Notes under the pieces: generated by a model | The model's input: the letters and a program-made list of their open reading frames with translations, nothing else | The model's database searches: none | Told to the model about the DNA's origin: nothing | Shown: positions 1 to 64,000 of the stretch, piece by piece | Layout of the letters: each line of letters starts with the position of its first letter | Numbering within the stretch: position 1 is the stretch's first letter | Position numbers and translations under genes: made by a program | Assembly (NCBI GenBank): GCA_000004985.1 | Contig: GG738934.1 | Direction: 5' to 3' (one strand) | Length of the DNA: 64,000 bases | Source of the DNA: Naegleria gruberi | Taxonomy: Eukaryota

Positions 1-332
1 NNNNNNNNNNNNNNNNNNNNNNNNNNNNNNNNNNNNNNNNNNNNNNNNNNNNNNNNNNNNNNNNNNNNNNNNNNNNNNNNNNNNNNNNNNNNNNNNNNNN
101 NNNNNNNNNNNNNNNNNNNNNNNNNNNNNNNNNNNNNNNNNNNNNNNNNNNNNNNNNNNNNNNNNNNNNNNNNNNNNNNNNNNNNNNNNNNNNNNNNNNN
201 NNNNNNNNNNNNNNNNNNNNNNNNNNNNNNNNNNNNNNNNNNNNNNNNNNNNNNNNNNNNNNNNNNNNNNNNNNNNNNNNNNNNNNNNNNNNNNNNNNNN
301 NNNNNNNNNNNNNNNNNNNNNNNNNNNNNNNN
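1..332. other. Assembly gap (N run) at window start
   Basis: 332 consecutive N characters; sequence begins at 333. Confidence 0.99.
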
Positions 333-1198
333 ATTTGCATAAGATGCATACTGAAGTGATGGTTGTAGAATGGATCTCCCAAAATAATACTCGAAATCTT
401 GAATTTTGTTGTGAAACTGCCACCAACTGAATTTTCCTTAATGAAATATGGAATCATCTTGGCAGAATATCCAGGAGTATAGAAATTCAAAGTACTTCCC
501 TTCTTATCTGGTGATAAATGAGGGAAAAGAGTAAAGAATCCAATGAGTGCATCTTGTAAATCCTTAACTACATATTTGGTGGCACCTGGAAACACTGTTT
601 TTAATCTCAAACTATTTCCAGGAAACATTAATTTACCATATGATTCAAAATTCGAAACTTCAGTCGAAAATTGACTTAATCCAGTTCCCAAAGGTGAATC
701 AATGTACAAAACATGAGCAAATTGATGAAATGATTTTGAATTGAGCGTCAAAACTTGATTTGCATCGATTTGAAAAACTCCATTTTCCTATTTTCATAAT
801 TTATCGTTACAAAAATATTAAAATAATAAATTAATCAAATTATAGTTCGGAAAAGACCAGTTTCGAATAAAAACTTTTCTAATCAAAATACTTACCAAGA
901 ATAACATTTCAGCAAAATAACAAGCTGGTCCACGATTCAACATGACTAATAAATCCTTTCTTTCATCATTTATATTCGAATTAGTTTTTGGAAAGTACCA
1001 ATAGAATAATCTATCTTTTCCACTTCGGATAGGTAGATTTCCAGCATAGGATTTTGGTAGTGGATTAGTATCGGTGGGAGTAAACTTGGGAATGGATGTA
1101 ATTTCGTTTAGTGTTGGTTTAGAATACTTTTCATCGGCCGCATGTATAAACGAAATTGTGATGATGAATAAAAATACAAAAGCCACCAATCTAAACAT
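333..1198 (-). CDS. Serine carboxypeptidase (peptidase S10 family). 5' end and Met start are present (MFRLVAF.. signal peptide); the 3' part runs into the gap. At least one intron near 800-880.
   Basis: Minus-strand translation gives a signal peptide then ..SYAGNLPI..DRLFYWYFP.. (the classic YSGY/LFYWFFES block) and ..NRGPACY.. The next exon (RC of 333-790) reads ENGVFQIDANQVLTLNSKSFHQFAHVLYIDSPLGTGLSQ...NFYTPGYSAKMIPYF, which resembles the S10 ..VLFIDQPVGTGFS.. and GESYAG-region blocks. Confidence 0.8.
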
Positions 1199-1889
1199 TT
1201 TTTATGAATTGTTAATGTCAATTCCTTTCTCAATCTCCCATCATCAGCCAAATGTCTGATAATTAATTAAATAATAAACAGTAAGTACTAATAGAGACTT
1301 TCTATTTATTTAACCTCAACAATTAATTATCAAATCATTGAATAATGCTCGATCATTTGCATTCCTAACAATTATATTTCCTTGGCTGAATGAAATGGTC
1401 TTTCGCGTATTTTTGCCAATTCTCCCACCAAAGAAAATCTACAGTTGAATTTATTAATGTAAAATATAGAATTTTAAGAAATATTCAAAATATTGAACTT
1501 TACAACTTCACCTTCTTCAACACCCCAAACAAATCGCAATCTCTTCCATCAAACTTTCACAAATAATTATTACAAAAAAAAAATGTCATTCCAACCACGA
1601 ACAATTTAATTTCCAAATAATAGGGATATTTCAAGTAAGTTTTGTTTGAGATTATTTGATAATTAACCTTCAAAAGAATTGGAATTGACCAAGCTGGTAT
1701 TGGCAGACAAACTCATGCCGCACTACCACAACTCTAATACTCGCTCAATAAAATACAATTACAAAATGGATATTGAGTTTAACGACATGATTTTTCGAGT
1801 ACAGGTAGTAATAAAAGTTGAGTTTTAAATAAAGTTGAAAAAGAGAAAATGAAAGTTGAAATGCAAAATAATAATAAGTAATTCTGAAT

Positions 1890-1957
1890 GCGTCGACCGG
1901 GAATTGAACCCGGGTCACGGCGATGGCAACGTATTCTACCACTAAACCATCGACGCT
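1890..1957 (-). tRNA. tRNA-Gly(GCC)-like, copy 1. It has an apparent 3-nt deletion in the 5' half of the anticodon stem and is 68 nt long, not 71.
   Basis: Reverse complement reads GCGTCGA TG GTTT AGTGGTA GAAT A CG TTGCCAT CGCCG TGACC CGGGT TCAATTC CCGGG TCGACGC. The acceptor, D and T arms are canonical and the anticodon loop is TTGCCAT (GCC). The 5' anticodon stem is reduced to CG where copy 2 has CGGCG. Confidence 0.6.
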
Positions 1958-2295
1958 TCTTATTAAGATATTAAGGCTTTAAAATTTTACTTATTGAAAC
2001 CACTAAAATTCTCTTTTCTACTGACTGTCTCAAAAATACTTTGTATTTTACTTTCTCAACAACTAGAGAAGGAGACTTCAATTTCAATCCAATAGTGACA
2101 GACAATGTAATGCCACATATCATATTTTATAACTACATCTTGGGAATTGTTATCTTGCTGTTCCATTTTTACAATTCCTTACAAAATCTCAGATAATTTA
2201 AGGGTCCAAAAATATCCTCCACCGTAAACCCCACATTACAGGAGCGCGATATATGTAACATTTCAGAGACCAAATATCAAAACTAATAAGAAAAA

Positions 2296-3882
2296 ATGTT
2301 ATCAAATCATCGATGCATCTCTTCATCAGCTTTACAGCTCTTGATTCTTGTTTGCGCCGCTGGTATTTTCATCCTTAATATTTTTGAAGATCAGCGTTAT
2401 CAATATGAAGTTGGTGTTCAAGGATTTGATGAAGGATTTTTATTTGTTAAGGGTCATGGTGTAAATCAACTGAGAGCCTTACCTAATTTTCTGGCAAAAT
2501 TGAATCAACAAATAGGAAAGATGGAGAAGAGATGTTTTATTAACATGAGAGGTGTTGAATGTTCTCCAAATAATGTCAGATCATTGTTGGCAAGAAATAT
2601 GACTAGAGGTATGATGGATAATTTGATTGTGGCTGGTGTTGGATATAGTAGGGATGATCACTCAATTAAACCACAAATATTAAAATCAGCTCCTGCAAGT
2701 GGTGCTTCTGGTGAATTGACATTTACAAAAACAATGAAAACTGCTTACGAATACTTTTCAATGATTCATCCAAGTGATGGTCAATCTGTATTTAATGGAT
2801 TGTATAGTCATTCTGATATGGGAATTGATTTGATATTTTCAAAGTATTTCGAAGGTGATTTGTTTATTGTAGATGCCCAAAAACAAATCTTTACACATAC
2901 TGTTCAATCGCTTGGTCTTCAAGTTACAGATGAATTCCAACAAATTATTGACATTTTGCCTGATCAAATGGATTGGGATTTATACATGCAAGTTATCAAT
3001 TCATTTGGTGATTCAATTGCAACTAGTATCAAGTATGGAGGTGTTGTTGATATGACTGCCTCAGTTAGATCTTGTTACAATGATCCACAAATGTTACAAT
3101 ACCTCTCTCAGGAATTACAATTTACAATTGATGGATCATCAGATGTTTCCAAACTTCCAAATGGTTACATTAGATATCACAAAGTTTCACAAGTGGACAT
3201 TGTTGGTGGAAACCCTCAAATATCCAATATTCGTCAAAGAACTGCAACTTTTGCTGCAAATCCAGTCCCTGTCACATTTGACACAATTCCAATCTGGAGA
3301 GCTTTCCCAAATGGAGTTAAACAAGCAAATATGAAGAAAGTTTATGAAAGTTACATGCAAACAAGATCAAGAGATGTTCAAAACTTGATCAACTCCTTCA
3401 ATGCCAAGAGAGAAGCAGAAGCCAACAGTCCTCAAACTTTCACAGCTTACAAACTTGATTTACGTACTAATCAATTACAAAAGTTTGGAACCCCAATCAG
3501 TCTTTCAAGAGGGCTATCAGGAAGTATTACTGATGATACTATTTTTGTTGGAGTCTATATCAATAGCATGTATGAACCATCATTTGTTGTTGGATTGCAA
3601 CCTGTCATTCACAGAAATGCAGACGACACTTTCTATTTTGATTTCAATCGTGGCAACTGTCCAGTAGGTGCTACTACTTGTAAGATTAATCCTGGAACAA
3701 ATACTGGACCAGCAAGTCAAATCTCTGCAATCTCAACAACTGGAAAGAACCAATGTATTGGATTAGTATTCAAAAATACTGCACAAACAAGATATTCATC
3801 ACCATATATGTATGTTTGTTCTGGTTGCATGCCAGTTGTTAATGGAAAGGATATTAGCTGTGGTTGCCCTTATGTTCAATAA
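2296..3882 (+). CDS. Secreted or type II membrane protein with a MACPF (perforin-like) signature. Hypothetical. Single exon.
   Basis: The 528-aa ORF has an N-terminal hydrophobic anchor (LQLLILVCAAGIFILNIF). Its central motif FGDSIATSIKYGGVVDM fits the MACPF signature [YF]-G-[TS]-H-x7-GG with H replaced by S. The C-terminus is Cys-rich. No search was run. Confidence 0.55.
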   Translation: MLSNHRCISSSALQLLILVCAAGIFILNIFEDQRYQYEVGVQGFDEGFLFVKGHGVNQLRALPNFLAKLNQQIGKMEKRCFINMRGVECSPNNVRSLLARNMTRGMMDNLIVAGVGYSRDDHSIKPQILKSAPASGASGELTFTKTMKTAYEYFSMIHPSDGQSVFNGLYSHSDMGIDLIFSKYFEGDLFIVDAQKQIFTHTVQSLGLQVTDEFQQIIDILPDQMDWDLYMQVINSFGDSIATSIKYGGVVDMTASVRSCYNDPQMLQYLSQELQFTIDGSSDVSKLPNGYIRYHKVSQVDIVGGNPQISNIRQRTATFAANPVPVTFDTIPIWRAFPNGVKQANMKKVYESYMQTRSRDVQNLINSFNAKREAEANSPQTFTAYKLDLRTNQLQKFGTPISLSRGLSGSITDDTIFVGVYINSMYEPSFVVGLQPVIHRNADDTFYFDFNRGNCPVGATTCKINPGTNTGPASQISAISTTGKNQCIGLVFKNTAQTRYSSPYMYVCSGCMPVVNGKDISCGCPYVQ

Positions 3883-4235
3883 GTAATCCAAACAAATATT
3901 GTATTTGTAAACAAATGTTTCCAGTTTCAGTATCTTAATAAAAACTATTTTGACCTTTGGGGTTTCAATACGAGATTGGTTCCTGTTCACCTGTCAAATT
4001 GCTTGCAAACGGCCAAAGGACAACTTTCATCTCAAAAAATTTTCATTTAATTTATCCTAATCTTTAACAACCAGTAACTAAGTGGTATCCACAGATGACT
4101 GGAGATTTTAAATCAAAGCGTTCTGGATGAATGGTAATGAGTTCGGTAAAGGAGCAAAATATTTGGCTGAACTGGAACATTGATGTTTAGTATATTATCT
4201 TGATCAAGTTTTGGGACTCATTCAATAAAAAAACC

Positions 4236-7200
4236 TCATTTCTTGAACGACTTTCTTGCATGATAACCTCTATATCTCTTTTGAACCATAGTGGCAGAGT
4301 GGTTTTGAAGTAAACCTCTCAATGTTTCTACAATTTCCTTAACTGGTCTTCTCTTGGTATGATCTGTTTCGAGGCAATTCTTGAAAACCTCAAAGAGTCC
4401 CATAGCATGTGGATTGTACTTTTTTCTGTGGAAGTGAATGTTATTCTTGTTATGTTGATCCCAAACCTCTTCAAAACTTGTTGGAGCTCCTTGCTTACTC
4501 TTCAAGCTCACCTTCTTTTTTACCAACACTTCAAACATGGAACATGCTGCACTGTACAAATCACTGGCGAGAACTGCTGGTTGACCTTCTTCTTGTTCAA
4601 CAGGAAGATAGTGGAGTGTTCCACCGGCTACAGTATCCTTCTCCTTAACAGTGAATCCAAAATCTCCCAATTTGAGAGTTCCATCTTTTGCAAGGAAGAT
4701 ATTTTGAGGTTTCTAATTTTGCAATTAATTTTTCAAATGATAAAATGAGAAAACTTACAATATCACTGTGAACAAAGCCATATTCATGAATATGGGCAAT
4801 GGCTTCAAACAATTGAAGAGTAAACTTGAGCATTCTTAAAGGTCTCATTGGTTTTGGTTTTCCAGTTGTAAAGCTCATACTCAGCTTGTACAAGTCTCCA
4901 AAAGTACAATATTCCATAATTACAATATTACTCTTAACGGATTTTCCATCAGTTGTTTCAGTATATGAAAAATTATCAACAAATTGAACAATATTCTTGT
5001 GAGAGAAGAGTTTCAGACACTTGACTTCTCTTAAATAATCACTTTCTACACCCTCTCTAAAACGTTTCATTACATGAACATCACCAGTGTCCTTGTCTTT
5101 AACTTGAAGAATAATTGCTGAGGCGCCATCACTCAATCGCTTTTGAACAATATATTTTTCCTTCTTTTGGAGGGAATCATCAAGTTGTGCTACCTCTGTT
5201 TCAAGAATAACTGGCTTGTCTTGGGTGATTGGAGTAAATAATGGAGTACTAGTTGGTTCACATGCTTCTGCTTTAGCCTTAGAACCTCCAAAAATTCTTG
5301 ACAAGAAACTGAAAATGGAAAGCAAATCTCTCCAACTAAATGAAAAGGAAGATTTTGATTTCGATTTCCTTTCTTGTGTTTCAATTTCCTCTAAAAACTT
5401 TTCACTCCTTAATTCACGGGTCTGGTCTAACTTTGCAGATTGTTGAGCCAATCTATCAATACCTCTATCCATACCTCCACCATACGAATCATCATTATCA
5501 TCGTATAGTATTTTAGGGCTTGAGTGAGAAGTTTTTCTACTAGGTGCACTACTTAATGATTTATCCATGTTCATCTGTGGCTTCTCTTCCTTTCGTGCTT
5601 GTTTCTTCTTTTTGAGTTTTTCTAATTGCTTTTTTCTTTCTTCCTCTTCATTAATCTCTTCCTCAATTTGATCCTTCTTTGCTTTTAGTTCATTGTTTTC
5701 CTCGACAGCTCTTCTTCTTGACCCTCCGTATATGTTCTTGGACCTTTTCTGCCTTTGATATTCTTCTTGTCTATTCCTTTCTTCATTGATTGCTTCTCCT
5801 TCTTTCATTTCTTCTTTCAAATCAGATTTTGGTACAGAAGACTCAAATGCTATCATATTGGCTGTTACCATAGTTGGTTTTGGAGAATACGGTTGGAACG
5901 AACTGCTTGTAGCAGCACTGGTAGTAAATGATACTGCACCAGTAGGAGTTGAAAGCTTGTTAGATGTAGTCCTAGATAACATATCGTATTCTTGTGTTGA
6001 GCTTGATGAACTGCTTTGTTTAGAATCAGATTTTTTAGAAATCTGTTTTACCTTATCAGATGAAACATTTCTTGTTAGAGAAGGTGTTGGTGGTGCCATG
6101 CTAACTACGCTTCCTCTAGATGGTGGTGGAGGAGGACCTTCTTTTGAGTTGATAACAAGCGATTGAGATGGAATCTCTGACTGAAGTGAAGGTGGATAAA
6201 CAGAACCTGGAAGTTCACCCATAGAACTTTCCTTAGCTTGCATGTTTTGTAGAGGAATATCTTGTTCTTCCTCCTCATCAAAATCGGCATAGATTTCATT
6301 TTCCATCTCCAAGTCATCTTCATCAGATTCGTCCATGGATCTAATAATTGCCAATTCGTCTTGTTGTTGGCCAAAAGATAGTGACGAACTTCGTTGAAGA
6401 GTACTGGCTCCATATGATTGTACCACCAAGGGTGTTAAAATTCCAACAATTTCATCAATGGTTGGTCGAGAATCTTCACTTGGCGAAACACATCTACATG
6501 CCAAATCTGTTAAAATTTCAATTTTGGTTCCTGTTGCAATCTTTCCAAAGCGAGCAATAATTGTCTTTTTGAAATCACCAATTTCTGAATCCCAATAGTC
6601 AGAATCAATTTGTTTGGCATCAAATTCTTCCCCTAATAAAATACGCATGAATAATGTGCCAAGCATGAAAACATCGTTTTGAGTTGTGAAAACTTCCTCA
6701 ACACCTTCCTCAAATCTAGAATATACTTGAGGTGAAAAGTAAGACATGTGATCGTCATTCACTCCATCTACATTATTATCCAATCCAAATGAAGGAACTG
6801 TGGTGAGAAATTCAAAACCTCCCTCAGTATGAAACATGGTAATATTTCTAGGGAGAATAGAGTTGTGAGTGAGCCCTTTAGCATGTAATTCTGACAACCC
6901 ACTAGCCAAATCACTAAATAATTTCACAATACAATTCAAGTCACTGAATAACAGTTCCGAACCACTTTCTAAAAGTTCTTCAACTGATTTGACATTATTC
7001 AGTGTTGATAAACCTCTATTATACTTGAACAGGTACCAATTTTGAATGAGATCAATGGCACGACTGTGTGACTCATTGACTTCTTCAACAAATGGTAACG
7101 AGGCCAGATAGAGAGTTCTTGTCATGCCACCATCCGACTGTCTCTCATAATATCCCATCAATGGAATGTTATGATTGAACTTTTCCGAGTGTTTTGTATA

Positions 7201-7518
7201 GGTATCTACTCGTTTCCTCCACCTCTCATTGGATGAATCATTGACAGATATTACTTGCATGGAAATTAATGATCTCGTCTCTAAAACCTTCCCTGTTTGT
7301 TCTTCCCTACTTTGTATGAATTTGAGGGTGTTCATCATTCGAGACAAATCCAATGATTTGATATCCTGTGATCCGATTTGAAATTTATAGATAAATAATT
7401 GATTAGGAGAAGTTGATTGATTGAACATTTGTGGTTCCTTCAGCAGGGAATCAAACTGTGAAGCAGAAAGACAAGTTACTCCCTTTCCGAGCATTGATGA
7501 TCGTAATGATGCCAACAT
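4236..7518 (-). CDS. Ser/Thr protein kinase with an N-terminal pseudokinase-like domain, a long Ser/Glu/Lys-rich linker and a C-terminal active kinase domain. Two exons: 7518..4760 and 4712..4236. Intron 4713..4759, GTAAGT..TTAG.
   Basis: C-terminal domain: ..VHVMKRF..(VAIK Lys), HSDI|KPQNIFL (HRD-type catalytic loop split by the intron), LGDFGF (DFG). N-terminal domain: ..THNSILPRNITMF.. (catalytic Asp and Lys replaced), ..PSFGL (DFG Asp replaced), DVFMLGTL, ending ..RPTIDEI. Confidence 0.85.
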
Positions 7519-7940
7519 GTTGTTTAATTATGTACAAAAATATTGTTGTTTGGATGATCCGATATCGATCTCGATAGAATCTTCGTTAAAACTGTTTCTT
7601 GCTGATAGAGTTTGATGATGAAGAGAGATACTCTTATCGGGTGGTGATGATTTTGGCAGAGAGAAGATCCGTTGATAATTTTTTAAAAATATGAAGGAAC
7701 GAGTTCATTGTGTAATGCATAAGGTGAATGGGTTTTATGAGGAACATTTAAGAACTCCTTTATCCTTATGAAAACAATGAAAACTGATAGGGCATGGTAA
7801 CGTTGTTTGCTTATTGATAATTTGTGTAACGGTAATTTTTTCAAAAAATCAACAAATAAAAAATCATCACACGGCTTGTCGATACATTTTATCATTTTCT
7901 TTTTCTATTCTTCAGGTAGCTTGTTGTGGCATATGATTTA

Positions 7941-8750
7941 TTAAAGGAAGGAAATTTTGGACTCCAATTCTTCTGGTGTTGATTCTCTGCCCAAGATTGG
8001 ATTTCTGAAGGGGAATCTACCAAACTTTTCAATTAAGTCATGATGCATACGAGCATACTTGACAAAGTATTGGAAAAAGCCTTTTAAATCTTCAGGAGCC
8101 TCCTCTACCAACAATTCATACTCTTGAATACATTGTTCTTGGTTCATCAAATTCTCAGAATGTTCTAATGGTAACAAGAGGAAAATCTTCTCAAAAGTCT
8201 TGAAGGAATTATACAACTGTCTATCCGAGAGAATTCTCTTACTGATTGCCAAAGCATACATATCAAAGGAGTAACTCTCTGCCAATCCTCTGTACATATT
8301 TCTAGAGAATTGATCAAACAAAATGATCAAACTAATCATTCCCTTCGGAGAGGAGAACCATTCTGATGATTTTGTTAACTCTGCAAATACTTCCTCATTG
8401 AAAGTTGTTGATGAATTATCTTGAATTGTTGTCAACAACTTCTTGGCCATTTCTCTGCCCGAAATAGCCAAACTTTCATATTGCTCTTTAATATCAGAAT
8501 CAAGTTGTTTCTTCTGTTCGGGATCTTTTCCTGCTGAGAACCACACAGACATTGATTCTTTAATTCCATCAATTCTAACACGATGTTCATAGGCAGTAAT
8601 CTTGCCAAACCAGAAGGAGTAGACTCTTTCAATGTCTTCTGATGGTGATGATGCAATATGTTGAGACATTTTCTTTTGATTGTGGTTGTTGCAAGCTTGA
8701 TAAAGATTCTTTATCTCATCAAACAATAGAAAATCTATGCGTATTAACAC
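7941..8750 (-). CDS. DUF924-family protein (conserved protein of unknown function).
   Basis: C-terminal ..EKFGRFPFRNPILGRESTPEE.. matches the DUF924 hallmark (RFPHRNAILGRxSTxEE). Upstream helical region ..WFGK..; single ORF. The likely start is the internal MSQHIASS. Confidence 0.7.
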   Translation of the reverse strand: MLIRIDFLLFDEIKNLYQACNNHNQKKMSQHIASSPSEDIERVYSFWFGKITAYEHRVRIDGIKESMSVWFSAGKDPEQKKQLDSDIKEQYESLAISGREMAKKLLTTIQDNSSTTFNEEVFAELTKSSEWFSSPKGMISLIILFDQFSRNMYRGLAESYSFDMYALAISKRILSDRQLYNSFKTFEKIFLLLPLEHSENLMNQEQCIQEYELLVEEAPEDLKGFFQYFVKYARMHHDLIEKFGRFPFRNPILGRESTPEELESKISFL

Positions 8751-8989
8751 CGCATTTAGTCCGTGGTTAAACTTGACCTAAATGCATGATGATTTGAGAA
8801 AGGGCAGAAACTCTTTGTTTCTCCATCGATTCCTGAATAGCAACAGAACTTGAATTCTAAGGGATCATTCCTTAAATTGAACCCACTTGATTATTTATTC
8901 TACTCTCGGTTGTAAGTCACTGGTAATATATAATTCCAATAATATAATTTTGTAATATATTTTACAATAATTCATTGAAAGTAGATGAT

Positions 8990-9478
8990 TTACCAATCTC
9001 CTTCTGAGTGGAATACCAGGAAAAATATCCCACCAATGCCGTATGCATTAATTTCATATTCAAAACCTCCAAGATGACATTCGTACAATTCATGATATCT
9101 GAAAGCTTGTAATCTTCCAACCTTTTCACATAATTTCTCTAATTTCTTCATCATTGGCTTATGTTCTTCCGGATAACTAAGTGCTTCACGATCACTCATT
9201 GGTTTACCCTTGTCCATTCCTTTCATCAATGCAATTGTTTCAGTATTCAAAAGTTGTGGAACTTGATGATGGGGATGACAATAAACTCGAGTCTCATGTT
9301 TTGATTTGTAATCAACTGTTCGATAGTACGGATTCATCCGTTGAATACTCCACAGATAATTAAATAATTCATTGATTCGTATGGTGTGTAGTCGATGGGC
9401 TTGTTGTTGTCGGAATTTTGCAATCAAAAGTGGAGAAGATTGTAAATCGTTGAAAATCAAAACAACACACGATGACAT
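8990..9478 (-). CDS. Hypothetical 162-aa protein (His/Cys motifs CHPHHQ..YECH). Function unknown.
   Basis: Uninterrupted ORF with plausible codon usage, flanked by AT-rich intergenic DNA. No family recognised. Confidence 0.5.
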   Translation of the reverse strand: MSSCVVLIFNDLQSSPLLIAKFRQQQAHRLHTIRINELFNYLWSIQRMNPYYRTVDYKSKHETRVYCHPHHQVPQLLNTETIALMKGMDKGKPMSDREALSYPEEHKPMMKKLEKLCEKVGRLQAFRYHELYECHLGGFEYEINAYGIGGIFFLVFHSEGDW

Positions 9479-9793
9479 TTTTTAAAGATTTGTAACATTT
9501 TACAATTTATTATGAAACTAGAATGGGCAATTTCAATATTCACCTCATCATTTTACTTTAATATTGAGAAATTTGTTATTCTTTCAAAAATCATCACATG
9601 AAATTTACAACAAAATGTCACATTAGACCAACTGAACTATTTATGGCTCTCATTTCATTACACTCTTAGAGTTTTCACTGTGTAGCTTCATTATCAACAA
9701 ACATGAACCTCAAACAAGTTGACTTCCTTTCTGATGCCAGCTATCAAAGTCAATTGCCAAAATTAAATTGTTGCCCATAAGAAAAAAATTATC

Positions 9794-11100
9794 ATGACTG
9801 ACGAATATGCCAACCTCTCAGTGTCCACCACCACCACTTCGGAACCACACGACCTCCACTCTAAAACAACCTCCACAAGTCCCATGTCACCATCATCTTC
9901 ACCTCATTCTCCCTCTGTTGTGGTCACTAGACATTCCTTCCAATCCTATCATCAACTTGTAAAATCATTCTTCACAAGAGGAAGTGATAGGGAACAATTG
10001 CTGAATCCATTCGATGTTACTCTCTTTCATAAATCATCTCTGGGTAAATTAATGTTAATTTCCGACTATTCGAATCATAGAGTAATGATTTGCAAGGCAG
10101 AGGATGGAGCTTTTGTGAGTGAGATTCATGTGAAACATCCACATGGAATTTGTGTGGATGAAGTTAAAGGAGAGTTGTTGGCCACCGACTGTAACGATCA
10201 TCTCATCAAGGTTTTCAGAATTGAAACTGGACAATATGTGAGAAATATTGGAAAGGGTTGTGGAACACAAAATGGTCAATTTAATGCACCATCTGCAATT
10301 TGTTTAGATTTAAAGAATGATTGCATGTTTGTTAGTGATTATGGAAATAATAGGTAAATTTTCATATTTTCCAAATCCGATTTAACATTTAATTTTATAT
10401 GAAATTTTATTTAACATTTAATTTATTAATTTGTTAACAACAATTAATGAATATTTAAAGAATTCAAAAGTTTAAATATTCAACAGGTGAATTTATTAAA
10501 AGTTTTGGAAATACTCCAAACAAACATGTAATTACCAATGAGGCAGTAATTGTCGAGGAGAATCAATCATTGAAGAATAAGGAAAGGACAATCTTGGACA
10601 AGCCATGGGGATTATCATTGGATAAAATTGAAGCTTCTGGAATAATTCATCATGTGCTCTACGTTTGCGATACAAAGAATAATTGCATTAGATTATTCGA
10701 TTCAACAAATGGAAACTTTATTGGAAATGCAATTTCAAATGCCAAGACTGTGACTAGTCATTTATCAAATGCCACACCATTTCTTAAAACTCCATACGCT
10801 GTCATTGTTGATGGCAATCGTTTATTGATTTCAGATAGTGGAAATCATTGTGTTAAAATTTTCACAAAGCCACGATTGACCATGGCCGATCCAAACACAT
10901 TGACCATCCTCAAAGAGGGTTACTATGTCGACAGTATTGGACGACATAATTACATCTACGAAGAGGTTCCATCCTTCATTCAAAATATTAAGGAATTTCC
11001 AATAGAATTTAGCCATAATGTAGGTATGGCTTTGGATTCCTTCAAAGGAGAATTATATGTGAGCGATTGTTCCAATCACAGAATTCAAATCATTAAATAA
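9794..11100 (+). CDS. NHL-repeat (six-bladed beta-propeller) protein. Two exons: 9794..10353 and 10461..11100. Intron 10354..10460, GTAAAT..AAAG, phase 2.
   Basis: Repeated NHL signatures: SDYSNHRVMICK, TDCNDHLIKVF, VSDYGNNR|IQKF (across the intron), SDSGNHCVKIF, VSDCSNHRIQIIK. The splice restores the NHL consensus (NNRIQKF..GEFIKSFGN). Confidence 0.85.
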
Positions 11101-11147
11101 TAATACTGTACTAGTACTATTACTATAAATAATATTATTTATTTCAA

Positions 11148-11675
11148 TTATTTCAAACTAATTGAGGCAACCACAGAGTTTGAATTACAGCACTCAGCTC
11201 CACACTCCTCATGACAATACGGAGTTGCAGAGGCAGTTGTAGCTTGCAATTGAGATTGGAAATTAATGGCCACTACACGATAATTAGTTTGGTTTCCATC
11301 CTTTTCAATATAACACAATGGATACATGGAAGGAACCAATGTTGAAACAGTGGCATGATCTCCAACCCATGAATCATCCAAAACTTTACAATTTCCACAA
11401 AAACTATTTCTCAAAATCTTGTAACTTCCAATTCTAAATTCATTACAATCAGTATAGGCTCTCTTCTCAGTCCTACTCAAATAATAAGTATTTGTCGTAT
11501 TATTAATATAGGGAAAGGTCAATTGAATAATTTTTCCACTAAATCCGTCCATGTCTCCATAATGATTAAAGATGAACTTATCTCCCAACACTAAAACAAC
11601 AACATTCAGACACAAAACAATCATCACAGTAAACAGGTTGAGATGAATTTTGTGGGTACTTCTTTGTGGAGACAT
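11148..11675 (-). CDS. Small secreted or membrane-anchored Cys-rich protein. Hypothetical.
   Basis: 175 aa with an N-terminal hydrophobic segment (LFTVMIVLCLNVVVLVLG), N-glycosylation sequons and a C-terminal CHEECGAECC cluster. Confidence 0.55.
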   Translation of the reverse strand: MSPQRSTHKIHLNLFTVMIVLCLNVVVLVLGDKFIFNHYGDMDGFSGKIIQLTFPYINNTTNTYYLSRTEKRAYTDCNEFRIGSYKILRNSFCGNCKVLDDSWVGDHATVSTLVPSMYPLCYIEKDGNQTNYRVVAINFQSQLQATTASATPYCHEECGAECCNSNSVVASISLK

Positions 11676-11965
11676 TTTTTTGAGGAGTTTTTAAAGATTT
11701 TGGTTGGTGGAAGATCAAGAGAAACGGAGCTTGTGAGGAAGTTAAGGAGTGTTACTGGATTGGTAACAGTTCAATGGTGAATTATTAAATTATTGAATGT
11801 GAAATTTTTGCAGGATGAGAAAAATTATTGTGGAATGGAAAGTAATGTATCATTGGTGTGGAAAGAACGAGATTTTGAAAAGAATGAAAAATAAACAATA
11901 TACCTTGTTGAACTGGTGATAAAAACCTGTCAAACATCAACGAATGACAAGAAGATTAAAAAAAA

Positions 11966-14752
11966 ATGACAATTCAAGCACCTCCTCTTCCTCCCAACAA
12001 ACCAACAACCTACAATAATAATCAAACAACAACACCATCAACAACACCAACTCCATCTTTAACACCATCAACACCAACAAATAATACACCACCTCCACCA
12101 CCTCGTCCAAAATTAGCAAATTTATTTTCACGATTGGCAACTGACAATAATTTTACATTTCATCATCTTCATCTGACAAGAGACGATTTGCAACTTGCTG
12201 AACATTTAAAAAAATTGAATTTATCATCAATTCAACATATTTTGCAATTTTATGATTTTTCTGTTCATCGATTTGTTGTCTTGCCAGTAACTTGTCACTT
12301 GCCAATTAATCAATTAATTGGACATCCAGTGTATAAGCATCATTCTCTTTCACATTTAGCTGCTGGTATTGAACCTTTCCAAAATGGTGGACAATTGTTA
12401 GATCACTATTTAGTATATCCAAATAAGCAAATTCCTGATCCACTTCTGTCATGTGCCAAAAAGAATGAACAAGGATTGTTTACTATTGAATCTATTTATC
12501 AAGCTGAGAGTTCAAGAGAGAAAGGTCAATTTGAATACCTTTTTGAAAAATCAAACAATGATAATACTTGTCATCTCATGTCCACAAAACAAATTCATCA
12601 AAAATTGGTCAATTTGATTAATATTGATTGTCCTTTTGATTATCAAATGAGATTATCAAAAGAACAAGGAATTGTTAATAGATTGAATATTTATGGAAAA
12701 GCTCTGAAAGCTACTTTGGATGCCATTCAATCTAGAAAACCAGCAAATAACTCTAAACCAAGTACTCCAACAAGTGGTGCAAGTAACAGTACCAGCTCAT
12801 TGGGAAGAAGTGGATCATTGAGTGGTAATTTGGGTGTCTTTGTTCAATCCAAATCTAGTTCAAATTTGAAGGAGAGTCGAATGGATAGTCCAAGAACTCC
12901 AACGACTCAACCTGCATCTCCATCGGTTCTTCTTCCAACTGGTGGACCTAAAGATGCCGAATATTATGATGAATATTATGCCATGACTCAAAAGATGAGA
13001 GATTCAGATTTCCTTTCGGATTTGGATATTAATTCATTTGAAGAGGTGGAGCAATTCTTTAACATTTTGAAAAAGCAAATTTTCACAATGGCTCTTGTTA
13101 AGAGTTTGTATGGAGCCAAGAAGAGAGTTGCCAATAGTGGTGCAGTTCCAACTCAATCCACCTTGAAGAACGATAAAAAGTCATCCAATAATGAATCTGA
13201 GAGAGAGGTTGGATTGTTATTCTCCTCACTTTCATTCTCTACCACTTCACATACTCTGGAACAACATTTGGTCAATGACTTGTTGAAGAATATTCCACAC
13301 TTGGCTTCAATTTCGAGAGGAACAACTGGATCAGTTTCTGAACAACTTGCCCGTGAATCATTCTTTATGAATGTTGAATATTTCAATGGATGTTCCATTG
13401 ATCACAAATTACTTCCAGTTTCAATTAGAGAAGGTAAATTCTCAGGCGATTTGAAATGGAAGAAGGTTGACTATTTCGATAACTTTAACAATGAAACATG
13501 CAACCTCTTAGCCACAAAATGCAAAGGTCTCACTAGCTTGAACGTTTCAGGAACTGTATTTTTAGACACCAAGGTTGTTAAGGATTTAAACCTTTCTCAA
13601 ATTGCCCCTTCTAGAATTTTCAATGAAATTGGACTTGGCACACTTGCATATGGTTGCCAATCATTGAGCTCAATCGAAATTAGAATGGGCAAATGGGATC
13701 CCAAGGGAACCAATCAACTCTTACAAGTATTACCACGCTTGACCAAGTTGAACGTTCCTGGTGTGAATATGGATGAATCCACTTTCCAGGCAATCTCCGA
13801 CAATAGAACTTTGAAACATTTGACTATCAATAATTGTGAAGCTTGCAATGATCAAAATTTGAAATATCTCTACAATCATCCAACCATTGCTCAATTGGTC
13901 ATTCAAAATTGTACAGGGGTTCAAAATGGAATTTTAGGATTAGTTGAAGCCAACTCACCATCTTTGGTTCATTTGGAATTGGTCAATTTGCACAATTTAA
14001 CTGATGGCTATTTGGATGTTTCCAAGAATAGTCACATCAAGACTTTGAAAGTCAATCATTGCAGAACTTTGACTACTCAAAATATTCTCTCCTTGTCCAA
14101 ATCTCAAAGTGCCATTACCAATTTAATGATCAGAGGTACAACCGATAGCATTGTCCTCTCACCAATTGGAAACCTAGCCAATCAATTGCAAATTCTCGAT
14201 TTATCCAAAACTTCATTCCCTTACACTCAAATCTTGAAATCTGAAGGACCAGTAACTGCATTCCAACCTGTTTACTATCCAGTAACTCCTGTTGCCTCTG
14301 AAGATTACAAACAAATCATTCAATCATGCAGACAATTAAGAGTTCTCATTCTCGATTGCAATCACAATGTCAATGATAATATTATTTACCTCCTCTCAGA
14401 TCAAACTCATCCACATTTGGAAAGATTATCTTTGGAAAAGACTAGTGTTACTCAAAAAGGTATCAACCACATCTATTCACACTTTTCATCTCAATCTTCT
14501 AATTTAACTGCTTTGAATTTGAGAACTAGAACTTCAGGTGAATTGAACATGATTGACAATTTACCAAATATTCCAAAATTGAAAGAAGTTCATTTAGGAT
14601 TGATTCGTACACATTCCATATCCATGCACTATGTGAAAAAATTGTCATTATGTAAGGCATTGGATACTGTTTATGTGGAATTTGATTCTCTTGAAGCTAA
14701 GCATAAACTTGTGGAAAATAACAAGTTGAAGAATATTCACTTTGAAATTTAA
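11966..14752 (+). CDS. Leucine-rich-repeat protein with a Pro/Thr/Asn-rich N-terminal low-complexity region. Hypothetical.
   Basis: 928-aa ORF. N-terminus TPSTTPTPSLTPSTPTNNTPPPPPRP. Many LxxLxLxxN-type repeats (LTSLNVSG, LTKLNVPG, LKHLTINNC, LVHLELVNLHNLTD, LKTLKVNHC). Confidence 0.8.
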   Translation: MTIQAPPLPPNKPTTYNNNQTTTPSTTPTPSLTPSTPTNNTPPPPPRPKLANLFSRLATDNNFTFHHLHLTRDDLQLAEHLKKLNLSSIQHILQFYDFSVHRFVVLPVTCHLPINQLIGHPVYKHHSLSHLAAGIEPFQNGGQLLDHYLVYPNKQIPDPLLSCAKKNEQGLFTIESIYQAESSREKGQFEYLFEKSNNDNTCHLMSTKQIHQKLVNLINIDCPFDYQMRLSKEQGIVNRLNIYGKALKATLDAIQSRKPANNSKPSTPTSGASNSTSSLGRSGSLSGNLGVFVQSKSSSNLKESRMDSPRTPTTQPASPSVLLPTGGPKDAEYYDEYYAMTQKMRDSDFLSDLDINSFEEVEQFFNILKKQIFTMALVKSLYGAKKRVANSGAVPTQSTLKNDKKSSNNESEREVGLLFSSLSFSTTSHTLEQHLVNDLLKNIPHLASISRGTTGSVSEQLARESFFMNVEYFNGCSIDHKLLPVSIREGKFSGDLKWKKVDYFDNFNNETCNLLATKCKGLTSLNVSGTVFLDTKVVKDLNLSQIAPSRIFNEIGLGTLAYGCQSLSSIEIRMGKWDPKGTNQLLQVLPRLTKLNVPGVNMDESTFQAISDNRTLKHLTINNCEACNDQNLKYLYNHPTIAQLVIQNCTGVQNGILGLVEANSPSLVHLELVNLHNLTDGYLDVSKNSHIKTLKVNHCRTLTTQNILSLSKSQSAITNLMIRGTTDSIVLSPIGNLANQLQILDLSKTSFPYTQILKSEGPVTAFQPVYYPVTPVASEDYKQIIQSCRQLRVLILDCNHNVNDNIIYLLSDQTHPHLERLSLEKTSVTQKGINHIYSHFSSQSSNLTALNLRTRTSGELNMIDNLPNIPKLKEVHLGLIRTHSISMHYVKKLSLCKALDTVYVEFDSLEAKHKLVENNKLKNIHFEI

Positions 14753-14927
14753 ATGTAATTTTATATAATAAACTCAAGTTTCGTAAACTGCAAAGTGAAA
14801 CGAAACATGATAACTTGTTTATTTATTTGAGAAATATTCCATGAAAAACTTATTAAATTCCTTGTAATCCATTTCCATCACTCCATGGCTCGATCAAATT
14901 CCTTAAATGTATGTTGGTATAGCTTGT

Positions 14928-16067
14928 TCATTTCTTTCGAATATTACTTTCTAACATTTCCTTAAGTCTATTTGCATCTTTTGAAGAGTGAACTGTATCT
15001 TTAAGACACATGACTTGAACTACATGACAATAACTGCTCAATTGTTCCAATAACTCATTGTGTCTCTCCGTGAGCTCTTCATTATCATTTTCCTGCTTCA
15101 TGGCTATGGTCATGTCCATCAGACAATCCACACTATTCTTCAAATCAGTTGGAAGCAAATATCCAAACACTTCTTCATCCGTTGGATTTCTGTTATATGC
15201 CTTTTTTAGCATCCATTTGTTTGAGCTCTTTCCAACGAATAGTTTCAACATTCCTTTGGACACAGATTGGATTATTGAATAATTTAACAAATTTGGTAAA
15301 GTTTGGACATAGTACATTCCTGACACGAATACCAGATTAGTAATTTTGAAAAATCGTTCGAATTTTGACGAATCTTTGGAGAGATAATGTAAGGAAAAGC
15401 GTGTCCACTCTGGATCCTCCTGGTTGACCAACCAAATCAATTCTGGTGAATAGACACAGCTCATTGAATGAGACATGATAAAGCATGAAATTTCACAATC
15501 TTGTTTCGAATAAGTTTCCAACTCCAGTAGTGTCCTTCTCATAACCTGCAAACCCCAAAAAGCTCTATTCCATCTTGTGTGTTTCAATCCAATTTCCCTT
15601 GAACTGTATCCAAATCCAGGTAAATCTATGGCCACAACCAAATCAAATTTGGAAATTAATTCCTCCGCATTCATCCTCCAAGAAAAAGTATTCCCGCCAA
15701 AACCATGCAGTAAATACAAGACTTTGGCTGTTGAATTATTTGAATTTTTCCACATCCGATAATGAATCACAACTTGTTTGACCTTATCTTCAATAAATTT
15801 CGTGGACAAATTCAATTCAGAATCAACGATCATGAAATGACTATTCAGGTAAGGTTTTGGCCATGATTGTGAGTCGAAATTCTCAGAATTTTCTTTGATT
15901 AATAATTGTTCTAATAATTTCCAATCCGATGTTGCCATCACCTCCATCGTGTGTCCATTTATCTCATCAGGAAATAAACAAGATGAGTCGTGGGAGCTGT
16001 TTTCAACTTGTTGCATTTTTTTTAAAGTTTGTTTTCGCATGAATTGCGGACTTGACGTAAATTTCAA
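14928..16067 (-). CDS. Alpha/beta-hydrolase-fold protein, tandem paralog A.
   Basis: ..VLYLLHGFGGNTFSWRMNAEELISKFDLVVAIDLPGFGYSSR.. (oxyanion-hole/HG motif and lid). Nucleophile-elbow region IMSHSMSC. About 45 percent identical by eye to the upstream neighbour. Confidence 0.8.
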   Translation of the reverse strand: MKFTSSPQFMRKQTLKKMQQVENSSHDSSCLFPDEINGHTMEVMATSDWKLLEQLLIKENSENFDSQSWPKPYLNSHFMIVDSELNLSTKFIEDKVKQVVIHYRMWKNSNNSTAKVLYLLHGFGGNTFSWRMNAEELISKFDLVVAIDLPGFGYSSREIGLKHTRWNRAFWGLQVMRRTLLELETYSKQDCEISCFIMSHSMSCVYSPELIWLVNQEDPEWTRFSLHYLSKDSSKFERFFKITNLVFVSGMYYVQTLPNLLNYSIIQSVSKGMLKLFVGKSSNKWMLKKAYNRNPTDEEVFGYLLPTDLKNSVDCLMDMTIAMKQENDNEELTERHNELLEQLSSYCHVVQVMCLKDTVHSSKDANRLKEMLESNIRKK

Positions 16068-16230
16068 TACTTGAAGTTTTTAATAATTAAAATAATTAAA
16101 GAACTGCGAATCTTCAATTGGAATATTTCAATCTTTCAAGTTCTTTAATATTTATCAGTTTAAATGTTAAATATTAATATCATTTTTGTAAAATATTGTA
16201 ATGTATTGTATTTATTGAATTTTGAAATTA

Positions 16231-17400
16231 TTATTGCAATTCATTGGAGATGAAATTGTTAAAATCATCGATTTCTGTTTCCATCAAGCAATGACTTGCA
16301 TTTTCAAATAATTTGTAAACAAATTTTCCATTTTTAGAACTTTCTTGACTTTCCAAAATTGTCTTGAATTTCAAAGCTTCTTCCATTGAGTGAACATTAT
16401 CCAATTTTGCAACTATTTGAGTCACTCTACACCATTTAGTCAACTGATTCAAAATTTCCAAATGTTTCTCCATTGAAAATTGTTCATCATCTGCTTTAAA
16501 TGAAATTAAAATGTCAACAAAACAGTCAATTGAGTTTTGAATGCCAATAGGAATGGTATAGCTCAATAACTCTTCATTTGTTGGATTTCTATTGAAAGAA
16601 CTCTTTAGAATGAAACTCATGGCTGTTTTTCCCATAATCATTCGAAGTGTCATTCTAGTTATAGATTGGACAACTGAATAGCTCAACATTTCTGACAGAT
16701 TTGATTGGAAATAAGTTCCTGAAGCCATTATTAGATGGTCAATTTGAAAAAATCGTTTAGAATTAGAATCAGTTAAATAATTTTCAAAGTTTGTCCATTC
16801 CTTCTGATTGACCATCCAAATTAGGCATGGACAAAACAAGCAACTCATGGAGTGCGAGAAAATTGTCCACAAAATTTGAGTTTCGGCCACAAGAATTGAT
16901 TTGGAAATTTGATTCATGAGTTGAATGCACCAAAATGCTCGATTCCATCTAGAATGTGAAAGTCCGATGGTTCTGGAGCTAAAACCAAATCCAGGCAAAT
17001 CCATGGCCACAACCATTTCGTATTTCTCCAAGAGTGAATCGATGCAATGTCTCCATCCTGCAGTACTTGAGCCAACTCCATGGACAAGCAACACCACACG
17101 TGGATTCGTCTCTGTATTTCTATCTGATTTCCATATTCTATAGTGAAGAATAATCTTTTTCAAAGAGGAAGTCGAAACCATTCCATTCACATAATCCAAA
17201 TCAGAATCGACCCATAAAAACCTGCTGTTACTAAATGGTTTCACATAATTTTCCTCTTCCACCACTTCTGCATTGTACGGAGTGATGAGTTGTTTGTTTA
17301 ATTGTTGCCATTCGGTTGTGTTTTTGGCTTCCTCTTCATATCCGTGAATAAAGAGCGATTCCATTGTCTTGTTGTTTTTTTCTATTGTGAAAACATGCAT
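16231..17400 (-). CDS. Alpha/beta-hydrolase-fold protein, tandem paralog B.
   Basis: ..VVLLVHGVGSSTAGWRHCIDSLLEKYEMVVAMDLPGFGFSSR..; FSHSMSCLF. Collinear with paralog A along the whole length. Confidence 0.8.
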   Translation of the reverse strand: MHVFTIEKNNKTMESLFIHGYEEEAKNTTEWQQLNKQLITPYNAEVVEEENYVKPFSNSRFLWVDSDLDYVNGMVSTSSLKKIILHYRIWKSDRNTETNPRVVLLVHGVGSSTAGWRHCIDSLLEKYEMVVAMDLPGFGFSSRTIGLSHSRWNRAFWCIQLMNQISKSILVAETQILWTIFSHSMSCLFCPCLIWMVNQKEWTNFENYLTDSNSKRFFQIDHLIMASGTYFQSNLSEMLSYSVVQSITRMTLRMIMGKTAMSFILKSSFNRNPTNEELLSYTIPIGIQNSIDCFVDILISFKADDEQFSMEKHLEILNQLTKWCRVTQIVAKLDNVHSMEEALKFKTILESQESSKNGKFVYKLFENASHCLMETEIDDFNNFISNELQ

Positions 17401-17750
17401 TTCTAGTTGACAGATTCGATATTTTCACACACTGGAAAGATCTCGAGAGTTTTATGGTAAGATAAATCATCTATGTCTGCATTAGAATATTTATCACACA
17501 ATAATTTATTTTGTTTCTGCTCCAGCACGGTAAAAGACGTCCAGTAGACACTTTCATCCTAGTCTACACTTGATTTGTAATTTATCGTTCAGAGTTTTCA
17601 AGATAATACTCTATCAATATGAGGAAAATTAAACTCTTGAATATTGAGTATTATTATCCAGTTATTTCAATACCATTGTTGAAGCAGAAAACAAAATGTT
17701 CAGAGACAACAGAAACTTTCTGTTGCGATCTGCTTGTTCCAGTCAAGGAA

Positions 17751-20408
17751 TTACTTTTTAACTTTCATTCTTTCCTTGGCCTTCATCTTGGTCAACTTTT
17801 TAACCATTTCAAAGTGTCTGGTTCTGGCTTCTCCTTTGATTTCAGAGGATAAGTTTTCAAATCCATCACGCTTAGAAATTTCTTCAAAGTTTTGGCTGAT
17901 ACATTTGATGCAGTTGTTCTTGAGAGCCAAGTCATTGTAAACATCGACCAAGAAGGATAATTCCAAAACATTATCAACAGTAATATGTTGGATGACAATA
18001 GTTCTACAATAGTTGGCCAACTCGTTCAATTGGAAGAGAAGTGAACAGATGAATACTTCTACAGCATGTTCAATAGAAACAATAATCTCATTAGTGTACA
18101 AATATTTGAGGACACTCAAGAGACCATTAAGACTGATTTCATCAAACTTGATAACACCTGTGGTTGTTTCTTCCATTCCAGAGCTGAAAACTGTTGAGAT
18201 GTAATTGGATCTACAGATGAATAATTTGTGAGCTCTCAATTCATTAAGCAACTCTCCAGTATGTGGATCTAATAATTGAATGGTAACATCTGCATAATTA
18301 TTCTCAGCACATGGCTCTCTGATAAAATTGTCCATAGTATCTTCAATATTTTGATACAATGCAGAGCAATCGTGCTTGAGTTGGTTCAAAACAGCAGTAG
18401 AGCTATCCAAGTAGAGTCTCTTTTGGTCGCAAACGGAGAGAATAATTCCATAACGATCAATATCCAACTTGGAAATGTTCAATAATTCTTGCAAACATTC
18501 AGTATTGACAGTATCAGGAATAATAATATCACCAGTATACAAGAATCTAATGAAAATATTCATGGTATCCAAGTGATAGTCATTGAGTTCAAAGATAGAC
18601 TTTCCATCAACCATATCTACATCATTGAGACCGACCAACAAGTCCTTGAAATAGGTAGATCTGGATGAAACCAAACACTTGTGGACATAGATGTATTCAG
18701 TTTCACCACTGGTTCTTTCAGCAACTTTCAAAATAAGGTCATATCCACTGAGATCACCATTAGCTTGTTTTTCAAATTCATTCTTAAGATAAATGTAAGA
18801 ACTATTTTCCACACCAATATCAGAACATTCCTTGAGGACAACAACTTCTTTGCAATAACTTCTCTTGGCATAATCTGTCATACCTCCAATCATGTACAAT
18901 TGACCTTGATCGTAGAGTGTAGTATGATCAGCTCTTGGTAATTGCAAGTCTCTTGGAGTAGTAATTCCATTTCCGTACAAGACATACTCTGATGGACCTC
19001 CTGGATTGATGACTGCAAATTCATTATTCTTTACATCAAATCTGTAAATGACATCACTGATAGTATTGCCACGCAAAATACCACCAGTAAGGTAAATGTA
19101 TTGGTCAATGCAATTACAAAGGGAGTGATTTCTCATTGGTGGTGGAATAAAGGTCAAGTCAATTTCATTCCATTTCTTACTGACAATGTCATATCTGTGA
19201 AGATCATTCAACAAGTTGTCCTTTTGGGTATAATTACCACCAAAGATGAAAATAGAATTACCAACAGTACACTGAGCATGATTTTCTCTTGGTAAAGGGA
19301 TGGCCTTTGGATTGGCAATATTTGCCAAATCTCTAGTCATGCTGAATTCAATAACTCCATTTTGAACTTTACTCCAGAAGGTTCTTCTCACCATATTATA
19401 TTCAACAAATTGATTTGTTAAAACTCCATTAACATCACGGCCACCAAAAGACCAGAACTTAGGTTCATTATTGGATTTCGAAAGAGAATGACCTGTTGTT
19501 TCTCTAACTGCCTTGGTTATTGTTTCAACTGAGACATTCATCCAAACAGGAATTGGTGGATTACTCTTATCAATCTTATTGGCAGGTGTTGGTTTAATCA
19601 ATTCCAAGTAATTCTTCAAAGCCATACAAGTATGCTTGAAATCATACCAAATCAAATATTCTCCCAAAATAAGGATGATGTGGCCTTCTATTGCAGGAGG
19701 GAATAACATATCGGTAAGGTTTTGTTTTCTATAATAATTAAACATATTTTCCTTCATGTCAACCCACTTTTTCTCCTTCACTTCATAACAAACTAATTGT
19801 GAATAAATTCTTCCTGATTTACCACCTCCTGATAAAAAGACAAGACTGCCATGAGCAGATCCAGCCATCTTACCAAGGGAAAGATCAACACTTTGTTTGA
19901 TAACTTTTTGTTCAAATACTTTGAATTTTCTTCGTTGTTGAGCATCTTCATCGTCGGAATTGTCTACTGCAACACTATTAGTCACTTCAAAACGAGAGGT
20001 ATCAACTTTATCGTAGTGCAATTTGTGGCTTTCAATATCCTTCATAGTAAACTTCATCTGATTCAATTTTCTATTCTCCAATTTACTATAAACAGAGTCC
20101 CAATTCACGTTTTCCTTGCTCTTCTTTTCTTCAACTTGTACAATGATAATTCTATTGGCATCATCTTGTTCCTTCTTCTTCTTATTCTTTGGAACAATTC
20201 TCTTCTGTTCACCAGTAGAAACCATCGAGTGTGATTTAAAGTGATCAACCAAATCATCCACTCCGTCCACTTCATCTTCTTCTTCATCAGACTCTTCTCT
20301 GCCATATAATTTTAAACGTTGTTCCTCGATGGACCATTCATTCTCTTCTTCATTATACTCGTCATCATCATCCGAACAATAATCAAGTTCTGCCAAGTAT
20401 CTGCTCAT
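17751..20408 (-). CDS. LZTR1-like protein: acidic N-terminus, about 5-6 Kelch repeats, then two BTB domains.
   Basis: Kelch blades: LSGGGKSGRIY, SFGGRDVNGV, IFGGNYTQKDNLLNDLHRYD..KKW, LTGGILRGNTISDVIYRFD, MIGGMTDYAKRSY. BTB-like blocks follow: DLSGYDLILKVAERTSGETEYIYVHKCLVSSRSTYFKDLL and ADVTIQLLDPHTGELLNELRAHKLFICRSNYISTVF. Domain order matches LZTR1. Confidence 0.8.
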   Translation of the reverse strand: MSRYLAELDYCSDDDDEYNEEENEWSIEEQRLKLYGREESDEEEDEVDGVDDLVDHFKSHSMVSTGEQKRIVPKNKKKKEQDDANRIIIVQVEEKKSKENVNWDSVYSKLENRKLNQMKFTMKDIESHKLHYDKVDTSRFEVTNSVAVDNSDDEDAQQRRKFKVFEQKVIKQSVDLSLGKMAGSAHGSLVFLSGGGKSGRIYSQLVCYEVKEKKWVDMKENMFNYYRKQNLTDMLFPPAIEGHIILILGEYLIWYDFKHTCMALKNYLELIKPTPANKIDKSNPPIPVWMNVSVETITKAVRETTGHSLSKSNNEPKFWSFGGRDVNGVLTNQFVEYNMVRRTFWSKVQNGVIEFSMTRDLANIANPKAIPLPRENHAQCTVGNSIFIFGGNYTQKDNLLNDLHRYDIVSKKWNEIDLTFIPPPMRNHSLCNCIDQYIYLTGGILRGNTISDVIYRFDVKNNEFAVINPGGPSEYVLYGNGITTPRDLQLPRADHTTLYDQGQLYMIGGMTDYAKRSYCKEVVVLKECSDIGVENSSYIYLKNEFEKQANGDLSGYDLILKVAERTSGETEYIYVHKCLVSSRSTYFKDLLVGLNDVDMVDGKSIFELNDYHLDTMNIFIRFLYTGDIIIPDTVNTECLQELLNISKLDIDRYGIILSVCDQKRLYLDSSTAVLNQLKHDCSALYQNIEDTMDNFIREPCAENNYADVTIQLLDPHTGELLNELRAHKLFICRSNYISTVFSSGMEETTTGVIKFDEISLNGLLSVLKYLYTNEIIVSIEHAVEVFICSLLFQLNELANYCRTIVIQHITVDNVLELSFLVDVYNDLALKNNCIKCISQNFEEISKRDGFENLSSEIKGEARTRHFEMVKKLTKMKAKERMKVKK

Positions 20409-20582
20409 TTTGATGATGAACTTTTTTTTTAATTCTAAAAATACAATTTGTGATTATGAAAATAAGAGAAGAACATTTGGCAAAGGTGTGAAAATGAAGT
20501 TTTGAAATTGAAGTCTCTTGAAGAACATTGTAAATCAATGTTTACAAAGAGAACTATTTAGAACTCTGCGTGTGAAATGTTA

Positions 20583-21971
20583 TTAAGGTTGTTGGGATGG
20601 AAAGTGGAATGCAATATCATGGAAATGAGAGTCGAATAATCTTGAATGAAGAAATGTGTAGCAAGTTGAATAATACTTGTCATTTGTGATATCTGTCACA
20701 ATTCCATATCCAATGACTCGATTTAGGAAGAGGGTAATTCTACTCATTTCTGGAACATCATCAAACTTTTCTAAGGTAAATGCTGGTTCGTTATCTTTGA
20801 ACTTAAATGTTGCATAGATATATTGTTGATTGTGTAATGGTTTGGATTTTGAAATTAACTCAACATGTGCCTTAAATCCAAAAAAGAAAACCATTAGTTC
20901 CTTGATAAAATGATTAAACTTCATGTTACAAACTGGTCCACTTAATTTTACAGTAAAGTAGGATGTGCATGGTTTGCAGATTGTTTCTGAACGATTGAAA
21001 AAGGTCATTGGACCATAGTAGTCGTCATAATTTATCAGTGCCCAACCTCTGAATAAATTACAGGCCAATAACTCACCAGCGACTGATACTGTGAGACTGT
21101 CATAGAAAGACATTAGAGATTGCCCTTGAGATGTACATTGAAATGTTTTTCGAAGCGTAGATTGACAAATCTCAAACTCTTCGGTATTCCTAACCATTCC
21201 AGAAATTACCTTTCCAGCACAAATTCTTCCTAGACCATACATACTATAAGTATCAAAATGTATCATTCGAAAAGGAGCAGTATGGTCATATGGATATGGT
21301 TTCAATTCTCTTAAACACGAAAGAAAGGTATCATACTGTTCAAATGGACTTCCGAAAGGACGAACAATGTTTTTTTCATTCATTAAAGACATTGGAATAA
21401 TTTTCAATGTTGTCTTTCTGAAAGTTTGCATTTGTTTGAATGATTTTTCAATATAAATTCGCACAAAATCAAATAATTCCAAAGAGTTATCAACAAGGTC
21501 CATCTTGTTAATGACAATAATTAAATCTTTCACAACTGAAGAAGTGGAAAATATTCCCAATAACATTTTTCCAATAATTTCATCTGCCACTTGTTGCCTA
21601 TTAGATACCATAAATTTTGAAATGTCTATCATGAATACAACTCCATCACAAAAGGATACACCTTTTATCCAACCTCTGCATACTGCTCCTCTTGTTGGTA
21701 TCATATCAAATAAATTAAATATTAGATTTTCATTCCAATAAACATGTACTGTTGGTGATAATCTGTAAAAAGGATCATAATTATGAGTAGTGGAAGAAGT
21801 TATTTCTGTTATAGCCTTTGCAGAAAGATGACTCAGACTGATATCATTGATAGTGATAGATTTGGGATCGGAAATATATTTTCCGAACAACATTCTCCTA
21901 ACTAGTGACGTTTTACCACTTGCGTGATCACCAACAAATCCGAGAGTGTACTGTGGTTTTCGTCCATCCAT
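20583..21971 (-). CDS. Divergent EF-Tu/eEF1A-superfamily GTP-binding protein with three domains.
   Basis: G1 GDHASGKTS (canonical GHVDHGKST), G4 VINKMDL, then beta-barrel domain-2-like ..GRICAGKVISGMV... The G3 DxxG motif is not recognisable. Confidence 0.7.
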   Translation of the reverse strand: MDGRKPQYTLGFVGDHASGKTSLVRRMLFGKYISDPKSITINDISLSHLSAKAITEITSSTTHNYDPFYRLSPTVHVYWNENLIFNLFDMIPTRGAVCRGWIKGVSFCDGVVFMIDISKFMVSNRQQVADEIIGKMLLGIFSTSSVVKDLIIVINKMDLVDNSLELFDFVRIYIEKSFKQMQTFRKTTLKIIPMSLMNEKNIVRPFGSPFEQYDTFLSCLRELKPYPYDHTAPFRMIHFDTYSMYGLGRICAGKVISGMVRNTEEFEICQSTLRKTFQCTSQGQSLMSFYDSLTVSVAGELLACNLFRGWALINYDDYYGPMTFFNRSETICKPCTSYFTVKLSGPVCNMKFNHFIKELMVFFFGFKAHVELISKSKPLHNQQYIYATFKFKDNEPAFTLEKFDDVPEMSRITLFLNRVIGYGIVTDITNDKYYSTCYTFLHSRLFDSHFHDIAFHFPSQQP

Positions 21972-22010
21972 TTTTTTATCTTCTAAAATACAGGTAATGA
22001 ACTTTGTGGT

Positions 22011-23498
22011 TTAAAAATTGTTCCTCATTGAAATATTCAATAAATTATTGGCTACGTGATTGGCAATTGCTAGAGATGATGTCAAGCCAGGAGATTCTAT
22101 TCCAATAAGGTTGATGAACTGCTTGGAGAGTGTTGGTGTTTTAGAGTTATTTGGCAGAGCATCAGAAAGAGTTTCAATAATGAAATCTCTGAATTTGTCT
22201 CCAGGTTTTTGTAATTTTGGTCGAATGCCAACATAATCGGCATGTAAATTCTCTAGGGATAAACCTGTCATGTAGTTTGAGATGGATTGGAAGAAAGCTT
22301 GTCCTCTCACATTGTTCACATTATCAATCTTATAATGAGGATATAATCGATAGGACAGTGTATCCATATTTGCATCTCCAACCATTTGTTTGGAATATTG
22401 CTCTGGGAATAAATCCCTAGCTTTACCAATGTAATTACTGTCAGGTCCAAACTTTAAATTTCCATTCAAATCAAGAGTTGAATGAGTTCCAAGACCATGA
22501 ACAAGTCCCTTACTATCTGGGGGAACTGGATAGATTAAATGTTTAATCTGATGAGAAGCTCTATATTTGAAGTAGTGTCCCTTGAAATAATGTAAATGAT
22601 ATTGCTCTGGAAGATTCATACCATTTGTAAAATCTGAATAGGCCAATTCTGCAATTCTTTCAGAATCTAATCCAGCACTATTTACAATATTATCAGCAAT
22701 AACATTCACTCTATCAATTTGACCATGTTGTCCAATACAGCACAATTCCACAAGGAAATTATTATTGTATTGATAAATGTTGTGAACTTTGGTATTGTTA
22801 ATAAATGTTGAATTTTCACTTGATTGAATCATTTCCAACAATCTGGACATTAGAGTGGCCGAGCAAACAATACCAGTGCTCTGAGAATAGAGAGCCACAT
22901 CACTTTTAACATTAGGTTCCTTCTCATTCAATTCTTCCTTTGAAATGAATACTAATTTCTTCATTCTTCCTCTCTCATCATACTTTTCAAAATTTTCATT
23001 ACTTTTCCTCTTCATACTATTCAAATATTCAACATCGTGATCATTACTCGAATTGGCAACAATAAACTTGCCAATATTTCTATAGGGAATATTAAATTCT
23101 TCACAAAAATCATATAATAATGAATTTCCCCTGATGCATAATTTAGTTTTCAAACTCTCTGGTTCATAGTACAATCCTGCATGAATAACTTCACTATTCC
23201 GAGCACTTGTTTCCATGCCAATGAATGAATTTCTCTCCACAACAAGAGTTTGATAATCCGACTTGGAAACACTTGATGATTTGCTGTTGTTGGCTTCTCT
23301 AGATAATCTGGCAGCAATAGCCAATCCAACAACTCCACTTCCAATCACTAGATTTTCAACTCTTATTGTTTCAATGCTATTTGATGGAGAAGAAGAGAAA
23401 GTTGATGATGAAAATGAAAAATTGAATTCTTGTTGATGTTTAAAAGGGAACCGTGAAGACATTCTCTTCACAGACAAAGCACTTCCCAATCTTTTCAT
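22011..23498 (-). CDS. L-2-hydroxyglutarate dehydrogenase (FAD-dependent, DAO family), with a mitochondrial-type presequence and a lineage-specific Asn/Lys-rich insert.
   Basis: FAD fold VENLVIGSGVVGLAIAARL. ..EVIHAGLYYEPESLKTKLCIRGNSLLYDFCEEFNIPYRNIGKFIVA.. aligns with human L2HGDH ..[45 protein letters not shown]... ..LIYPVPPDSKGLVHGLG.. aligns with ..NIYPVPDSRFPFLGVH.. Confidence 0.8.
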   Translation of the reverse strand: MKRLGSALSVKRMSSRFPFKHQQEFNFSFSSSTFSSSPSNSIETIRVENLVIGSGVVGLAIAARLSREANNSKSSSVSKSDYQTLVVERNSFIGMETSARNSEVIHAGLYYEPESLKTKLCIRGNSLLYDFCEEFNIPYRNIGKFIVANSSNDHDVEYLNSMKRKSNENFEKYDERGRMKKLVFISKEELNEKEPNVKSDVALYSQSTGIVCSATLMSRLLEMIQSSENSTFINNTKVHNIYQYNNNFLVELCCIGQHGQIDRVNVIADNIVNSAGLDSERIAELAYSDFTNGMNLPEQYHLHYFKGHYFKYRASHQIKHLIYPVPPDSKGLVHGLGTHSTLDLNGNLKFGPDSNYIGKARDLFPEQYSKQMVGDANMDTLSYRLYPHYKIDNVNNVRGQAFFQSISNYMTGLSLENLHADYVGIRPKLQKPGDKFRDFIIETLSDALPNNSKTPTLSKQFINLIGIESPGLTSSLAIANHVANNLLNISMRNNF

Positions 23499-23630
23499 TT
23501 TTTACTTTCAATTTATGAAATAATAATAATAATTTAATTACTAATATTTGTAATAGAGTTCAATTAATAGAATGCAAAAGTACTGAACTACTATGCATCG
23601 TTTTAATTACAAAAAAAATAGAAACCACCC

Positions 23631-24143
23631 ATGTTCTCCAAAGAACGTATTCAAAAGGAAAAGGAACAAAAGAAATCGTGTCCAAAGGAAGTTACTGCTC
23701 GAGTGCCTGGATATCAACTTCGTATTCAGCAAGAGCTAGAAAATCTGGACAAGGAATGGCTCGATCACTTGGTCATTGCAGATACTAATAAATTGGATAA
23801 GATGACTATTACCATTGTTCCAAGTGAAGGAATATGGAAGAATCATCCACATGAATTTGAATTGATCATTCCTCATGAATATCCTCATAAAGCACCTAAT
23901 ATTATTTGTAAAACTAGAATTTGGCATCCGAATATTGATGAAAATGGTTTGGTGGATTTGAACTTGAGGTATTTATTCAAACCAACGATGGGATTGAAGG
24001 ATTTCTTTGTTGGTGTTCTATTCCTTATGCTTGAGCCCAATCCACTCGATCCACAAAATTATAAGGCTGGAAGGCAGTTTTTAGATGAACCGGAAGGATT
24101 CAAACAAAAGGCAAATAATTACATGAAGGGTATCTACCAGTAG
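23631..24143 (+). CDS. UBC-fold E2 of the UBC12/UBE2M (NEDD8-conjugating) type, with the catalytic Cys replaced by Asp.
   Basis: The N-terminal extension ..QLRIQQELENLDK.. resembles UBE2M ..AQLRIQKDINEL... ..EYPHKAPNIICKTRIWHPNIDENGLVDLNLR.. aligns with UBE2M ..[31 protein letters not shown]... The codon at the Cys position is GAT. ..LEPNPLDP.. matches ..LEPNPEDP... Confidence 0.8.
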   Translation: MFSKERIQKEKEQKKSCPKEVTARVPGYQLRIQQELENLDKEWLDHLVIADTNKLDKMTITIVPSEGIWKNHPHEFELIIPHEYPHKAPNIICKTRIWHPNIDENGLVDLNLRYLFKPTMGLKDFFVGVLFLMLEPNPLDPQNYKAGRQFLDEPEGFKQKANNYMKGIYQ

Positions 24144-24275
24144 TAAAAGAAGATTTCAATTCATTCGAAGAAGAAAATTATAAGCTTGAGTTCATGGCAA
24201 GAATATTGTTATTTTTAAAATATTACAAAATTTTAAAAAGACACAAAAATGATTTCCAGAACAAGCTAGATTGGT

Positions 24276-27200
24276 ATGATAAAAAAAACATTCACATATT
24301 TAATATTCTGTCGTTTAAAAGAAAAAGAAATGATTACAAGAAAGCGTGCCAAAGAAAACGCTGATGATCATCTTATTGTTGATTCATCAACAGATGATGA
24401 TGAGACTGTAAAGAAGAGCACTCGTATTCCGAAAAAGAAGGTAAAAAAGACAACAGAAGAACGAATCAAAGAAGTTGCAGGAGATTCACAAGATAACGAT
24501 GATGAAATGGTGGACGATGAAGTTGGTGAATCTGGTAAAATCAATACGAAACGTTTATTGGATGTCAGAAGTAAAAGGGCAAAGAGATTGGATTTTGTAA
24601 GTTTTATTCTTGTATAATCATATCATCTGAATTACAAATCAATAATTTAGGAACAAGGGTTTTTCTATTTACCAAAATTTGATTGTTACTTACCTAGACC
24701 TGTTCTTCATATGATTATGGGATATATTCCTCCATTTCCATACTTTTTGAATATTAGAAGTATTTCACAACAATGGTTAGATGAATTTGACACTGAACTT
24801 TGTCAAAAAGTAAAGGAGCTAGATTTGATTCAAAGATACGATATTAATGATGAAAAAATCAAATACAAATATCCGTGGTATGATGAGAATACTACCACTA
24901 TTAGAAACAATGACAGTATAAGATTCTTGGCTTTATTATTCCCAAATGTTGAAAAATTAATGGTGCCAGCTATTGGATATTCCAATGTTAGACTTCCACC
25001 CAATGTTTTGAGACTTTTCTCCAAATTACAAACTATGGAGATATTTTACCTTTTACCAATTGCACTTGATCCCACCAAGAATATTGAAAGAAGAGCTGCT
25101 ATTACTTACAAACAAGAAATTACAGATATTCAATCAATTACCAATAATAGATACTTAACGCAATTCAGTTCTATCATTAGAGAGAATGATGATAACTCCA
25201 ACCTAGTAGCAACAAATGTACTTGTTCCAGAAAATGTTGTTTCTTTATTCACCTATCTTGTTGAGAATGAACACTTTTCTCTAAGGAGATTGGATATTCT
25301 CTCACTACCAAAAATTCTCTACAGCAAAGAATTAATTACTTTCATTTTACAACATACTGAAAAACAAGTCAACCAAGGTTATGGCTATCCAGAATTTTAT
25401 TCAGACTCAAATATCATTCACATTACCAATGATGAAGTTCTTGATCATATGGCAGAGAACCAATTTTTCAAAAATGTTCTCTCTCCAAAATTAATCTACC
25501 ATTGGAAATTTATTTCTCATTTATTATCAGAATTATCAAAGGTAAAAACATGTAAAATTCTATTTGAACAGTCAGAGTTACCACTTGTATTTGATGGTGA
25601 AATTAATCCACTACTATGGATTATTAAGAATAATAACTCATCCCAACTGCCAGATATCATTGAATTCTTATTTACTTTGAATCCATCTCTTGTTACATTA
25701 GGTGATGCGAATGGTGTTGTGAATGGGGATGAAAAGAATATGAATATTCTGCACTTGTATATTACAACTTGTAAAACTATTGAGGAGAGAGTTGTTTCTT
25801 CACTGATCAATATTGGTTGTAATATCAAGTATGTTTGTCCAACAACAGGAAATAACTTGATTCATATTCATCCATGCTCTCCATGTATGTTTCTTTACTT
25901 ATTTTTAATAACCATTCCAACTCTTAATAGCTCTTATTAATGCATTACCTGTAGAATTTATTCAAATGAAAAACAACAAGTGCTATGATCCTCTTGCTCG
26001 TTTTGTCAAACGAATCGAAATACAGCATAATGTCAATAATACTGATCTACTAATCACACTATAGATGCCTTTGCAAAAGCCTACCAAAAATTTGGTTTAT
26101 CCATTAATGATGTAAAATTTGAAAAAAATTGGAACTTATTGCACAAGTTAATCAATTTAACCAAAGCTAGTGGCATTGCTTGCCTGTTAATTACACACGG
26201 AGTGGATGCCAATTTAGTTGATGAAGATGGTAATCTTCCCCTTATTTATTTTTTAAAAGAAAAAATTCATTCTGATGAAGATTTCATAGCCTTAATGAAT
26301 TCAATTTCAGAAGAAACGTTGACAAAGCGTTACAATTCCAAATCATTACTTGCTATTGTTATTGAAATGTTTGATCCAACAAGTTTGACTGCATTTTTTA
26401 GGGATGAACTTGATTCATCATATGCAATTCTACAACTTATTGCAAATCTTCTTTCAAGAGGATGTAAATTGAATGAAGCGCTCTCAGAGCTATCAACAAC
26501 ACTTTATGAAAAAGATAATCTCGATTTCAACAAGTCAATTTTCTTGATGAAATTGATTTTTTCCATGACAAATCAAACAGAAGTTGTGGAAAAGATCTTA
26601 AAGTATTTGGAAAATCTTGAGGAGGCTCTCATCAAACCACAAACCTTTTCAAATTGCAAAATTTCACCTCTAATGTTTTTGCTTTTTTTATGGGGAGATA
26701 GCTATAAAAAAGCTGAATTTTACAGAGCCTTCTACTCTGATAAGCCACTGTTCTCTCCAAAGTTACTGGAGAATATTATTGACATACCTAATAAGAAAAT
26801 TGATTCATTATTTTTTGCAATCGCCACATCTGGCGCTAGACAAATAAGTTGGGAATATTTGGAAGGAATTTTAGGGTTTGAACATGAAAAAAGTGGATGG
26901 AGCAATACAACAAGCAAGCATTCCGATTTCTTAAGATATTTTGAAAAGTACAGATATCATGATGAAGCATTTGGACCTATCAATATAATTCAAATTGCAA
27001 AATTAATGGCATCAGATGCAGTACTAGGTCAAATACTTTACCTCGACAACTCTAATCAAGTATTAAATGCGCTTGGAAATGAGACTTTCCAAAATAGTGA
27101 ATCAATTTTAGAACAAATTGCAAAGAGTAGATCATTGAATATTGGAAACTTGTTTATTGACCGTTTTAATAATCCAAATACGGTAGAATGGACACCCAAA

Positions 27201-28139
27201 CACTTCAGAGCAGCATTTGAACATGACAATTTTCATACTTGTTATGAAATCATCAGTTGTGATAAGTACAAACATGATTTCACAAATGAAGAGATAGTAC
27301 AAATATTGATTGGATCGAAATGTAGTGATCAAGTAGGGTTGTTACAAACCAAAATTAACGGATTGACTTTTAAGGAAAAGTTCAAGCTTTTTAGTACACG
27401 TTTCAATATCATTTTTACAAAAAATCACAACATTCACAATGTTCCTTGGAAAAAAACACAATCATGGGGATATTATTTAAATCAATTAATAGAAAGGGCA
27501 AATAATTTACCTTTAATAGATCGAGACACAGAAGAACTAAATCTAAGTTTATTGGATGTTTGTTTAATTGATGGTTTAATGTTCCCATATCTTTATGCTA
27601 TCCTTGATAGTGCAGCAGGAAGAAAGAGGAAGAAAATTACAATAGATTCAAAATTAAGCCAAGACCTATTAATCAATTGGTTGACTTCCAAAAACACAGA
27701 AGGAAGAACTGTTCTTCATATGATATGCCAAAATTGTAATTCTGAAAATTATGATACCAAATCTGATATGCTCAACGATTTAATCAAGTACATTTCCTCT
27801 CACAACAGAAACGATATTTTCAACTTGCAAGACAATGAAGGCAAAACTCCACTCTTTCATGCTGTAGAATCTGGCAATTTTATTGAAACATTTTTGACAG
27901 TTTCTGATATTTCCATACAGAATAATAAGGGAGAGAAGATTCAAGATATCCTAAATGAAGAACAGAAGGTATTATTTGCTCCTTATTTGCAAGTTAAAAA
28001 ACCAACCACAACCTCAAAATCTTCCAATAGAAGAAAGAAAAACCAAAGTGAGGATGAAAACAGAGCAAGTAGTAGTGAGGATGAAGGTAAATCCAAGAAG
28101 AAAACCGCAACCAGAACAGCAAGAAGGAAGAGAAAATAA
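24276..28139 (+). CDS. Large ankyrin-repeat protein with an acidic N-terminal region and a basic Lys/Arg-rich C-terminal tail. Three exons: 24276..24596, 24651..25875, 26064..28139.
   Basis: Intron 1 is 24597..24650 (GTAAGT..TTTAG, phase 0). Intron 2 is 25876..26063 (GTATGT..TATAG, phase 1), which joins ..IHIHPCSP to (Y)AFAKAYQKF..NWNLLHKLINL in frame. ANK-like blocks include GNNLIHIH.., WNLLHKLINLTKASGIACLLITHGVDANLVDEDGNLPLIYFL and GRTVLHMICQNCNSE..GKTPLFHAVESGN. The open frame upstream of the 26139 ATG supports a single gene. Confidence 0.7.
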
Positions 28140-28499
28140 TCAAAATCTGTTAGTTTCTGTAAATTAACAATTAAATATTTAATTTCAATAATTTATTAAA
28201 TAAAAATGTCCGAGTCCTTCTTCTTGATTCAATGCTGAATAATAATGTTCATATCGCACTCAATGGTGTTTTGCTTTCATCTCTTTGGCATATAATAATT
28301 GAATGATGGATGTTGAGAGTTTGCATCTCTTATCGCATTCGGCTGACCATATTAATTTAATAATCAATCCGTCATCACTAATTGGCATACATAAAACTTG
28401 CAATGTGTCATGTTGTAGCAACAGTTGTAGCTATTATCATTGGTTTATTACATCAACTAGTGTTACAATCAAAGGAAAAAACATCATCATCAATACATC

Positions 28500-31322
28500 T
28501 TGAATTTTAATAAGCAATTTAATAAGCAAGAGAAGAAGAAGATGAATCCTAACAAGCCTAAACCTCCTCCACTCACCATCATTACTAAAAATCATCAGAC
28601 GAACAATTGTACCTCCACAACAACAACAATATCCTTCTCTTCCACCACTAATGGAGCAGCAAGAATTGGTATGAGTAATGATAGTGGAAGTCCTCTACAA
28701 AGAGTGACAGCAAGTTCGGGAGAATATCAACGTTCGGGAAGTACAACTGAGAGACCATTATTTGTGAGGAATAATTCATCCCCTCAAGTTGTTACATCAT
28801 TTGGTTTTGGTAGTCCACCAGGAAGTCCATCATCAACCTCAAATTCCAGTAGAAAGAACAGTCATACAGCCATTCATCCATTTCAGCACCAGAATAGTGA
28901 TAATAGAACTAGTATTAATAGAGATTTAATGTTACCTTTTGATTTTTGTAAGAAGGAAGATGAAACATCGAAATGGATGAAGTTTTACTTGTGTTGTTTG
29001 AGTTTGAGAGTGAAAACCATGTCTGTACTAATGTTGACATTTCTAATGATTATGGCCATGTGTTTGATTGGATTAGTCATTTCCTTTGATGTTTCATTTG
29101 ATAGTGTTGAAAAGAAAGAAGCATTAGATTCATCTAGAAAGACTGCCAAAGCTCTCTTTGATGATTTTAAATTCATTTCAGAGAAGGTCTATGATTTTGC
29201 CTCTTGGGATGATTCGTATTCTATTATGAAGACTGAAAATACGACAATTGCCGACAAGATGTTGGATCTCTATTTTTCTTGTGCCTATATGAAAAGAGCT
29301 GGTATTAATTTTTCAATCATGTACTATCCAAATGGTACCTTTTTTAATGGAAGAGCTTGTTTCGACATGTGGAAAATACCTGAATTTCCAGATGAATTGA
29401 AAGCTTTAAGTACAAGCTTTTTTCAAACAGACGACAATTACAATGGTAAGATTGTCACTTCTTCTGCCTTCCAAGCAGTATTTACTCCAAGAAGGAATTT
29501 GGCTCAATTATTTAGTTCTAATTCTCAAGTACCTGCTAATAGTTTTGTAAATGCAACAAATATCATCTTGGCAGTTGCCCTACCAATACAACCAAACAAT
29601 AATTCTGATCAGAATGGTGTATTTCTCTACGGAAGATACATGACACAGTCACTCAGTGATGATATCTCTGTCAGAACTCAATACTGTACCACTTTTTTTG
29701 ATCTCACCAATAATGAGGATTTAAATCTACTAGAAGATGACTTTAAAAATTTTCAAGGTCAACTCAATAACAAGTCAGCAACCAAAGTGAGTATCAAGTA
29801 TCAGAGTTGGGCTGACGACGAGCCATTCTATTACTCGTACAATATGAAATACTCTTCCAGCAAGAGGAGAAGTTGTGCTGAAACCTACACTAAAGAATAT
29901 TACACTTCAAGAATGGCAACTTATCAATTATATTCTGATTACAATAATTCAAATAGTATTGTCATTAGAACTGATTTTAATAGAGAGATTTATCAAGTTG
30001 GTTGGACATCATTTATGTATACTTGTTTTGTTTTGATAGCTATTGTTTTTACACTCCTTATTGCAGTCATGATCTTTGTAGAATGTGTTGTTTTGAGAAG
30101 AATTTTGAAAATTGGATCTACCGTAAAAAGCATTACCAAAACTAATGATATTTCCAAGAGAGTTCCCAATTCAGGATTTGATGAATTGGGACGTTTATGT
30201 AAGGATATTAACCACATGTTGATGGCATTGGAAGAGTCACAAATTAAACTTGCTAAAGACAACCAAATAATGCAACAATTGCTGGAAAAAACAGCCCTCG
30301 AAGAACAAAAATCCAGATGTGTTATGAATAGTATCTCAGACTTTATTGTCACTGTAGAGTGTGATACTGGGCTTTTAGTCAACATCAATACAGCATTTGA
30401 AAACAAGCTTTTAAAAAAGAATTCCTTTGCTAGATCCAACTCGGCGAGCCACTTAACTTATGCACCTACTCAATCCTCCTCTCCTAATTCTCCAAATTCA
30501 CCAAATTCACCAGGAGATCCTCCTCTAATAAGAAGATCAACAGTTTCACCACCAACACCAAACTCTAAGAATATTTTTGAAACTCACAATATTATGGAGT
30601 ATATTAAGGATTTTGAATCATATGACGAGTTGAAAGAATTGTTAGAATCACTCTCTAAAAATAACAATGGTTCCTTGCATCATGAAACATACATTCAGAA
30701 TGATTTCTCTATCAAATATCATGTGAGCGTTAGTGTCACCAAAGTGAAAATGACCATCAGAGAAGGTTTAATTGGAGATGCCTACATTGTTCTTTTGAGA
30801 AATATGGTTGAGCAAAAGGAATTGAAGAATATTCTTACAAAACAACAAGAAAAACTCGAAGAAATGAAGAAAATTTCAGAATTTAACAGAATTTTCAAAG
30901 ATCCTCATTGGAGAGAATTGTTCAAAGTATTTGCAGCTAGTGAACTTTCAGCTGAGAATGTTCACTTTTTGGAAGATATTGAAACTTACAAGTCGCTCTC
31001 AAAAACAAGAGACAGAGCAGCACTCTTGGAAGAAATGGTCAACAAGTATTTACTACCTGAATCACCTTATCCTTTAAATGTTTCCAAAAAGACAGTTGAG
31101 ACTGAAATTAAAAAGATCACCTCGGGTTACGGACAGCTAGACTTATTTGATAAGATTGAATCAATTATTAAGCTAATGGTTGTGAATGACACATTCTCCA
31201 GATTTCTTTCCAGTAAGATCTTTAGAGATTCTTCTGCCAATGATCTTTCAAGAACTTCCTCTTCTCTTACTAATGGCCAAATAGATGCAATTTCAGAAAC
31301 CCAAGTCAGTTTGGATGTGTAA
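28500..31322 (+). CDS. Receptor-like RGS protein: TM1, extracytoplasmic sensor region, TM2, HAMP, PAS, C-terminal RGS domain.
   Basis: TM1 MSVLMLTFLMIMAMCLIGLVISF and TM2 FMYTCFVLIAIVFTLLIAVMIFVECVVL flank a ~270-aa N-glycosylation-rich loop. HAMP: RRILKIGSTVKSITKTNDISKRVPNSGFDELGRLCKDINHMLMALEE. PAS-like: RCVMNSISDFIVTVECDTGLLVNINTAFE... RGS: ..WRELFKVFAASELSAENVHFLEDIETYKSL..DTFSRFLSSKIF. Poly-Pro/Ser and SPNSPNSPNSP low-complexity tracts. Confidence 0.8.
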   Translation: MNFNKQFNKQEKKKMNPNKPKPPPLTIITKNHQTNNCTSTTTTISFSSTTNGAARIGMSNDSGSPLQRVTASSGEYQRSGSTTERPLFVRNNSSPQVVTSFGFGSPPGSPSSTSNSSRKNSHTAIHPFQHQNSDNRTSINRDLMLPFDFCKKEDETSKWMKFYLCCLSLRVKTMSVLMLTFLMIMAMCLIGLVISFDVSFDSVEKKEALDSSRKTAKALFDDFKFISEKVYDFASWDDSYSIMKTENTTIADKMLDLYFSCAYMKRAGINFSIMYYPNGTFFNGRACFDMWKIPEFPDELKALSTSFFQTDDNYNGKIVTSSAFQAVFTPRRNLAQLFSSNSQVPANSFVNATNIILAVALPIQPNNNSDQNGVFLYGRYMTQSLSDDISVRTQYCTTFFDLTNNEDLNLLEDDFKNFQGQLNNKSATKVSIKYQSWADDEPFYYSYNMKYSSSKRRSCAETYTKEYYTSRMATYQLYSDYNNSNSIVIRTDFNREIYQVGWTSFMYTCFVLIAIVFTLLIAVMIFVECVVLRRILKIGSTVKSITKTNDISKRVPNSGFDELGRLCKDINHMLMALEESQIKLAKDNQIMQQLLEKTALEEQKSRCVMNSISDFIVTVECDTGLLVNINTAFENKLLKKNSFARSNSASHLTYAPTQSSSPNSPNSPNSPGDPPLIRRSTVSPPTPNSKNIFETHNIMEYIKDFESYDELKELLESLSKNNNGSLHHETYIQNDFSIKYHVSVSVTKVKMTIREGLIGDAYIVLLRNMVEQKELKNILTKQQEKLEEMKKISEFNRIFKDPHWRELFKVFAASELSAENVHFLEDIETYKSLSKTRDRAALLEEMVNKYLLPESPYPLNVSKKTVETEIKKITSGYGQLDLFDKIESIIKLMVVNDTFSRFLSSKIFRDSSANDLSRTSSSLTNGQIDAISETQVSLDV

Positions 31323-31377
31323 ATCTCTAAAATGCACTTTTGAATTTAACTAACAAGCAATGATAATAATCTTCAAT

Positions 31378-31487
31378 GACGGTGTAGCTCAGTGGTAGAG
31401 CAATGATTCAAAAATGATTTCTGTTCAGAGATCTAACTGCAACCAACCAAACTTCGTTGGTCGAGGGTTCGACCCCCTCCATCGTCA
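31378..31487 (+). tRNA. Intron-containing tRNA gene (~40-nt intervening sequence 3' of anticodon-loop position 37). Read conventionally the anticodon is CAA, but the body is class I (short variable loop), so the isotype is unresolved. Possibly a pseudogene.
   Basis: GACGGTG TA GCTC AGTGGTA GAGC AATGA TTCAAA [AATGATTTCTGTTCAGAGATCTAACTGCAACCAACCAAAC] T TCGTT GGTC GAGGG TTCGACC CCCTC CATCGTC A. The acceptor stem is 7 bp with one G-U. D arm, T arm (TTCGACC loop) and C61 are canonical. The anticodon stem AATGA/TCGTT forms only after removing the 40-nt insert. Position 26 appears to be missing. AATGATT is tandemly repeated at the exon/intron junction. Confidence 0.5.
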
Positions 31488-31789
31488 GACACCTTTTTTT
31501 CGTATTGGCGAGCTAATAAAAACGAAAATTACAGGAAAACACCAAGATTAAATAGGAATGTCAAACATCTTTTAAGTTACAATTTTGAATCAATTTGGAA
31601 TGTTACTTTAATCTTTTCCTAAAATCCTCCTTTGATATCCTTTCCTGTTGTGTGTTGATACATTTATGAACCCATTTGAGATATTTGTTTGTCGTGTCCT
31701 GCCGAGAATCTTTACACCAACACAGTTTACCAATCAATTTAACACTCATTCCAAAATGGAAGCTTGCAAATAATTATTAGTAAAAAAAA

Positions 31790-32332
31790 ATGATAGCAAA
31801 ATCCATTTTACAAACACTCACACGATTGCATTCTCTCTCCACTGTCGAGAATTTACTTTACATTCTCAACATTTCATTCCTTGCAACTCATGAACTGGAT
31901 GCAGTTGACAAGAAAGAATGGAGATTACTATTTCTATTGAAAGATATGCAAGAAAATGATGCCAAAAACTGGTTTATTGGACTACACCTTCCATTGATGG
32001 GATTATTATTACTCCTAACCAATCGTTTCACTGACAAGAGCCTCCTCACTTCCAATTTTAATCAATTACCAAGAATGAACTCAACTCAAATCCTCAATAA
32101 TTCTCAACAATTCCAAAGATCATTCAAAATGTACAGACCACTCATTGGACGTTCCTTATTATCCACATTCTTAATTGGCCATTCCTTCGTTCACTACACC
32201 TTCACAAACGATCCAAAGAATGAATTTCACTCCACTCTCTCAAAAAGTTATATTTATGGTGGAGGTGTTTGTGGAGTTTTGCATTTGGTGAGTGTTGGAG
32301 CTTTGTTGGTGAGAAAGAGATGGCATGTTTGA
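31790..32332 (+). CDS. Hypothetical 180-aa protein with hydrophobic segments. Unknown function.
   Basis: Uninterrupted ORF with AT-rich flanks. Hydrophobic stretches HLPLMGLLLLLTN and GGGVCGVLHLVSVGALLV. No family recognised. Confidence 0.45.
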   Translation: MIAKSILQTLTRLHSLSTVENLLYILNISFLATHELDAVDKKEWRLLFLLKDMQENDAKNWFIGLHLPLMGLLLLLTNRFTDKSLLTSNFNQLPRMNSTQILNNSQQFQRSFKMYRPLIGRSLLSTFLIGHSFVHYTFTNDPKNEFHSTLSKSYIYGGGVCGVLHLVSVGALLVRKRWHV

Positions 32333-32801
32333 TTCATCAATATTGATGTGGGAATTGTTTAAATAGTTAATTAGTTATGATAATAAAGAACATTTGGTGA
32401 ATGGAATGTGGACGAATTCGTATTATCATATGATTAAGGTTTAAATGTAATTGAAGCTATGTGCTGTTGGTGTTCAATTTTCAAAGCCATTGAAAGCTGA
32501 GAATGGTATCTGTATCTTGTGTTATCTAGATGATGATCTTCTCTTTAGAATTGTTTAATCTTGCCTTTCTAATAGTATCGAAAGTTATCTTCACAACAGC
32601 TACTATTATCCACACTCTTTAGCCATCATCACTGTCTCTTGTACGAGGAGTTTACGGATTTTTTTTATTGTAAAGATTCTCAAAGGATCCTCAAACATAT
32701 TTTTTGCATCCATCAAAAAGAATCTAAACACTACTACTGCAAGCGACCCACATCACAACTTTCACACTTACAAAAAAAAACAACAACAGAAAGAAAACAC
32801 A

Positions 32802-33550
32802 ATGAACAGATCCCTCGCCCTCGTTGCCAAGAAGCCAGTTGCTGCTTTGAATGTTGCTGTCCAAAAGAATGGTATGGCTCTCATGACCATGAAGTTCTCT
32901 TCACCACAACAACAAACTAGATTTATTCAAACTTTGAGAAAGAGAAATAATCCAGGTTTCTTGGATACCGTTTCTGGAATGGTAGGTTTTGTGCTTGTTG
33001 AAGGGTTTCTAATAGTTTTATGATGTTTCTAATAATTTTAATGTTTATTTCGAAATGATGGTGTTCACGAATTAATTTGATGATGGATGGAAATATTTGG
33101 ATGATTCTCACCTGCCAAAAAATATTTTTTCCAATATCATTATCCATTTATCCTTTTCTAACAACCTTTCGAATATGTTCAAACTACACAATTTTTCACT
33201 AACACAAATAGTACGAAAGTGCTGAATACAAACTCGATTGTAAACCTTTCGAATTCAGAGAAGGTGAACCATTCTTCCTCTTCAACTACTTGGGTGTTGT
33301 CATTGTCGCCTGCACCATTGCTTTCGCCTTCTTTATGTGTTTCTCCTCATTGGCTCGTTATACTTTAATCGATACTCAAGTCACTTTATCTAGAAGAAAC
33401 CCACATCCATTCTTGAATATCAAGACTGGTACTGATATGATGGCTACTATTAATCCAATTTATAGATTCTGTCAACCATTTTCACATACTATTGATTTGA
33501 AGCAAATGTTTTATAATGAATTGAACAGAGCTAGAAATCATAGTTTGTAA
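32802..33550 (+). CDS. NDUFA4/COXFA4-like small mitochondrial membrane protein (tentative). Two exons: 32802..32981 and 33212..33550.
   Basis: Exon 1 encodes a presequence-like MNRSLALVAKKPVAALNVAV.. with strongly C/T-3rd-position-biased codons, typical of highly expressed genes. Intron GTAGGT..ATAG, phase 0. Exon 2 has a single TM (FFLFNYLGVVIVACTIAFAFFMCF) followed by ..SRRNPHPFLNIKTG.. (compare NDUFA4 ..WDRNNPEPWNKLGP..). Confidence 0.5.
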
Positions 33551-33893
33551 ATTTTTGTATACATATTGGATTCTATATTGAATATTCAAAAGTAGTATTG
33601 TTTTTTTGGAAAGAGGAGAAACGATATTTGCTTGTTGAATGTAACGAGATGATATTTACGTACAATTATAATCACTTCTAAAGAAATAAAAAGTAAAAAA
33701 GCCTTTAATAATAAATAGGGTAATATTTAGGTAAACAAAATAATTAGAAACTCTTCTTTCTCCAACAATAAACTTTATCGTTCTTCCCGATAATATTTCA
33801 ACAATAAATGTTAACTCTGATAGATTTTAAGATAAATTCTCCATAAATAATAATAATAAATAAAGTAATTTTAATGCCATTGGTGAAATAATA

Positions 33894-35600
33894 TTAGAAA
33901 GTATCATCTTCAAATTTAAATGAAGAGGCTGTTCCAGGAGTTGGTGTATCCATATCGAATTGATCTCCACCACTCAAACCACTTCCAGGTGTCGATTCAT
34001 CCTCCATTACATCATTTACAAATGTGGTTGGATCCAAAACTCTTTCCTTTGATCCTTGAATCAGTGCCTTTTGATAAAATTCCTTAACATCATTCATGAA
34101 TTTATCAGCTTGAGCATTGGCTTCAATATGCTTCCATTCTTCGTCCAATCTGACAACTCCCTGCACTGTACCAGTTTGAGGATTATATGTTGTTTGAGAA
34201 TTGGAATAGGAGACGACATAGTATGGAAGAATGAGTTCATTATTGAATACAGCATGATTCATAGAGTCGGATGTTCTTAAAGAGTGATTAGCTCCCAAAC
34301 TGGAAATATCAGCATTTTGTAACTTATTCAAATCACGAACAGCACTTCTACCTGGCAAGACAAGGAAGAGCATAATCTTGGTGTTCTTGGCAATGACAGC
34401 ATTAGCTTGTGCAGCAAGATTTGTAAAGACATATGGTTTGCCACTGTTATTTCTTACACCATTCTTACAAATCCAATCGATATTATCATCACTATAATCC
34501 GAAATATCCATAAATGTTAAAATTGGCTTGACTTCAGGATATTTGGTATTCAAATCGTAGGCAAGATTATGTCTACTGGCTTCAAATTGTTTAACCAAAC
34601 CAGGTGTGACAACATATTTAACTTCGGTAATTCTAAATTGTGTCTTGGTAGTGAGCAATCTGTAAAATTCAGATTCAGCAACTCTAAAGTGAATGTGAGA
34701 AACTTCATTGGAGAAGGTTCTTTCTGGTTTGAAGGTAAATGTTCTTGGTTCATCCCTTTCCATTGTTTCATATTCTCCAGGCAAGTACATTCTATTCTTT
34801 TTGTATTCTTCCTCTTCAGTGAGAGTGCCATCATTACTGGAACTGCCAGTTTCATTCTTTCCGATCCAATCTCCCAAAGATGAAGAGGAAGATTTACTCT
34901 TGAAGGATTCTACTTGTTTGGTCAATCTATCAGTTTCCTTCTTTTCCATATCAATCATTTCTTTCATTCTCTTGATACGATCACTTAAAACATTGACATT
35001 ATTTTCATATTTTGGAAGTGTAACATCTTCAAAGAATTGAATAGGTGGATTTTCACTATTTGTACTCAAACTTTCAGTTTCAATAACTTCCTTTGCTTCC
35101 TTGATAATCTTCTTGGTTTTGATCTTTGGAATATCTGGACGACGAGGTAATTCACCTGTCAATAATCCTTCCATAGCTGCTTCTTCACGACCTTTACATC
35201 TAATCAAAGCATCTCTAATTTCTTTTGTTTTCTTATCAGGAAGTAATTGTTTCAAACTTCTAACCTTTTCTTTGTATCCTTTAACATGTTGTTGGATGTA
35301 TCCTTCTTCATCTTCTTCAATAATTTCAATTTCTCTCTCAACGAGAATTGTCTTTTTCTTTACAAAATGTCCTCTCTTTTCATTTTCTCTTTCTACACTT
35401 TCATTCAATAATCTAGTTGACAATTTTGAACGAGCAAGTGTCAAATCACGTTGTAACAAATTTTTCAACTTGGCAGATGAAACTTTCCCAAGTAATTGTT
35501 CAATTTCTTCGAGATCGGACACTGTAAAACTGTCCAATGTTTTGACGTACTTTTCCAATAGAGGATTTTCAGGATGTGATTCAACAGCTTGGGAGATCAT
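33894..35600 (-). CDS. CUE/UBA-like domain protein with coiled-coil regions and a C-terminal globular domain of unknown family.
   Basis: 568-aa ORF. ..TKEIRDALIRCKGREEAAMEGLLTGE.. resembles CUE/UBA helices. Acidic coiled-coil ..EREIEIIEEDEEG... The C-terminal ~280 aa (..FRVAESEFYRLL..IMLFLVLPGRSAVRDL..) is not recognised. Confidence 0.55.
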   Translation of the reverse strand: MISQAVESHPENPLLEKYVKTLDSFTVSDLEEIEQLLGKVSSAKLKNLLQRDLTLARSKLSTRLLNESVERENEKRGHFVKKKTILVEREIEIIEEDEEGYIQQHVKGYKEKVRSLKQLLPDKKTKEIRDALIRCKGREEAAMEGLLTGELPRRPDIPKIKTKKIIKEAKEVIETESLSTNSENPPIQFFEDVTLPKYENNVNVLSDRIKRMKEMIDMEKKETDRLTKQVESFKSKSSSSSLGDWIGKNETGSSSNDGTLTEEEEYKKNRMYLPGEYETMERDEPRTFTFKPERTFSNEVSHIHFRVAESEFYRLLTTKTQFRITEVKYVVTPGLVKQFEASRHNLAYDLNTKYPEVKPILTFMDISDYSDDNIDWICKNGVRNNSGKPYVFTNLAAQANAVIAKNTKIMLFLVLPGRSAVRDLNKLQNADISSLGANHSLRTSDSMNHAVFNNELILPYYVVSYSNSQTTYNPQTGTVQGVVRLDEEWKHIEANAQADKFMNDVKEFYQKALIQGSKERVLDPTTFVNDVMEDESTPGSGLSGGDQFDMDTPTPGTASSFKFEDDTF

Positions 35601-36090
35601 TTTATAGATTTACTACTATTATATAAAATTTAATGAATATTGGTAGAGATTTGATGATGATCGTAAAATTGATCGGAGGTTGGTTATTAAATTACAATTT
35701 GTACAAATTTTGTTGTTGTTGTTATTTTTCAATGTGGGTGATGAAAAACCTTCTAATTCGATTATTACTATTCAATATCTACTATACTCTCGAGAGGTAA
35801 AAAAAGCGTGCGGAGAAGAGTTTGAATGTTTTGACTTTTTTTTTGATGGTTAAATTTCGACTTTCCAGTGGTACAAACTTCCAAGTTCACCACAGCAATG
35901 AATTTGGTTGGTTGAATGAACGTTTCAATACTAATAACAATGAATTTGATTACAAAATCAACTTCCACGAGAAATTTGGAAAGAAAAGAAGGTCTATTAA
36001 TGGAAGAGTGCAAAGATGAAAATGTAGGATGTGATTCTTTGAGGTTTCATGCAAATTGTAGTTTTTGAAAAAAATGTTCTTTGTAATAAT

Positions 36091-37359
36091 TTATTGGTTG
36101 CTGTTAATAGAACGAGTGAGACAAAACTTGATCAAACTCAAAGTCTTTGCAGTTATCTTACTAGTGCTCAAATCACTTGGAGAATCGAAATGAGTAAGAT
36201 TAGGATAAACTTGACTAAATGTTAGACGAGCATCTCTTTGAGATAAGACATCGATCAAATTCTTGTAATCTTCTGGGTGAACATTGGCGTCAGTTGGAGA
36301 ATTGAGTGCGCAAACAAATGGCATTGTTGCTGACTTGAGTAAATGTAGTTTTGTAAACTCAATCGAAGTATAATTAAATGCAGATTGAATGAATCTTCCA
36401 CTAACATAACCTCCAATATTGTAAGCCCAGTCAATTGGATAACTACCCTTCTCAAAGAGAGGGAAGAAGTTTGCTAATGCAACTGCAGTCTTATTACTAA
36501 TATCCATATTCGAATTTGCTATTGGAATGAGTTGAGAAGTTGGATCTTCCTTTTCACATGCCTCTTTCAAAATATTCCAATTAGTAACCATTCTCAAATT
36601 TTGTTTCACTAGAAATTGTCCATAATTAAATACCAATCCATTCATTAGAAATACGTTAATGACTTGCTTCCCCATTTTCACATTACTTTCACTGTTGAAC
36701 AAATTAAATGATTTGAGAACTACATTGACACCTTCTGAATGTCCCAAAATTCCCAACTTGGAAGGATTGACATCTGGACGAGTTGACAAATATTCCAATC
36801 CACTCACTGCATCAATTGCAAAATCATCCAAGGTTACTAAATTGTAATCAAATTGCTGAGGTGCATCAGAAGGTCCTCCATACCAACAATTCTCAAAATG
36901 ATGCGTCAATTGATTCACAGTACATAATTTACACTCCTCATGTCCAGAACAATGACCTCTCTTATCATAGGTCAAAACAACCAATCCACTCTTTGCCAAT
37001 TCCATTCCTAGTTCATAAAACACTTGAAAATTCATAAAGGTCAATCCACAATTTGGATCCTTCTTTGGAAAACCCATCGTATTCAAAAAGGCATAATTCA
37101 TAGCTGATTCATTTCTATTACTAGCTCCACTTCCATGTACTAGCACAACAGCACCTCTTTGAACAGTTGTTTCGGAACCAGAAATAATTGGTTTATAGAG
37201 CGTTCCATGCATGATCAATTTTCCAGAGGGAGCATTCGATACGAAAGCAACACTTTCAGTGGCAACCTCCAATGAAGCAGCCTCTACGGATAAATTAGTA
37301 GCTACAACAAGTAGCATCAATAGAATTGATGAGAAGGAAATCAAAGATGTTTGGCGCAT
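36091..37359 (-). CDS. Secreted alpha/beta hydrolase (GHSEG nucleophile).
   Basis: Signal peptide MRQTSLISFSSILLMLLVVATNLSVEAAS. ..AVVLVHGSGASNRNESAMN.. (HG oxyanion motif). ..LGILGHSEGVNVVLKS.. (GxSxG). His near the C-terminus ..NLTHFD... Confidence 0.75.
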   Translation of the reverse strand: MRQTSLISFSSILLMLLVVATNLSVEAASLEVATESVAFVSNAPSGKLIMHGTLYKPIISGSETTVQRGAVVLVHGSGASNRNESAMNYAFLNTMGFPKKDPNCGLTFMNFQVFYELGMELAKSGLVVLTYDKRGHCSGHEECKLCTVNQLTHHFENCWYGGPSDAPQQFDYNLVTLDDFAIDAVSGLEYLSTRPDVNPSKLGILGHSEGVNVVLKSFNLFNSESNVKMGKQVINVFLMNGLVFNYGQFLVKQNLRMVTNWNILKEACEKEDPTSQLIPIANSNMDISNKTAVALANFFPLFEKGSYPIDWAYNIGGYVSGRFIQSAFNYTSIEFTKLHLLKSATMPFVCALNSPTDANVHPEDYKNLIDVLSQRDARLTFSQVYPNLTHFDSPSDLSTSKITAKTLSLIKFCLTRSINSNQ

Positions 37360-37610
37360 TTTTTTTTGTAAAATGAAATTAAGCGATTTTTATGCCGACA
37401 GAAAACCTTTAAATTCATTACAATGATTACTCAGGTTGATGCACATTTTTCGTTTCTTATGTAATTCTTGAGAGATGGTTTAACAATGGAGGAGCATAAA
37501 ATATTGATTCCTCCATACTTGTTTCCAGTAAACATCTTTCATGAGTGTATTATCGAAAATAAGCATAACTGAAAGGTCTATGTTGTGGAGCCTTAATACC
37601 TTAACAAGAA

Positions 37611-37693
37611 GCGTCGATGGTTTAGTGGTAGAATACGGCGTTGCCATCGCCGTGACCAGGGTTCAATTGTATGTTCAATTCCCGGTCGACGCA
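37611..37693 (+). pseudogene. tRNA-Gly(GCC)-like, copy 2. It carries a 12-nt tandem duplication in the T-loop and a C->A change in the T-stem, so it is a probable tRNA pseudogene. It is inverted relative to copy 1, about 35.7 kb away.
   Basis: GCGTCGA TG GTTT AGTGGTA GAAT A CGGCG TTGCCAT CGCCG TGACC AGGGT TCAATTGTATG TTCAATT CCCGG TCGACGC A. The anticodon arm is intact here. The T-arm reads CAGGG..ttcaattgtatg + ttcaattcccgg, where copy 1 has CCGGG TTCAATT CCCGG. The 5' flank gccttaataccttaacaagaa matches copy 1's flank gccttaatatcttaataagaa. Confidence 0.6.
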
Positions 37694-37905
37694 ATCATTT
37701 CTTTTTAATTTTCCTCTTTTTAATATTCTCTTTTACTTCTGTTTACCATAAAAACTATACATTTATTCCTATCTATCATCCAAAAATTGCAGCCTATAAC
37801 TCAATATTAATCGAGAATTAGTCCTCAGGTTGACCCCATTTTTTTCTTTTCTTTTAAGTTTTTAAGTTGCATTTTATTTTATTGACATAAATTAGGAATT
37901 GGAAA

Positions 37906-40900
37906 TCAAGCAGTTTCTTCTTGAATTGTTGGGGAAAGTGAATCGTCATGTTTTGTTCTACTAAACGAAAGACAATCACTCGGATTAATGACATAGGTTT
38001 GCATGGTTCCCTTTCCTTTCACTTCAATGCGTCTTTCCTCAAAGGCTGAATATTTTTCCTTTAGTTTCGAATAAACTACATCAGTAACTTGAATATGACC
38101 TGTTGGACACAAGTATTCCATTCTTGAAGCCGTCTATTTAAAATATTAGCATTACAATTCAGAATTTCAATAACTTACATTCACAGCATCTCCCCAAATA
38201 TCATAGGCATATTTCAATACTCCGCAAACTCCCGCAACCAAAGGTCCTGCATTAATTCCTGCCCTTAATCCAATATTCCAATTACGATGTTCATTTCTCA
38301 ATTGGAAATCATTAAATATTTCGAATAGATTCAAAGCAAATTCGAAAACCCTCAATTCATGTTCTTCATCTTTCATTTCATTCGCTTTTAGTCCGCCAGT
38401 GCAAAAATATTTCGATTGAATTGTTTTGATTTTTTCCAAATTGAATCTGACACATGCCTCATCGAATTGCATGACAAGATCATTAAGGTTTTGAACTAGG
38501 TCAGTGGCACTTAATCCTAAATCTAATAATCCAACTATGTCAGAAAAAATACATGTCACATGATCGAACTTGTCAGCAATCAAATTTTCACCACCTTCTT
38601 GTAATCTCTTTGCAACACTATAAGGCATGATATTCATCAATAAAGCTTCACTCTTCTTCTTCTGTTCTGCTAATTCCTTAACTTGCATTTTAATTTCTGT
38701 CAAATCTCTGATAAAACAAGTAATGACATTTCTACTATCTGTAACCGAAACACAAATTCTCATTTCAACTGAAACAGTTGCTAAATTCTTTCTAACACCA
38801 ACCAATTCCAATGTTTCTGAATAGCCAGAGCTTGCCATACTCATCTGAGTAATGATTGGTTGTAAACTTGCTTCTGAACTCTTATCGAATAGTTTCACCA
38901 ATGGGAAACCTATCATTTGATCTGATCTGAACCCAAATAACTTTTCAGATGCATTATTGAAAATATCGATGGTTCCATTTGCAGAACAGACAATGGCACT
39001 TGTTAAGGCAGCTTCAAGAATGGCCCTTTCTTTCGGTACCTTTCGTTTTGATTTCTCTTTTGGATCAGTTTTAAGAATGTGATGGAAAATGTAATTTCTC
39101 AAATCGTCATTCGAATCCAACACTTCCCAATGGAGATAATTCAACATTTTCCTCAACACATAATTTTCATTTCGAACATTCTTCATTGTCATGAAATTCA
39201 ACATGTAGCAAAGTAATAATAATGGAATTCCCACAACTGTTCCAATTATGGTAAAGTATGGCTGTGAATTAAAGTAGGCATAGTACAAAATTTCGTTCAG
39301 AGAACCGAATGTTCCATATAAATCATAAGCAGTCAAATACAGAAATTCTGGAATTTTGTTCAAATCTGAAACTGTTCCATTGTAAACTCGAAGAATTTCA
39401 TTTAGCTTTACAGCTTGAGCTCTAAAGAAACCAACCTTATCATCCATTGAATTACAAGAGAAAGTTGAGCAATTTGAAGATGTCTTTCCAAGTAAATTGT
39501 CAAGATTTGAATTAACTCCGCTCAAGCTCAAATAACCATCTACAGAACTTCCATATCTGGTAGCTGTCCAATGAGTATCGAAGGAAGTAATGTGATCAAG
39601 AAGAAGTTTGGATCGTTCTTCTCTGAATGTCTGGTTATCGAGATGTAATACCATTTGGAAGATGTCATATCTTATTTGTTGTTCATAACTCATGGCATAT
39701 GACATTTCTCTTAATTTGACAACACCATAAGTGTGAGCTTGAAAATCTGTAAAAACATCAGCTATAATCATAGATAATGCAACACAAGTAACCAAAATTG
39801 AAAAGATATCCAAGAATATTAACTTGGTGACAGATGTGAAAAGTGACTTGGTTGAACTTTTGACATCTTGTTCTTCGCCAACAACCTTTTCCATAGTAGT
39901 GATGAGAAATCTTGACTCTTCTTGTGGTACTTGATGAAACAATCTCAAAATTAACTTTCTATTGTAAATAAATCTTAATAGGAATAATGAGTGAACTATC
40001 GAATAAACCAAAAAGGAAAAGAATATAAAAACCACAACAATTATAAAGTCATTTGTAGTGCTATTCAAATCACTATATAAATATTTGTAAATATCTTCAA
40101 AAAACTGTGCAAATCCATTCGACATTCTCTCCACATTATTCCCTAAAAAGGTAAATTGTGAATTATCCAATGAAATCTTATCACTCGACTTGGTCTGATT
40201 AATTAAATCAACAAGTGTCAAGAGTAACATTTTGTTTCTCTTTGCAATCCAATTAGTTGACGTATACTTCCAACTCCCGCTCTCATCATCCACTAAAATC
40301 AACTTATCCTCCGCATTGTAATACTCAACCACAGTATCATCATATTGAGTGGAAAATAATTCATTCAAATTCTCCAATTTAACTGCCTTACTCGAGCCGA
40401 GTGTGTTGATTTTGGATCTGAATGTTGGAATGCTCCAGATTGAGGTTGTGTTTAAGGGTCCGACTTGTCCGTTCAAATTGTTAATGTTAATTAAGGCTGA
40501 GAAGGGAAGTGCAGTCAAAACCGAAACACTATCGAATAGATCGAGAGAGGTAAGTTTGAAAAGAAGTGAAAGACCAATGATTAAGACCATTAAGATGAAT
40601 AACAATTGAAATCCACCACTCGTATTCAAAAAATAGAAGAGTTTCTCATTTTCGTCTGGTTTCGAAATGGCATTCGTAAATATTTCCTGTTGCTTGTCTA
40701 AAACAGTTTCAAAATTTTCTTCTTCCTCTTCACCCATCATTGAAATGGAATCAAAATTATCCAACATTAAATCATCAGTTGCGAATAGATTATTCTTCGT
40801 TGGCGAAAGTGCAAGAAACTGCATTGGTGGTTTCTCACTTTCCTTAATTGGTTTCTCTTCTTCTTCGTCTTCGTTTCCCATGGCCATGAAATTGAATTCT

Positions 40901-42957
40901 CTCTGATAGTGTTTGTATAATTGTTGGATAGTTTCGTCTTCTTCATGATCGAGAATGAGATTTTGGAATGCAACATCCAATTCATACGAAAGTGATTCAA
41001 TCTTTTGTAAAATGTGGTCGACATTGGATTTGGACGAAACTAATTTCCAGAATTCGATAATCATAATTCTGAGTTTCTTCATACGGAGATTTAATCTTTC
41101 AATTACTGTTTCACCAACAGTTCCTTTGATTTTCATGTTAATTGCCAAACTTTTTTCCAATTCTGCCATTCGCATATAAATGGCGAATTGTTGACGAAAG
41201 TTTGGTTTTCGTTGTTCTGCCTTTTTGAGGAAAGTGCTGGCTTGGAAATAATTTGGAGGTTTGCAAATATCTTTCGAATAGAGAGCCATGTTGATGAGAC
41301 AATTACAACTAATCGAATCTGTGGTACGAAACAAGATTCGTACAAAATCAAAGATGATATCTTGTTGTTCTTCAGTTCCTTTCAATGCAAATTTGATAAA
41401 ATTGGCCAAAGCTGGTAAATTTGAATGATTAAAGTTCAATTCATGAGTTGATTGTGAGCTAGTCACAACAGATGCAATTTGCTGACCTTTCGTCATGATT
41501 CGTCTAGTATAAATATCCGTCACAATGAAACCAATTACAAATCCCACAATTCCCAAAACAATCGGTGCAAAAGTAAGTCCCAAACCAAGATCCCAATCAT
41601 CATTCTTATTTACCAACGTTGAAACCAATGCCGAAATTCCAACTCCAAGTCTTGCAAATCCAATTCCACCATAAACGGAATTTGTTGACCTGTGAAAAAA
41701 AGGCAAGTCCTTAAACAGTAAAACAATGAAAACCAACGCCATAATAATGAACATGATTGGACGAATGAAATTAATCATGTGAGGGAAAGTTCCAGCCACA
41801 ACATTATACAATTGATTGGAGCCAATAATGAAAGCCATCAGAAATGGTGTGTCCATCACAAAAGCTGACTTGACTTTGACATCTGTATCACAAAATAACA
41901 ACACAGTATTCATGGTAATCAATATTTGAATAATGCAAAATAACCATGACACTATTCCCAAAACAATATTCGAAACTCCCAAACATTCCACTGTTGGAAA
42001 CCTTCTCAAAACATAAGTTGCATCATAAGCTCCACTCAGAGTAACTGTCTTTTCATAATCACAATCGAAAAATGCATGAATTAAGGCAAAGGTCACTGGC
42101 ATTGAACAGAGCGTGATGGAAGTAAAGGCAATTCGTCCAGCTGTTCGAATTCTTTTCCAATAGGAAGTACCATAAACTAGTGAACGATAGGTCATGTAAA
42201 TGATTGCTATTGCTATACTTTCCAATAATAGCAATGCAGCTGCTAGTCCTATATATGCCTCATATGGAAGGTATTGGAATCCAAACGTTCTAGGAATGAC
42301 AAGAACATTCATAATGTATTTACCATATTCCCCCCACCCAAAATCCAATGAACATCCCAAAACGAGAGATTGAATCATTATGAAAATATGTAAAGTTATT
42401 GAAATGAATCTGTGAAGTGGATTTTCCAACTTGACAGCTTGAATAAACATCAAATACTTGTCGATATATTCATTCATAACAGTTGTATTTTCATCATCTT
42501 CATCTTCTGGATGAGGAGTTTCATCTTTTGCATCTTCATCCCAAAAATCTGTTGATTTCGACTTGATTTCCTTGAGCTTTGAAGAGTTGGTTGATGGTCT
42601 TTGAATACTTCTAATGCTTCGGGAACTTCTTGCAGTCCTTATTGAGGCTGTACTTTGAGTTGAAACCAACTTGTGAGGTGATTGAATATTCTGATTCGAA
42701 TTGTTTAGTCTAGGTTTCGAATGACTTTGAATAGAATCTAGAGGCGTAATCCTAGAAGTTGATTTACGTTTCTCCAACAACAATGACCTAACAGAAGCTT
42801 GAGATTTTTGCTTTTTAGAATTTTGAGCTAAGAACGGAACATTACTTGAGGGGGTTGGTGATTTTGGTGAGGTTGTTACATTGAGATGATGATTTGTATG
42901 AGTTGGGATTATCAGCACTGCTGCTGAATCTTCGTTACAAGAGTTAGAAGAAGACAT
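37906..42957 (-). CDS. Multi-TM receptor-type class III nucleotidyl cyclase, C2-like subunit: about 6 TM, cytoplasmic coiled-coil region, TM/extracytoplasmic loop/TM, PAS, cyclase domain. Two exons: 42957..38179 and 38133..37906. Intron 38134..38178.
   Basis: PAS: ILEAALTSAIVCSANGTIDIFNNASEKLFGFRSDQMIGFPLVKLF... Cyclase: ..LLMNIMPYSVAKRLQEGGENLIADKFDHVTCIFSDIVGLL..EKIKTIQSKYFCTGGL..GLRAGINAGPLVAGVCGVLKYAYDIWGDAVN|TASRMEYLCPTGHIQVTD..IEVKGKGTMQTY. The first metal Asp (FSDIVG), Lys, Asp (YDIWG), Asn (AVN) and Arg (ASR) are present. The second metal Asp motif IGDAY reads IQSKY. Confidence 0.85.
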
Positions 42958-43282
42958 GATGCCTTTTTGTTGTTTTTATTTAATTCGTAAGTTGATGTTT
43001 GCTGATTTGATTGTTTGAATGGTTCTTCGAAAAATTACGATTTTGGTTTCCTTGGGACTTACCATAACACAACCATGATATTGCTTTTTTCACTTGGAAA
43101 TTGTTGAGCACTTAAATTAGCAAAAAATAGGGAAGTTTTGATTCCTGTTGATAAGTTGTATTCTGAAAAAGGTGCCAATTTTAACTAATTCCATGAATAC
43201 ATCTCTCCTCAACAATCACCACAAACAACTTCAAATCCCATCAACACTAGAATAGTCCTTACAGTTGGTCAATTAAAAAATT
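42958..43282. promoter_or_regulatory. 325-bp shared divergent intergenic region between the two head-to-head cyclase genes (candidate bidirectional promoter).
   Basis: Minus-strand start codon at 42957 and plus-strand ATG at 43283. AT-rich with T tracts. No motif is asserted. Confidence 0.45.
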
Positions 43283-46200
43283 ATGNNNNNNNNNNNNNNN
43301 NNNNNNNNNNNNNNNNNNNNNNNNNNNNNNNNNNNATTTGAGAGCTCTCTTCAAACTAAAGTATTTGATAAAGAAATTGATGAAGAGCTTGTAAAATATG
43401 CTACATCCAAAAGGAATAGAATGTCTGCAAGTACTTTGATAATGAGTGCCATTTATACTTCAACCTTTCATGATAATCCTCAATTTTCTATTAATACTTT
43501 GAAATATGCGTTAAGACAAGCATCATTCGTTCAGAAAATAACCATCAACTCCAAGATTAAGGAAATTGAAGTTAGACACGGCTATCAAATGACAACCGAG
43601 TTTAGTACTATGCTGCTACAAGCTCAAAAGGTGGAAAATAGATTGCTAATGTTCAGAAAATTGTTTTGGCAATACTTTGTTAGCAATGAAGACGATCAAA
43701 ACAAAATTAACGCTATCGTTCATGCCATGTACAAAACTTTTGAGGAAGGAAAGGTAATTTATGACCTGCTAGTTGTTTCCAATCCTGAAAATCAAGTTCT
43801 AGCAAAAAAGAGAGCGTTATATTTTGATAATTTCTTATTTAGAAAGGTAATGACCAGTAAGAAGTCATCACCTTCTTTGAATAAGGAAGCTACTGGTGAG
43901 GATAGCAAATCGACAATTTCGAACAGGTCTACACAGAATCCAGAGGTAACAAAGAGCCAACAGGTACAAGTGAATGATCAAGCCCACGAATACACTGAAA
44001 AGGTGTACAGAGAGGCAATTAATACCAAGTTTACTATGAAACTAACCTTCCTATTTTTGATTTATGATGCCATTGCTCTGCTAGCTATTTCAGTTGGAAT
44101 AATTATTGGTGTAATCTCTTCTCTTCATGGAGATGAACTTGTAAGAATCTTACACGCCTGTCAATTCACTAATGTTCCGTATTCTCTATTGAGGGAAGTT
44201 AGATTGGCTTATTATTTTAGAAATGATCCTTCCACTTATAATTTTAACAATTTTTATGAAAGAATTACTGCTTTAAAGCACCTTACAGAAGATGGCAAAA
44301 TTAAAAGCTATTCACATCTTTCTGGAGATGCTTTAAACTATTACTCTGGGAATAACTTCCCAGTCATGGTACCCACAATTTCTGCTGATAATAGAGTATC
44401 CTATAAGTGGCAAAATGTATCAATTGCCTCCTTGATATCCGATATCGAAGTAGTTGTCAACAAGTTAAATTCATGGAATATTAACAGCTTCCAAAATTTA
44501 GAGAGCAATTATGAATATTTGTACCTCTCATTTAACCATGAATTAACATCTGGGTATATGGACCAGTATTGCCAGTCTCTCACAAATGGAGTGGTAAATC
44601 ACCCATACGATGAGGCAGTAATAGTCAACTCTGTTTTGTTAGGTCTACTTGTAGTAGCCACTGTTATTGTAATCGTATTACTAGCAACACTTAATATCAA
44701 AGAAAAGATAATCAGTCTCTTTTCAAAAATACCAAAAGATATTGTGGGAATTCTGAATATTGAGTTGGAAAAGCAAACTGATAAGAAGTGCGACAATAGC
44801 TCATACTCTGAAATATTTACATTCAAAGTGAAATTGTTGATGGTTCTTTTGGTAATATTTCTAGTTTGTGTTACTTCCTTATCAGTAACATTTTATGAAG
44901 CTTACAGTTTAGATTTCAGTTCTAGAAGCTCAACTTTAAAGCTTGGTTACATGTCTTCCCTACTGATAAATCTTCATAAGGATCAATTAATACTAGAAAA
45001 CAAGATTATTAATGGATCTAGCAATAGTTTGGGTTCTTCCAACAATGCTATTGAACGTTCATGGATCGTTTTTAGATATGGTAACCATAACTATCCAACA
45101 ACTTTACATTCTATATCAAGCAATGCCAAGTTCTTACTTGAAGGTAATAGTAGTTGTGGTACAATTAATTGCACAGGTCTTGATTCATTATTAGAGAAAT
45201 ATGTAATGAATATGGACTCTATTGCCTTCAGTACTAAATTGTCCAATTCCACTCTTGTAATGTTTTCCACCCTACTCTCTGCAATTTCAGCTAAGATACA
45301 TTCTCTTGGAGATGATTTAGTAGATCCAATAGTGGGTGTTCAAACCAAATTGGCTCTTGGTGTTTTCTCTGGAGCTTTTGTTTTGATATTGATTATTGCA
45401 GGATTACACTACGCAGAGCTGCGAGAATATGTTGATGAATGTAATCACACAAGAAGTATGCTTAGTATGATACCTTTTGATATAATTTCGCANNNNNNNN
45501 NNNNNNNNNNNNNNNNNNNNNNNNNNNNNNNNNNNNNNNNNNATATTTGGTGAAGGTCAAAACTCTGTTTCTTTAAAGGCAGTACTAGATAAGTTATTGG
45601 TTGCTACCGAATCTGCTGGAGAACATTTGGAATTGGAAGCAGTCAGAAAGAATGGCAGTTCTCTCTCAGTTGGTGTGTCCGTATCTGTTTTCCACCATGA
45701 AAATAAGAATCTAATTACAATGCTATTGAGGGATATTACTTTCGAAAAAAAGGTATGTTTTTGTCACCTAATTCTAATAATTGAATCATAATAATATTAT
45801 TATAATATTCCATTAAATAATCAATAGCACAAATTATTGCTGGCAGAGGAGAGGAAGAAAAGTGATAATCTACTATTGAACATTCTACCAGAACGTATTG
45901 CTCAAAGATTGAAAGCTGGTGAGACAAGTATCTCTGAAAAGTTTGATGATTGTACATGTCTGTTCAGTGATATGGTTGGTTTCACCAAAATGTCATCAGG
46001 TCTCACTGCCTATGAATTGGTGCAACTTCTCAATTCAATTATTAATGGTTTCGATTCTTATATTACCCCTCTCGGTTTGGAGAAGATCAAGACGATTGGA
46101 GATGCTTACTTTTGTGTAGGAGGACTGAATGGACAGACAGATCACCCGGAAAAAGTAATTACATTTGCCATTCACATGCTATCTGTCATTAATAACTACA

Positions 46201-47942
46201 ATACCAAGAACAATACCAAACTCAACATCAGGTAGGTTTTTCTCAATTTGATTTCATATCTAATTAATCATTAGAGTTGGAATCCACACTGGTCCAGTAA
46301 TTGCTGGTTGTATTGGCCAACAGAAATTTGCATATGATTTGTGGGGTGAAACTCTAATTATTGCCAATTGTACGTATTATTATAATTTTTGAAATTAAAT
46401 TATCATTCGTGTAAAGTGATGGAATCTAAGGGAGTACCAGGAAGAATTCAAGCATCAAGAAAGACCTATGAAAGAGTATATGATATTTTCGAATTTGAGG
46501 AAATCAAGGGAATTGAACTAAAACCATCAGTGCTCGTAAATACCTACTTACTCAAAGAGAAGCATCATGACATTAATACAAACTTTAGTGATGGATTTGA
46601 TAAAATGTTTGCAGGTCTCAATATGTTCAGTCCAAAAACCTATAACTTTTCCAAGATCATTCAAGACCGCTCTCTCATTCAAGGATTCAAGGATTTCTTC
46701 ACAGACTCTGAAAAGGTGAATATCATTAACTTTTACGAGTTGTGTCAAGAGTATGTGAGCTCTCCAATTCCAAGTCTTCGTTATAATATGGCAGAGAATA
46801 TGGTAAGAGATTACCTTGAAGAAACTGCTCCCAAAAGATTGCAATTAAAGTATGTGAAGAATGCTTTTGGCCCATTTCAAATGAAATTCAAGGACTGTAA
46901 TGATGATAATTGTCCTTCTGATTTATTTGAGAACTTCCAAAACCTATGTCTCAAAGTAAGTATTATTATTGTTGTTGTTCATCCAATCATTACAATTACT
47001 GTTGTACAATATTATAATATAACAATAATCCTTTTAAAGGCATTACGAGAAGAATTTCCAGCATTCATCAAGTCGAAGAATTTCAATAAGTTCTTGGAGC
47101 AAAAGAAACGTAACCCAGAACAGCTGAGACCTTATGTGAAGGATGAAAATGATGATGATGATGAGGATGATGAGAAGGCCTTCTTCAAGTTTTGTGAAAA
47201 GTGTGGAACTGAAATTATCAATTTGGAAAACCACCGTTTCAATGATTATGAATTTAACAATAGAAAGGAACTCTTGTTAGAGTTGAATCAGTGGAGTATT
47301 CACTTTGAGGGTAGTGGTGGTAAGACCTATATCAGTCCTGAGGTTGCTCACAACCATTTGAGTAATAGTAGAAGGCACGTTCAACTCAAGTATGTGTACG
47401 ATATGAATTGCAAACACAAGGACCTTTTCAATGCTTGGATTGATGAAAAATCCCTCTCAACACGAGTAGCACAATTAACCTCCTCCAAACATGTTGATTC
47501 TGTACAGGTTGGAAAGTACATGCACGTGGTTTGTCATGAAAACTTCAAGATGCCCTTCCCACGCTCCAAGAGAGAATTTGTTCATGCCTATTCTTGTTCT
47601 TACAATCCAAGTGAAGAAGTCTACATGTGTATATCACGTAGTATTAACAATCCGAGAGCACCTCCATCAAGACAAATTCGTGGAGAAATCAAGACTGCCT
47701 TCATGGTCAAAAAGTTGTCTGAAACCACTTGTAGATATTACTATTCTGTTATTATTGATTGCATGGGAATGCTCTCACCAGAGTATTATACCAAGAATAT
47801 TTACAAGGAAATTCAACAAGATTGTTTCCATGTCAATTTGGTTAAATTTGTTGATGAATTTGCAAAGGAAAATCGACAACCTTCCGGACCATTGGTAAAT
47901 TCACTCAATTATTATTTGGAACATCATGATAGTAGTAAATAA
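43283..47942 (+). CDS. Multi-TM receptor-type class III adenylyl-cyclase-like protein, C1-like subunit, with a C-terminal RGS domain and a further C-terminal domain. Exons: ..45752, 45828..46231, 46275..46369, 46417..46955, 47040..47942. Two 50-N gaps inside exon 1. The true 5' end is uncertain.
   Basis: TM segments: [80 protein letters not shown]: ..[43 protein letters not shown]. Cyclase: ..[56 protein letters not shown]|[31 protein letters not shown]|[14 protein letters not shown]..; both metal Asp plus Lys/Asp are present, and the Asn/Arg positions read I and L. RGS: [64 protein letters not shown]|[15 protein letters not shown]. Introns have GT..AG with consistent phases. Confidence 0.8.
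43286..43335. other. 50-N assembly gap inside the cyclase gene
   Basis: Exactly 50 N; conventional unknown-size gap. Confidence 0.99.
45493..45542. other. 50-N assembly gap inside the cyclase gene
   Basis: Exactly 50 N. Confidence 0.99.
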
Positions 47943-48368
47943 ATAGCTTATTATTTTGTTATTAGTTTCCTGTTGTTGTTATGATGAGGATAGCTTATTG
48001 TTATGTTATTAGTTTTCCTGTTGTTTCCATCATTGCATGTGATGAGGTGGCAACGATATTTTTTTTATTATTAAAAAAATTGTGGACAGTTTTACCGTTA
48101 TCGAATATTTACCTTCATCCCGAACTACAACATGCTCATCATGATAAATATTATAATTATTATTGGGTATCGGATGTAAAAACAAACAACTTGAAAATGT
48201 GCTTCATAATCATCATAGATATGCTAATGTACAAAAATGTTTCGCGTTTTACATTTCGATATTAAAATCAGCGGAATTATTTCCACATAAAGACAAAAAA
48301 ACAACACAAAAAAACCATTCAATACTAGCACTGCTGGATTAATCATCATTCGAAAGGTTTGACACTCA

Positions 48369-50543
48369 TTGCTTTACAAAAAACCTTTCGAATTTTTCAA
48401 AATGGTCTTTGGAAACAATAATTCATCATCACCGAATGATATTTCACCTAGGAATAGACGATTCGTATTTCAACAAGCTACTACAACACACCATCATCAT
48501 AATCATCATCATCACCATCATGGTGGTCATCATCACGAACAAGAAGATGATTCATTGGTTGCGAGTGGAGAATTGGTGATGAGACAGAATGGATTTTTTG
48601 GTAGATGGAAAAAGTAAGTAAAATCTCCTTTACATGTGATTAGTTTACTTTCGTTCATTCACATGACTATTTGAAATGTTCATTTCTTTTGGTGTTGTCC
48701 AACTCTTAGATTCTTCTTTACACTAACAAAGGATGGAGCTTTTGTTAAATTCAAAACCTCTGATTTTCACACACCCATGCAAACATACTTTCTAATATAT
48801 TCACACAATTTAGTTTGTGACGGGCACAAAAACGACAAGTACAATATGGTGACAACAGAGGCTGCATTTGAATCACCCACACTTCCTCAACCAGCTAATA
48901 ATTTATGTGGAAAATCGAATAGTATGCTCTTGTTTGTGGAAAATTCAGTGGCAGAAAAGGAAACTCTTGTTGTGGTGGCTCCTTCTGCTGATCAGTACAA
49001 TATGTGGATGAGAGCTTTTGAAATTGTATTTGAAAATGCAAAATATGAAATGACAGTTAGTACCATGATTGATGGTACATCCTCATCATCAGATTCTGGA
49101 TCATCTTTCACAAGTCATGAATCATATCATTCAGATAAGCAAATTACATTTGATATTTACAAGAAGGGATTGAAGATTTCAAATTTAATTGATGCCATGA
49201 CAGATCCTACTGTCATTGCAAATGATAAGGGAATAATTATAGGTGTAAATGGTGCAGCAGAGGCAATGTTTGAGTGGAAACATATTGAACTGATAGGAGA
49301 GAATGTCAAAGTTCTCATGCCAACAGTATTTGCCAAATATCATGACGAGTTTATCAATAATTACAAAAAGACGAGAAAGCAGAGAATGATTGGAAAGCCA
49401 AGAAATGTACTAGGAAAGACAAAAAATGGAAGAACATTCACTGTAGAGATTTCAGTGGGAGAAATTTCAGGACGAATGTCATCAGATATGATTCATTCAT
49501 CGGAACATGAGAATATAATTGGAGATTTGTCATTTATGGCTGTGTTTCGAATTCCTTTCGGTTCTAGTTTCGGATCTTCTTCAGATTTATCGTGGGACAG
49601 CTCGAGTATGAGTTCCAGTGAATCATTCAATGAGAAGGAGAAGGAGGACGAACACGATTTTAACACCATGATCGAGGCGAGTGTAAAGAATTTTTCACAT
49701 CACAACACAGCACCTCTACCACCTAGGAATTTGAGATTAAACATCTCCAGTTCAAAATCATCCTCAGCAGAGGATGTCTTTAACGATCCAGCTAGAAGTT
49801 ATAGTGATGACGATAGTGATTCTTCGAGTGACAGCGATGTAGAACAGTATATGATTTCACCACCTCGTGGTGGACCAACACATTCAGCACTGTTCAATTG
49901 CATTTCATATTCACCATCCAGTTTACAAGAGAGAAAGGAAAAGATTTACAAACGAGTGGAAAAGATTGAAAAGAGGAGCAGAACTTTGAAAGATAACGAA
50001 TTCAACAAGCTGAAATACAAATTTCTACTATTGGAAAAGCAGATTAAAATCATGGAAGAGGAAAATGAAAAATTATTCACTCAATTAGAAACACAACGAG
50101 AATCAATTGAATTATTGGAGAGAGAAAGCCGAGTAATGTTATCATCACCAGAAGTTTCAGTATTTATTGATATGGCAAACAGCCCTTCATCCTATGAATC
50201 AATTTTGAAGTGGGCAACTAAGAATGGTAAACTAAATCATGTCAGATGTTGTAAAAGTATAATTGATTTCAGTGCCAAATATTCCAAATCAATGAAATCA
50301 GCATCCTATTCACTCCACAAACAACACTTCAAGATGGAGAAGAATGCAAGAGAAATATTCGATGAATTCTTCTCTTCCCACGCCAAACATCCAGTCATTC
50401 TCTCGGAAGAATTGGCCGATACCCTATTATCACATTTGGACACTCCAACGTCTCACATGTTTACAATGATACTTTACGAAATCATAACGACTAGTATATC
50501 TTCTGAACAATTATGGAATAACGTATTTTCTGGACATATTTGA
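48369..50543 (+). CDS. PH-domain / PAS-domain / RGS-like-domain signalling protein with a poly-His tract and Ser/Asp-rich linker. Two exons: 48369..48613 and 48710..50543.
   Basis: Intron 48614..48709 (GTAAGT..TTAG, phase 2) splits the PH signature ..GELVMRQNGFFGRWKK|(K)FFFTLTKDGAFVKFKTSDF... HHHHNHHHHHHGGHHH tract. PAS: ..MTDPTVIANDKGIIIGVNGAAEAMFEWKHIELIGENVKVLMPTVFAKYHDEFINNYKKTRKQ..GKTKNGRTFTVEISVGEI. C-terminal RGS-like half: ..AREIFDEFFSSHAKHPVILSEELADTLL..HMFTMILYEIITTSISSEQLWNNVF. Confidence 0.75.
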
Positions 50544-50835
50544 TTAGTATTTCCCATTTTTTTGATTTTTGGTGAATTGACAGATTGGTAATAAACATTA
50601 AAAAAGGAAAGTTACCTTGAAAATCCAACTTTTACATTTAATTTCATTTCGAACCACACATTTCAAATTTAAAATACTTCCAAATCAGTTGTTTTCAAAA
50701 TAGTGCATTTCCTTTTAATTTTTAAATTGTTGATTTTCCCGATTTGTTTTTTAAACGAATAACTCACTCTCTATCATCTTAACACAAAAAAAAGAATAGA
50801 AACAGTAAACTAAACCTTTCCAATACAGTCAAAAA

Positions 50836-51321
50836 ATGGGTAAATTCAAAACTCTTGTCAGAGCATTAGCAATTCCAGCTGCAGCAGCAAGTTTCATTCC
50901 ATTCGCCTTGGGTGTTTGTTCATTGGGTGTAACTGCTCGTTTCCATGGCAGTAACATCAACTATGAAGCTTACATTTTCGATGCCTTGTTTGTCATCTTG
51001 TGGTTGGGAACTTTCGCCATGTCCTTGGCTACTCTCCTCCTTCCTCACTGGAGATTTGGTATTCCATACTTGATTTGGAGTTCTTTAACTTTAGGTTTCT
51101 CATTCGGTTATGCTCTCTTCTGGAGTCCTTACATGAGAAATGCAACTGCCTTAAAGTCATATACTGGAGCAGGTGCAGCTGATCACTTGGCATTCTCTAC
51201 AGGTATAATTGGTAGCGTACTAGGTACTATTCCAGTAGCTCATGCTGGTATTGCTGCAGCTAGAGGAAGAAAGACTTCAATGGTTAAGACTAATCAACCA
51301 GTTGCTACTACATATGCTTAA
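50836..51321 (+). CDS. Small 4-TM membrane protein. Hypothetical. Probably highly expressed.
   Basis: 161 aa with four hydrophobic segments. Strong preference for C/T-ending codons (ttc, ggt, gct, cca, act, aac), unlike neighbouring genes. Confidence 0.6.
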   Translation: MGKFKTLVRALAIPAAAASFIPFALGVCSLGVTARFHGSNINYEAYIFDALFVILWLGTFAMSLATLLLPHWRFGIPYLIWSSLTLGFSFGYALFWSPYMRNATALKSYTGAGAADHLAFSTGIIGSVLGTIPVAHAGIAAARGRKTSMVKTNQPVATTYA

Positions 51322-51543
51322 ATGTAATTTAATTGTGTGTAAATATACTATCCTGATTATTAATTGTGTTTATTGAAGCATGTTTGAAAGATTGCTTTTG
51401 TAAAGTTGTTAATAGTTGGTTGACTGTTTGTAAATAAAATGTATAATAATATGTGAAACAACTATTAGAACATTGAACAAATTGGCACAACGTCAATCCA
51501 CAAATCATCTTTCCAATTTGATTGAATATTCAAAGATAAAAAA

Positions 51544-52359
51544 ATGTTTCAAGGACATTACGGCCCTGCTGGTTTATTATTCTTTATCCGAAACCACTCC
51601 ATTCCACTCTCATGGCTCATTCTCTCCACGCAATGGATTGATGTTGTATTTTATACATCTGCCATTCTGTGTGAAAAGTTATTCGATTCACAAATTGACT
51701 CTTGTCCATACAAGCCATGGATTTGTGGAGAATATGCAACTTATAATGTGGATTTGATGAGGAAGGGAAGAGTTACACCTATGGATTTTTCTATTGATTA
51801 TACACATTCCATTTTGGGAGTTTTTATTCTGTCACTTGTCTATTCGATGATTTATTGGATTTATTCGAAGGTTAGTGGAAAGAAAAAAGTTGATTCTTTG
51901 GGAAAGATTGTTTTCATTATGTTTTTAGGAGCATTTTCTCATTGGATTTTGGATTTTCTTGTTCATAGAAAGGATTTACTTGCATTCTTTCCAATAAGTA
52001 ATTGGAAAGGTGGCTTAGGTTGGTGGGATTATCCTAATGAATACGTATTTTGTTTGGAAACCTTCTTAGTCTTGTTGGGATGTGTTGGAATTTTGATTGG
52101 TAAGGCAAAGAGAGGTCAGAAATTAACAAGTGCCAGATTTTTATTGTCATTTGGCTTGTATCTTTCAATTTCTGTAATATTGACCTATGTAGCTGTTTTT
52201 GATGATGCCAAAAAACATCAAGAAAACGTAGATAAGGTAGTTCATGGATCAATCGTTAAAAATGGTCCAGATTTATTGGTCTTGTTCACTTATTTCGTCA
52301 GTGCAACTTTGGGATATTTCATGGAAGAACAACAACAGATTGTTCAAAAGAAAGATTAA
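51544..52359 (+). CDS. Multi-pass membrane protein. Hypothetical.
   Basis: 271-aa ORF with about 6 hydrophobic segments (LLFFIRNHSIPLSWLIL.., ILGVFILSLVYSMIYWIY, IVFIMFLGAFSHWILDFLV, FLVLLGCVGILIG, LLSFGLYLSISVILTYVAVF). Confidence 0.55.
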   Translation: MFQGHYGPAGLLFFIRNHSIPLSWLILSTQWIDVVFYTSAILCEKLFDSQIDSCPYKPWICGEYATYNVDLMRKGRVTPMDFSIDYTHSILGVFILSLVYSMIYWIYSKVSGKKKVDSLGKIVFIMFLGAFSHWILDFLVHRKDLLAFFPISNWKGGLGWWDYPNEYVFCLETFLVLLGCVGILIGKAKRGQKLTSARFLLSFGLYLSISVILTYVAVFDDAKKHQENVDKVVHGSIVKNGPDLLVLFTYFVSATLGYFMEEQQQIVQKKD

Positions 52360-52407
52360 AATTTTTGAGTGGAATATTTATTGGAATTACATATTTAAAT
52401 TACGCAA

Positions 52408-54048
52408 TTAAATTTTTAAATATTTTAATTTTTTTGAAGTTTTCATATTTCTACATAATTTAATACCATTTGTGGTGAGATTATTTTTTGTAATGTCAAG
52501 ATCAGCCAAACTTTGCATGTTAGAGATGAATTGTGCACCTTCAAAGCCAATGTTACAATCGCATACGTTCAATGCTGTCAAATTATTCATTCCACTAATG
52601 TATTTGGCACCTAAATCTGAAATTTGGTTATGAGAAACGTGTAACCTTCTCAAGTTAATTAGTTCACAGATAGTTTTTAATCCTTCACCTGTGATTCCTG
52701 CTCCTTTAAGATCAAGATATTCCAAATTATATAGCAATCCAATACTCAAAGCACCTTCATCTCCAATCAGATTATCACATAAAAAAATGCAAGTCAATTG
52801 AGTCATTCCTGATAGTATTTTAGCACCATCTGAAGTGATATGATTATCATTGATACGGAGAACCTTAAGGCGTTTCATTTCAGCAATGTATTTTGCTCCT
52901 TCATTTCCAATTTTGTTTGTTGTTACATCTAGGTTGGTTAACTTCAAGTGAGAAATAGTTTCCAAATTTGTGATCTTATTATTCTTTAGATTTAGGGTGA
53001 CTAATTTCTCAAGATTATTCAATGATTTTAGTCCTTGATCTGTTATTTCATTTTCCCCTAAATCGAGGTAAGCCAATTTGCTCAATTTACCAATTGATTC
53101 GAGTCCATCATCGCCAATTCTATTTCCACTTAGCTCAAGTAATGTTAAATTTTTCATTTCTCCAATATTTCTTGCTCCAATAGATCCAATTCCATTTTCA
53201 CAAGCTCGGAGATATTTAATTTGCTTCAATTGGCTTATGTTATTGGTACCTAAATCTGCGATTGAGCATCGATTGATAGAAAGATTTGTCAAATTTGATA
53301 ACTTTGCAATTAGATGTGCAGATTGGGGAGTTAGTTCAGAAGAATTAATACAAAGTTCGGTCAACTTGGAATGATTGGATATCTCATTGATTGTTTCAAG
53401 GTTACAATCCATCATTTTGAGTGATCTTAATTCTGACATTTGACTTAATGATATAATTCCCTCATCGTCATAAGTATTTCCTTTCAACTTAAGACTAGTT
53501 AAGTTTTTTAAATTACCAATAATTTCCACTCCGCGTCTAATCTTACTCCATTCAATTCTGAGCTCAGTCAATTGATTCATTTCACCTAATTTTTGTACAC
53601 TTTCCATATCAATGCTACACCAATCAATTCCAAGACAAGTTAAATTAGGTAATTCAAAAACACATTTTAAAAGTGACAAATTGTGTGAAACATTCACTCT
53701 TTTCAAGTTTGTCATTTTCTTTAAAATTTCCAATAATTTCCCATCAGCTTGTTTAAATATAGATAAACTAATACCAATAGTTTCTATATTTTGTAGAAAT
53801 TGGCTATTTTCCAGTCCATCAATTTTGTTTTGTGTAATAGTTAAAAGTTTGATGGAAAGTTTAGAATAGGATTTGATGACTTGTAAAAATTGTTGTGAAA
53901 TTAACGCGCAGGATTTAATTACAAACAAAGGTTCACAGTATTGTATAATTTCAAAACAAATGTCATCAGGAAATAAATTGCTTCCGATTTTGGATGATGG
54001 GGTTTCGTCTAGATTCATTTTTTTTTTACTGCAATTGATGGTTGACAT
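52408..54048 (-). CDS. F-box / leucine-rich-repeat (RNI-like) protein.
   Basis: N-terminal F-box-like ..LFPDDICFEIIQYCEPLFVIKSCALISQQFLQVIK... About 16 tandem 24-25-residue repeats of the form L..L..L.L..N.I.D.G...I (for example LTLLELSGNRIGDDGLESIGKLSK, LAYLDLGENEITDQGLKSLNNLEK). Confidence 0.8.
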   Translation of the reverse strand: MSTINCSKKKMNLDETPSSKIGSNLFPDDICFEIIQYCEPLFVIKSCALISQQFLQVIKSYSKLSIKLLTITQNKIDGLENSQFLQNIETIGISLSIFKQADGKLLEILKKMTNLKRVNVSHNLSLLKCVFELPNLTCLGIDWCSIDMESVQKLGEMNQLTELRIEWSKIRRGVEIIGNLKNLTSLKLKGNTYDDEGIISLSQMSELRSLKMMDCNLETINEISNHSKLTELCINSSELTPQSAHLIAKLSNLTNLSINRCSIADLGTNNISQLKQIKYLRACENGIGSIGARNIGEMKNLTLLELSGNRIGDDGLESIGKLSKLAYLDLGENEITDQGLKSLNNLEKLVTLNLKNNKITNLETISHLKLTNLDVTTNKIGNEGAKYIAEMKRLKVLRINDNHITSDGAKILSGMTQLTCIFLCDNLIGDEGALSIGLLYNLEYLDLKGAGITGEGLKTICELINLRRLHVSHNQISDLGAKYISGMNNLTALNVCDCNIGFEGAQFISNMQSLADLDITKNNLTTNGIKLCRNMKTSKKLKYLKI

Positions 54049-54066
54049 GTCAGTTCCAAGGTAAAA

Positions 54067-56223
54067 TTATGTATTTTGAAAGTATTCTTTAAGGATGAGA
54101 ATTTTAGATAAAATCTTATTGTTCTTAATCCTCTTTTTTAGGAAGGATGAAGAAAAGGTGATTGCAAATTTCCACAAACAGCTCGAATATTCTGATTGAT
54201 CAAAATCCAAAAGATTAATCATTTCCAAAATTAATTCCAATTCTTGCTTGTTTCCGTTCGAATTCATTACACACAATATTGCATAATGAAAGAGTTTTTC
54301 CATTTGGAAATGGTGAGCAGTTATGATGACAGAAACAAGTTCTGTAATTGTGAAATTCTCCATTGACATAATTATTTCTGGATTCAAAGAGCATACCAGA
54401 ATTATAAATCTTAAATGCTCGGTCATGTTGATATGTTGGTAAAACATGTCTGTTGAATTTTCTATCAGCATTTTCTGGAATTCGAATAAATCAATCAAAG
54501 GTTCATTTTCATCATTTTGAGAGATTAAGTGAGCAAATACTGGACTCGCCAATATTAATGATATTTTGTTAACTTTTAAAAGTTCAGTTTTTTCATGGTT
54601 AATAATTATCGAAACACTATGCTTTCTATCCAAATTTTCCAAGTATTCCTTATAAAGCAAGTTCAATGACTTTTCATTTGCTGTTTCGGTCCAATTAATG
54701 TCGTATATTTGAGATTTCTTTAATTTCTTTGAATTAATTATTTTTCTGATTGTACTCATCATATTTTTATCTTGGCATTTGACAGAATTTAAATTTTCTG
54801 AAGTGAAGGCAAGACATCTTCCCATCATTAAATTAATCAATTTACCATTAGGATAAAATTTTAACCATTTTGAAATAATTTCGATCATGATGCATACATT
54901 ATCTTCATTTAACTCTTCAACGAATAGTGAAAATAAATATTGTTTTAGAGATAGGCCAATATCTGAAATATTACCAAGTAATGCTAGTGCTGTTATGATA
55001 TTCTTAATAAGAGATTCTTTTAACATGTATTTGAATCGTTCCAATATATTTACAACGTTAGAATGTTCAAGATATTCATCACTATTCGAATTTGGGTATT
55101 GTGATAATTTGCATATGAGAATTATGAGTTCCTTAAAAATTATTATACTTTCTTCATCCAAATTGTCCAATAAATTGGTTTCACTAATCAAATTACTCAA
55201 ATCCCCAGTTATTAATTTGAGAAATTCCAAATTTACAAATAAATCAGTTGATCCCACTTGTGTGAAGTATTTCAATAATTTGTTTCTATCATCAATAATA
55301 GATTTTCCACAAATTATTGTTTCGGATATCATCTCTTTTGTATAGTTTCCAATTTCTTTGCTTGCTTTATGGTGTCGTATCAGAAAGCCAGTACTTAATC
55401 CAATAAGGTCAATTGAATCTCCTTCATCCCACTCAAATGGCAATTTTACAACATTTTCATTCGCCTTGCTGAAACTCAAATGACCGAATTTATCTTTACA
55501 AAATTCCAGAATTCTCCTTTTCGATGTTTTCAATAGCACAGAGTTGGTGCTCACTACAAAGTCATCAATTTTTTCTTGATTCTGCAAGCAAATTATCTCC
55601 TCTTCGTATCTGAATAGTTTCATTTCACCATCATACGTCAAAATAAGTAGAAATCGATTATTTAATAATTCTACCTTTTTAAAAGTATTCCAATGATATC
55701 TATACAAATCCAATGGGTGTAGGTACCCTCTTTCAATAATAGAATCCAATATTTTTTTCACTTTCGAATAACAATGTAATTCGGACACTGTATTTTTCAC
55801 ATCAAGTACTTTTTCTCGAGTATCCATCATGAAAATTCTTCCATTTCTTGTATGAAAATAAATGTTACATTCTCCAACATTATCCATTCGAATATCTACA
55901 ATTTCATCATCATCCTCCTTGTCTTTCAAAGATTTAACATTTGGCAATTTCGAATAACCCTTCACAACTAAACACCTTTCCGAATAAACAACAAAAGCGA
56001 AACCAGTCCTATCCAACATGGCAATGATCATTTCTCTACCAATAATTTTTACTAAATTATTGGGAAAATATTCAAGCAAGCCAACACACTCATGATTGAA
56101 TATTTTTGAATCACAAGAAGCCCATTGCGGTGGGAAGAATGTGGTGCCTCTGTAATAATATTCGTGCATTTTTTTTGGAATTTTTATCATGTCCAACAAA
56201 CTACAACTGGCAGGGGGGAACAA
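54067..56223 (-). CDS. Hypothetical 718-aa protein, largely alpha-helical repeat-like. Unknown function.
   Basis: Long uninterrupted ORF. The stop lies only 18 nt upstream of the F-box/LRR gene's ATG. No family recognised. Confidence 0.55.
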   Translation of the reverse strand: MFPPASCSLLDMIKIPKKMHEYYYRGTTFFPPQWASCDSKIFNHECVGLLEYFPNNLVKIIGREMIIAMLDRTGFAFVVYSERCLVVKGYSKLPNVKSLKDKEDDDEIVDIRMDNVGECNIYFHTRNGRIFMMDTREKVLDVKNTVSELHCYSKVKKILDSIIERGYLHPLDLYRYHWNTFKKVELLNNRFLLILTYDGEMKLFRYEEEIICLQNQEKIDDFVVSTNSVLLKTSKRRILEFCKDKFGHLSFSKANENVVKLPFEWDEGDSIDLIGLSTGFLIRHHKASKEIGNYTKEMISETIICGKSIIDDRNKLLKYFTQVGSTDLFVNLEFLKLITGDLSNLISETNLLDNLDEESIIIFKELIILICKLSQYPNSNSDEYLEHSNVVNILERFKYMLKESLIKNIITALALLGNISDIGLSLKQYLFSLFVEELNEDNVCIMIEIISKWLKFYPNGKLINLMMGRCLAFTSENLNSVKCQDKNMMSTIRKIINSKKLKKSQIYDINWTETANEKSLNLLYKEYLENLDRKHSVSIIINHEKTELLKVNKISLILASPVFAHLISQNDENEPLIDLFEFQKMLIENSTDMFYQHINMTEHLRFIILVCSLNPEIIMSMENFTITELVSVIITAHHFQMEKLFHYAILCVMNSNGNKQELELILEMINLLDFDQSEYSSCLWKFAITFSSSFLKKRIKNNKILSKILILKEYFQNT

Positions 56224-56733
56224 TGTTGATGTCCGCGTGTTACTGAAAAATAAAATAAATAAAATTATGGGTCAAAAAACTACTAACTACCAGCTGATTT
56301 TAAAAAATATTACTTACCCTCTTTTTTGGTTGATAAAAGTAGTCATCGAATACTTTGGTATTATTTACAATAGTGGTATTGTTACATTTAATATAGATTC
56401 AGGATATTATACAAGCCATCATCTTGTAGTTACACTCACTTTTTTGAACAATTTTAATGGTTATTAATGTAGTACAAAAGAGGAGTGTAGTTGTTAATTT
56501 TTATGGAGAGGATTTTTGACTTGATGTTGACAATTAAGATTAAAATCATTGTAACGTAATAAATATATATTTTAAAGATACCATTGTATGTAATAATGAT
56601 CTAAATCACTGTTAGATAGTATTCTGAAAATTTAATCCAATGGATGTTCTTACATAACAAGTTATAAGGTATTAAGCGAATACTATATTTGGTTTAAAAT
56701 AAATCTGAAGGCGCCATTGAAAATTTTATTAAG

Positions 56734-57941
56734 CTATTTTGATCTAGTGATTATCTTGTCAAATGAGCCATCTTTCATCTCCTTTCCATTAGAATCAACC
56801 ATTATAAATGATTTTTTCAAATCCTTAATAAGGTTGAAATGATTTTGAATGTTTCGAATAACATTTTCTTTACCAAATACATGCTCCAATATTTCTTTCA
56901 AAGCAAAAACATCTGCAGCTGCTGTATGTTGATTTTCAATCGATTGTTTAAATAATTGCTGATAAATATTTCCTAACTTGCATTGATTTTTCCCCAGTTT
57001 CAATGTTTTCTTCAAAATTGGGATTGTATCTAAGAAAATAAGGCGACTATTTTTCATTCCATCAGTAATCTTGGAATTGTTGATTCTCCAATGATTAAAT
57101 GCTCGATGTAGAACACTCTTATCGAATGGTGCATTATGAGCAAGAATTAATGATTTCTTTGGTAAAAAATCAATAATTAATTTCACTGCTTCCATTTCCT
57201 TGGTTCCATTTTGCACTAATTGATTAGTAATTCCTGTTAATATTTCAGCATCTCACGAGAGATTTTCACTCTAGGTAAAATATATTTTGGAAAGGATAAA
57301 GTTTCGTTAGTGGAGATATTGTAAATACAGCAATCTGTTGGTGCTCTTGTTTGAAGATCAGTTGTTTCAAAATCTAAAATCAGTACATCATATTCCTCAA
57401 TTGGTTCAATTAGATTACATTTGAATTGATGAGTTGTGCATCCACCATTATTAAGACAGCATTGTCTACATGATTTACAGGAAGCTTTTACAGCTTTTCT
57501 TCCCTTTCCACATTTACAAATTTGAGTTTTTGAATTGGATTTGGTTACTTTCTTAGGAGATGTGACTGAAATTGTTATATTTTGAGTGTTATTATTTTGA
57601 GATGGCTCTACACTATCAGATTCAATCATTATTTCATCTTCTTTTGGAGTCAATTTGAATTTTTCCAATCTGATTTTTCTTTTGAGCTCTTGATGAAGGG
57701 CATTAGTTAAATAGCATGAATTGACCATACAATCTGCTACTACTTTTGCCTTATCTGTAGAGCAATCATGTTTTGTTCGAAGGTGATTCAATAAATTCTT
57801 TCCAACTGCATAATTCTTTTGACATAAAGGACAAACTATTTGATCATTCTTATTACCAACCACATCTGTATCTTTTCTTAATGGAATTGAATCTTGTTTT
57901 ACATTAATAGTCTTAATTTTGGATTTCACAGTATCAATCAC
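56734..57941 (-). pseudogene. C2H2 zinc-finger / Cys-rich / DEDDh 3'-5' exonuclease gene disrupted by a frameshift between exonuclease motifs I and II.
   Basis: ORF 57941..57237 contains CPLCQKNYAVGKNLLNHLRTKH (C2H2), a Cys-rich block CKCGKGRKAVKASCKSCRQCCLNNGGC, and Exo I VLILDFETTDL. It then terminates. The downstream ORF 57216..56734 is in the -1 frame. It carries Exo II ..LILAHNAPFDKSVL.. and Exo III ..HTAAADVFAL... The 20 nt between them (TAA CAG GAA TTA CTA ATC AAT TAG) has no intron signal. Confidence 0.6.
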
Positions 57942-59620
57942 ATCTTTCGGAATATTAATGGTCTGTACATAATTGTCTGGTAATGGAGGAATGTCATCAA
58001 ATTCAATATTAAGTCTGGCATAATGTTCAGAAATTTTGAATTTTGGTAATGAAAATATTCGAGCAGATTCTGAAATATGGTGAGGGTAATATCTATCCTA
58101 ATAATCTAGCCAGCGATGGATTTTTAAATTTTCGTCAGATTAAATCAGATAAAAGTAGATTCGAGCAGATAAATATCCGACTTTATTCAGTTTTAATTGA
58201 ATAAATCCAGATAAATCCTATTATTGATTAGAAATATACCATTCATCATCTTCTGAATCTTGGTAAACTTCTACCCTTTCAAATGATTCAAAATTTTCAT
58301 ATAGCCAGTGAAATTGGTTGCTGACATCAATTAGTTTACCTCCTTTACCTTTCATAAAGGTTCACAAATAAAATGCTTGTGGGGCTTCATTAATTGAAAT
58401 CCTTCTTTGAAATACAGCTTTCTTTCCAACTATTGTAACCATTTGGTGAATAATATGGTAATAAGTTTGTTTTCTATCTTTTTTAATGATGCATTCACCT
58501 AGTTCAATATAACCATTAATTTCAGATTCTATAACTCCAATACACGTTGACTTGATTGTCGTGATGTGTCTGAAACTTTATATCTTGTAGATATAAATCT
58601 CTTTTGCCTATTGGCATCCTGTTTTGATTTTTCAATATTAAAAAAATTATTAACCACTTTGTGGATTTTCATTTCATATTCAGAATCAGCTGATAAATTG
58701 AAATATGCACCTGTCTGTGAAGAGGTTTTCCTTATTTTCTTTTCTAGGCATATTTCTTCATTCTCAAATATTAATTGTGTATCCTTTTCAATCTTATAAA
58801 ATTGATTCTTTTCAATCTCTGAAAATTTTGTAAACTTGTAATCTTCATTCCAAAGTGAATATCCACAAAATGAATTACAACATGTTGATAATAACTTGAT
58901 GAGAGAAATATCTTTAAATTCCGAATCCAATTTTTTGTAAAGAGTTGTTGTTTTTTCAAATTCTTCTGTAATGATGAAGTGAATATGTTTTGATGATGGA
59001 AAATTATCAAACACCTCTAAATCTGATATAGTTAAAGGTGTATCATCAAAAATGGCATTATATTTTGAAGGTTTGGTGTTTTGGAAGCATGTTTCACTTA
59101 ATTGTTCTTCTATTAATTGAGAAACAACTCTGATAAACTCTTTATAATTTAAATTCCGCTTGTTTCCATAAAATCCTCTGGCTTCACTAAATAAATTCTC
59201 TAAATAATATTCTTGCAGCTTAAAAGGAAGCAATCTAGTATTTGAATTTCTACACTTGTCCATAAGTAATGTTAATCCTATCACTTGTTGAAAAACAGCA
59301 TTTAGTGTCTCAGTTGACCAAGAGTGATCAGGAATTCTATAAACGTGTCTTTGGGTTCCATCTTCATCTTCTTCAGTAAGAGTTCTAACTTTGTAGTTTT
59401 GAAATAAAAAGAAAAAGAATGATCTCCATCCATATCTCAATCTTTGGTGGTGAGTTAATTTTTTTTGTTGAATGGATCTTGTTAAATATCCAATATGATT
59501 CAAAACATAATACACAGCACTGGCATTTTGTTCTAATAAATTCAAAACTGCATCACTAATGAGAAAATTAGCTCTGGAATGATTTTTTTCGTTATCTAAA
59601 AATCCAGAAGGAAATGTCAA
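57942..59620 (-). pseudogene. Decayed coding region upstream of, and probably belonging to the same former gene as, the exonuclease locus. There is an intact 363-aa ORF at 59620..58529, then about 590 nt with multiple in-frame stops and frameshifts.
   Basis: Minus-strand translation of 58528..57942 stays protein-like but is interrupted by several stops. The last segment is in frame with MIDTVKSKIK of the zinc-finger ORF. Short cagataaa repeats occur at 58140-58210. Confidence 0.4.
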
Positions 59621-59804
59621 CTCTAGGTATTGACTTCTATTAAAATAGAGATCCCAAATATCTTGAATAATGCATGGTGTTGTACCAATTGATATTAATC
59701 TGCGCTCTTAAAACATCATTATTTATAAGACTTCATATACATCAATATATATCATTAGATAGGAAATGCTCACGGCTACATGATGATATATAATTTTAAT
59801 ATGT

Positions 59805-59827
59805 GTTGGGTTTGGGTTTGGGTATGG
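59805..59827 (+). repeat. Interstitial telomere-like repeat (GTTGGGTTTGGGTTTGGGTATGG)
   Basis: About three units of the same GGGTTT hexamer that forms the terminal array. It lies about 210 bp before the large gap. Confidence 0.7.
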
Positions 59828-60037
59828 CGAAAACCTATTCTCATAAAATGAACCACTAATATTGGCTATCCAGTTATTATATATGTATTACTATATAAAA
59901 TAATCTATCTATTCTGTAATACACGTGAAAAAACTCCCCGTAGTTATTGAGATAATCAAAAATGGTCAACTCAAAAATTCCTAGTATATCTATTATCTCT
60001 GCGACGAGAACGTTCCGGGTTATGATCACTCAAAATC

Positions 60038-62974
60038 NNNNNNNNNNNNNNNNNNNNNNNNNNNNNNNNNNNNNNNNNNNNNNNNNNNNNNNNNNNNNNN
60101 NNNNNNNNNNNNNNNNNNNNNNNNNNNNNNNNNNNNNNNNNNNNNNNNNNNNNNNNNNNNNNNNNNNNNNNNNNNNNNNNNNNNNNNNNNNNNNNNNNNN
60201 NNNNNNNNNNNNNNNNNNNNNNNNNNNNNNNNNNNNNNNNNNNNNNNNNNNNNNNNNNNNNNNNNNNNNNNNNNNNNNNNNNNNNNNNNNNNNNNNNNNN
60301 NNNNNNNNNNNNNNNNNNNNNNNNNNNNNNNNNNNNNNNNNNNNNNNNNNNNNNNNNNNNNNNNNNNNNNNNNNNNNNNNNNNNNNNNNNNNNNNNNNNN
60401 NNNNNNNNNNNNNNNNNNNNNNNNNNNNNNNNNNNNNNNNNNNNNNNNNNNNNNNNNNNNNNNNNNNNNNNNNNNNNNNNNNNNNNNNNNNNNNNNNNNN
60501 NNNNNNNNNNNNNNNNNNNNNNNNNNNNNNNNNNNNNNNNNNNNNNNNNNNNNNNNNNNNNNNNNNNNNNNNNNNNNNNNNNNNNNNNNNNNNNNNNNNN
60601 NNNNNNNNNNNNNNNNNNNNNNNNNNNNNNNNNNNNNNNNNNNNNNNNNNNNNNNNNNNNNNNNNNNNNNNNNNNNNNNNNNNNNNNNNNNNNNNNNNNN
60701 NNNNNNNNNNNNNNNNNNNNNNNNNNNNNNNNNNNNNNNNNNNNNNNNNNNNNNNNNNNNNNNNNNNNNNNNNNNNNNNNNNNNNNNNNNNNNNNNNNNN
60801 NNNNNNNNNNNNNNNNNNNNNNNNNNNNNNNNNNNNNNNNNNNNNNNNNNNNNNNNNNNNNNNNNNNNNNNNNNNNNNNNNNNNNNNNNNNNNNNNNNNN
60901 NNNNNNNNNNNNNNNNNNNNNNNNNNNNNNNNNNNNNNNNNNNNNNNNNNNNNNNNNNNNNNNNNNNNNNNNNNNNNNNNNNNNNNNNNNNNNNNNNNNN
61001 NNNNNNNNNNNNNNNNNNNNNNNNNNNNNNNNNNNNNNNNNNNNNNNNNNNNNNNNNNNNNNNNNNNNNNNNNNNNNNNNNNNNNNNNNNNNNNNNNNNN
61101 NNNNNNNNNNNNNNNNNNNNNNNNNNNNNNNNNNNNNNNNNNNNNNNNNNNNNNNNNNNNNNNNNNNNNNNNNNNNNNNNNNNNNNNNNNNNNNNNNNNN
61201 NNNNNNNNNNNNNNNNNNNNNNNNNNNNNNNNNNNNNNNNNNNNNNNNNNNNNNNNNNNNNNNNNNNNNNNNNNNNNNNNNNNNNNNNNNNNNNNNNNNN
61301 NNNNNNNNNNNNNNNNNNNNNNNNNNNNNNNNNNNNNNNNNNNNNNNNNNNNNNNNNNNNNNNNNNNNNNNNNNNNNNNNNNNNNNNNNNNNNNNNNNNN
61401 NNNNNNNNNNNNNNNNNNNNNNNNNNNNNNNNNNNNNNNNNNNNNNNNNNNNNNNNNNNNNNNNNNNNNNNNNNNNNNNNNNNNNNNNNNNNNNNNNNNN
61501 NNNNNNNNNNNNNNNNNNNNNNNNNNNNNNNNNNNNNNNNNNNNNNNNNNNNNNNNNNNNNNNNNNNNNNNNNNNNNNNNNNNNNNNNNNNNNNNNNNNN
61601 NNNNNNNNNNNNNNNNNNNNNNNNNNNNNNNNNNNNNNNNNNNNNNNNNNNNNNNNNNNNNNNNNNNNNNNNNNNNNNNNNNNNNNNNNNNNNNNNNNNN
61701 NNNNNNNNNNNNNNNNNNNNNNNNNNNNNNNNNNNNNNNNNNNNNNNNNNNNNNNNNNNNNNNNNNNNNNNNNNNNNNNNNNNNNNNNNNNNNNNNNNNN
61801 NNNNNNNNNNNNNNNNNNNNNNNNNNNNNNNNNNNNNNNNNNNNNNNNNNNNNNNNNNNNNNNNNNNNNNNNNNNNNNNNNNNNNNNNNNNNNNNNNNNN
61901 NNNNNNNNNNNNNNNNNNNNNNNNNNNNNNNNNNNNNNNNNNNNNNNNNNNNNNNNNNNNNNNNNNNNNNNNNNNNNNNNNNNNNNNNNNNNNNNNNNNN
62001 NNNNNNNNNNNNNNNNNNNNNNNNNNNNNNNNNNNNNNNNNNNNNNNNNNNNNNNNNNNNNNNNNNNNNNNNNNNNNNNNNNNNNNNNNNNNNNNNNNNN
62101 NNNNNNNNNNNNNNNNNNNNNNNNNNNNNNNNNNNNNNNNNNNNNNNNNNNNNNNNNNNNNNNNNNNNNNNNNNNNNNNNNNNNNNNNNNNNNNNNNNNN
62201 NNNNNNNNNNNNNNNNNNNNNNNNNNNNNNNNNNNNNNNNNNNNNNNNNNNNNNNNNNNNNNNNNNNNNNNNNNNNNNNNNNNNNNNNNNNNNNNNNNNN
62301 NNNNNNNNNNNNNNNNNNNNNNNNNNNNNNNNNNNNNNNNNNNNNNNNNNNNNNNNNNNNNNNNNNNNNNNNNNNNNNNNNNNNNNNNNNNNNNNNNNNN
62401 NNNNNNNNNNNNNNNNNNNNNNNNNNNNNNNNNNNNNNNNNNNNNNNNNNNNNNNNNNNNNNNNNNNNNNNNNNNNNNNNNNNNNNNNNNNNNNNNNNNN
62501 NNNNNNNNNNNNNNNNNNNNNNNNNNNNNNNNNNNNNNNNNNNNNNNNNNNNNNNNNNNNNNNNNNNNNNNNNNNNNNNNNNNNNNNNNNNNNNNNNNNN
62601 NNNNNNNNNNNNNNNNNNNNNNNNNNNNNNNNNNNNNNNNNNNNNNNNNNNNNNNNNNNNNNNNNNNNNNNNNNNNNNNNNNNNNNNNNNNNNNNNNNNN
62701 NNNNNNNNNNNNNNNNNNNNNNNNNNNNNNNNNNNNNNNNNNNNNNNNNNNNNNNNNNNNNNNNNNNNNNNNNNNNNNNNNNNNNNNNNNNNNNNNNNNN
62801 NNNNNNNNNNNNNNNNNNNNNNNNNNNNNNNNNNNNNNNNNNNNNNNNNNNNNNNNNNNNNNNNNNNNNNNNNNNNNNNNNNNNNNNNNNNNNNNNNNNN
62901 NNNNNNNNNNNNNNNNNNNNNNNNNNNNNNNNNNNNNNNNNNNNNNNNNNNNNNNNNNNNNNNNNNNNNNNNNN
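60038..62974. other. 2937-N assembly gap in the subtelomere
   Basis: Continuous N run. ORFs reported across it are artifacts. Confidence 0.99.
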
Positions 62975-63775
62975 CAATGGTATCAACAGTTATATGATTC
63001 ATGATAGTTTAAAATTGCGTTGGTCATCTAAGGATAGGTCATTAAGGTTTGAATGAATTGATATGAAATTCAATACCAATTATTGATATACCATGATTTA
63101 TTGATCTATATATGATATTATAATTGAAATATTTTAAAATTAATATCATTTGACTATTTTGACATTCATAATTCTCATGATTACACTCCTGACATGTTGG
63201 ATGATTTCATATTGTCTTGAAACTGATATACTAGTGTTTGTACACCACTAGTAAGGTACTGTATCAGTTTCATGATGATCTGTATAGTGGATGTAATTGT
63301 CACATCCCTGTAGGTGTCAAGTAGATCAGCCAAGTACCATGTATGATATGGATGATCTTCAAAATCAAATAGATATATTTAATTATCATGTATAGATGTA
63401 TTAGAAGTGAATTGAAGTGGAAAAGATTTCTATCTTCAGTGTTAGTATAGGTCAGTTGACAAGTTGAATAGTAAACATCCTGAAATGATACCAAAGTATT
63501 TGAAATTGATATATATTGTTATTAACATGATTTAAAAGGTGATATATTGATTTGAAATGATTTTGAAATGTTTTCATTGATATTCTAATTGTCTAATCTA
63601 TTATATGAAATTAACTTATATAAGTCATTATAATGATGTAATATTATGTTATATTATGATTATATATTCAATTTGGAGTATATTGATATATAATATATTG
63701 ATTTATAATGAGTATTTATTGAGATAATTAATTAAGAAGAATAAAAGTCAAAAGGTTGGGTCTGACCTTAGTCGT
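62975..63775. repeat. AT-rich, gene-free telomere-associated sequence with short local direct repeats
   Basis: No credible ORF. Repeated motifs such as tatgatatggatgatc, atatattgat and ttatgttatattatgattatat. It ends in the degenerate telomere-like ggttgggtctgacc just before the array. Confidence 0.6.
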
Positions 63776-64000
63776 GGGTTTGGGTTTGGGTTTGGGTTTG
63801 GGTTTGGGTTTGGGTTTGGGTTTGGGTTTGGGTTTGGGTTTGGGTTTGGGTTTGGGTTTGGGTTTGGGTTTGGGTTTGGGTTTGGGTTTGGGTTTGGGTT
63901 TGGGTTTGGGTTTGGGTTTGGGTTTGGGTTTGGGTTTGGGTTTGGGTTTGGGTTTGGGTTTGGGTTTGGGTTTGGGTTTGGGTTTGGGTTTGGGTTTGGG
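63776..64000 (+). repeat. Telomeric repeat array (GGGTTT)n = (TTTGGG)n. The G-rich strand runs 5'->3' toward the window end, so this is the chromosome terminus.
   Basis: About 37 perfect tandem hexamers continuing to the last base of the window. Confidence 0.9.

What the first reader, a model, noticed from the sequence alone, without database searches (positions are those of the whole stretch)
23631..24143. NEDD8-E2 (UBC12/UBE2M)-like gene with the catalytic cysteine replaced by aspartate
The ORF aligns collinearly with UBE2M. This includes the N-terminal extension that docks the NEDD8 E1, the HPNI motif and the LEPNP block. At the active-site position the sequence reads HPNIDENGLVDLNL (codon GAT) where UBE2M has [15 protein letters not shown]. 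No intron can rescue this, because the flanking residues align in frame. This is either a catalytically dead UEV-like paralog, perhaps a decoy or regulator of neddylation located in the subtelomere, or, less likely, an E2 with atypical chemistry.
Basis: partly seen in the sequence, partly recalled or inferred. Interest (0 to 1): 0.6.

Follow-up and report, generated by a model that had tools for sequence, protein, structure and literature searches.

The report
Cysteine-less NEDD8 E2 in Naegleria
Naegleria gruberi has an intact gene for a UBC12-type NEDD8-conjugating enzyme whose catalytic cysteine is replaced by aspartate, so it is most likely a non-catalytic "pseudo-E2", and no cysteine-bearing copy from this species appeared in the protein databases searched.

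Summary
ORF 23631-24143 (+) is N. gruberi NAEGRDRAFT_76085 (XP_002668983.1), 170 aa. It is a confident UBC-fold protein whose best matches are UBC12/UBE2M. Codon 109 (GAT, 23955-23957) puts Asp where the catalytic Cys belongs, and one residue is deleted just after it. Relatives carry TGT there, so two adjacent base changes are needed, which makes a base-call error unlikely.

It groups with heterolobosean UBC12 proteins. Its closest relative (51% identical, unknown organism) and Willaertia magna both keep Cys. The whole Naegleria-type lineage evolves fast, and the Asp form is no faster than its Cys-bearing sister. The first nine residues, which align with UBC12's docking peptide, are 8/9 identical to Willaertia, and HPN and LEPNP are kept. 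This fits a maintained, catalytically dead pseudo-E2.

Three other UBC12-like proteins from unidentified organisms also carry Asp at this position, through at least two independent origins. In a profile alignment, human MMS2 has Asp there too.

"Paralog/decoy" is not shown. No second N. gruberi UBC12 turned up, but the genome itself could not be searched. Function is inferred. I rate it a new variant of a known kind, of moderate interest.

The parts
23631..24143 (+). Complete single-exon CDS (170 codons plus TAG) of N. gruberi NAEGRDRAFT_76085 / XP_002668983.1, a UBC12-family protein
   Evidence: ORF list. 100% identical to the NCBI protein. Pfam UQ_con E 1.6e-25. AF2 model with mean pLDDT 89.5 and a UBC fold. 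Gene GC is 36.6% against 20-23% in the flanks.
23631..23720 (+). N-terminal extension (residues 1-30) ahead of the UBC core. Residues 1-9, MFSKERIQK, align with UBC12's E1/DCN1 docking peptide.
   Evidence: The Pfam core starts at residue 31. The model has a helix at residues 4-16. Residues 1-9 are 8/9 identical to Willaertia magna UBC12 (MFSKNRIQK), against about 50% identity overall. Binding itself is inferred, not tested.
23925..23933 (+). HPN motif (H99-P100-N101), retained
23955..23957 (+). GAT codon, Asp109, at the position of the catalytic cysteine (UBE2M Cys111). One residue is deleted directly after the following Leu-Asn.
   Evidence: HMMER alignments to 2nvu_C, 4p5o_I and 1y8x_A. Codon read-out. 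TGT at the same position in L001 and in Willaertia L010.
24030..24044 (+). LEPNP block (residues 134-138), retained

Best explanation
The ORF is a real, intact N. gruberi gene for a UBC12 (NEDD8-E2) family protein that has lost its nucleophile. An aspartate cannot accept NEDD8 from the E1 as a thioester, so the protein is a pseudo-E2. In working principle it resembles the UEV proteins, but it derives from the NEDD8 branch.

It keeps the UBC fold, the HPN and LEPNP motifs, the Phe-Lys-Pro version of the WKP stretch, and the extreme N-terminal peptide. In UBC12 that peptide docks onto the NEDD8 E1 (UBA3) and DCN1. The most likely mode of action is therefore non-catalytic binding to the neddylation machinery (E1, DCN1 or RBX1-cullin). 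It could act as a competitor, regulator or adaptor.

Shown here: family, fold, Asp at the catalytic position, an intact ORF, and no extra acceleration relative to the Cys-bearing sister.
Inferred: catalytic inactivity, from E2 chemistry, and partner binding.
Open: whether an active NEDD8 E2 exists elsewhere in the genome.
For: - Family and fold. The top Foldseek hits are Ubc12 structures 2nvu_C and 1y8x_A.
- Asp at the Cys column.
- Not a base-call slip: relatives have TGT, so two adjacent changes plus a 3-bp deletion are needed.
- Placement: the protein groups with the Cys-bearing P0002 (94% bootstrap) and then with Willaertia UBC12 (59%).
- Rates: the P0001 and P0002 branches are equal (25 vs 21 unique changes, chi2 0.35). 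Both are far faster than Willaertia (48:8 and 45:8, chi2 28.6 and 25.8). Losing Cys therefore did not bring additional relaxation.
- Signs of maintenance: the ORF has the same length as P0002, with conserved start and end. The N-terminal nonapeptide is 8/9 identical to Willaertia. Coding-type GC is higher than in the flanks.
- Asp recurs at this column in three further UBC12-like proteins (P0058, P0139, P0171), all with GAT where the DNA was checked. These do not group with P0001.
- Human MMS2 Asp99 aligns to the same column in a UBC12-family HMM. Asp is thus a repeated outcome at Cys-less E2 active sites.
- Reported components consistent with a neddylation cycle in the genus: a CSN8 homolog in N. 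gruberi (PMC4860701), CSN5 with a JAMM motif in N. fowleri (PMC7531848), and nine cullin genes in the genus pangenome (PMC9928731).
Against: - No Cys-bearing UBC12 from N. gruberi was found for it to regulate.
- The protein deviates at 15 of 43 columns that are at least 80% conserved, the most of 61 family members. The region after the active site is degenerate (LN-LRYLFKP). Both also fit decay.
- A test of whether its lineage-specific substitutions are more conservative than neutral was not significant (P = 0.13).
- No expression data or literature exists for this protein.
- Binding to E1, DCN1 or RBX1 is untested.
Confidence: 0.55

Rival explanations
1. It is a relic. This is the only UBC12 ortholog of N. 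gruberi, the lineage's UBC12 has been drifting, and the gene is on its way to becoming a pseudogene because cullin neddylation is dispensable or lost in this organism. It would have no maintained function.
For: - Strong lineage-wide acceleration: 48:8 unique changes against Willaertia.
- The highest number of deviations at conserved columns, 15 of 43.
- A degenerate active-site neighbourhood.
- No other N. gruberi UBC12 in the searches.
- The conservativeness test was not significant.
Against: - The 170-codon ORF is intact in an AT-rich genome, where 5.3% of random point mutations in this gene would create a stop.
- Length and termini match those of P0002.
- The N-terminal docking peptide is 8/9 identical to Willaertia.
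- The rate is no higher than in the Cys-bearing sister.
- CSN subunits and cullins are reported in Naegleria (PMC4860701, PMC7531848, PMC9928731).
Confidence: 0.22
2. It is a true extra paralog, acting as a decoy or regulator. A canonical Cys-bearing NEDD8 E2 exists elsewhere in the N. gruberi genome, either unannotated or in an assembly gap.
For: - The closest relative's contig (L001, Logan SRR20330754) carries two UBC12-like genes in tandem, so duplication happens in this lineage.
- The scaffold has gaps.
- Components consistent with a neddylation cycle are reported in the genus (PMC4860701, PMC7531848).
Against: - Searches seeded with Acrasis UBC12 and with a Naegleria-type profile that includes the second tandem copy returned no second N. 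gruberi protein.
- There is no second E2 in the 64-kb window.
- All three Naegleria-type sequences are divergent, so a conservative copy may not exist in this clade.
Confidence: 0.3
3. It is an active E2 with unusual chemistry. NEDD8 would be carried on Asp109 as an acyl anhydride, or on another cysteine (C17 or C93).
For: HPN, including the Asn that established E2 knowledge assigns to oxyanion stabilisation, is retained. It may be the only UBC12-like protein in a genome with CSN and cullins. P0139 has a Cys two residues before its Asp.
Against: No E2 is known to use a carboxylate. Transfer from a thioester to a mixed anhydride is energetically uphill (general chemistry). C93 aligns with a conserved, non-catalytic residue in strand beta4, and C17 lies in a linker with pLDDT below 50. 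The LNILREDW region around the active site is degenerate.
Confidence: 0.03
4. It is a sequencing or assembly artefact, or a private mutation of the laboratory strain.
For: Only one assembly carries this exact protein. Reads could not be inspected.
Against: TGT to GAT needs two adjacent substitutions, accompanied by an in-frame 3-bp deletion and 25 further lineage-specific replacements. The same Asp occurs in independent sequences from other samples.
Confidence: 0.03

Closest known systems
UBC12 / UBE2M (RCE1 in plants), the NEDD8-conjugating E2
   Same: Best sequence and structure match. It has a UBC core plus an N-terminal extension, HPN, LEPNP and a KP-containing loop. It is nested among heterolobosean UBC12 sequences from Willaertia, Acrasis and Pharyngomonas.
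   Different: The catalytic Cys is replaced by Asp. One residue is deleted in LNIL. W is replaced by F and E by Y in the REDWKP stretch. It deviates at 15 of 43 highly conserved family positions. It cannot carry NEDD8 as a thioester (inferred from E2 chemistry).
UEV proteins (UBE2V1/UEV1A, UBE2V2/MMS2)
   Same: UBC fold without the catalytic Cys. In a UBC12-family profile alignment, human MMS2 has Asp99 in the Cys column within a matching G-x-V-D context (and for the pairwise alignment). This suggests the same working principle: a non-catalytic E2-like binding module.
   Different: It is not homologous at subfamily level (25% identity, E 0.001). UEVs have lost HPN (MMS2 reads 'NMNGIN'), whereas this protein keeps it. 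UEVs pair with UBC13 in ubiquitin K63 chain building. No partner is known here. It derives from the NEDD8 branch, not the ubiquitin branch.
Other Cys-less E2-like domains (TSG101 UEV domain, Drosophila Morgue UEV domain with Gly at the active site; PMC3787007)
   Same: They are precedents for E2 folds retained as binding domains after loss of the nucleophile.
   Different: They come from different subfamilies, have different replacement residues, and are usually embedded in multidomain proteins. This one is a stand-alone protein of UBC12 size.
Experimental UBC12 active-site mutants (for example C111A in the trapped E1-E2 complex 2nvu)
   Same: The mutant E2 still docks onto the NEDD8 E1 in the solved complex, whose title names Ubc12(C111A). 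This shows that loss of the Cys need not abolish partner binding.
   Different: Those are engineered human proteins. Here the change is natural, to Asp, and comes with many further substitutions.

Membership tests
E2 / UBC superfamily (Pfam PF00179 UQ_con) | UBC alpha/beta fold | tested here: met
   UQ_con 89.7 bits against a cut-off of 27. AF2 model with pLDDT 89.5 and pTM 0.78, showing four strands and the C-terminal helices. Foldseek top 50 hits are all E2s, TM about 0.75.
E2 / UBC superfamily (Pfam PF00179 UQ_con) | HPN motif upstream of the active site | tested here: met
   H99-P100-N101
E2 / UBC superfamily (Pfam PF00179 UQ_con) | Catalytic cysteine that forms the thioester | tested here: not met
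   Asp109 (GAT) occupies the column that is Cys in 142 of 150 closest representatives.
UBC12/UBE2M NEDD8-E2 subfamily | Closest similarity and phylogenetic placement with UBC12 orthologs | tested here: met
   The top four PDB sequence hits are Ubc12. The closest named relatives are Willaertia and Acrasis UBC12. The neighbour-joining tree places it with P0002 (94%) and Willaertia (59%).
UBC12/UBE2M NEDD8-E2 subfamily | N-terminal extension that docks to UBA3 and, via acetyl-Met1, to DCN1 | tested here: inconclusive
   A 30-residue extension is present, and residues 1-9 are 8/9 identical to Willaertia UBC12. Docking itself cannot be tested with these tools.
UBC12/UBE2M NEDD8-E2 subfamily | Forms a NEDD8 thioester and neddylates cullins | not testable with these tools
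   Needs biochemistry. The absence of the Cys predicts that it does not.
UBC12/UBE2M NEDD8-E2 subfamily | Conserved [10 protein letters not shown] active-site surround | tested here: not met
   It reads LN-LRYLFKP, with I deleted and the changes E114Y and W116F.
UEV family (UEV1/MMS2 type) | UBC fold lacking the catalytic Cys | tested here: met
   Asp is also the residue in the MMS2 column.
UEV family (UEV1/MMS2 type) | Sequence membership in the UEV1/MMS2 clade, with HPN lost | tested here: not met
   25% identity and E 0.001 to human MMS2, against E 1e-23 to Ubc12. HPN is retained.
UEV family (UEV1/MMS2 type) | Heterodimer with an active E2 (UBC13) | not testable with these tools
   No interaction data.

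The most novel reading that the evidence does not exclude
N. gruberi has no cysteine-bearing NEDD8 E2 at all. Its single UBC12 ortholog has become an Asp-containing pseudo-E2 that is still maintained, with its docking peptide, HPN and fold intact, even though cullins and the COP9 signalosome persist. Cullin neddylation in this free-living eukaryote would then be either lost or charged by a different E2. Cys-to-Asp conversion of UBC12 would be a recurrent evolutionary outcome, with at least two origins among UBC12-like sequences (the other three are from unidentified organisms) and a parallel in the Asp of UEV1/MMS2.
Probability: 0.22. Interest if true: 0.7.

Novelty: new variant of a known kind. 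Interest (0 to 1): 0.45.

Why it matters
Pseudo-E2s are known from the ubiquitin branch (UEV1/MMS2, TSG101, Morgue). My literature searches found no description of a NEDD8-E2-derived one.

If this protein is maintained, it is a natural, cysteine-less UBC12 that may still bind the NEDD8 E1, DCN1 or RBX1. That would be a built-in regulator of cullin neddylation, and a natural counterpart of the engineered active-site mutants used to trap these complexes.

If it is the only UBC12 in the genome, N. gruberi becomes a test case for how cullin-RING ligases and the COP9 signalosome work without canonical neddylation.

Asp recurs at the dead active site even though it takes two nucleotide changes from Cys. 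This points to a structural or electrostatic reason for favouring Asp that could be tested by mutagenesis.

Tried and rejected
- **Intron or frame rescue:** the other frames around the active site are full of stops and hold no Cys-Leu-Asn stretch. Rejected.
- **Second E2 in the window:** tblastn with UBE2M and Acrasis UBC12 found only this locus.
- **Synteny with Willaertia:** tblastx of the 20-kb Willaertia locus against the window matched only the E2 gene itself. Positional orthology could not be shown.
- **Environmental relatives:** a profile-derived scan of JGI metagenome contigs found nothing. A degenerate DNA pattern for HPNIxExGxVD gave only two chance matches that are not E2 genes. That collection evidently lacks the sample that holds P0058.
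- **Canonical and Asp-type genes in one sample:** the JGI samples holding canonical heterolobosean-like UBC12s (P0004, P0005, P0007) differ from the P0058 sample. Inconclusive.
- **Selection on the P0001 branch:** the mean BLOSUM62 score of lineage-specific changes was compared with random single-nucleotide changes and was not significant (P = 0.13). dN/dS was not attempted because 51% amino-acid identity implies saturated synonymous sites.
- **Literature:** nothing on this protein, on SRR20330754, or on Naegleria NEDD8 E2s.
- **N. fowleri and N. lovaniensis orthologs:** none appeared in any search. I could not tell whether they are absent from the databases or from the genomes.
- **RNA editing:** the C-to-U editing known from heterolobosean mitochondria (my own knowledge) cannot turn GAU into UGU. 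Rejected.

Full report
**What is there.** The window comes from Naegleria gruberi. The ORF at 23631-24143 (+) translates to a 170-aa protein that is 100% identical to 'predicted protein [Naegleria gruberi]'. Its accessions are EFC36239.1, XP_002668983.1, UniProt D2W3W1 and NAEGRDRAFT_76085, on a 97.6-kb scaffold. It matches Pfam UQ_con at 89.7 bits (cut-off 27) over residues 31-164. The four best matches among solved structures are Ubc12/UBE2M chains, with E from 1.3e-23 to 1.1e-19, followed by UBE2F. An AlphaFold2 model built on a 61-sequence family alignment is confident (mean pLDDT 89.5, pTM 0.78) and shows a normal UBC fold. Its best Foldseek hits in the PDB are the Ubc12 structures 2nvu_C and 1y8x_A.

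**The active site.** The HMMER alignments to UBE2M place 'HPNIDENGLVDLN-LRYLFKP' on '[21 protein letters not shown]'. Asp109 therefore occupies the position of catalytic Cys111, and one residue is missing after Leu-Asn. The codon is GAT at 23955-23957. The other two frames in this region are closed by stops, so no splice or frameshift can supply a cysteine. The only cysteines are C17, in a linker with pLDDT below 50, and C93, a conserved non-catalytic position in strand beta4. Willaertia magna and the closest relative both have TGT at the homologous codon. GAT therefore needs two adjacent substitutions in addition to the 3-bp deletion, which is not what a base-call error looks like. Gene GC is 36.6%, against 20-23% in the flanking intergenic DNA. 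There is no assembly gap near the gene.

**How unusual it is.** I aligned the 150 closest representatives from an exhaustive HMMER search of 1.84 billion cluster representatives. The catalytic column is Cys in 142, Asp in 4, and Asn, Tyr, Gly and Ser once each. HPN is intact in 149. The four Asp forms are:
- the N. gruberi protein;
- P0058, from an 83.7-kb contig of JGI sample 3300062135, reading 'HPNITEEGIVDSNIRTSSF';
- P0139, from Logan ERR14790941, reading 'HPNIDETCVDLNLLLDYF';
- P0171, from JGI, reading 'HPNIKNEQVDLNILRSNW'.

The codon is GAT in the two whose DNA I checked. In a neighbour-joining tree these three do not group with the N. gruberi protein. That protein pairs instead with the Cys-bearing P0002, at 94% bootstrap. 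The Cys-to-Asp change therefore arose at least twice. A profile built from the UBC12 family aligns human MMS2 (UBE2V2) 'sGMVDARSI' onto 'eGkvclnil'. I checked my MMS2 sequence against PDB 1j74. This puts MMS2 Asp99 in the Cys column. The BLAST alignment of the N. gruberi protein with MMS2 agrees, although the BLAST alignment of MMS2 with UBC13 places the gap differently. Asp thus appears to be a recurrent replacement at dead E2 active sites, even though it is two mutational steps from Cys.

**Relatives and evolutionary rate.**
- The closest relative is P0002 (51% identical, 170 aa, Cys retained), on a 1.3-kb Logan contig from SRR20330754, organism unknown.
- That contig carries a second UBC12-like gene in tandem, cut off by the contig end at the HPN motif.
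- Next come Willaertia magna P0006 (about 50%, Cys) and Acrasis kona UBC12 (42%, Cys).
- All three Naegleria-type sequences share an 11-residue deletion in the N-terminal linker relative to Willaertia.
- Tajima-type relative-rate counts show no difference between the Asp form and its Cys-bearing sister: 25 vs 21 unique changes, chi2 0.35.
- Both are far faster than Willaertia, with Acrasis as outgroup: 48:8 and 45:8, chi2 28.6 and 25.8.

The acceleration is therefore a property of the whole lineage and predates the loss of Cys. The N. gruberi protein deviates at 15 of 43 columns that are at least 80% conserved in the family, the most of 61 sequences. P0002 deviates at 12. Against this background, the first nine residues (MFSKERIQK) are 8/9 identical to Willaertia's MFSKNRIQK. 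In UBC12 this peptide docks onto UBA3 and, through acetyl-Met1, onto DCN1. That is established knowledge of the family and was not tested here.

**Is there a canonical copy in N. gruberi?** I could not search the genome itself. Four protein-level searches returned no second N. gruberi UBC12-like protein:
- the protein itself;
- Acrasis UBC12 as query, which put Willaertia at 68% identity near the top of the list;
- a profile of the three Naegleria-type sequences;
- the exhaustive representative search.

No N. fowleri or N. lovaniensis ortholog appeared either. The 64-kb window holds no other E2 of this type. There is no synteny with the Willaertia locus. The literature reports a CSN8 homolog in N. 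gruberi (PMC4860701), CSN5 with a JAMM motif and CSN2 in N. fowleri (PMC7531848), and nine cullin genes in the Naegleria pangenome (PMC9928731). These components are consistent with a neddylation-deneddylation cycle in the genus. The data therefore lean toward this being the only annotated UBC12-family gene. An unannotated or unassembled second gene remains possible, since the scaffold has gaps and the sister lineage has a tandem pair.

**Interpretation.** The best-supported reading (confidence 0.55) is a maintained pseudo-E2. It is a UBC12-derived protein that cannot form a NEDD8 thioester but keeps the fold, HPN, LEPNP and the docking peptide. It most likely acts by binding components of the neddylation machinery without turnover. 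Catalytic inactivity follows from E2 chemistry. Partner binding is inference.

The rivals are:
- a decaying relic of a dispensable pathway (0.22), favoured by the degenerate active-site surround and by the non-significant conservativeness test, and disfavoured by the intact ORF, the conserved N-terminus and the unchanged rate;
- unusual chemistry (0.03);
- an artefact (0.03).

**Comparison with known systems.** By homology the protein belongs to the UBC12 branch but fails its defining catalytic feature. It works like a UEV but is not a member of the UEV1/MMS2 family: identity is 25% (E 0.001) and HPN is retained. Literature searches found no description of a Cys-less NEDD8 E2 or of this protein. 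I therefore class it as a new variant of a known kind, a pseudo-E2 from the NEDD8 branch. Interest is moderate (0.45). It would rise if genome-level searches confirm that N. gruberi has no Cys-bearing UBC12.

**Context.** The gene lies between a DAO-family FAD oxidoreductase (22011-23498, minus strand) and ORFs without Pfam matches. The window ends in 37.7 copies of TGGGTT at 63775-64000. The locus is therefore about 40 kb from a telomere-like repeat, so 'subtelomeric' holds only in a loose sense.

Noticed in passing
window 63775-64000: A perfect (TGGGTT) x 37.7 tandem array runs to the end of the window. It is a telomere-like repeat, so the scaffold appears to end at a chromosome end.
   Followed up: partly
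window 1-332, 43286-43335, 45493-45542, 60038-62974: Runs of N mark assembly gaps. The 2.9-kb gap produces three spurious overlapping ORFs of about 1000 aa on both strands in the ORF list.
   Followed up: yes
window 28500-31322 (+): A 940-aa ORF combines CHASE4 and HAMP domains with a C-terminal RGS domain. From my own knowledge, CHASE4 and HAMP are typical of bacterial signalling proteins and RGS is a eukaryotic G-protein regulator domain. This is an unusual architecture.
   Followed up: no
window 17751-20408 (-): An 885-aa Kelch-repeat plus BTB/POZ protein lies about 3 kb from the Cys-less UBC12 gene. From my own knowledge, this is the typical architecture of CUL3 substrate adaptors. The proximity is probably coincidental.
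   Followed up: no
L001 316-828 and 965-1267 (Logan SRR20330754): The closest relative's contig holds two UBC12-like genes in tandem, 137 bp apart. The first has Cys. The second is cut off at HPN by the contig end, so its active-site residue is unknown. Over the N-terminal part, the second copy is somewhat closer to Willaertia (59%) than the first copy is (55%).
   Followed up: partly
L002 10001-10546 (P0058); L003 298-804 (P0139); P0171: Three further UBC12-like proteins from unidentified organisms carry Asp at the catalytic column, with GAT where the DNA was checked. P0139 also has a Cys two residues upstream of the Asp and a loop one residue shorter.
   Followed up: partly
L009 and L010 (Willaertia magna GCA_041937235.1): The identical UBC12 protein sits on two contigs (108.7 kb and 505 kb) with the same neighbouring genes. 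These are probably haplotigs or a recent segmental duplication.
   Followed up: no
human UBE2V2 (MMS2) residue 99: In a UBC12-family HMM alignment, MMS2 Asp99 falls in the catalytic Cys column within a G-x-V-D context that matches the N. gruberi G-L-V-D. Pairwise BLAST alignments are ambiguous on this point.
   Followed up: partly

Follow-up and report, generated by a model that had tools for sequence, protein, structure and literature searches.

A neighbouring pair of oppositely degenerate receptor-type cyclase genes in Naegleria gruberi as a candidate trans-encoded adenylyl cyclase heterodimer

The stretch of Naegleria gruberi DNA analysed here (hereafter the window) covers 64,000 nt of contig GG738934.1 from assembly GCA_000004985.1, and a tblastn search of it finds no class III cyclase homology domain (CHD) other than two that are oriented head to head (Table 1). 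Both match the Pfam profile PF00211 from position 3 to 182 of 183 (cut-off 21.9 bits), and both also match PDB entries for AC9, Rv1625c-type cyclases and sGC. The first exon of the minus-strand gene encodes an N-terminal cytoplasmic Ser-rich region, a transmembrane (TM) cluster, a cytosolic TPR_TmcB-like region, four TM helices, a PAS domain and the larger part of the CHD. Splicing to the second exon yields the full-length PF00211 match, and across the intron site the N. fowleri orthologue reads WGDTVNIASRMES. In the part that they have in common, exon 1 and the N. gruberi protein P0121 agree at 100% identity; in N. fowleri, the loci L003 and L004 are homologous to the gene in a colinear manner. 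The gene is wrongly modelled in the public annotation, as P0121 omits exon 2 and runs on into the downstream hydrolase gene.

For the plus-strand gene no annotated public model was found in our searches. Its visible upstream part comprises a TPR_TmcB-like cytosolic region followed by four TM helices around two extracytoplasmic loops, and is 36% identical to residues 98-841 of the N. gruberi paralogue P0278, which has a full PAS_9 domain (47 bits). The CHD is followed by two domains absent from the initial annotation, an RGS domain and a START-like domain. The former matches the whole PF00615 profile (1-117 of 117, cut-off 23.9 bits) after removal of an in-frame intron of 84 nt. As for the latter, the START profile (PF01852) gave no match at E≤1 against the sequence in the window itself, the homologue P0034 alone reaching 33.3 bits (cut-off 22); a profile search of the PDB with this region found nothing, and its AF2 model has a mean pLDDT of 40.6, which is too low for use.

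Table 1. Coordinates of the two cyclase genes, their domains and motifs, and the assembly gaps in the window
Feature	Position	Strand	Remarks
Minus exon 1	38179..42957	-	codons 1-1593; single ORF from first ATG after a stop
Minus intron	38134..38178	-	45 nt, GTAAGT...AG; read from DNA; between ..GDAVN and TASRME..
Minus exon 2	37906..38133	-	TASRME...VKGKGTMQTY...stop
Minus CHD, C2-like	37984..38577	-	Pfam 139 bits; signature DGLLKSDNRKK
Minus PAS domain	38695..38994	-	PF13426 47.8 bits, PF00989 28.3 bits
Minus FSDIVGLL motif	38524-38547	-	within CHD
Minus KTIQSKY motif	38407-38427	-	within CHD; Ser at second metal Asp
Minus YDIWGDAVN/TASRME motif	38116-38205	-	within CHD; spans intron
Minus VKGKG motif	38008-38022	-	within CHD
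Minus cluster, six predicted TM segments	41521-42408	-	hydropathy scan
Minus four further TM helices around two loops of ~170 aa	39199-40605	-	hydropathy scan
Stretch between minus ATG and gap 1	42958..43285	.	holds minus gene 5' flank
Assembly gap 1	43286..43335	.	50 N, placeholder; hides plus 5' part and true intergenic region
Assembly gap 2	45493..45542	.	50 N; hides ~70 codons incl. N-terminal half of plus PAS
Plus visible upstream part	43336..45492	+	frame open from gap edge; homology to relatives
Plus exon, C-terminal PAS half and start of PAS-to-cyclase linker helix	45543..45752	+	PAS_9 19.8 bits, partial
Plus exon, linker and first two thirds of CHD	45828..46231	+	read from DNA
Plus FSDMVGFT motif	45963-45986	+	within CHD
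Plus KTIGD motif	46089-46103	+	within CHD
Plus exon with Ile at Asn position (46357-46359)	46275..46369	+	read from DNA
Plus exon, LMESKG..., end of CHD, first part of RGS	46417..46955	+	read from DNA, Pfam
Plus ELKPSV in place of VKGKG	46515-46532	+	within CHD
Plus last exon, rest of RGS, acidic linker, CxxC stretch, START-like domain, stop codon	47040..47942	+	read from DNA
Plus START-like C-terminal domain	about 47238-47939	+	homologue match
Plus CHD, C1-like	45933..46556	+	two introns inside; Pfam 168 bits; signature
Plus RGS domain	46644..47093	+	spans intron 46956-47039; PF00615 36.1 bits
Plus introns	45753-45827, 46232-46274, 46370-46416, 46956-47039	+	all GT..AG; re-derived from DNA

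The initial annotation had placed the start of the plus-strand gene at 43283, a position that could not be confirmed. The ATG at 43283-43285 constitutes the final three bases before gap 1 and has an in-frame TAA two codons 5' of it, and the stretch that it closes does not resemble the N-terminal exons found in relatives. Beyond the gap the plus frame stays open, with homology to relatives, up to the gap edge (homology to L001 starts at 43349), and the relatives carry some 470 more N-terminal residues, among them a multi-TM cluster, all of which the window lacks. Since this ATG abuts the gap and the corresponding codons are missing, the shared intergenic region of 325 bp that had been deduced from it, and with it a common promoter of that length, is not established. 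By homology gap 2 conceals at least about 210 bp (L001 11125 to 11339; P0278), so that its 50 N are placeholders as well. The plus-strand gene is incomplete in the assembly, and the head-to-head placement depends on the scaffold join across the gap.

The active site of class III cyclases straddles the dimer interface, with the Asp pair being provided by one subunit and the Lys, Asp, Asn and Arg residues by the other. We have re-derived all junctions from the DNA and aligned the catalytic positions by HMM, in the order D1-GFT-K-D2-D-N-R-KxK. Canonical Naegleria paralogues read D-GFT-K-D-D-N-R-K-K, with all catalytic residues present. The plus CHD reads D-GFT-K-D-D-I-L-K-S: both metal-binding Asp residues and the GFT loop are kept, while Asn is replaced by Ile, Arg by Leu and KGKG by KPSV. 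The minus CHD reads D-GLL-K-S-D-N-R-K-K, and thus retains Lys, Asp, Asn, Arg and KGKG, with Ser at the second metal Asp and GLL in place of GFT. KGKG, a third catalytic element of the C2 side, therefore splits in the same way, being present in the minus and absent from the plus chain. The residues initially read from the translations are correct, as is the 46369/46417 junction with its GT..AG borders: the Ile is encoded within an exon and not by splicing, the Leu codon is built across the junction (46369/46417-46418), and read-through of the donor at 46370 runs into a stop, the intron encoding no alternative. Indeed, all introns are short and of the GT-AG type, and no alternative junction brings back the missing residues.

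Neither chain carries all six canonical residues of a self-sufficient homodimer, and the two have lost opposite halves such that one composite site would be complete. As judged from these signatures, the two proteins are oppositely degenerate putative half-enzymes, C1-like (plus) and C2-like (minus). The earlier proposals that neither protein alone has a complete site, that a heterodimer would have exactly one, and that the Lys/Asp pair predicts ATP as substrate are supported under the class III rule, Lys and Asp being present in both chains.

Comparison with the solved structures of mammalian AC9 points in the same direction. The plus CHD scores better on C1 (116.7 bits) than on C2 (87.2 bits) and has the ANLME motif in common with C1, whereas the minus CHD scores better on C2 (100.6 bits) than on C1 (66.4 bits). 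This asymmetry, together with the conservation of both lineages described below, bears out the split of catalytic residues that had been likened to the C1 and C2 halves of the ATP-specific mammalian membrane adenylyl cyclases (tmACs). In fact, a fish tmAC reads DKDD-T-H in C1 and SKSDNR in C2, to which the Naegleria pair is equal except for the first Asp kept in the minus chain. However, tmACs hold both halves in one polypeptide (6TM+6TM), whereas the Naegleria halves lie on two polypeptides of other topology and with PAS domains. The metazoan arrangement (class IIIa, 12-TM, with two CHDs each after a 6-TM block) is not found here, each gene having one CHD after a TM cluster, four TM helices and a PAS domain. 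Moreover, a rough NJ tree places the plus clade inside the canonical heterolobosean CHDs, for which reason its resemblance to tmAC C1, seen at the sequence level, looks convergent.

Both degenerate patterns are kept in N. fowleri, Willaertia magna and a second N. gruberi paralogue. We compared P0278, L001, L002 and Willaertia P0257 as the plus-like set, and N. fowleri P0130 and P0291 and Willaertia P0256 as the minus-like set. The C1-like sequences all keep FSD..FT and KTIGDAY, as seen in the N. gruberi paralogue NAEGRDRAFT_45297, in the N. fowleri-like L001 (GETLSIAQLMES / VKPSV), in L002 (GETVSVAQLMES / VKPGV) and in Willaertia ABK040_006139 (GETVIVGSKMES / VKDKM). Among the C2-like sequences, N. 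fowleri FDP41_010148 and FDP41_008682 read ..GLL / KTIGSKY / NxASRMES / VKGKG, and Willaertia ABK040_006184 reads GFA / KTIQEKY with Asn and Arg kept; the replacement of Asp by Glu in the latter might perhaps retain metal binding. Intact reading frames with these losses recur across genera, which speaks against pseudogenes.

Taken together, these results make us lean, with slightly better than even confidence, towards the reading that the two genes represent two conserved, oppositely degenerate subfamilies of heterolobosean receptor-type cyclases, whose C1-like and C2-like members would form a heterodimer with one ATP-specific site. Members of both subfamilies have a multi-TM cluster at the N-terminus, followed by a TPR_TmcB-like region, two extracytoplasmic loops flanked by TM helices, a PAS domain and the CHD; this common architecture and the similar PAS-to-cyclase linker region would be compatible with co-assembly. 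The plus protein would act as the C1-like half, providing the metal Asp pair and the GFT phosphate loop and lacking the transition-state Asn and Arg as well as the second KGKG Lys; the RGS and START-like domains are fused to this half in Naegleria. The minus protein would be the C2-like half, contributing the adenine-specifying Lys/Asp, Asn, Arg and KGKG, and lacking the second metal Asp and GFT. Because both subunits contribute to each site, neither homodimer could complete one, and the heterodimer would hold a single ATP-specific catalytic site beside a single degenerate pseudo-site. We thus infer heterodimerisation and adenylyl cyclase activity from the residue pattern; like several animal cyclases, the two proteins are probably functional only as heterodimers. 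The RGS domain of the plus protein would tie the complex to Gα-GTP.

Which proteins would pair is a distinct matter. A genome has about 80 cyclases, 62 of which are co-expressed in N. fowleri trophozoites (PMC9283941). There are at least two C1-like genes in N. gruberi (the further one being NAEGRDRAFT_45297) and at least two C2-like genes in N. fowleri, so that the partner is not unique, and a canonical paralogue could supply the missing half; partner identity is consequently ambiguous. We infer that the neighbours in the window are each other's partners, for which paralogues could substitute. An adjacent and divergent arrangement is not seen in the relatives. In N. fowleri the plus-like gene is flanked by FDP41_001637 and FDP41_001640 on a contig of 730 kb, and the minus-like FDP41_010148 and FDP41_008682 are located on other contigs, where no cyclase occurs within 10 kb of them; no partner cyclase was found beside the N. 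fowleri(-like) L001, L003 and L004 or the Willaertia L005 and L006. In Willaertia, a single contig carries both lineages, in the same orientation and at a distance of about 89 kb. The two lineages are thus linked in two genera, and by our estimate, made with assumed genome sizes, each case is unlikely to have arisen by chance (roughly 2ab/15,700 for the N. gruberi adjacency, about 0.5% for the linkage over 89 kb in Willaertia).

These observations bear on an alternative that we regard as unlikely but as the most serious one, in which the degenerate subunits pair mainly with complete paralogues in a modulatory or dominant-negative manner, with one site active and one dead and with extra sensor, RGS or START inputs added, the adjacency in N. 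gruberi being a historical leftover. The abundance and co-expression of cyclases, the paralogues in each lineage and the unconserved adjacency agree with it, and so does the mostly canonical make-up of the family (about 31/40 long single-CHD representatives), from which either missing half would be available. Nevertheless, opposite halves were lost and the mutually missing residues were kept throughout the Naegleria-Willaertia divergence, which is what mutual complementation predicts and would not be needed if each subunit merely dampened canonical partners; the linkage in two genera speaks against it as well.

It is less probable still that one or both proteins are non-catalytic pseudo-cyclases, with the CHD as a dimerisation or nucleotide-binding scaffold and with the RGS domain (through GTPase acceleration or Gα binding) and the START-like domain as the output of the plus protein. 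Such a role would be in line with the three catalytic residues missing from the plus chain, with two more signalling domains sharing an exon with the end of its CHD, and with the many RGS proteins and self-activating Gα subunits of Naegleria (PMC9283941). A pure scaffold, however, needs neither the metal Asp pair, GFT loop and Lys/Asp strictly kept by all plus-like members nor the K/D/N/R/KGKG set strictly kept by all minus-like ones, and the Willaertia plus-like gene, without RGS or START, has the same residue pattern.

We consider it rather improbable that the head-to-head placement is an artefact from a scaffold mis-join across gap 1. The genes belong to separate contigs with a 50-N placeholder as the join, gap size is demonstrably wrong at gap 2, and no independent contig spanning gap 1 was found; yet the scaffold is colinear for 20 kb on either side and the two lineages are linked in Willaertia too. 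A mis-join would in any case touch the adjacency argument only, and not the complementarity of residues. Least probable of all is activity of a minus or plus homodimer by non-canonical chemistry, for although the minus chain has five of the six canonical residues including the first Asp (with Ser at the second) and its Willaertia counterpart has Glu there, loss of either metal Asp, or of Asn or Arg, cuts the activity of class III cyclases by orders of magnitude (Rv1625c and tmAC mutants, for example), and the GFT loop is also gone from the minus chain.

The arrangement had initially been thought undescribed, which holds for Naegleria but not in general, as trans-encoded class III heterodimers with complementary residues are established for sGC α/β and ODR-1/DAF-11 (PMC3591389, PMC5225109); this precedent for the same logic counts for the heterodimer that we favour. 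C. elegans ODR-1/DAF-11 is an obligate heterodimer in which each monomer gives essential residues to a single site (PMC5225109), and like the Naegleria pair it consists of separately encoded membrane receptor-type cyclases. However, these are single-TM guanylyl cyclases with kinase-homology and extracellular ligand-binding domains and without PAS, RGS or START, and their function as a heterodimer is backed by genetic and biochemical data, whereas the Naegleria proteins are multi-TM and predicted, from Lys/Asp, to be ATP-specific. The sGC α/β heterodimer combines one catalytic site with one pseudo-site, its homodimers being inactive (PMC3591389, PMC1435932); here, too, two genes carry one CHD each, but the proteins are soluble, GTP-specific and metazoan, with H-NOX/PAS/coiled-coil sensors. 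The chytrid RGC1/RGC2 and NeoR, active only as heterodimers, are likewise separately encoded, genomically clustered multi-TM sensor-cyclases with a sensor on each subunit, differing in their rhodopsin sensors and GTP specificity; no catalytic residue is missing from their cyclase domains, so that their heterodimer dependence lies elsewhere (PMC8815786). The Naegleria pair is thus a plausible new form of a known kind of enzyme, the trans-encoded complementary cyclase heterodimer.

In a broader perspective, we tentatively raise the possibility, itself rather doubtful, that Heterolobosea (Naegleria, Willaertia and possibly Pharyngomonas) have an old trans-encoded C1-like/C2-like receptor adenylyl cyclase system, independent of animal tmACs, with RGS and START-like domains on the Naegleria C1-like half, and that the head-to-head pair of N. 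gruberi is a retained ancestral, co-regulated state. If so, a single complex would integrate two extracellular/PAS sensors, Gα-GTP and perhaps a lipid signal onto a single cAMP-forming site.

Alignment of all available cyclase domains to one HMM allowed the catalytic positions to be read in the order D1-GFT-K-D2-D-N-R-KxK. Canonical Naegleria paralogues read D-GFT-K-D-D-N-R-K-K at these positions, the plus-strand gene D-GFT-K-D-D-I-L-K-S and the minus-strand gene D-GLL-K-S-D-N-R-K-K, these being the only two cyclase homology domains (CHDs) in the window, 37% identical to each other. In the plus gene, the codon for Ile at the Asn position lies within an exon, and that for Leu at the Arg position is put together across the 46369|46417 junction; re-reading of the DNA revealed that read-through at the 46370 donor meets a stop codon, and that the 47-nt intron contains no alternative coding sequence. 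The residue losses and splice junctions proposed in the initial annotation are thus right. The KGKG lysine motif, a C2-side element in tmACs, splits likewise, being VKGKG in the minus gene and LKPSV in the plus gene. In comparison with solved structures, the plus CHD, which has the ANLME motif in common with AC9 C1, favours the C1 half (116.7 bits, versus 87.2 bits for C2), and the minus CHD favours the C2 half (100.6 bits, versus 66.4 bits for C1).

In class III cyclases every active site is built across the dimer interface, one chain providing the metal-binding Asp pair and the phosphate loop, and the other the base-specifying pair, Asn, Arg and Lys. Given this rule, a plus homodimer would be without Asn or Arg, and in a minus homodimer the metal site would be incomplete. 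Pairing plus with minus would yield a single complete site, of the Lys/Asp (ATP) type, alongside a dead pseudo-site. From these signatures, the two products are predicted to be complementary half-enzymes forming a heterodimeric cyclase, although either neighbour may instead pair with a paralogue or a canonical cyclase. The strongest argument for complementation as the working mode is that each lineage strictly keeps exactly the residues it would contribute, over the Naegleria-Willaertia divergence.

The plus-like lineage comprises the window gene, N. gruberi NAEGRDRAFT_45297 (P0278), the genes at loci L001 and L002, and Willaertia magna ABK040_006139 (P0257). P0278 is 72% identical to the window gene in the PAS-CHD part and 60% in the RGS/START part; the model of this paralogue is mis-spliced right after ..GETLTIAN, so that LMES.. 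is lost together with the last stretch of the cyclase domain and a portion of the RGS domain. The L001 gene, which lies among genes sharing 90% or more identity with N. fowleri FDP41_001634, 001637 and 001640, reads GETLSIAQLMES and VKPSV, and the L002 gene reads GETVSVAQLMES and VKPGV. Both are closer to P0278 than to the window gene, so they were dropped as orthologues of the window gene and, judging from their sequences, are members of the plus-like subfamily with one-to-one orthology unproven. The L002 gene, on a Naegleria-like contig, is interrupted within its cyclase domain, at an exon/intron boundary, by a ~1.45-kb insertion (398-1850) with sub-terminal inverted repeats (405-417 / 1796-1808, 100% complementary, and 426-445 / 1761-1780), which looks like a TIR-type transposable element. 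P0257 reads FSDIVQFT, KTIGDAY, GETVIVGSKMES and VKDKM and carries neither RGS nor START, so the RGS/START fusion is apparently confined to Naegleria.

The minus-like lineage comprises the window gene, N. fowleri FDP41_010148 (P0130, locus L003) and FDP41_008682 (P0291, locus L004), each reading ..GLL, KTIGSKY, NxASRMES and VKGKG, and Willaertia ABK040_006184 (P0256), the best non-self match of the minus protein in a representative search with its residues 470-1593, which reads GFA and KTIQEKY and retains Asn and Arg. Used as a query for homologues, the whole minus ORF returned almost only itself, low-complexity words dominating, and a PAS+CHD fragment worked. Of about 40 long single-domain representatives of this receptor family, some 31 are canonical, the remainder being degenerate in either direction. 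Complementary degeneracy may be widespread in heteroloboseans, or may have arisen repeatedly, since the transcriptome of the deep-branching Pharyngomonas kirbyi holds single-domain receptor cyclases of both kinds (P0305 and P0329), one being C2-like (T-K-E-D-N-R) and the other C1-like (D-K-D-D-D-E).

The minus gene, in a window of ~34% GC, codes for 1668 aa, with Pfam matches to PAS_9/PAS (residues 1311-1421) and to a full-length cyclase domain (residues 1461-1643, 139 bits). Its public model P0121, an N. gruberi predicted protein on a 97.6-kb scaffold, is 100% identical to the ORF over the part they have in common; it is a 2426-aa chimera (window 33894-42957, minus strand). This model splices from ..WGDAVN over the TASRME exon, so that the last cyclase exon with the catalytic Arg is absent, and joins the cyclase to a downstream alpha/beta-hydrolase-like ORF (36091-37359) and a third ORF (33894-35600). 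In addition, ~110 codons of TM helices are cut out as a false intron, the homologous N. fowleri sequence being coding.

Gene structures of the two cyclase genes and undetermined bases in the window
Feature	Coordinates	Strand	Remarks
Minus gene, exon 1	42957 (ATG) to 38179	-	
Minus gene, intron	38178-38134	-	45 nt, GTAAGT..AG
Minus gene, last exon	38133-37906	-	
Plus gene, visible upstream part	43336-45492	+	then second internal gap
Plus gene, exons after second internal gap	45543-45752, 45828-46231, 46275-46369, 46417-46955, 47040-47942	+	
N runs	1-332, 43286-43335, 45493-45542, 60038-62974		

The introns of the plus gene are GT..AG throughout and 43-84 nt long. Pfam detects the PAS in part, the cyclase domain over its full length (168 bits) and, after an in-frame intron is taken out, the whole RGS domain (36 bits). 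The START-like domain gave no match when the window sequence was run through Pfam, nor in a profile search of the PDB, and its AF2 model, with a pLDDT of 40.6, is uninformative; the START model scores 33 bits in the homologous C-terminal domain of the homologue P0034. Protein searches found no annotated protein identical to the gene (43336-47942), probably a consequence of the two 50-N gaps that interrupt it. The other N runs of the window measure 332 and 2937 bases, and ORFs across 59962-63002 are artefacts of translated N.

The gaps also bear on where the plus gene begins. The ATG at 43283-43285, which the initial annotation took as the start, is the final codon ahead of the first gap, with a TAA two codons upstream, and past this gap the reading frame is already open at the first base. 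Window position 43349 aligns with L001 position 8831, already mid-protein in the relatives; the L001 gene starts ~1.4 kb further upstream, its N-terminal TM cluster coded in the same exon, and P0278 likewise carries TM helices upstream of the point matching the gap edge. No copy of this N-terminal part was found anywhere in the window, and a search of other assemblies for exact products of two window ORFs, made to close the gaps, gave no match. The second gap conceals ~70 codons though written as 50 N, which indicates that the gap sizes are placeholders. Consequently, of what was originally described, the residues and junctions stand, but neither the plus-gene start nor the 325-bp shared intergenic region is established, and the head-to-head order hangs on the scaffold join.

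Beyond N. gruberi, the neighbourhoods inspected show no partner cyclase adjoining either N. fowleri minus-like gene or either Willaertia gene. The L001 plus-like gene also has none adjoining, its upstream neighbour being a Ctr transporter; 5 kb downstream on the same strand (L001 18283-21992) lies a paralogous TPR_TmcB/PAS/cyclase gene (1614 aa), whose catalytic domain falls beyond the examined stretch. In N. fowleri the two lineages sit on different contigs, and on the 520-kb Willaertia magna contig JBEGDK010000002.1 they share one orientation and are separated by ~89 kb (~363 kb and ~452 kb). Some ancestral linkage is plausible, since the Willaertia closeness (~0.5%) and the N. gruberi adjacency (~2ab/15,700) are each improbable by chance, by estimates that take in genome size and the number of genes. 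The same does not go for a conserved bidirectional unit, and a unique, co-regulated neighbour pair is not supported. Recent tandem duplication was rejected as the source of the pair, given the 37% identity of the CHDs and a split of the lineages that precedes the Naegleria-Willaertia divergence. Elsewhere on the plus strand, 7 kb from the pair, a 940-aa ORF (28500-31322) with CHASE4, HAMP and RGS codes for a receptor-like RGS protein whose extracellular sensor is of the bacterial type. The plus gene is followed directly by a 588-aa ORF (48777-50543) that carries a PAS domain (PF00989, 40 bits), with no family match in its remaining part.

In a rough NJ tree the plus clade is nested within canonical heterolobosean CHDs, and for this reason its C1 likeness looks convergent; the minus gene has a long branch close to C2 domains, a placement that is not trusted. 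True kinship of the two CHDs with animal C1 and C2 was considered, but the resemblance is taken as convergent. The principle itself is already known from sGC alpha/beta (PMC3591389, PMC1435932), from C. elegans ODR-1/DAF-11 (PMC5225109) and from tmAC C1/C2, where both halves lie in one chain. The chytrid RGC/NeoR subunits, too, come from separate but clustered genes and form obligate heterodimers (PMC8815786). Of the initial interpretation, the complementary half-enzymes are supported by residue signatures and conservation, but conceptual novelty, like the co-regulated pair, is not. The new element would be the predicted ATP-type, multi-TM/PAS, trans-encoded pair with one half fused to RGS and START-like domains; literature searches turned up no account, for Naegleria, of cyclases that are heterodimeric or fused to RGS. 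Through the RGS box the complex would recruit G-alpha-GTP, whether to regulate the cyclase or as a GAP substrate, in keeping with the richness of G-alpha and RGS proteins in Naegleria (PMC9283941).

In practical terms, the public minus model is chimeric and without the catalytic Arg exon, and the plus gene is broken by assembly gaps, with no annotated model found. If confirmed, the pair would be an independent protist case of the asymmetric design of animal adenylyl and guanylyl cyclases, in which a single catalytic site is accompanied by a regulatory pseudo-site, here assembled from two separately encoded multi-sensor receptors. The RGS domain on one receptor would then couple cAMP synthesis in Naegleria directly to G-protein state, and the finding would help to sort the 80-100 Naegleria cyclases, those of the pathogen N. 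fowleri included, into catalytic, half-catalytic and regulatory subunits.

Follow-up and report, generated by a model that had tools for sequence, protein, structure and literature searches.

In the 64,000-nucleotide stretch of Naegleria gruberi DNA analysed here (the window), a single gene, gene A, joins a class III nucleotide cyclase, an RGS domain and a START (StAR-related lipid-transfer) domain in one polypeptide. Read from the N-terminus, the spliced protein consists of a membrane region with four predicted helices, a PAS domain, the cyclase, the RGS domain, an acidic linker with a CxxC knuckle, and START (Table 1). An earlier note had proposed that a cyclase subunit carries an RGS domain and a further C-terminal domain in the same chain, and the spliced gene bears this out, with the point of fusion inside the exon at 46417–46955; its description of the molecule as receptor-like is likewise upheld by the four predicted membrane helices and the PAS domain. 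We place about even confidence in a model in which gene A supplies the C1-like subunit of a receptor cyclase that is paired with the product of the neighboring gene B, and in which RGS-START has a regulatory or docking role at the membrane, probably for a G-alpha subunit. A prokaryotic or viral origin of the window was ruled out, the sequence being N. gruberi nuclear DNA, in which two of the ORFs are identical to known N. gruberi proteins.

Table 1. Positions of genes A and B in the window, with the exons, gaps and domains of gene A.
Feature	Position	Strand	Remarks
Gene A	43283–47942	+	N. gruberi; interrupted by two assembly gaps; splices cleanly
Gene A, putative start codon	43283..43285	+	ATG abuts the N run of the assembly gap at 43286-43335
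Gene A, exon 1, visible part	43336..45492	+	single open frame, 718 codons
Gene A, predicted membrane helices	44069-44125, 44633-44689, 44834-44890, 45350-45406	+	Kyte-Doolittle scan
Assembly gap, 50 N	45493..45542		covers the N-terminal half of the PAS domain (about 73 aa)
Gene A, exon with PAS C-terminal half	45543-45752	+	
PAS domain, C-terminal half	45579..45740	+	PAS_9 residues 13-66, profile 51-102 of 103, E 8.9e-4
Gene A, cyclase exons	45828-46231, 46275-46369, 46417-46955	+	catalytic domain ends inside the third
Class III cyclase domain, C1-like	45933..46556	+	spans three exons; Guanylate_cyc E 1.9e-49, profile 3-182 of 183
RGS-fold domain	46644..47093	+	split by the 84-nt intron at 46956-47039
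Intron inside RGS domain	46956..47039	+	84 nt, GT..AG, in-frame, stop-free
Acidic linker ([11 protein letters not shown]) and FCxKCGTE CxxC knuckle	47136..47204	+	knuckle conserved
START domain	47214..47936	+	C-terminal
Gene B	37906..42957	-	membrane PAS-cyclase of C2-like type, paralogous and divergently transcribed; exons 42957-38179 and 38133-37906, separated by a 45-nt intron

Exon 1 of gene A starts with a TmcB-like TPR region, for which the TPR_TmcB match is weak here and significant in the N. fowleri homologue P0015. The four helices that follow enclose two loops of about 150-170 aa. Full PAS_9 matches are seen in the homologues P0004, P0014 and P0015, and the length of PAS sequence hidden in the second assembly gap was estimated against the N. 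gruberi paralogue P0014. The first gap probably conceals some of the 5' end of gene A, because related full-length proteins extend further at the N-terminus, by as many as about 570 residues in N. fowleri P0160.

The catalytic domain of gene A matches adenylyl cyclases in the PDB with E values down to 9e-62; its best match is the C1 domain of AC9 (116.5 bits, compared to 92.8 for C2), with ANLME common to gene A and AC9 C1. At the key catalytic positions gene A reads D-K-D-R-D-I-L-S and gene B D-K-S-R-D-N-R-K, compared to D-K-D-R-D-N-R-K in about 20 related full-length cyclases. Gene A keeps both metal-binding Asp residues, as well as the Lys and Asp that specify adenine, but has neither the transition-state Asn and Arg nor the gamma-phosphate Lys of the KGKG motif, leaving the residue set of a self-sufficient homodimer incomplete; loss of the Arg is conserved across the gene A orthogroup. 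Because these three residues are missing, the gene A cyclase is probably a poor enzyme on its own and requires a partner subunit. The cAMP synthesis previously ascribed to this protein thus needs qualifying, in that a partner would be needed for activity. Gene B, which has Pfam matches to PAS_9 and Guanylate_cyc, is closest in the PDB to the C2 domain of AC9 (107.6 bits, compared to 66.1 for C1), and here the second metal Asp is replaced by Ser while the Asn, Arg and Lys are present. The two genes lie head-to-head on opposite strands, with starts separated by about 330 bp plus the gap. Their adjacency, together with these complementary catalytic defects, suggests that genes A and B encode an obligate heterodimer.

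On this basis the gene A product is a subunit of a receptor-type adenylyl cyclase, in which a multi-pass membrane region with two extracytoplasmic loops precedes the PAS and C1-like catalytic domains; it would be active only when paired with a subunit of the C2 kind that supplies the Asn, Arg and Lys, gene B being the obvious candidate. Of the two sites in the pair, one would be competent and the other dead, an arrangement known from mammalian C1/C2 and from soluble guanylyl cyclase alpha/beta, and the specificity Lys and Asp indicate that ATP would be the substrate. Genes A and B have the class III catalytic fold of the mammalian transmembrane adenylyl cyclases (AC9, AC5/AC2) and of soluble guanylyl cyclase. 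Moreover, gene A resembles mammalian C1 in its metal Asp residues, in having ANLME for ASRME and in lacking the KGKG Lys, and gene B resembles C2 in the loss of the second metal Asp and the presence of Asn, Arg and Lys. In contrast to the mammalian 12-helix chain, however, the Naegleria halves are separate genes transcribed divergently, and both have a membrane region and a PAS domain of their own; gene A also differs from mammalian C1 in retaining the adenine Lys and Asp and in its appended RGS-START tail, and nothing allows a G-alpha-s or forskolin site to be inferred. Weighing against the pairing, a search for orthologues of gene B recovered none, its matches being limited to animal cyclases and a JGI model that is chimeric, and no C2-like gene stands head-to-head with the related N. 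lovaniensis gene at its locus, where the nearby cyclase is fully canonical.

The order cyclase-RGS-START is also present in N. lovaniensis C9374_007395 (P0004), N. gruberi NAEGRDRAFT_45297 (P0014) and N. fowleri FDP41_000489 (P0160/P0015), as well as in the contig fragments P0001 and P0003, and among the relatives found it is confined to Naegleria. FDP41_000489 and P0003 form a second subfamily in which the cyclase is fully canonical, so the RGS-START cassette is not tied to C1-like subunits. RGS is followed by START in 67 collected relatives. The same RGS-linker-START cassette occurs in stand-alone protist proteins and, behind ankyrin repeats, in Ank-RGS-START proteins of three Naegleria species (N. 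gruberi, N. fowleri and N. lovaniensis). The Ank-RGS-START proteins share with gene A the KNAFGPF loop discussed below, the CxxC knuckle and a further motif ([10 protein letters not shown]), whereas distant stand-alone RGS-START proteins keep Asn128 (RGS4 numbering) and are without the CxxC and HNH motifs; in gene A, unlike both groups, the cassette comes after a membrane PAS-cyclase. RGS combined with START or with ankyrin repeats was noted by de Mendoza et al. 2014 (PMC3971589), and no description of a cyclase-RGS fusion or of the cyclase-RGS-START architecture was found in the full-text literature within reach.

The C-terminal domain listed in the earlier note as being of unknown type can now be named as START, one of the domains that its author had proposed testing. 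Pfam START (PF01852) does not match the gene A sequence directly, even with E values as high as 10 allowed. Homologues at 40-57% identity match this profile at 1.2e-13 to 4.6e-6, and the gene A domain has the helix-grip fold with a long C-terminal helix, the nearest START structures being STARD10, CERT and StarD13. In the knuckle of the preceding linker, C52, C55, G56, T57 and E58 are invariant in alignment A2, and weak Zn_Ribbon_1 matches are obtained at this site in paralogues; the knuckle is restricted to the Naegleria clade. A four-Cys zinc site formed from a C-x4-C in the RGS domain and the CxxC of the linker was rejected as a general feature, the first Cys being Ala in P0001.

A profile search of the spliced protein, proposed in advance, gives a significant match to Pfam RGS (PF00615) that covers the whole profile (positions 1-117 of 117) at 36.5 bits, compared to a cut-off of 23.9, with an E value of 7e-9. 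Because the profile of alignment A2 was swamped by ankyrin matches from its Ank-RGS-START members when compared with the PDB, RGS-only segments were used instead, and the resulting family profile matches 41 RGS-fold PDB sequences, the best being the RGS-homology domain of GRK2/GRK3 (E 5.5e-7); the RGS-fold domains of axin and SNX25 are also among the sequence and structure matches. Single-sequence phmmer searches of the PDB yield marginal RGS matches (E 0.12-0.45), and the alignment was used for residues and not for significance. An AlphaFold model of the unspliced 507-aa ORF is of low confidence (pLDDT 55) and lends weak support to the RGS fold, and the homologue alignment of the RGS region was also built with the unspliced window ORF.

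Gene A was scored against the RGS4 sequence and a list of its G-alpha-contact residues. At positions S85/E87/N88/N128/D163/S164/R167, gene A has K/N/I/Q/E/gap-or-E/A, whereas the CHASE4-HAMP-RGS gene of the same window has the canonical S/E/N/N/D/T/R. Conservation of these contacts, the other property to be checked, is therefore lost in gene A (Ser85 being Lys, Asn88 Ile, Asn128 Gln and Arg167 Ala), and position 128 is Lys in most close homologues. Invariance along the domain is highest in a stretch (A149, G151, P152, F153 and K156) of the conserved alpha5-alpha6 loop KNAFGPF, where canonical RGS domains have Asn128. Given that the residues that normally accelerate GTP hydrolysis by G proteins are missing, it is more likely that the gene A RGS domain would dock a partner than switch a G protein off. 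The RGS-homology domain of GRK2/GRK3 binds G-alpha-q without GAP activity. Its contacts with G-alpha-q on alpha5, R106, F109, D110, M114 and L117 of GRK2, correspond in the profile alignment to E/V/R/E/A in gene A; with these contacts lost as well, no positive feature marks G-alpha as the partner.

In the model that we favor, RGS-START, a module found alone in many protists and behind ankyrin repeats in Naegleria, would act here in regulation or docking at the membrane. The RGS-fold domain would bind its partner through the remodeled, highly conserved alpha5-alpha6 loop, and the likeliest partner would be one of the many Naegleria G-alpha subunits, in the manner of the RGS-homology domains of GRK2 or RGS-RhoGEFs and not of a canonical GAP. 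START may add lipid input or a membrane tether. Replacement in gene A of contacts that the canonical RGS domain of the same window keeps, together with the best match being to GRK2/GRK3, the invariant loop at the Asn128 site and the precedent of the N. fowleri RGS-RhoGEF described below, argues for docking.

RGS-START might instead have no relation to G-alpha and be a lipid-regulated targeting or scaffold module, similar to the RGS-fold domains of axin or the sorting nexins, by which the cyclase would be positioned or gated at a given membrane or membrane contact site. This reading, which we think unlikely, would explain the missing G-alpha contacts and fits the axin and SNX25 matches, the lipid binding of START domains such as those of the three nearest structures, and the position of the cassette behind ankyrin repeats, themselves a protein-interaction module. 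It does not sit easily, however, with the loop at the Asn128 site being the best-conserved part of the domain, as befits a protein partner retained there, nor with the distant stand-alone RGS-START proteins P0024, P0018, P0019 and P0030, which keep Asn128, Glu87 and Asp163. The retention of these three residues suggests that the ancestral RGS-START cassette faced G-alpha.

It also seems improbable that the RGS domain is a working GAP for Naegleria G-alpha, such that a receptor-like cyclase would end G-protein signaling while making cAMP. The earlier note had taken the domain to be GTPase-accelerating, a claim that is not supported, given replacement of the RGS4 contacts and a best profile match to the non-GAP domain of GRK2/GRK3. 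Four of the seven canonical contacts are replaced non-conservatively (S85K, N88I, R167A and S164 as Glu or a gap), and the N. lovaniensis orthologue reaches just 18 bits on Pfam RGS. The Gln at position 128 is a conservative change, and RGS16 mutational work reportedly indicates that it might still support some G-alpha binding; D163 is Glu, and the Pfam match is above threshold over the full profile, but the residue at 128 in most close homologues is the Lys noted above. RGS domains of N. fowleri, including that of an effector, are real GAPs and work via the canonical interface (PMC9283941). Co-evolved contacts are possible given the numerous, divergent G-alpha subunits of Naegleria (13 in N. 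fowleri); the full contact set of the canonical RGS domain in the same window, however, implies that, with this organism's G-alpha subunits, these residues have not become superfluous.

The gene model itself is supported by the cyclase end and the RGS start lying in one exon, which shows that the fusion is not an artefact of prediction. That the cyclase and RGS-START are separate genes, or that gene A is a pseudogene on a poorly assembled scaffold, is very improbable and already largely refuted: the ATG at 46419, which opens a 507-codon ORF and is where the P0007 (ENA) and P0001 (Logan) predictions begin, is followed by 45 residues that form the final strands of the cyclase domain, Guanylate_cyc is matched contiguously in the spliced protein only, annotated N. 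fowleri and N. lovaniensis proteins hold cyclase, RGS and START within a single chain, each of the four introns is bounded by GT..AG and preserves the reading frame, the two N gaps are assembly gaps and not mutations in about 1430 open codons with no stop or frameshift, and the missing catalytic residues are losses common to the orthogroup that mirror C1 domains. P0007 translates through the intron inside the RGS domain, and the resulting 28-aa insert is missing in the aligned homologues. The lack of any public gene model covering RGS-START of gene A might also be taken to favor separate or decayed genes. The public model of P0014 omits part of its RGS domain, and the JGI model of gene B is a three-gene chimera. 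RGS is hidden by two public gene models, and the annotation errors exposed here make the cyclase-RGS-START architecture hard to spot in public domain tables.

Several known systems resemble parts of gene A. GRK2/GRK3 and the RGS-RhoGEFs (p115/LARG, and those of Naegleria and Entamoeba) likewise fuse an RGS-fold domain to a signaling output enzyme, although that output is a kinase or GEF and not a nucleotide cyclase. In the N. fowleri RGS-RhoGEF, a putative effector, G-alpha docks on the RGS domain (PMC9283941), but through a canonical GAP interface that is missing in gene A. The 7TM-RGS receptors (plant AtRGS1 and Naegleria 7TM RGS1-4) also combine a receptor-like membrane protein with a cytoplasmic RGS domain, against a large G-alpha repertoire (PMC9283941, PMC3971589); unlike the gene A product, these receptors have seven helices, their RGS boxes are canonical and GAP-competent, and a catalytic output domain is absent. 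The RhoGAP-START proteins DLC/STARD8/12/13 place a GTPase-regulator domain before a C-terminal START, and StarD13 is among the top structural matches of the gene A START, but the regulator fold is RhoGAP and not RGS and there is no cyclase, so that the analogy is one of layout only.

To our knowledge, no link from G-alpha to a cyclase has been shown in Naegleria so far. The complementary C1-like and C2-like neighbors described here provide a simple two-gene model of the origin of pseudo-heterodimeric cyclases from homodimeric ones. The Naegleria repertoire comprises around a dozen G-alpha subunits, some 80 non-7TM RGS proteins and 80-100 cyclases (PMC9283941). More speculatively, and we regard this as doubtful, Naegleria may have evolved its own G-protein-to-cAMP wiring, in which a two-gene, C1/C2-like receptor cyclase carries a G-alpha docking site, in the form of a remodeled RGS-homology domain, and a START lipid sensor on its C1-like subunit. 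If so, activated G-alpha and membrane lipid would act directly on the catalytic dimer, by a route unrelated to the animal G-alpha-s/C2 interface. The pathogen N. fowleri has a related protein, FDP41_000489. Few routes from G proteins to effectors are established outside animals and fungi, and gene A is a concrete, testable candidate for a link between G-alpha and a cyclase.

The exons of gene A, the plus-strand gene at 43283-47942, encode a cyclase, an RGS domain and a START domain in a single chain, and both the identities of these domains and their fusion are established. Pfam searches of the spliced 716-residue protein matched half of a PAS domain, Guanylate_cyc (residues 106-283, E 1.9e-49) and RGS (residues 313-434, E 7e-9), the last over the full profile with 36.5 bits, above the 23.9-bit cut-off, bearing out the claim of the earlier note that an RGS domain follows the cyclase in the same polypeptide. 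Within exon 46417-46955, a single open frame closes the cyclase domain (its final ~45 residues) and opens the RGS domain (its initial two thirds). The fusion is therefore independent of any splice prediction, and the genomic sequence would rule out a transcript that stops between cyclase and RGS. The further C-terminal domain that had been noted is also present; this region of gene A has no direct Pfam match, and START was matched in homologues 40-57% identical to it (1.2e-13 to 4.6e-6). Upstream of the START domain lie an acidic linker and a conserved FCxKCGTE knuckle. The knuckle and a 10-residue motif, which may form a zinc site, are limited to the Naegleria cyclase- and Ank-RGS-START clade, and 11 of 75 RGS-START relatives have both.

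The segment 46417-47942 corresponds precisely to the last two exons. Introns after the second gap within the gene are 75, 43, 47 and 84 nt long, with GT..AG boundaries in all four. Two of the assembly gaps, of 50 N each, fall inside gene A and conceal its N-terminus and ~73 residues of the PAS domain; comparison with the paralogue P0014 places the missing PAS half in gap 45493-45542. These gaps are probably the reason that no public N. gruberi gene model was found over the RGS-START region. If the intron within the RGS domain were retained, 28 mostly hydrophobic residues would be added in a region aligning with an RGS4 block. This insert is absent from every homologue aligned at that point, and P0007, an ENA-sourced protein prediction (99% identical), includes it by reading through the intron.

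Coordinates of gene A, its neighbours and other features
Feature	Position	Strand	Remarks
Assembly gaps (N runs, four)	1-332; 43286-43335; 45493-45542; 60038-62974		
Gene A exon before second gap	between gaps 43286-43335 and 45493-45542	+	one open frame, 718 codons
Gene A exon	45543-45752	+	
Gene A exon	45828-46231	+	
Gene A exon	46275-46369	+	
Gene A exon	46417-46955	+	
Intron inside RGS domain	46956-47039	+	84 nt, in frame, stop-free
Gene A last exon	47040-47942	+	stop TAA
CxxC knuckle (FCEKCGTE)	47193-47204	+	invariant; with the 10-residue motif, flanks START domain's start
10-residue motif	about 47349-47378	+	invariant; N-terminal part of START region
Gene B	42957-38179; last exon 38133-37906	-	head-to-head with gene A, divergent transcription
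Gene just downstream of gene A	48369-50543	+	His-rich N-terminus; PAS 3.7e-10; sub-threshold RGS (19 bits, E 1.8e-3)
CHASE4-HAMP-RGS ORF	28500-31319	+	940 aa; CHASE4 2e-8, HAMP 9e-6, canonical RGS 67 bits
P0171, public model of gene B	33894-42957	-	2426 aa
tRNA genes (three)	1889-1956; 31378-31487; 37611-37693	-; +; +	
Adjacent ORFs	14928-16067; 16231-17400	-	379 and 389 aa
MACPF/perforin-domain protein	2296-3879		

Eight catalytic positions were taken from an HMM alignment of cyclase domains, in the order metal Asp 1, adenine Lys, metal Asp 2, triphosphate Arg, adenine Asp, transition-state Asn, transition-state Arg and KGKG Lys. About 20 related full-length cyclases read D-K-D-R-D-N-R-K, the complete set being present in most related Naegleria cyclases. 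Gene A reads D-K-D-R-D-I-L-S, and animal C1 domains D-S-D-R-D-N-L-(gap) or D-K-D-R-D-T-H-(gap); it scores 116.5 bits against AC9 C1 versus 92.8 against C2, shares the 'ANLME' motif with AC9 C1, and has lost the transition-state Arg in common with its orthogroup. Gene B, the neighbouring membrane PAS-cyclase, reads D-K-S-R-D-N-R-K, with metal Asp 2 replaced by Ser and the Asn, Arg and Lys kept, beside S-K-A-R-D-N-R-K in animal C2 domains, and scores 107.6 bits against AC9 C2 versus 66.1 against C1. As judged from these residues, the defects of C1-like gene A and C2-like gene B are complementary, and an A:B dimer would have two sites, one of them complete and ATP-specific, the other dead. Two observations count against such a dimer: no equivalent head-to-head partner was found at the N. 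lovaniensis locus, and the cyclase is fully canonical in another cyclase-RGS-START subfamily, that of N. fowleri FDP41_000489 and of P0003 (from an uncultured Naegleria-like contig).

The earlier note had also read the RGS domain as GTPase-accelerating for G-alpha. We aligned the RGS-START family with human RGS4 (its blocks match those in that note) and with the canonical RGS domain of the CHASE4-HAMP-RGS gene. At RGS4 positions S85, E87, N88, N128, D163, S164 and R167, the latter has S, E, N, N, D, T and R, only the conservative Ser164 to Thr change departing from RGS4, and gene A has K, N, I, Q, E, a gap or E, and A. Close homologues of the gene A domain mostly have Lys at 128 and Met or Ile at 88; more distant stand-alone RGS-START proteins keep Asn128, Glu87 and Asp163, so the loss of contact residues arose within the Naegleria clade. 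The best PDB match of the family profile is the GRK2/GRK3 RGS-homology domain (5.5e-7), above R4 RGS proteins. That domain engages G-alpha-q and lacks GAP activity; the GRK2 residues making this contact are also not conserved in the gene A domain. The domain's most invariant stretch, KNAFGPF, stands in place of the Asn128-bearing loop and points to a binding surface that is retained with altered chemistry.

We suggest that gene A encodes a receptor-type, membrane-bound subunit of an adenylyl cyclase, one that depends on a C2-like partner (gene B being the most plausible candidate), and that its RGS-START tail would have a regulatory role as a docking module on the membrane. The remodelled loop probably binds activated G-alpha, or possibly another partner, and the START domain may supply lipid input or a membrane tether. 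A same-genus precedent for G-alpha engagement by an RGS domain is the N. fowleri RGS-RhoGEF, a putative effector whose RGS domain engages G-alpha-2 and G-alpha-3 (PMC9283941). The strongest rival is a lipid-regulated RGS-START scaffold independent of G-alpha. A true GAP ranks second, and is left unsupported by the replaced contact residues and the closer match to GRK2/GRK3. An annotation artefact or pseudogene, ranking third, is largely ruled out; the spliced coding sequence after the second gap (2151 nt) is free of internal stops.

Scanned in full with HMMER, a set of 1.84 billion representative proteins gave 419 relatives (E ≤ 0.001), and the architectures of the best 150 were classified with local HMMs; 67 of these 150 are RGS-START proteins, and the cyclase-RGS-START order occurs among them only in Naegleria. 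In N. lovaniensis C9374_007395 (P0004), PAS-cyclase-RGS-START, the RGS domain scores just 18 bits, under the Pfam threshold. The N. gruberi paralogue NAEGRDRAFT_45297 (P0014, 64-72% identical) has a model that skips ~100 residues, passing from '...WGETLTIAN' directly into 'SDILAFYLHAIEY' and so dropping the cyclase domain's end together with the initial third of RGS, which is why Pfam fails to detect RGS there. N. fowleri FDP41_000489 (P0160/P0015) and the fragments P0001 and P0003, both from uncultured Naegleria-like contigs, share the order of gene A. Since RGS-START also lies downstream of ankyrin repeats in N. gruberi, N. fowleri and N. lovaniensis, it is a mobile cassette, attached to a membrane PAS-cyclase in Naegleria only, as found here.

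The surrounding DNA is eukaryotic, AT-rich (~34% GC) and dense in genes with short GT..AG introns, and two ORFs are exact N. gruberi proteins (XP_002668980.1, XP_002668982.1), located on a 97.6-kb scaffold. With the RGS match in the gene downstream of gene A, three RGS-type genes and two cyclases lie inside 22 kb. The CHASE4-HAMP-RGS product has the look of a receptor-like RGS protein whose signalling chassis is prokaryotic, CHASE4 and HAMP being bacterial-type sensor modules. P0171 is a chimera that merges gene B with a peptidase_S9-like ORF (36091-37359) and ORF 33894-35600, leaves out the true last exon of gene B (TASRME...) and crosses tRNA gene 37611-37693. The tRNA gene at 31378-31487 spans 110 nt versus a 71-position model, and therefore probably contains an intron. 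Alpha/beta-hydrolase profiles match the same region of the adjacent ORFs, suggesting a tandem duplication.

RGS domains with START or ankyrin repeats are described in protists (de Mendoza et al. 2014, PMC3971589), and N. fowleri has 79 non-7TM RGS proteins and 80 cyclases (Bosch et al. 2022, PMC9283941); the latter paper makes no mention of an RGS-bearing cyclase, and its Figure 1 domain key lacks START. Full-text searches turned up no account of a cyclase fused to an RGS domain, an earlier mention in Anantharaman et al. 2011 being possible. Cyclase-RGS-START proteins are already in public databases, with the RGS domain sub-threshold or cut out through gene-model errors. Experimental proof of both the heterodimer and the link to G-alpha would give the architecture high interest.

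Follow-up and report, generated by a model that had tools for sequence, protein, structure and literature searches.

With a probability that we put at roughly 85%, the 64-kb stretch of DNA analysed here (hereafter the window) represents the final 64 kb of a nuclear scaffold of Naegleria gruberi and closes in a genuine chromosome-end telomere of TTTGGG units, while a short tract of the same unit further inside is preferentially read as a scar. TTTGGG is uncommon as a telomere unit. To our knowledge, the telomere biology of Discoba, the deep eukaryotic branch that includes Naegleria, is almost unstudied. The TTTGGG telomere of N. gruberi is real but already known, having been in the literature since 2013, when the unit was listed as the candidate telomere repeat of this species (Fulneckova et al. 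2013, Genome Biol Evol 5:468, PMC3622300). That survey was an in-silico scan of published and public genome assemblies which relied on terminal position and orientation, and its authors placed N. gruberi among the genomes with a convincing terminal pattern, inferred TTAGGG as the ancestral type for Excavata and stated that experiments were still required (PMC3622300). The assembly carrying the present array was already public at that time. What we add is the anatomy of one end, in which a truncated gene relic and the interstitial tract that abuts it are followed, toward the last base, by a gap of 2.9 kb, a TAS of 800 bp and a perfect array of 226 bp (Table 1).

Table 1. Features in the distal part of the window, listed toward its last base.
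Feature	Coordinates	Strand	Basis
Zinc-finger (BED/C2H2-like) and DEDDh (RNase_T) exonuclease gene	56737-58097	-	Pfam
5'-truncated, frame-shifted relic of a ~770-914-aa protein family	58257-59707	-	phmmer, alignment, tblastn
Interstitial telomere-like tract, exact TTGGGTTTGGGTTTGGGT plus degenerate ATGG	59806-59827	+	Reading, TRF, shuffles
Unique, non-coding-looking 210 bp from tract to gap	59828-60037		GC 31%, sole open frame of 50 codons
Scaffold gap, 2,937 N	60038-62974		N-run listing
TAS, 800 bp, unique, ORF-free, AT-rich	62975-63774		GC, ORF and repeat analysis
Terminal telomere array, (GGGTTT)37.7	63775-64000	+	TRF and direct reading

The terminal array and its scaffold context

The original prediction described a perfect GGGTTT array with its G strand pointing outward, and this description holds in every respect. 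TRF reported a period of 6 with 37.7 copies, 100% matches, 0 indels and a score of 452, and direct reading showed that the GGGTTT units of the + strand run up to the final base, 64000, so that the G-rich strand is oriented 5'->3' outward. All 37.7 units are TTTGGG. Neither TRF nor direct reading revealed variant units, TTGGGG included, within the terminal array, and across the whole 64-kb window there are only 4 GGGGTT hexamers. Of 35 18-mer matches in register within the array, 34 are exact. The junction with the TAS is abrupt, with ...CCTTAGTCGT passing directly into GGGTTT. As also stated beforehand, a single change per unit separates TTTGGG from TTAGGG, from TTTAGGG and from TTGGGG alike. 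A variable telomere of the Paramecium type, TTGGG(G/T), was considered for this array and ruled out, as TTGGGG units are lacking. The unit repeated in tandem is short and G/T-rich, with its G-rich strand pointing outward. The proposal that the array is a telomere fits the repeat type, the homogeneity, the outward G strand and the position at the window end, and, as far as repeat type, polarity and terminal position allow such an assignment, a predicted telomerase-type (TnAmGo) telomere is well supported.

The sequence preceding the array had been characterised as a gene-free, AT-rich TAS, which agrees with its GC content of 25.6%, compared with 29.5% in the remaining non-ORF DNA and 34.2% in the ORF-covered DNA of the window, and with a longest open frame of 72 codons. 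No internal repeat structure was detected in the TAS, just short low-complexity repeats. Together, TAS and array form a contig of 1,026 bp that is linked to the scaffold solely across the gap announced as 2.9 kb, for which we counted 2,937 N and which, as proposed beforehand, may hide repetitive subtelomeric sequence. The irregular length of this gap, set against the two gaps of 50 N elsewhere in the window, suggests an estimated size and not a placeholder. The array-proximal subtelomere is ~4 kb long and gene-poor, and 2.9 kb of it are unsequenced.

Two ORFs of the window are identical to two proteins of N. gruberi, EFC36247.1 and EFC36246.1, which are located on a 97,622-bp scaffold, and the proteins P0003 and P0015 are likewise from N. 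gruberi and encoded on that same scaffold. From scaffold length and gene order we infer that the end of the window is the end of the scaffold. The window begins within an N run, which is impossible for a scaffold start, the locus tags increase from 76095 to 76099 toward the array, and a cut made at random would hardly be expected to fall within a 226-bp array.

We also scanned metagenomes for (GGGTTT)6 and obtained 120 loci, none of which resembles the window at the DNA or protein level. Among the terminally placed TTTGGG arrays in this set, 26 are oriented outward and 10 inward. The occurrence of outward arrays at the ends of many environmental eukaryote contigs argues that TTTGGG serves as an end repeat elsewhere too. 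Many of the outward-ending contigs look ciliate-like, showing a large gain in ORF length when TGA is taken as the only stop. These metagenome loci are uninformative about Naegleria itself.

Several other accounts of the terminal array have to be weighed against a chromosome end. Assemblers stop at any long simple repeat, and the Sanger assembly might have broken at a satellite of TTTGGG units, or at a long interstitial telomeric block, within a chromosome that continues beyond it. Internal telomeric blocks are indeed present in many genomes (PMC3622300), and with 10 of the 36 terminally placed metagenome arrays facing inward, such arrays are not always telomeres. We nevertheless judge this highly improbable, given that the array is perfectly homogeneous and of the correct polarity, that an ORF-free AT-rich stretch precedes it in the neighborhood of orphan and relic genes, and that the 2013 survey classed N. 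gruberi with the convincing cases (PMC3622300). It is unlikely, too, that the telomere is real and its 1-kb contig was misplaced by mate pairs from another chromosome end or an alternative haplotype. In favor of such an error, array and TAS amount to just 1,026 bp lying 2,937 N away from everything else, and subtelomeres are often common to several ends, which confuses mate-pair scaffolding; on the other hand, the irregular gap length suggests, without proving it, placement by spanning clones, and the proximal side of the gap already looks subtelomeric, with its co-oriented tract, relic and orphan gene. Contamination of the assembly by a terminal contig from a ciliate with TTTGGG-containing telomeres is barely credible. 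Paramecium telomeres do contain TTTGGG (PMC5855555, PMC13085455) and ciliate-like metagenome contigs do end in a TTTGGG array, yet Paramecium arrays are mixed whereas 0 TTGGGG units occur in the 37.7 repeats found here, the main Naegleria contig carries a co-oriented tract of the same TTTGGG unit, and a terminal position of TTTGGG in the N. gruberi assembly is on record (PMC3622300). A genuine N. gruberi telomere remains the reading that we prefer.

The interstitial tract and the truncated gene relic

An interstitial tract of three units ahead of the gap had been proposed as well, and we recovered it as an exact 18-nt TTGGGTTTGGGTTTGGGT at 59806-59823, on the same strand as the terminal array and followed by a degenerate ATGG. 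It lies ~3.95 kb internal to the array, with which it is co-oriented. Allowing up to 3 mismatches, this is the sole 18-mer match in the window outside the terminal array, while dinucleotide shuffles yielded a mean of 0.06 such matches. No other telomere-permuted k-mers of at least 10 nt exist in the window besides the tract and the array. Shorter ones occur elsewhere at chance level, with 8 observed and 8.0 expected 8-mers and 1 observed and 2.0 expected 9-mers, and a telomere 12-mer would be expected 0.02 times. A chance origin of the tract is ruled out by the shuffles and the k-mer expectation. The sequence on both sides of the tract is unique, and the point at which the homology of the neighboring relic to its family breaks off, 59704, is ~100 bp away. 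By tblastn, the 210 bp between tract and gap did not resemble the protein family of the relic, and they contained no repeats, and the visible sequence distal to the tract had neither a copy within the window nor a match to the 120 metagenome loci.

The relic itself was recognised by a phmmer search against 1.84 billion representatives, in which it matched the proteins P0005-P0008 (E 1e-19 to 1e-5) over their residues ~276/311-690. The first ~275-310 residues of the family are missing. By tblastn, the main block of similarity extends from 59704 to 58535 and the C-terminal end of the family follows in a different frame at 58373-58257, with no similarity to the family distal to 59704. The missing 5' part could be located in the gap. 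A word-indexed homologue search with the relic ORF returned no matches, even from a database that includes P0003, the N. gruberi model. No Pfam domains were detected in the relic ORF of the window or in P0005-P0008, the only Pfam signal being a trace of PF21789 (E=0.06) on a Naegleria lovaniensis fragment of the family. Sequence and profile searches of the PDB gave no matches, and Foldseek found none at E<=0.001 with an AF2 model that was poor (pLDDT 47). We considered a P-element/THAP9-like DDE transposase as the identity of the relic and did not find it supported, as no significant match to the RNase H, insertion or C-terminal domain models or structures was obtained; the resemblance to P-element transposase, consisting of an LQEYxxENFYS motif and an RNase H-like order of strands and helices, is only a lead. 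In N. lovaniensis, three fragments of the family are present, all internal to their contigs, and no TTTGGG tract was found at the two of these loci that were scanned (L123 and L124).

The neighboring exonuclease gene, with an RNase_T match at E 3.8e-9 and a zf-BED match at E 9e-4 that falls short of the curated cut-off, is the final ordinary-looking gene before the scaffold end. The JGI model NAEGRDRAFT_76099 joins this gene and the relic, as seen when P0003 is mapped onto the window. The 718-aa gene nearest the end is an orphan, lacking homologues in species other than N. gruberi.

Between a proximal and a distal subtelomeric segment there is a short telomere tract in the orientation of the terminal array, as at a block junction. 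A scar left by an old end that was broken and then healed, or a boundary of two subtelomeric blocks, fits the tract better than chance does, and a healed break is our preferred reading, judged purely from position. An earlier chromosome break may have occurred within the gene ancestral to the relic and may have been healed through telomere addition; the present distal ~4 kb would then have been gained later via recombination or break-induced replication, which would make the tract a junction of subtelomeric blocks today. Insertion of the tract by telomerase during repair of an internal double-strand break, or its formation by replication slippage, with no healed end involved, is a possible though unfavored origin. 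The tract comprises just three units and has unique sequence on either side, and insertion by telomerase during break repair has been proposed for short interstitial telomeric sequences in mammals and was reportedly documented for vertebrates by Nergadze et al. in 2004 and 2007. What speaks against it is that the tract lies ~4 kb from the true end and is co-oriented with it, that it is found within ~100 bp of the truncation point of the relic, and that slippage from nothing is implausible where even a 12-mer has an expected count of 0.02.

The healed-break reading can be carried further, to a former chromosome end at the tract produced by a break in a mobile-element copy and de novo telomere addition, with the distal ~4 kb, largely concealed by the gap, being a Y'-like element shared among N. 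gruberi ends. This elaboration is speculative and we hold it to be rather doubtful; if true, it would be the first account of heterolobosean subtelomere architecture and telomere healing. The tract beside a truncated relic in any case offers a small, testable hint on subtelomere remodelling in Naegleria.

Predicted telomerase template and comparison with known systems

According to general telomere biology, telomerase would lengthen the G-rich strand at its 3' end with a short RNA as template, here presumably containing a permutation of CCCAAA and comprising about 1.5 repeats; fill-in of the C strand and capping by telomere-binding proteins would follow. The lack of TTGGGG units favors direct templating of TTTGGG over misincorporation of the Paramecium type. 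The unit limits the template to permutations of CCCAAA, which could help in searching for the telomerase RNA, in which a 9-11-nt permutation of CCCAAACCCAAA would be sought. Within the window, k-mer analysis found no candidate template above chance, and Rfam returned only three tRNAs. In the literature that we searched, we found no paper on the TERT or the telomerase RNA of Naegleria, nor any experiments on its telomeres.

The present array and the candidate of the 2013 survey (PMC3622300) are alike in organism, in unit and in type of evidence, namely terminal position and orientation in an assembly. Outside Naegleria, the macronuclear and micronuclear telomeres of Paramecium are similar in having the TTTGGG hexamer, a telomerase-type array and an outward G strand. 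However, Paramecium arrays mix TTGGGG with TTTGGG, which is ascribed to misincorporation or to stuttering on a single template (PMC5855555, PMC13085455), whereas the N. gruberi array is all TTTGGG, and the two lineages, Heterolobosea and Ciliophora, are unrelated. With the canonical TTAGGG and the TTGGGG of Tetrahymena, the N. gruberi repeat shares a TnAmGo-class hexamer, a G3-4 block and the same architecture and polarity, while differing per unit by A to T from the former and by G to T from the latter. In yeast X/Y' junctions and at human subtelomeric block boundaries, short internal telomere tracts mark the transition. Unlike in Y' blocks, no Y'-like ORF is visible in the distal ~4 kb of the N. 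gruberi end, 2.9 kb of which is gap. The likeness to X/Y' junctions lies in the arrangement, in which a short co-oriented tract, a few kb inside the telomere, separates a gene-bearing proximal part from a gene-poor distal one.

The terminal array and its place in the scaffold

The original prediction was a perfect GGGTTT array at the end of the window with its G strand pointing outward. Direct reading confirmed that the G-rich strand runs 5' to 3' into the final base, and Tandem Repeats Finder reported period 6, 37.7 copies, 100% matches and no indels. By either approach, no TTGGGG or other variant unit was found in 63775-64000. A perfect short G/T-rich tandem repeat, correct polarity and end position in the assembly support its reading as a chromosome-end telomere of TTTGGG type, as originally proposed. 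A TTTGGG telomere in N. gruberi is already published, strictly still as a candidate; Fulneckova et al. 2013 scanned 143 published or public genome assemblies for TnAmGo-type repeats and assessed candidates on position and orientation (PMC3622300). The literature searchable here yielded nothing later on telomeres, TERT or telomerase RNA of Naegleria. From general telomere biology, telomerase would build the array from a template RNA that includes a CCCAAA permutation, with C-strand fill-in and protein capping. No telomerase RNA or template candidate was detected within the 64-kb window by Rfam or a telomere k-mer scan.

Two window ORFs are residue-for-residue identical to N. gruberi EFC36247.1 (NAEGRDRAFT_76096) and EFC36246.1 (NAEGRDRAFT_76095), both encoded on one 97,622-bp contig, and two more window genes match proteins from that contig. 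A scaffold cannot begin inside an N run, and the window start falls within one. Since locus tags also increase in the direction of the array, and a chance cut in a 226-bp array is very unlikely, we infer that the window is the final 64 kb of the 97,622-bp scaffold and the array its end. None of the alternatives weighed for the array is favoured: misplacement of a 1-kb contig bearing a true telomere is improbable, an assembly break at an internal satellite slightly more so, and ciliate contamination as its source is close to negligible.

Window GC is 33%, the genetic code is standard and 82% of the window lies under ORFs of at least 120 codons. The two tRNA-Gly genes are inverted copies of one gene with 96-97% identical flanks and about 35.6 kb between them; the third tRNA match covers 110 nt, received no ARAGORN call and may contain an intron. 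Two short gaps interrupt a large membrane guanylate/adenylate-cyclase gene; their fixed length of 50 N is unlike that of the 2,937-N gap, and we take these as fixed-length placeholders.

Features of the window
Feature	Position	Strand	Detail
tRNA-Gly (GCC, ARAGORN)	1889-1956	-	Rfam
tRNA	31378-31487	+	Rfam
tRNA-Gly (GCC, ARAGORN)	37611-37693	+	Rfam
Gap	43286-43335		50 N
Gap	45493-45542		50 N
Guanylate_cyc domain, large cyclase gene	45837-46235
718-codon ORF	54067-56223	-	annotated as 700-aa predicted protein P0015
NAEGRDRAFT_76099	56737-59526	-	EFC36269.1, 696 aa
Relic, extreme C-terminus	58373-58257	-	different reading frame
Relic open frame	59707-58532	-	starts ~100 bp inward of interstitial tract
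Interstitial tract	59806-59823	same as array	exact TTGGGTTTGGGTTTGGGT, then degenerate ATGG
Gap	60038-62974		2,937 N
Telomere-adjacent sequence (TAS)	62975-63774
Terminal array	63775-64000	+	GGGTTT; Tandem Repeats Finder and direct reading

Subtelomere layout and the interstitial tract

Moving inward, the array is followed by the 800-bp TAS and the 2.9-kb gap; a 210-bp stretch of unique DNA that looks non-coding then leads to the interstitial tract and, beyond it, the relic frame. The TAS was expected to be gene-free and AT-rich, and indeed its GC content is 25.6%, versus 29.5% in other non-ORF DNA and 34.2% in ORF-covered DNA of the window; its longest open frame is 72 codons and no internal repeat structure was found in it. 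The large gap and the three-unit tract preceding it also held up. Searching both strands with the 18-mer and up to 3 mismatches returned only the tract and the terminal array, far beyond chance given a mean of 0.06 matches in dinucleotide shuffles. Elsewhere in the window, telomere-permuted 8-mers (8 observed, 8.0 expected) and 9-mers (1 observed, 2.0 expected) occur at chance level, and none of 10 nt or longer was found.

The tract is co-oriented with the telomere, about 3.95 kb inward, and at most about 100 bp from the point of relic truncation. We favour, with a probability of about 0.4, the view that telomere addition once healed a break here and that the tract is its scar; the healed end would later have captured the present distal segment, leaving the tract at what would now be a junction between subtelomeric blocks. 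Short tracts of this kind also occur where subtelomeric blocks meet in yeast (X/Y') and in humans. The main rival, insertion by telomerase during ordinary double-strand-break repair, is only somewhat less probable. What is new anatomically is minor: the tract adjoins a truncated relic.

A truncated relic gene

An exhaustive phmmer search with the relic frame recovered the N. gruberi model protein NAEGRDRAFT_76099 (P0003) itself. Its other matches were fragmentary proteins of N. lovaniensis and, at E 1e-19 to 1e-5, four proteins of 770-914 aa (P0005-P0008) whose contigs are metagenomic or derive from uncultured eukaryotes. The relic frame aligns to the full-length proteins only from residues ~276/311 onward, no likeness to the family's N-terminal ~300 residues was found in 59705-60037 or in the TAS, and the extreme C-terminus lies in another frame; the window copy is thus a relic with a frameshift and a truncated 5' end. 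The JGI model splices it to a downstream zinc-finger/DEDDh-exonuclease gene and is probably chimeric, the relic belonging to an unrelated family of ~800 aa.

Full-length members are encoded on short contigs from the environment or from uncultured eukaryotes, and only fragments occur in N. gruberi and N. lovaniensis. N. lovaniensis has three short ones of 128-249 aa, each internal to a different contig, a pattern that fits a decayed dispersed repeat. About 500 bp from one of them, a 360-aa gene has a weak Pfam match to OrfB_IS605 (TnpB/Fanzor-like; L125, PYSW02000037.1, 7613-9511, minus strand). Conserved family motifs are D..D..(PDxRHLxRN)..LQEYxxENFYS. A P-element/THAP9-like transposase was suspected from the LQEYxxENF(Y/F)S motif and an RNase H-like strand/helix order in the model; membership gained no support from Pfam (only PF21789, E=0.06, in one fragment), PDB sequence and profile searches (no matches), AlphaFold (poor model, pLDDT 47) or Foldseek (no significant match). 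A decayed mobile element of DDE type is one possible identity for the family, but no database or fold match speaks for it.

The P0015 gene is an orphan 7.5 kb from the telomere: Pfam shows no domain in it, and a word-indexed search of 5.8 billion proteins yielded no homologue from any species but N. gruberi. Negatives of this search should be treated with caution: it gave no hit for the 363-aa relic ORF even though P0003, 97-100% identical to it over ~280 residues, sits in the searched database.

TTTGGG arrays in other organisms

Scanning metagenomes for (GGGTTT)6 gave 120 loci, none of which resembles the window. Where an array lies no more than 40 bp from a locus end, it is directed outward in 26 cases and inward in 10. 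The assembly JAESGV01 contributes seven contigs, all outward (L005, L028, L029, L040, L054, L078 and L080); other low-GC contigs ending in outward TTTGGG are L077 (VFQO01), L007, L084, L085, L106 and L120, and the arrays of L007, L084 and L085 include a few TTGGGG-like units. Many low-GC outward cases show a several-fold gain in ORF length with TGA as sole stop, including all eight tested (L005, L007, L029, L040, L077, L078, L080 and L106). This gain looks ciliate-like and suggests macronuclear chromosomes with TTTGGG-dominated telomeres. Judging by outward arrays at contig ends, further environmental eukaryotes also use TTTGGG as their end repeat, which has no direct bearing on Naegleria. One contig end of 62% GC (L051, Ga0163111_10301227) carries degenerating TTAGGG repeats (CTAGGG, GTAGGG, TGAGGG), then six TTTGGG units and then GGGTCA units, a mixed-variant, telomere-like array of a GC-rich organism.

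In Paramecium, TTTGGG units are interspersed among TTGGGG, a mix ascribed to misincorporation or stuttering on one template (PMC5855555, PMC13085455). In contrast, the Naegleria array contains not a single TTGGGG unit, which argues, from the repeat sequence, for a template that would encode TTTGGG directly.
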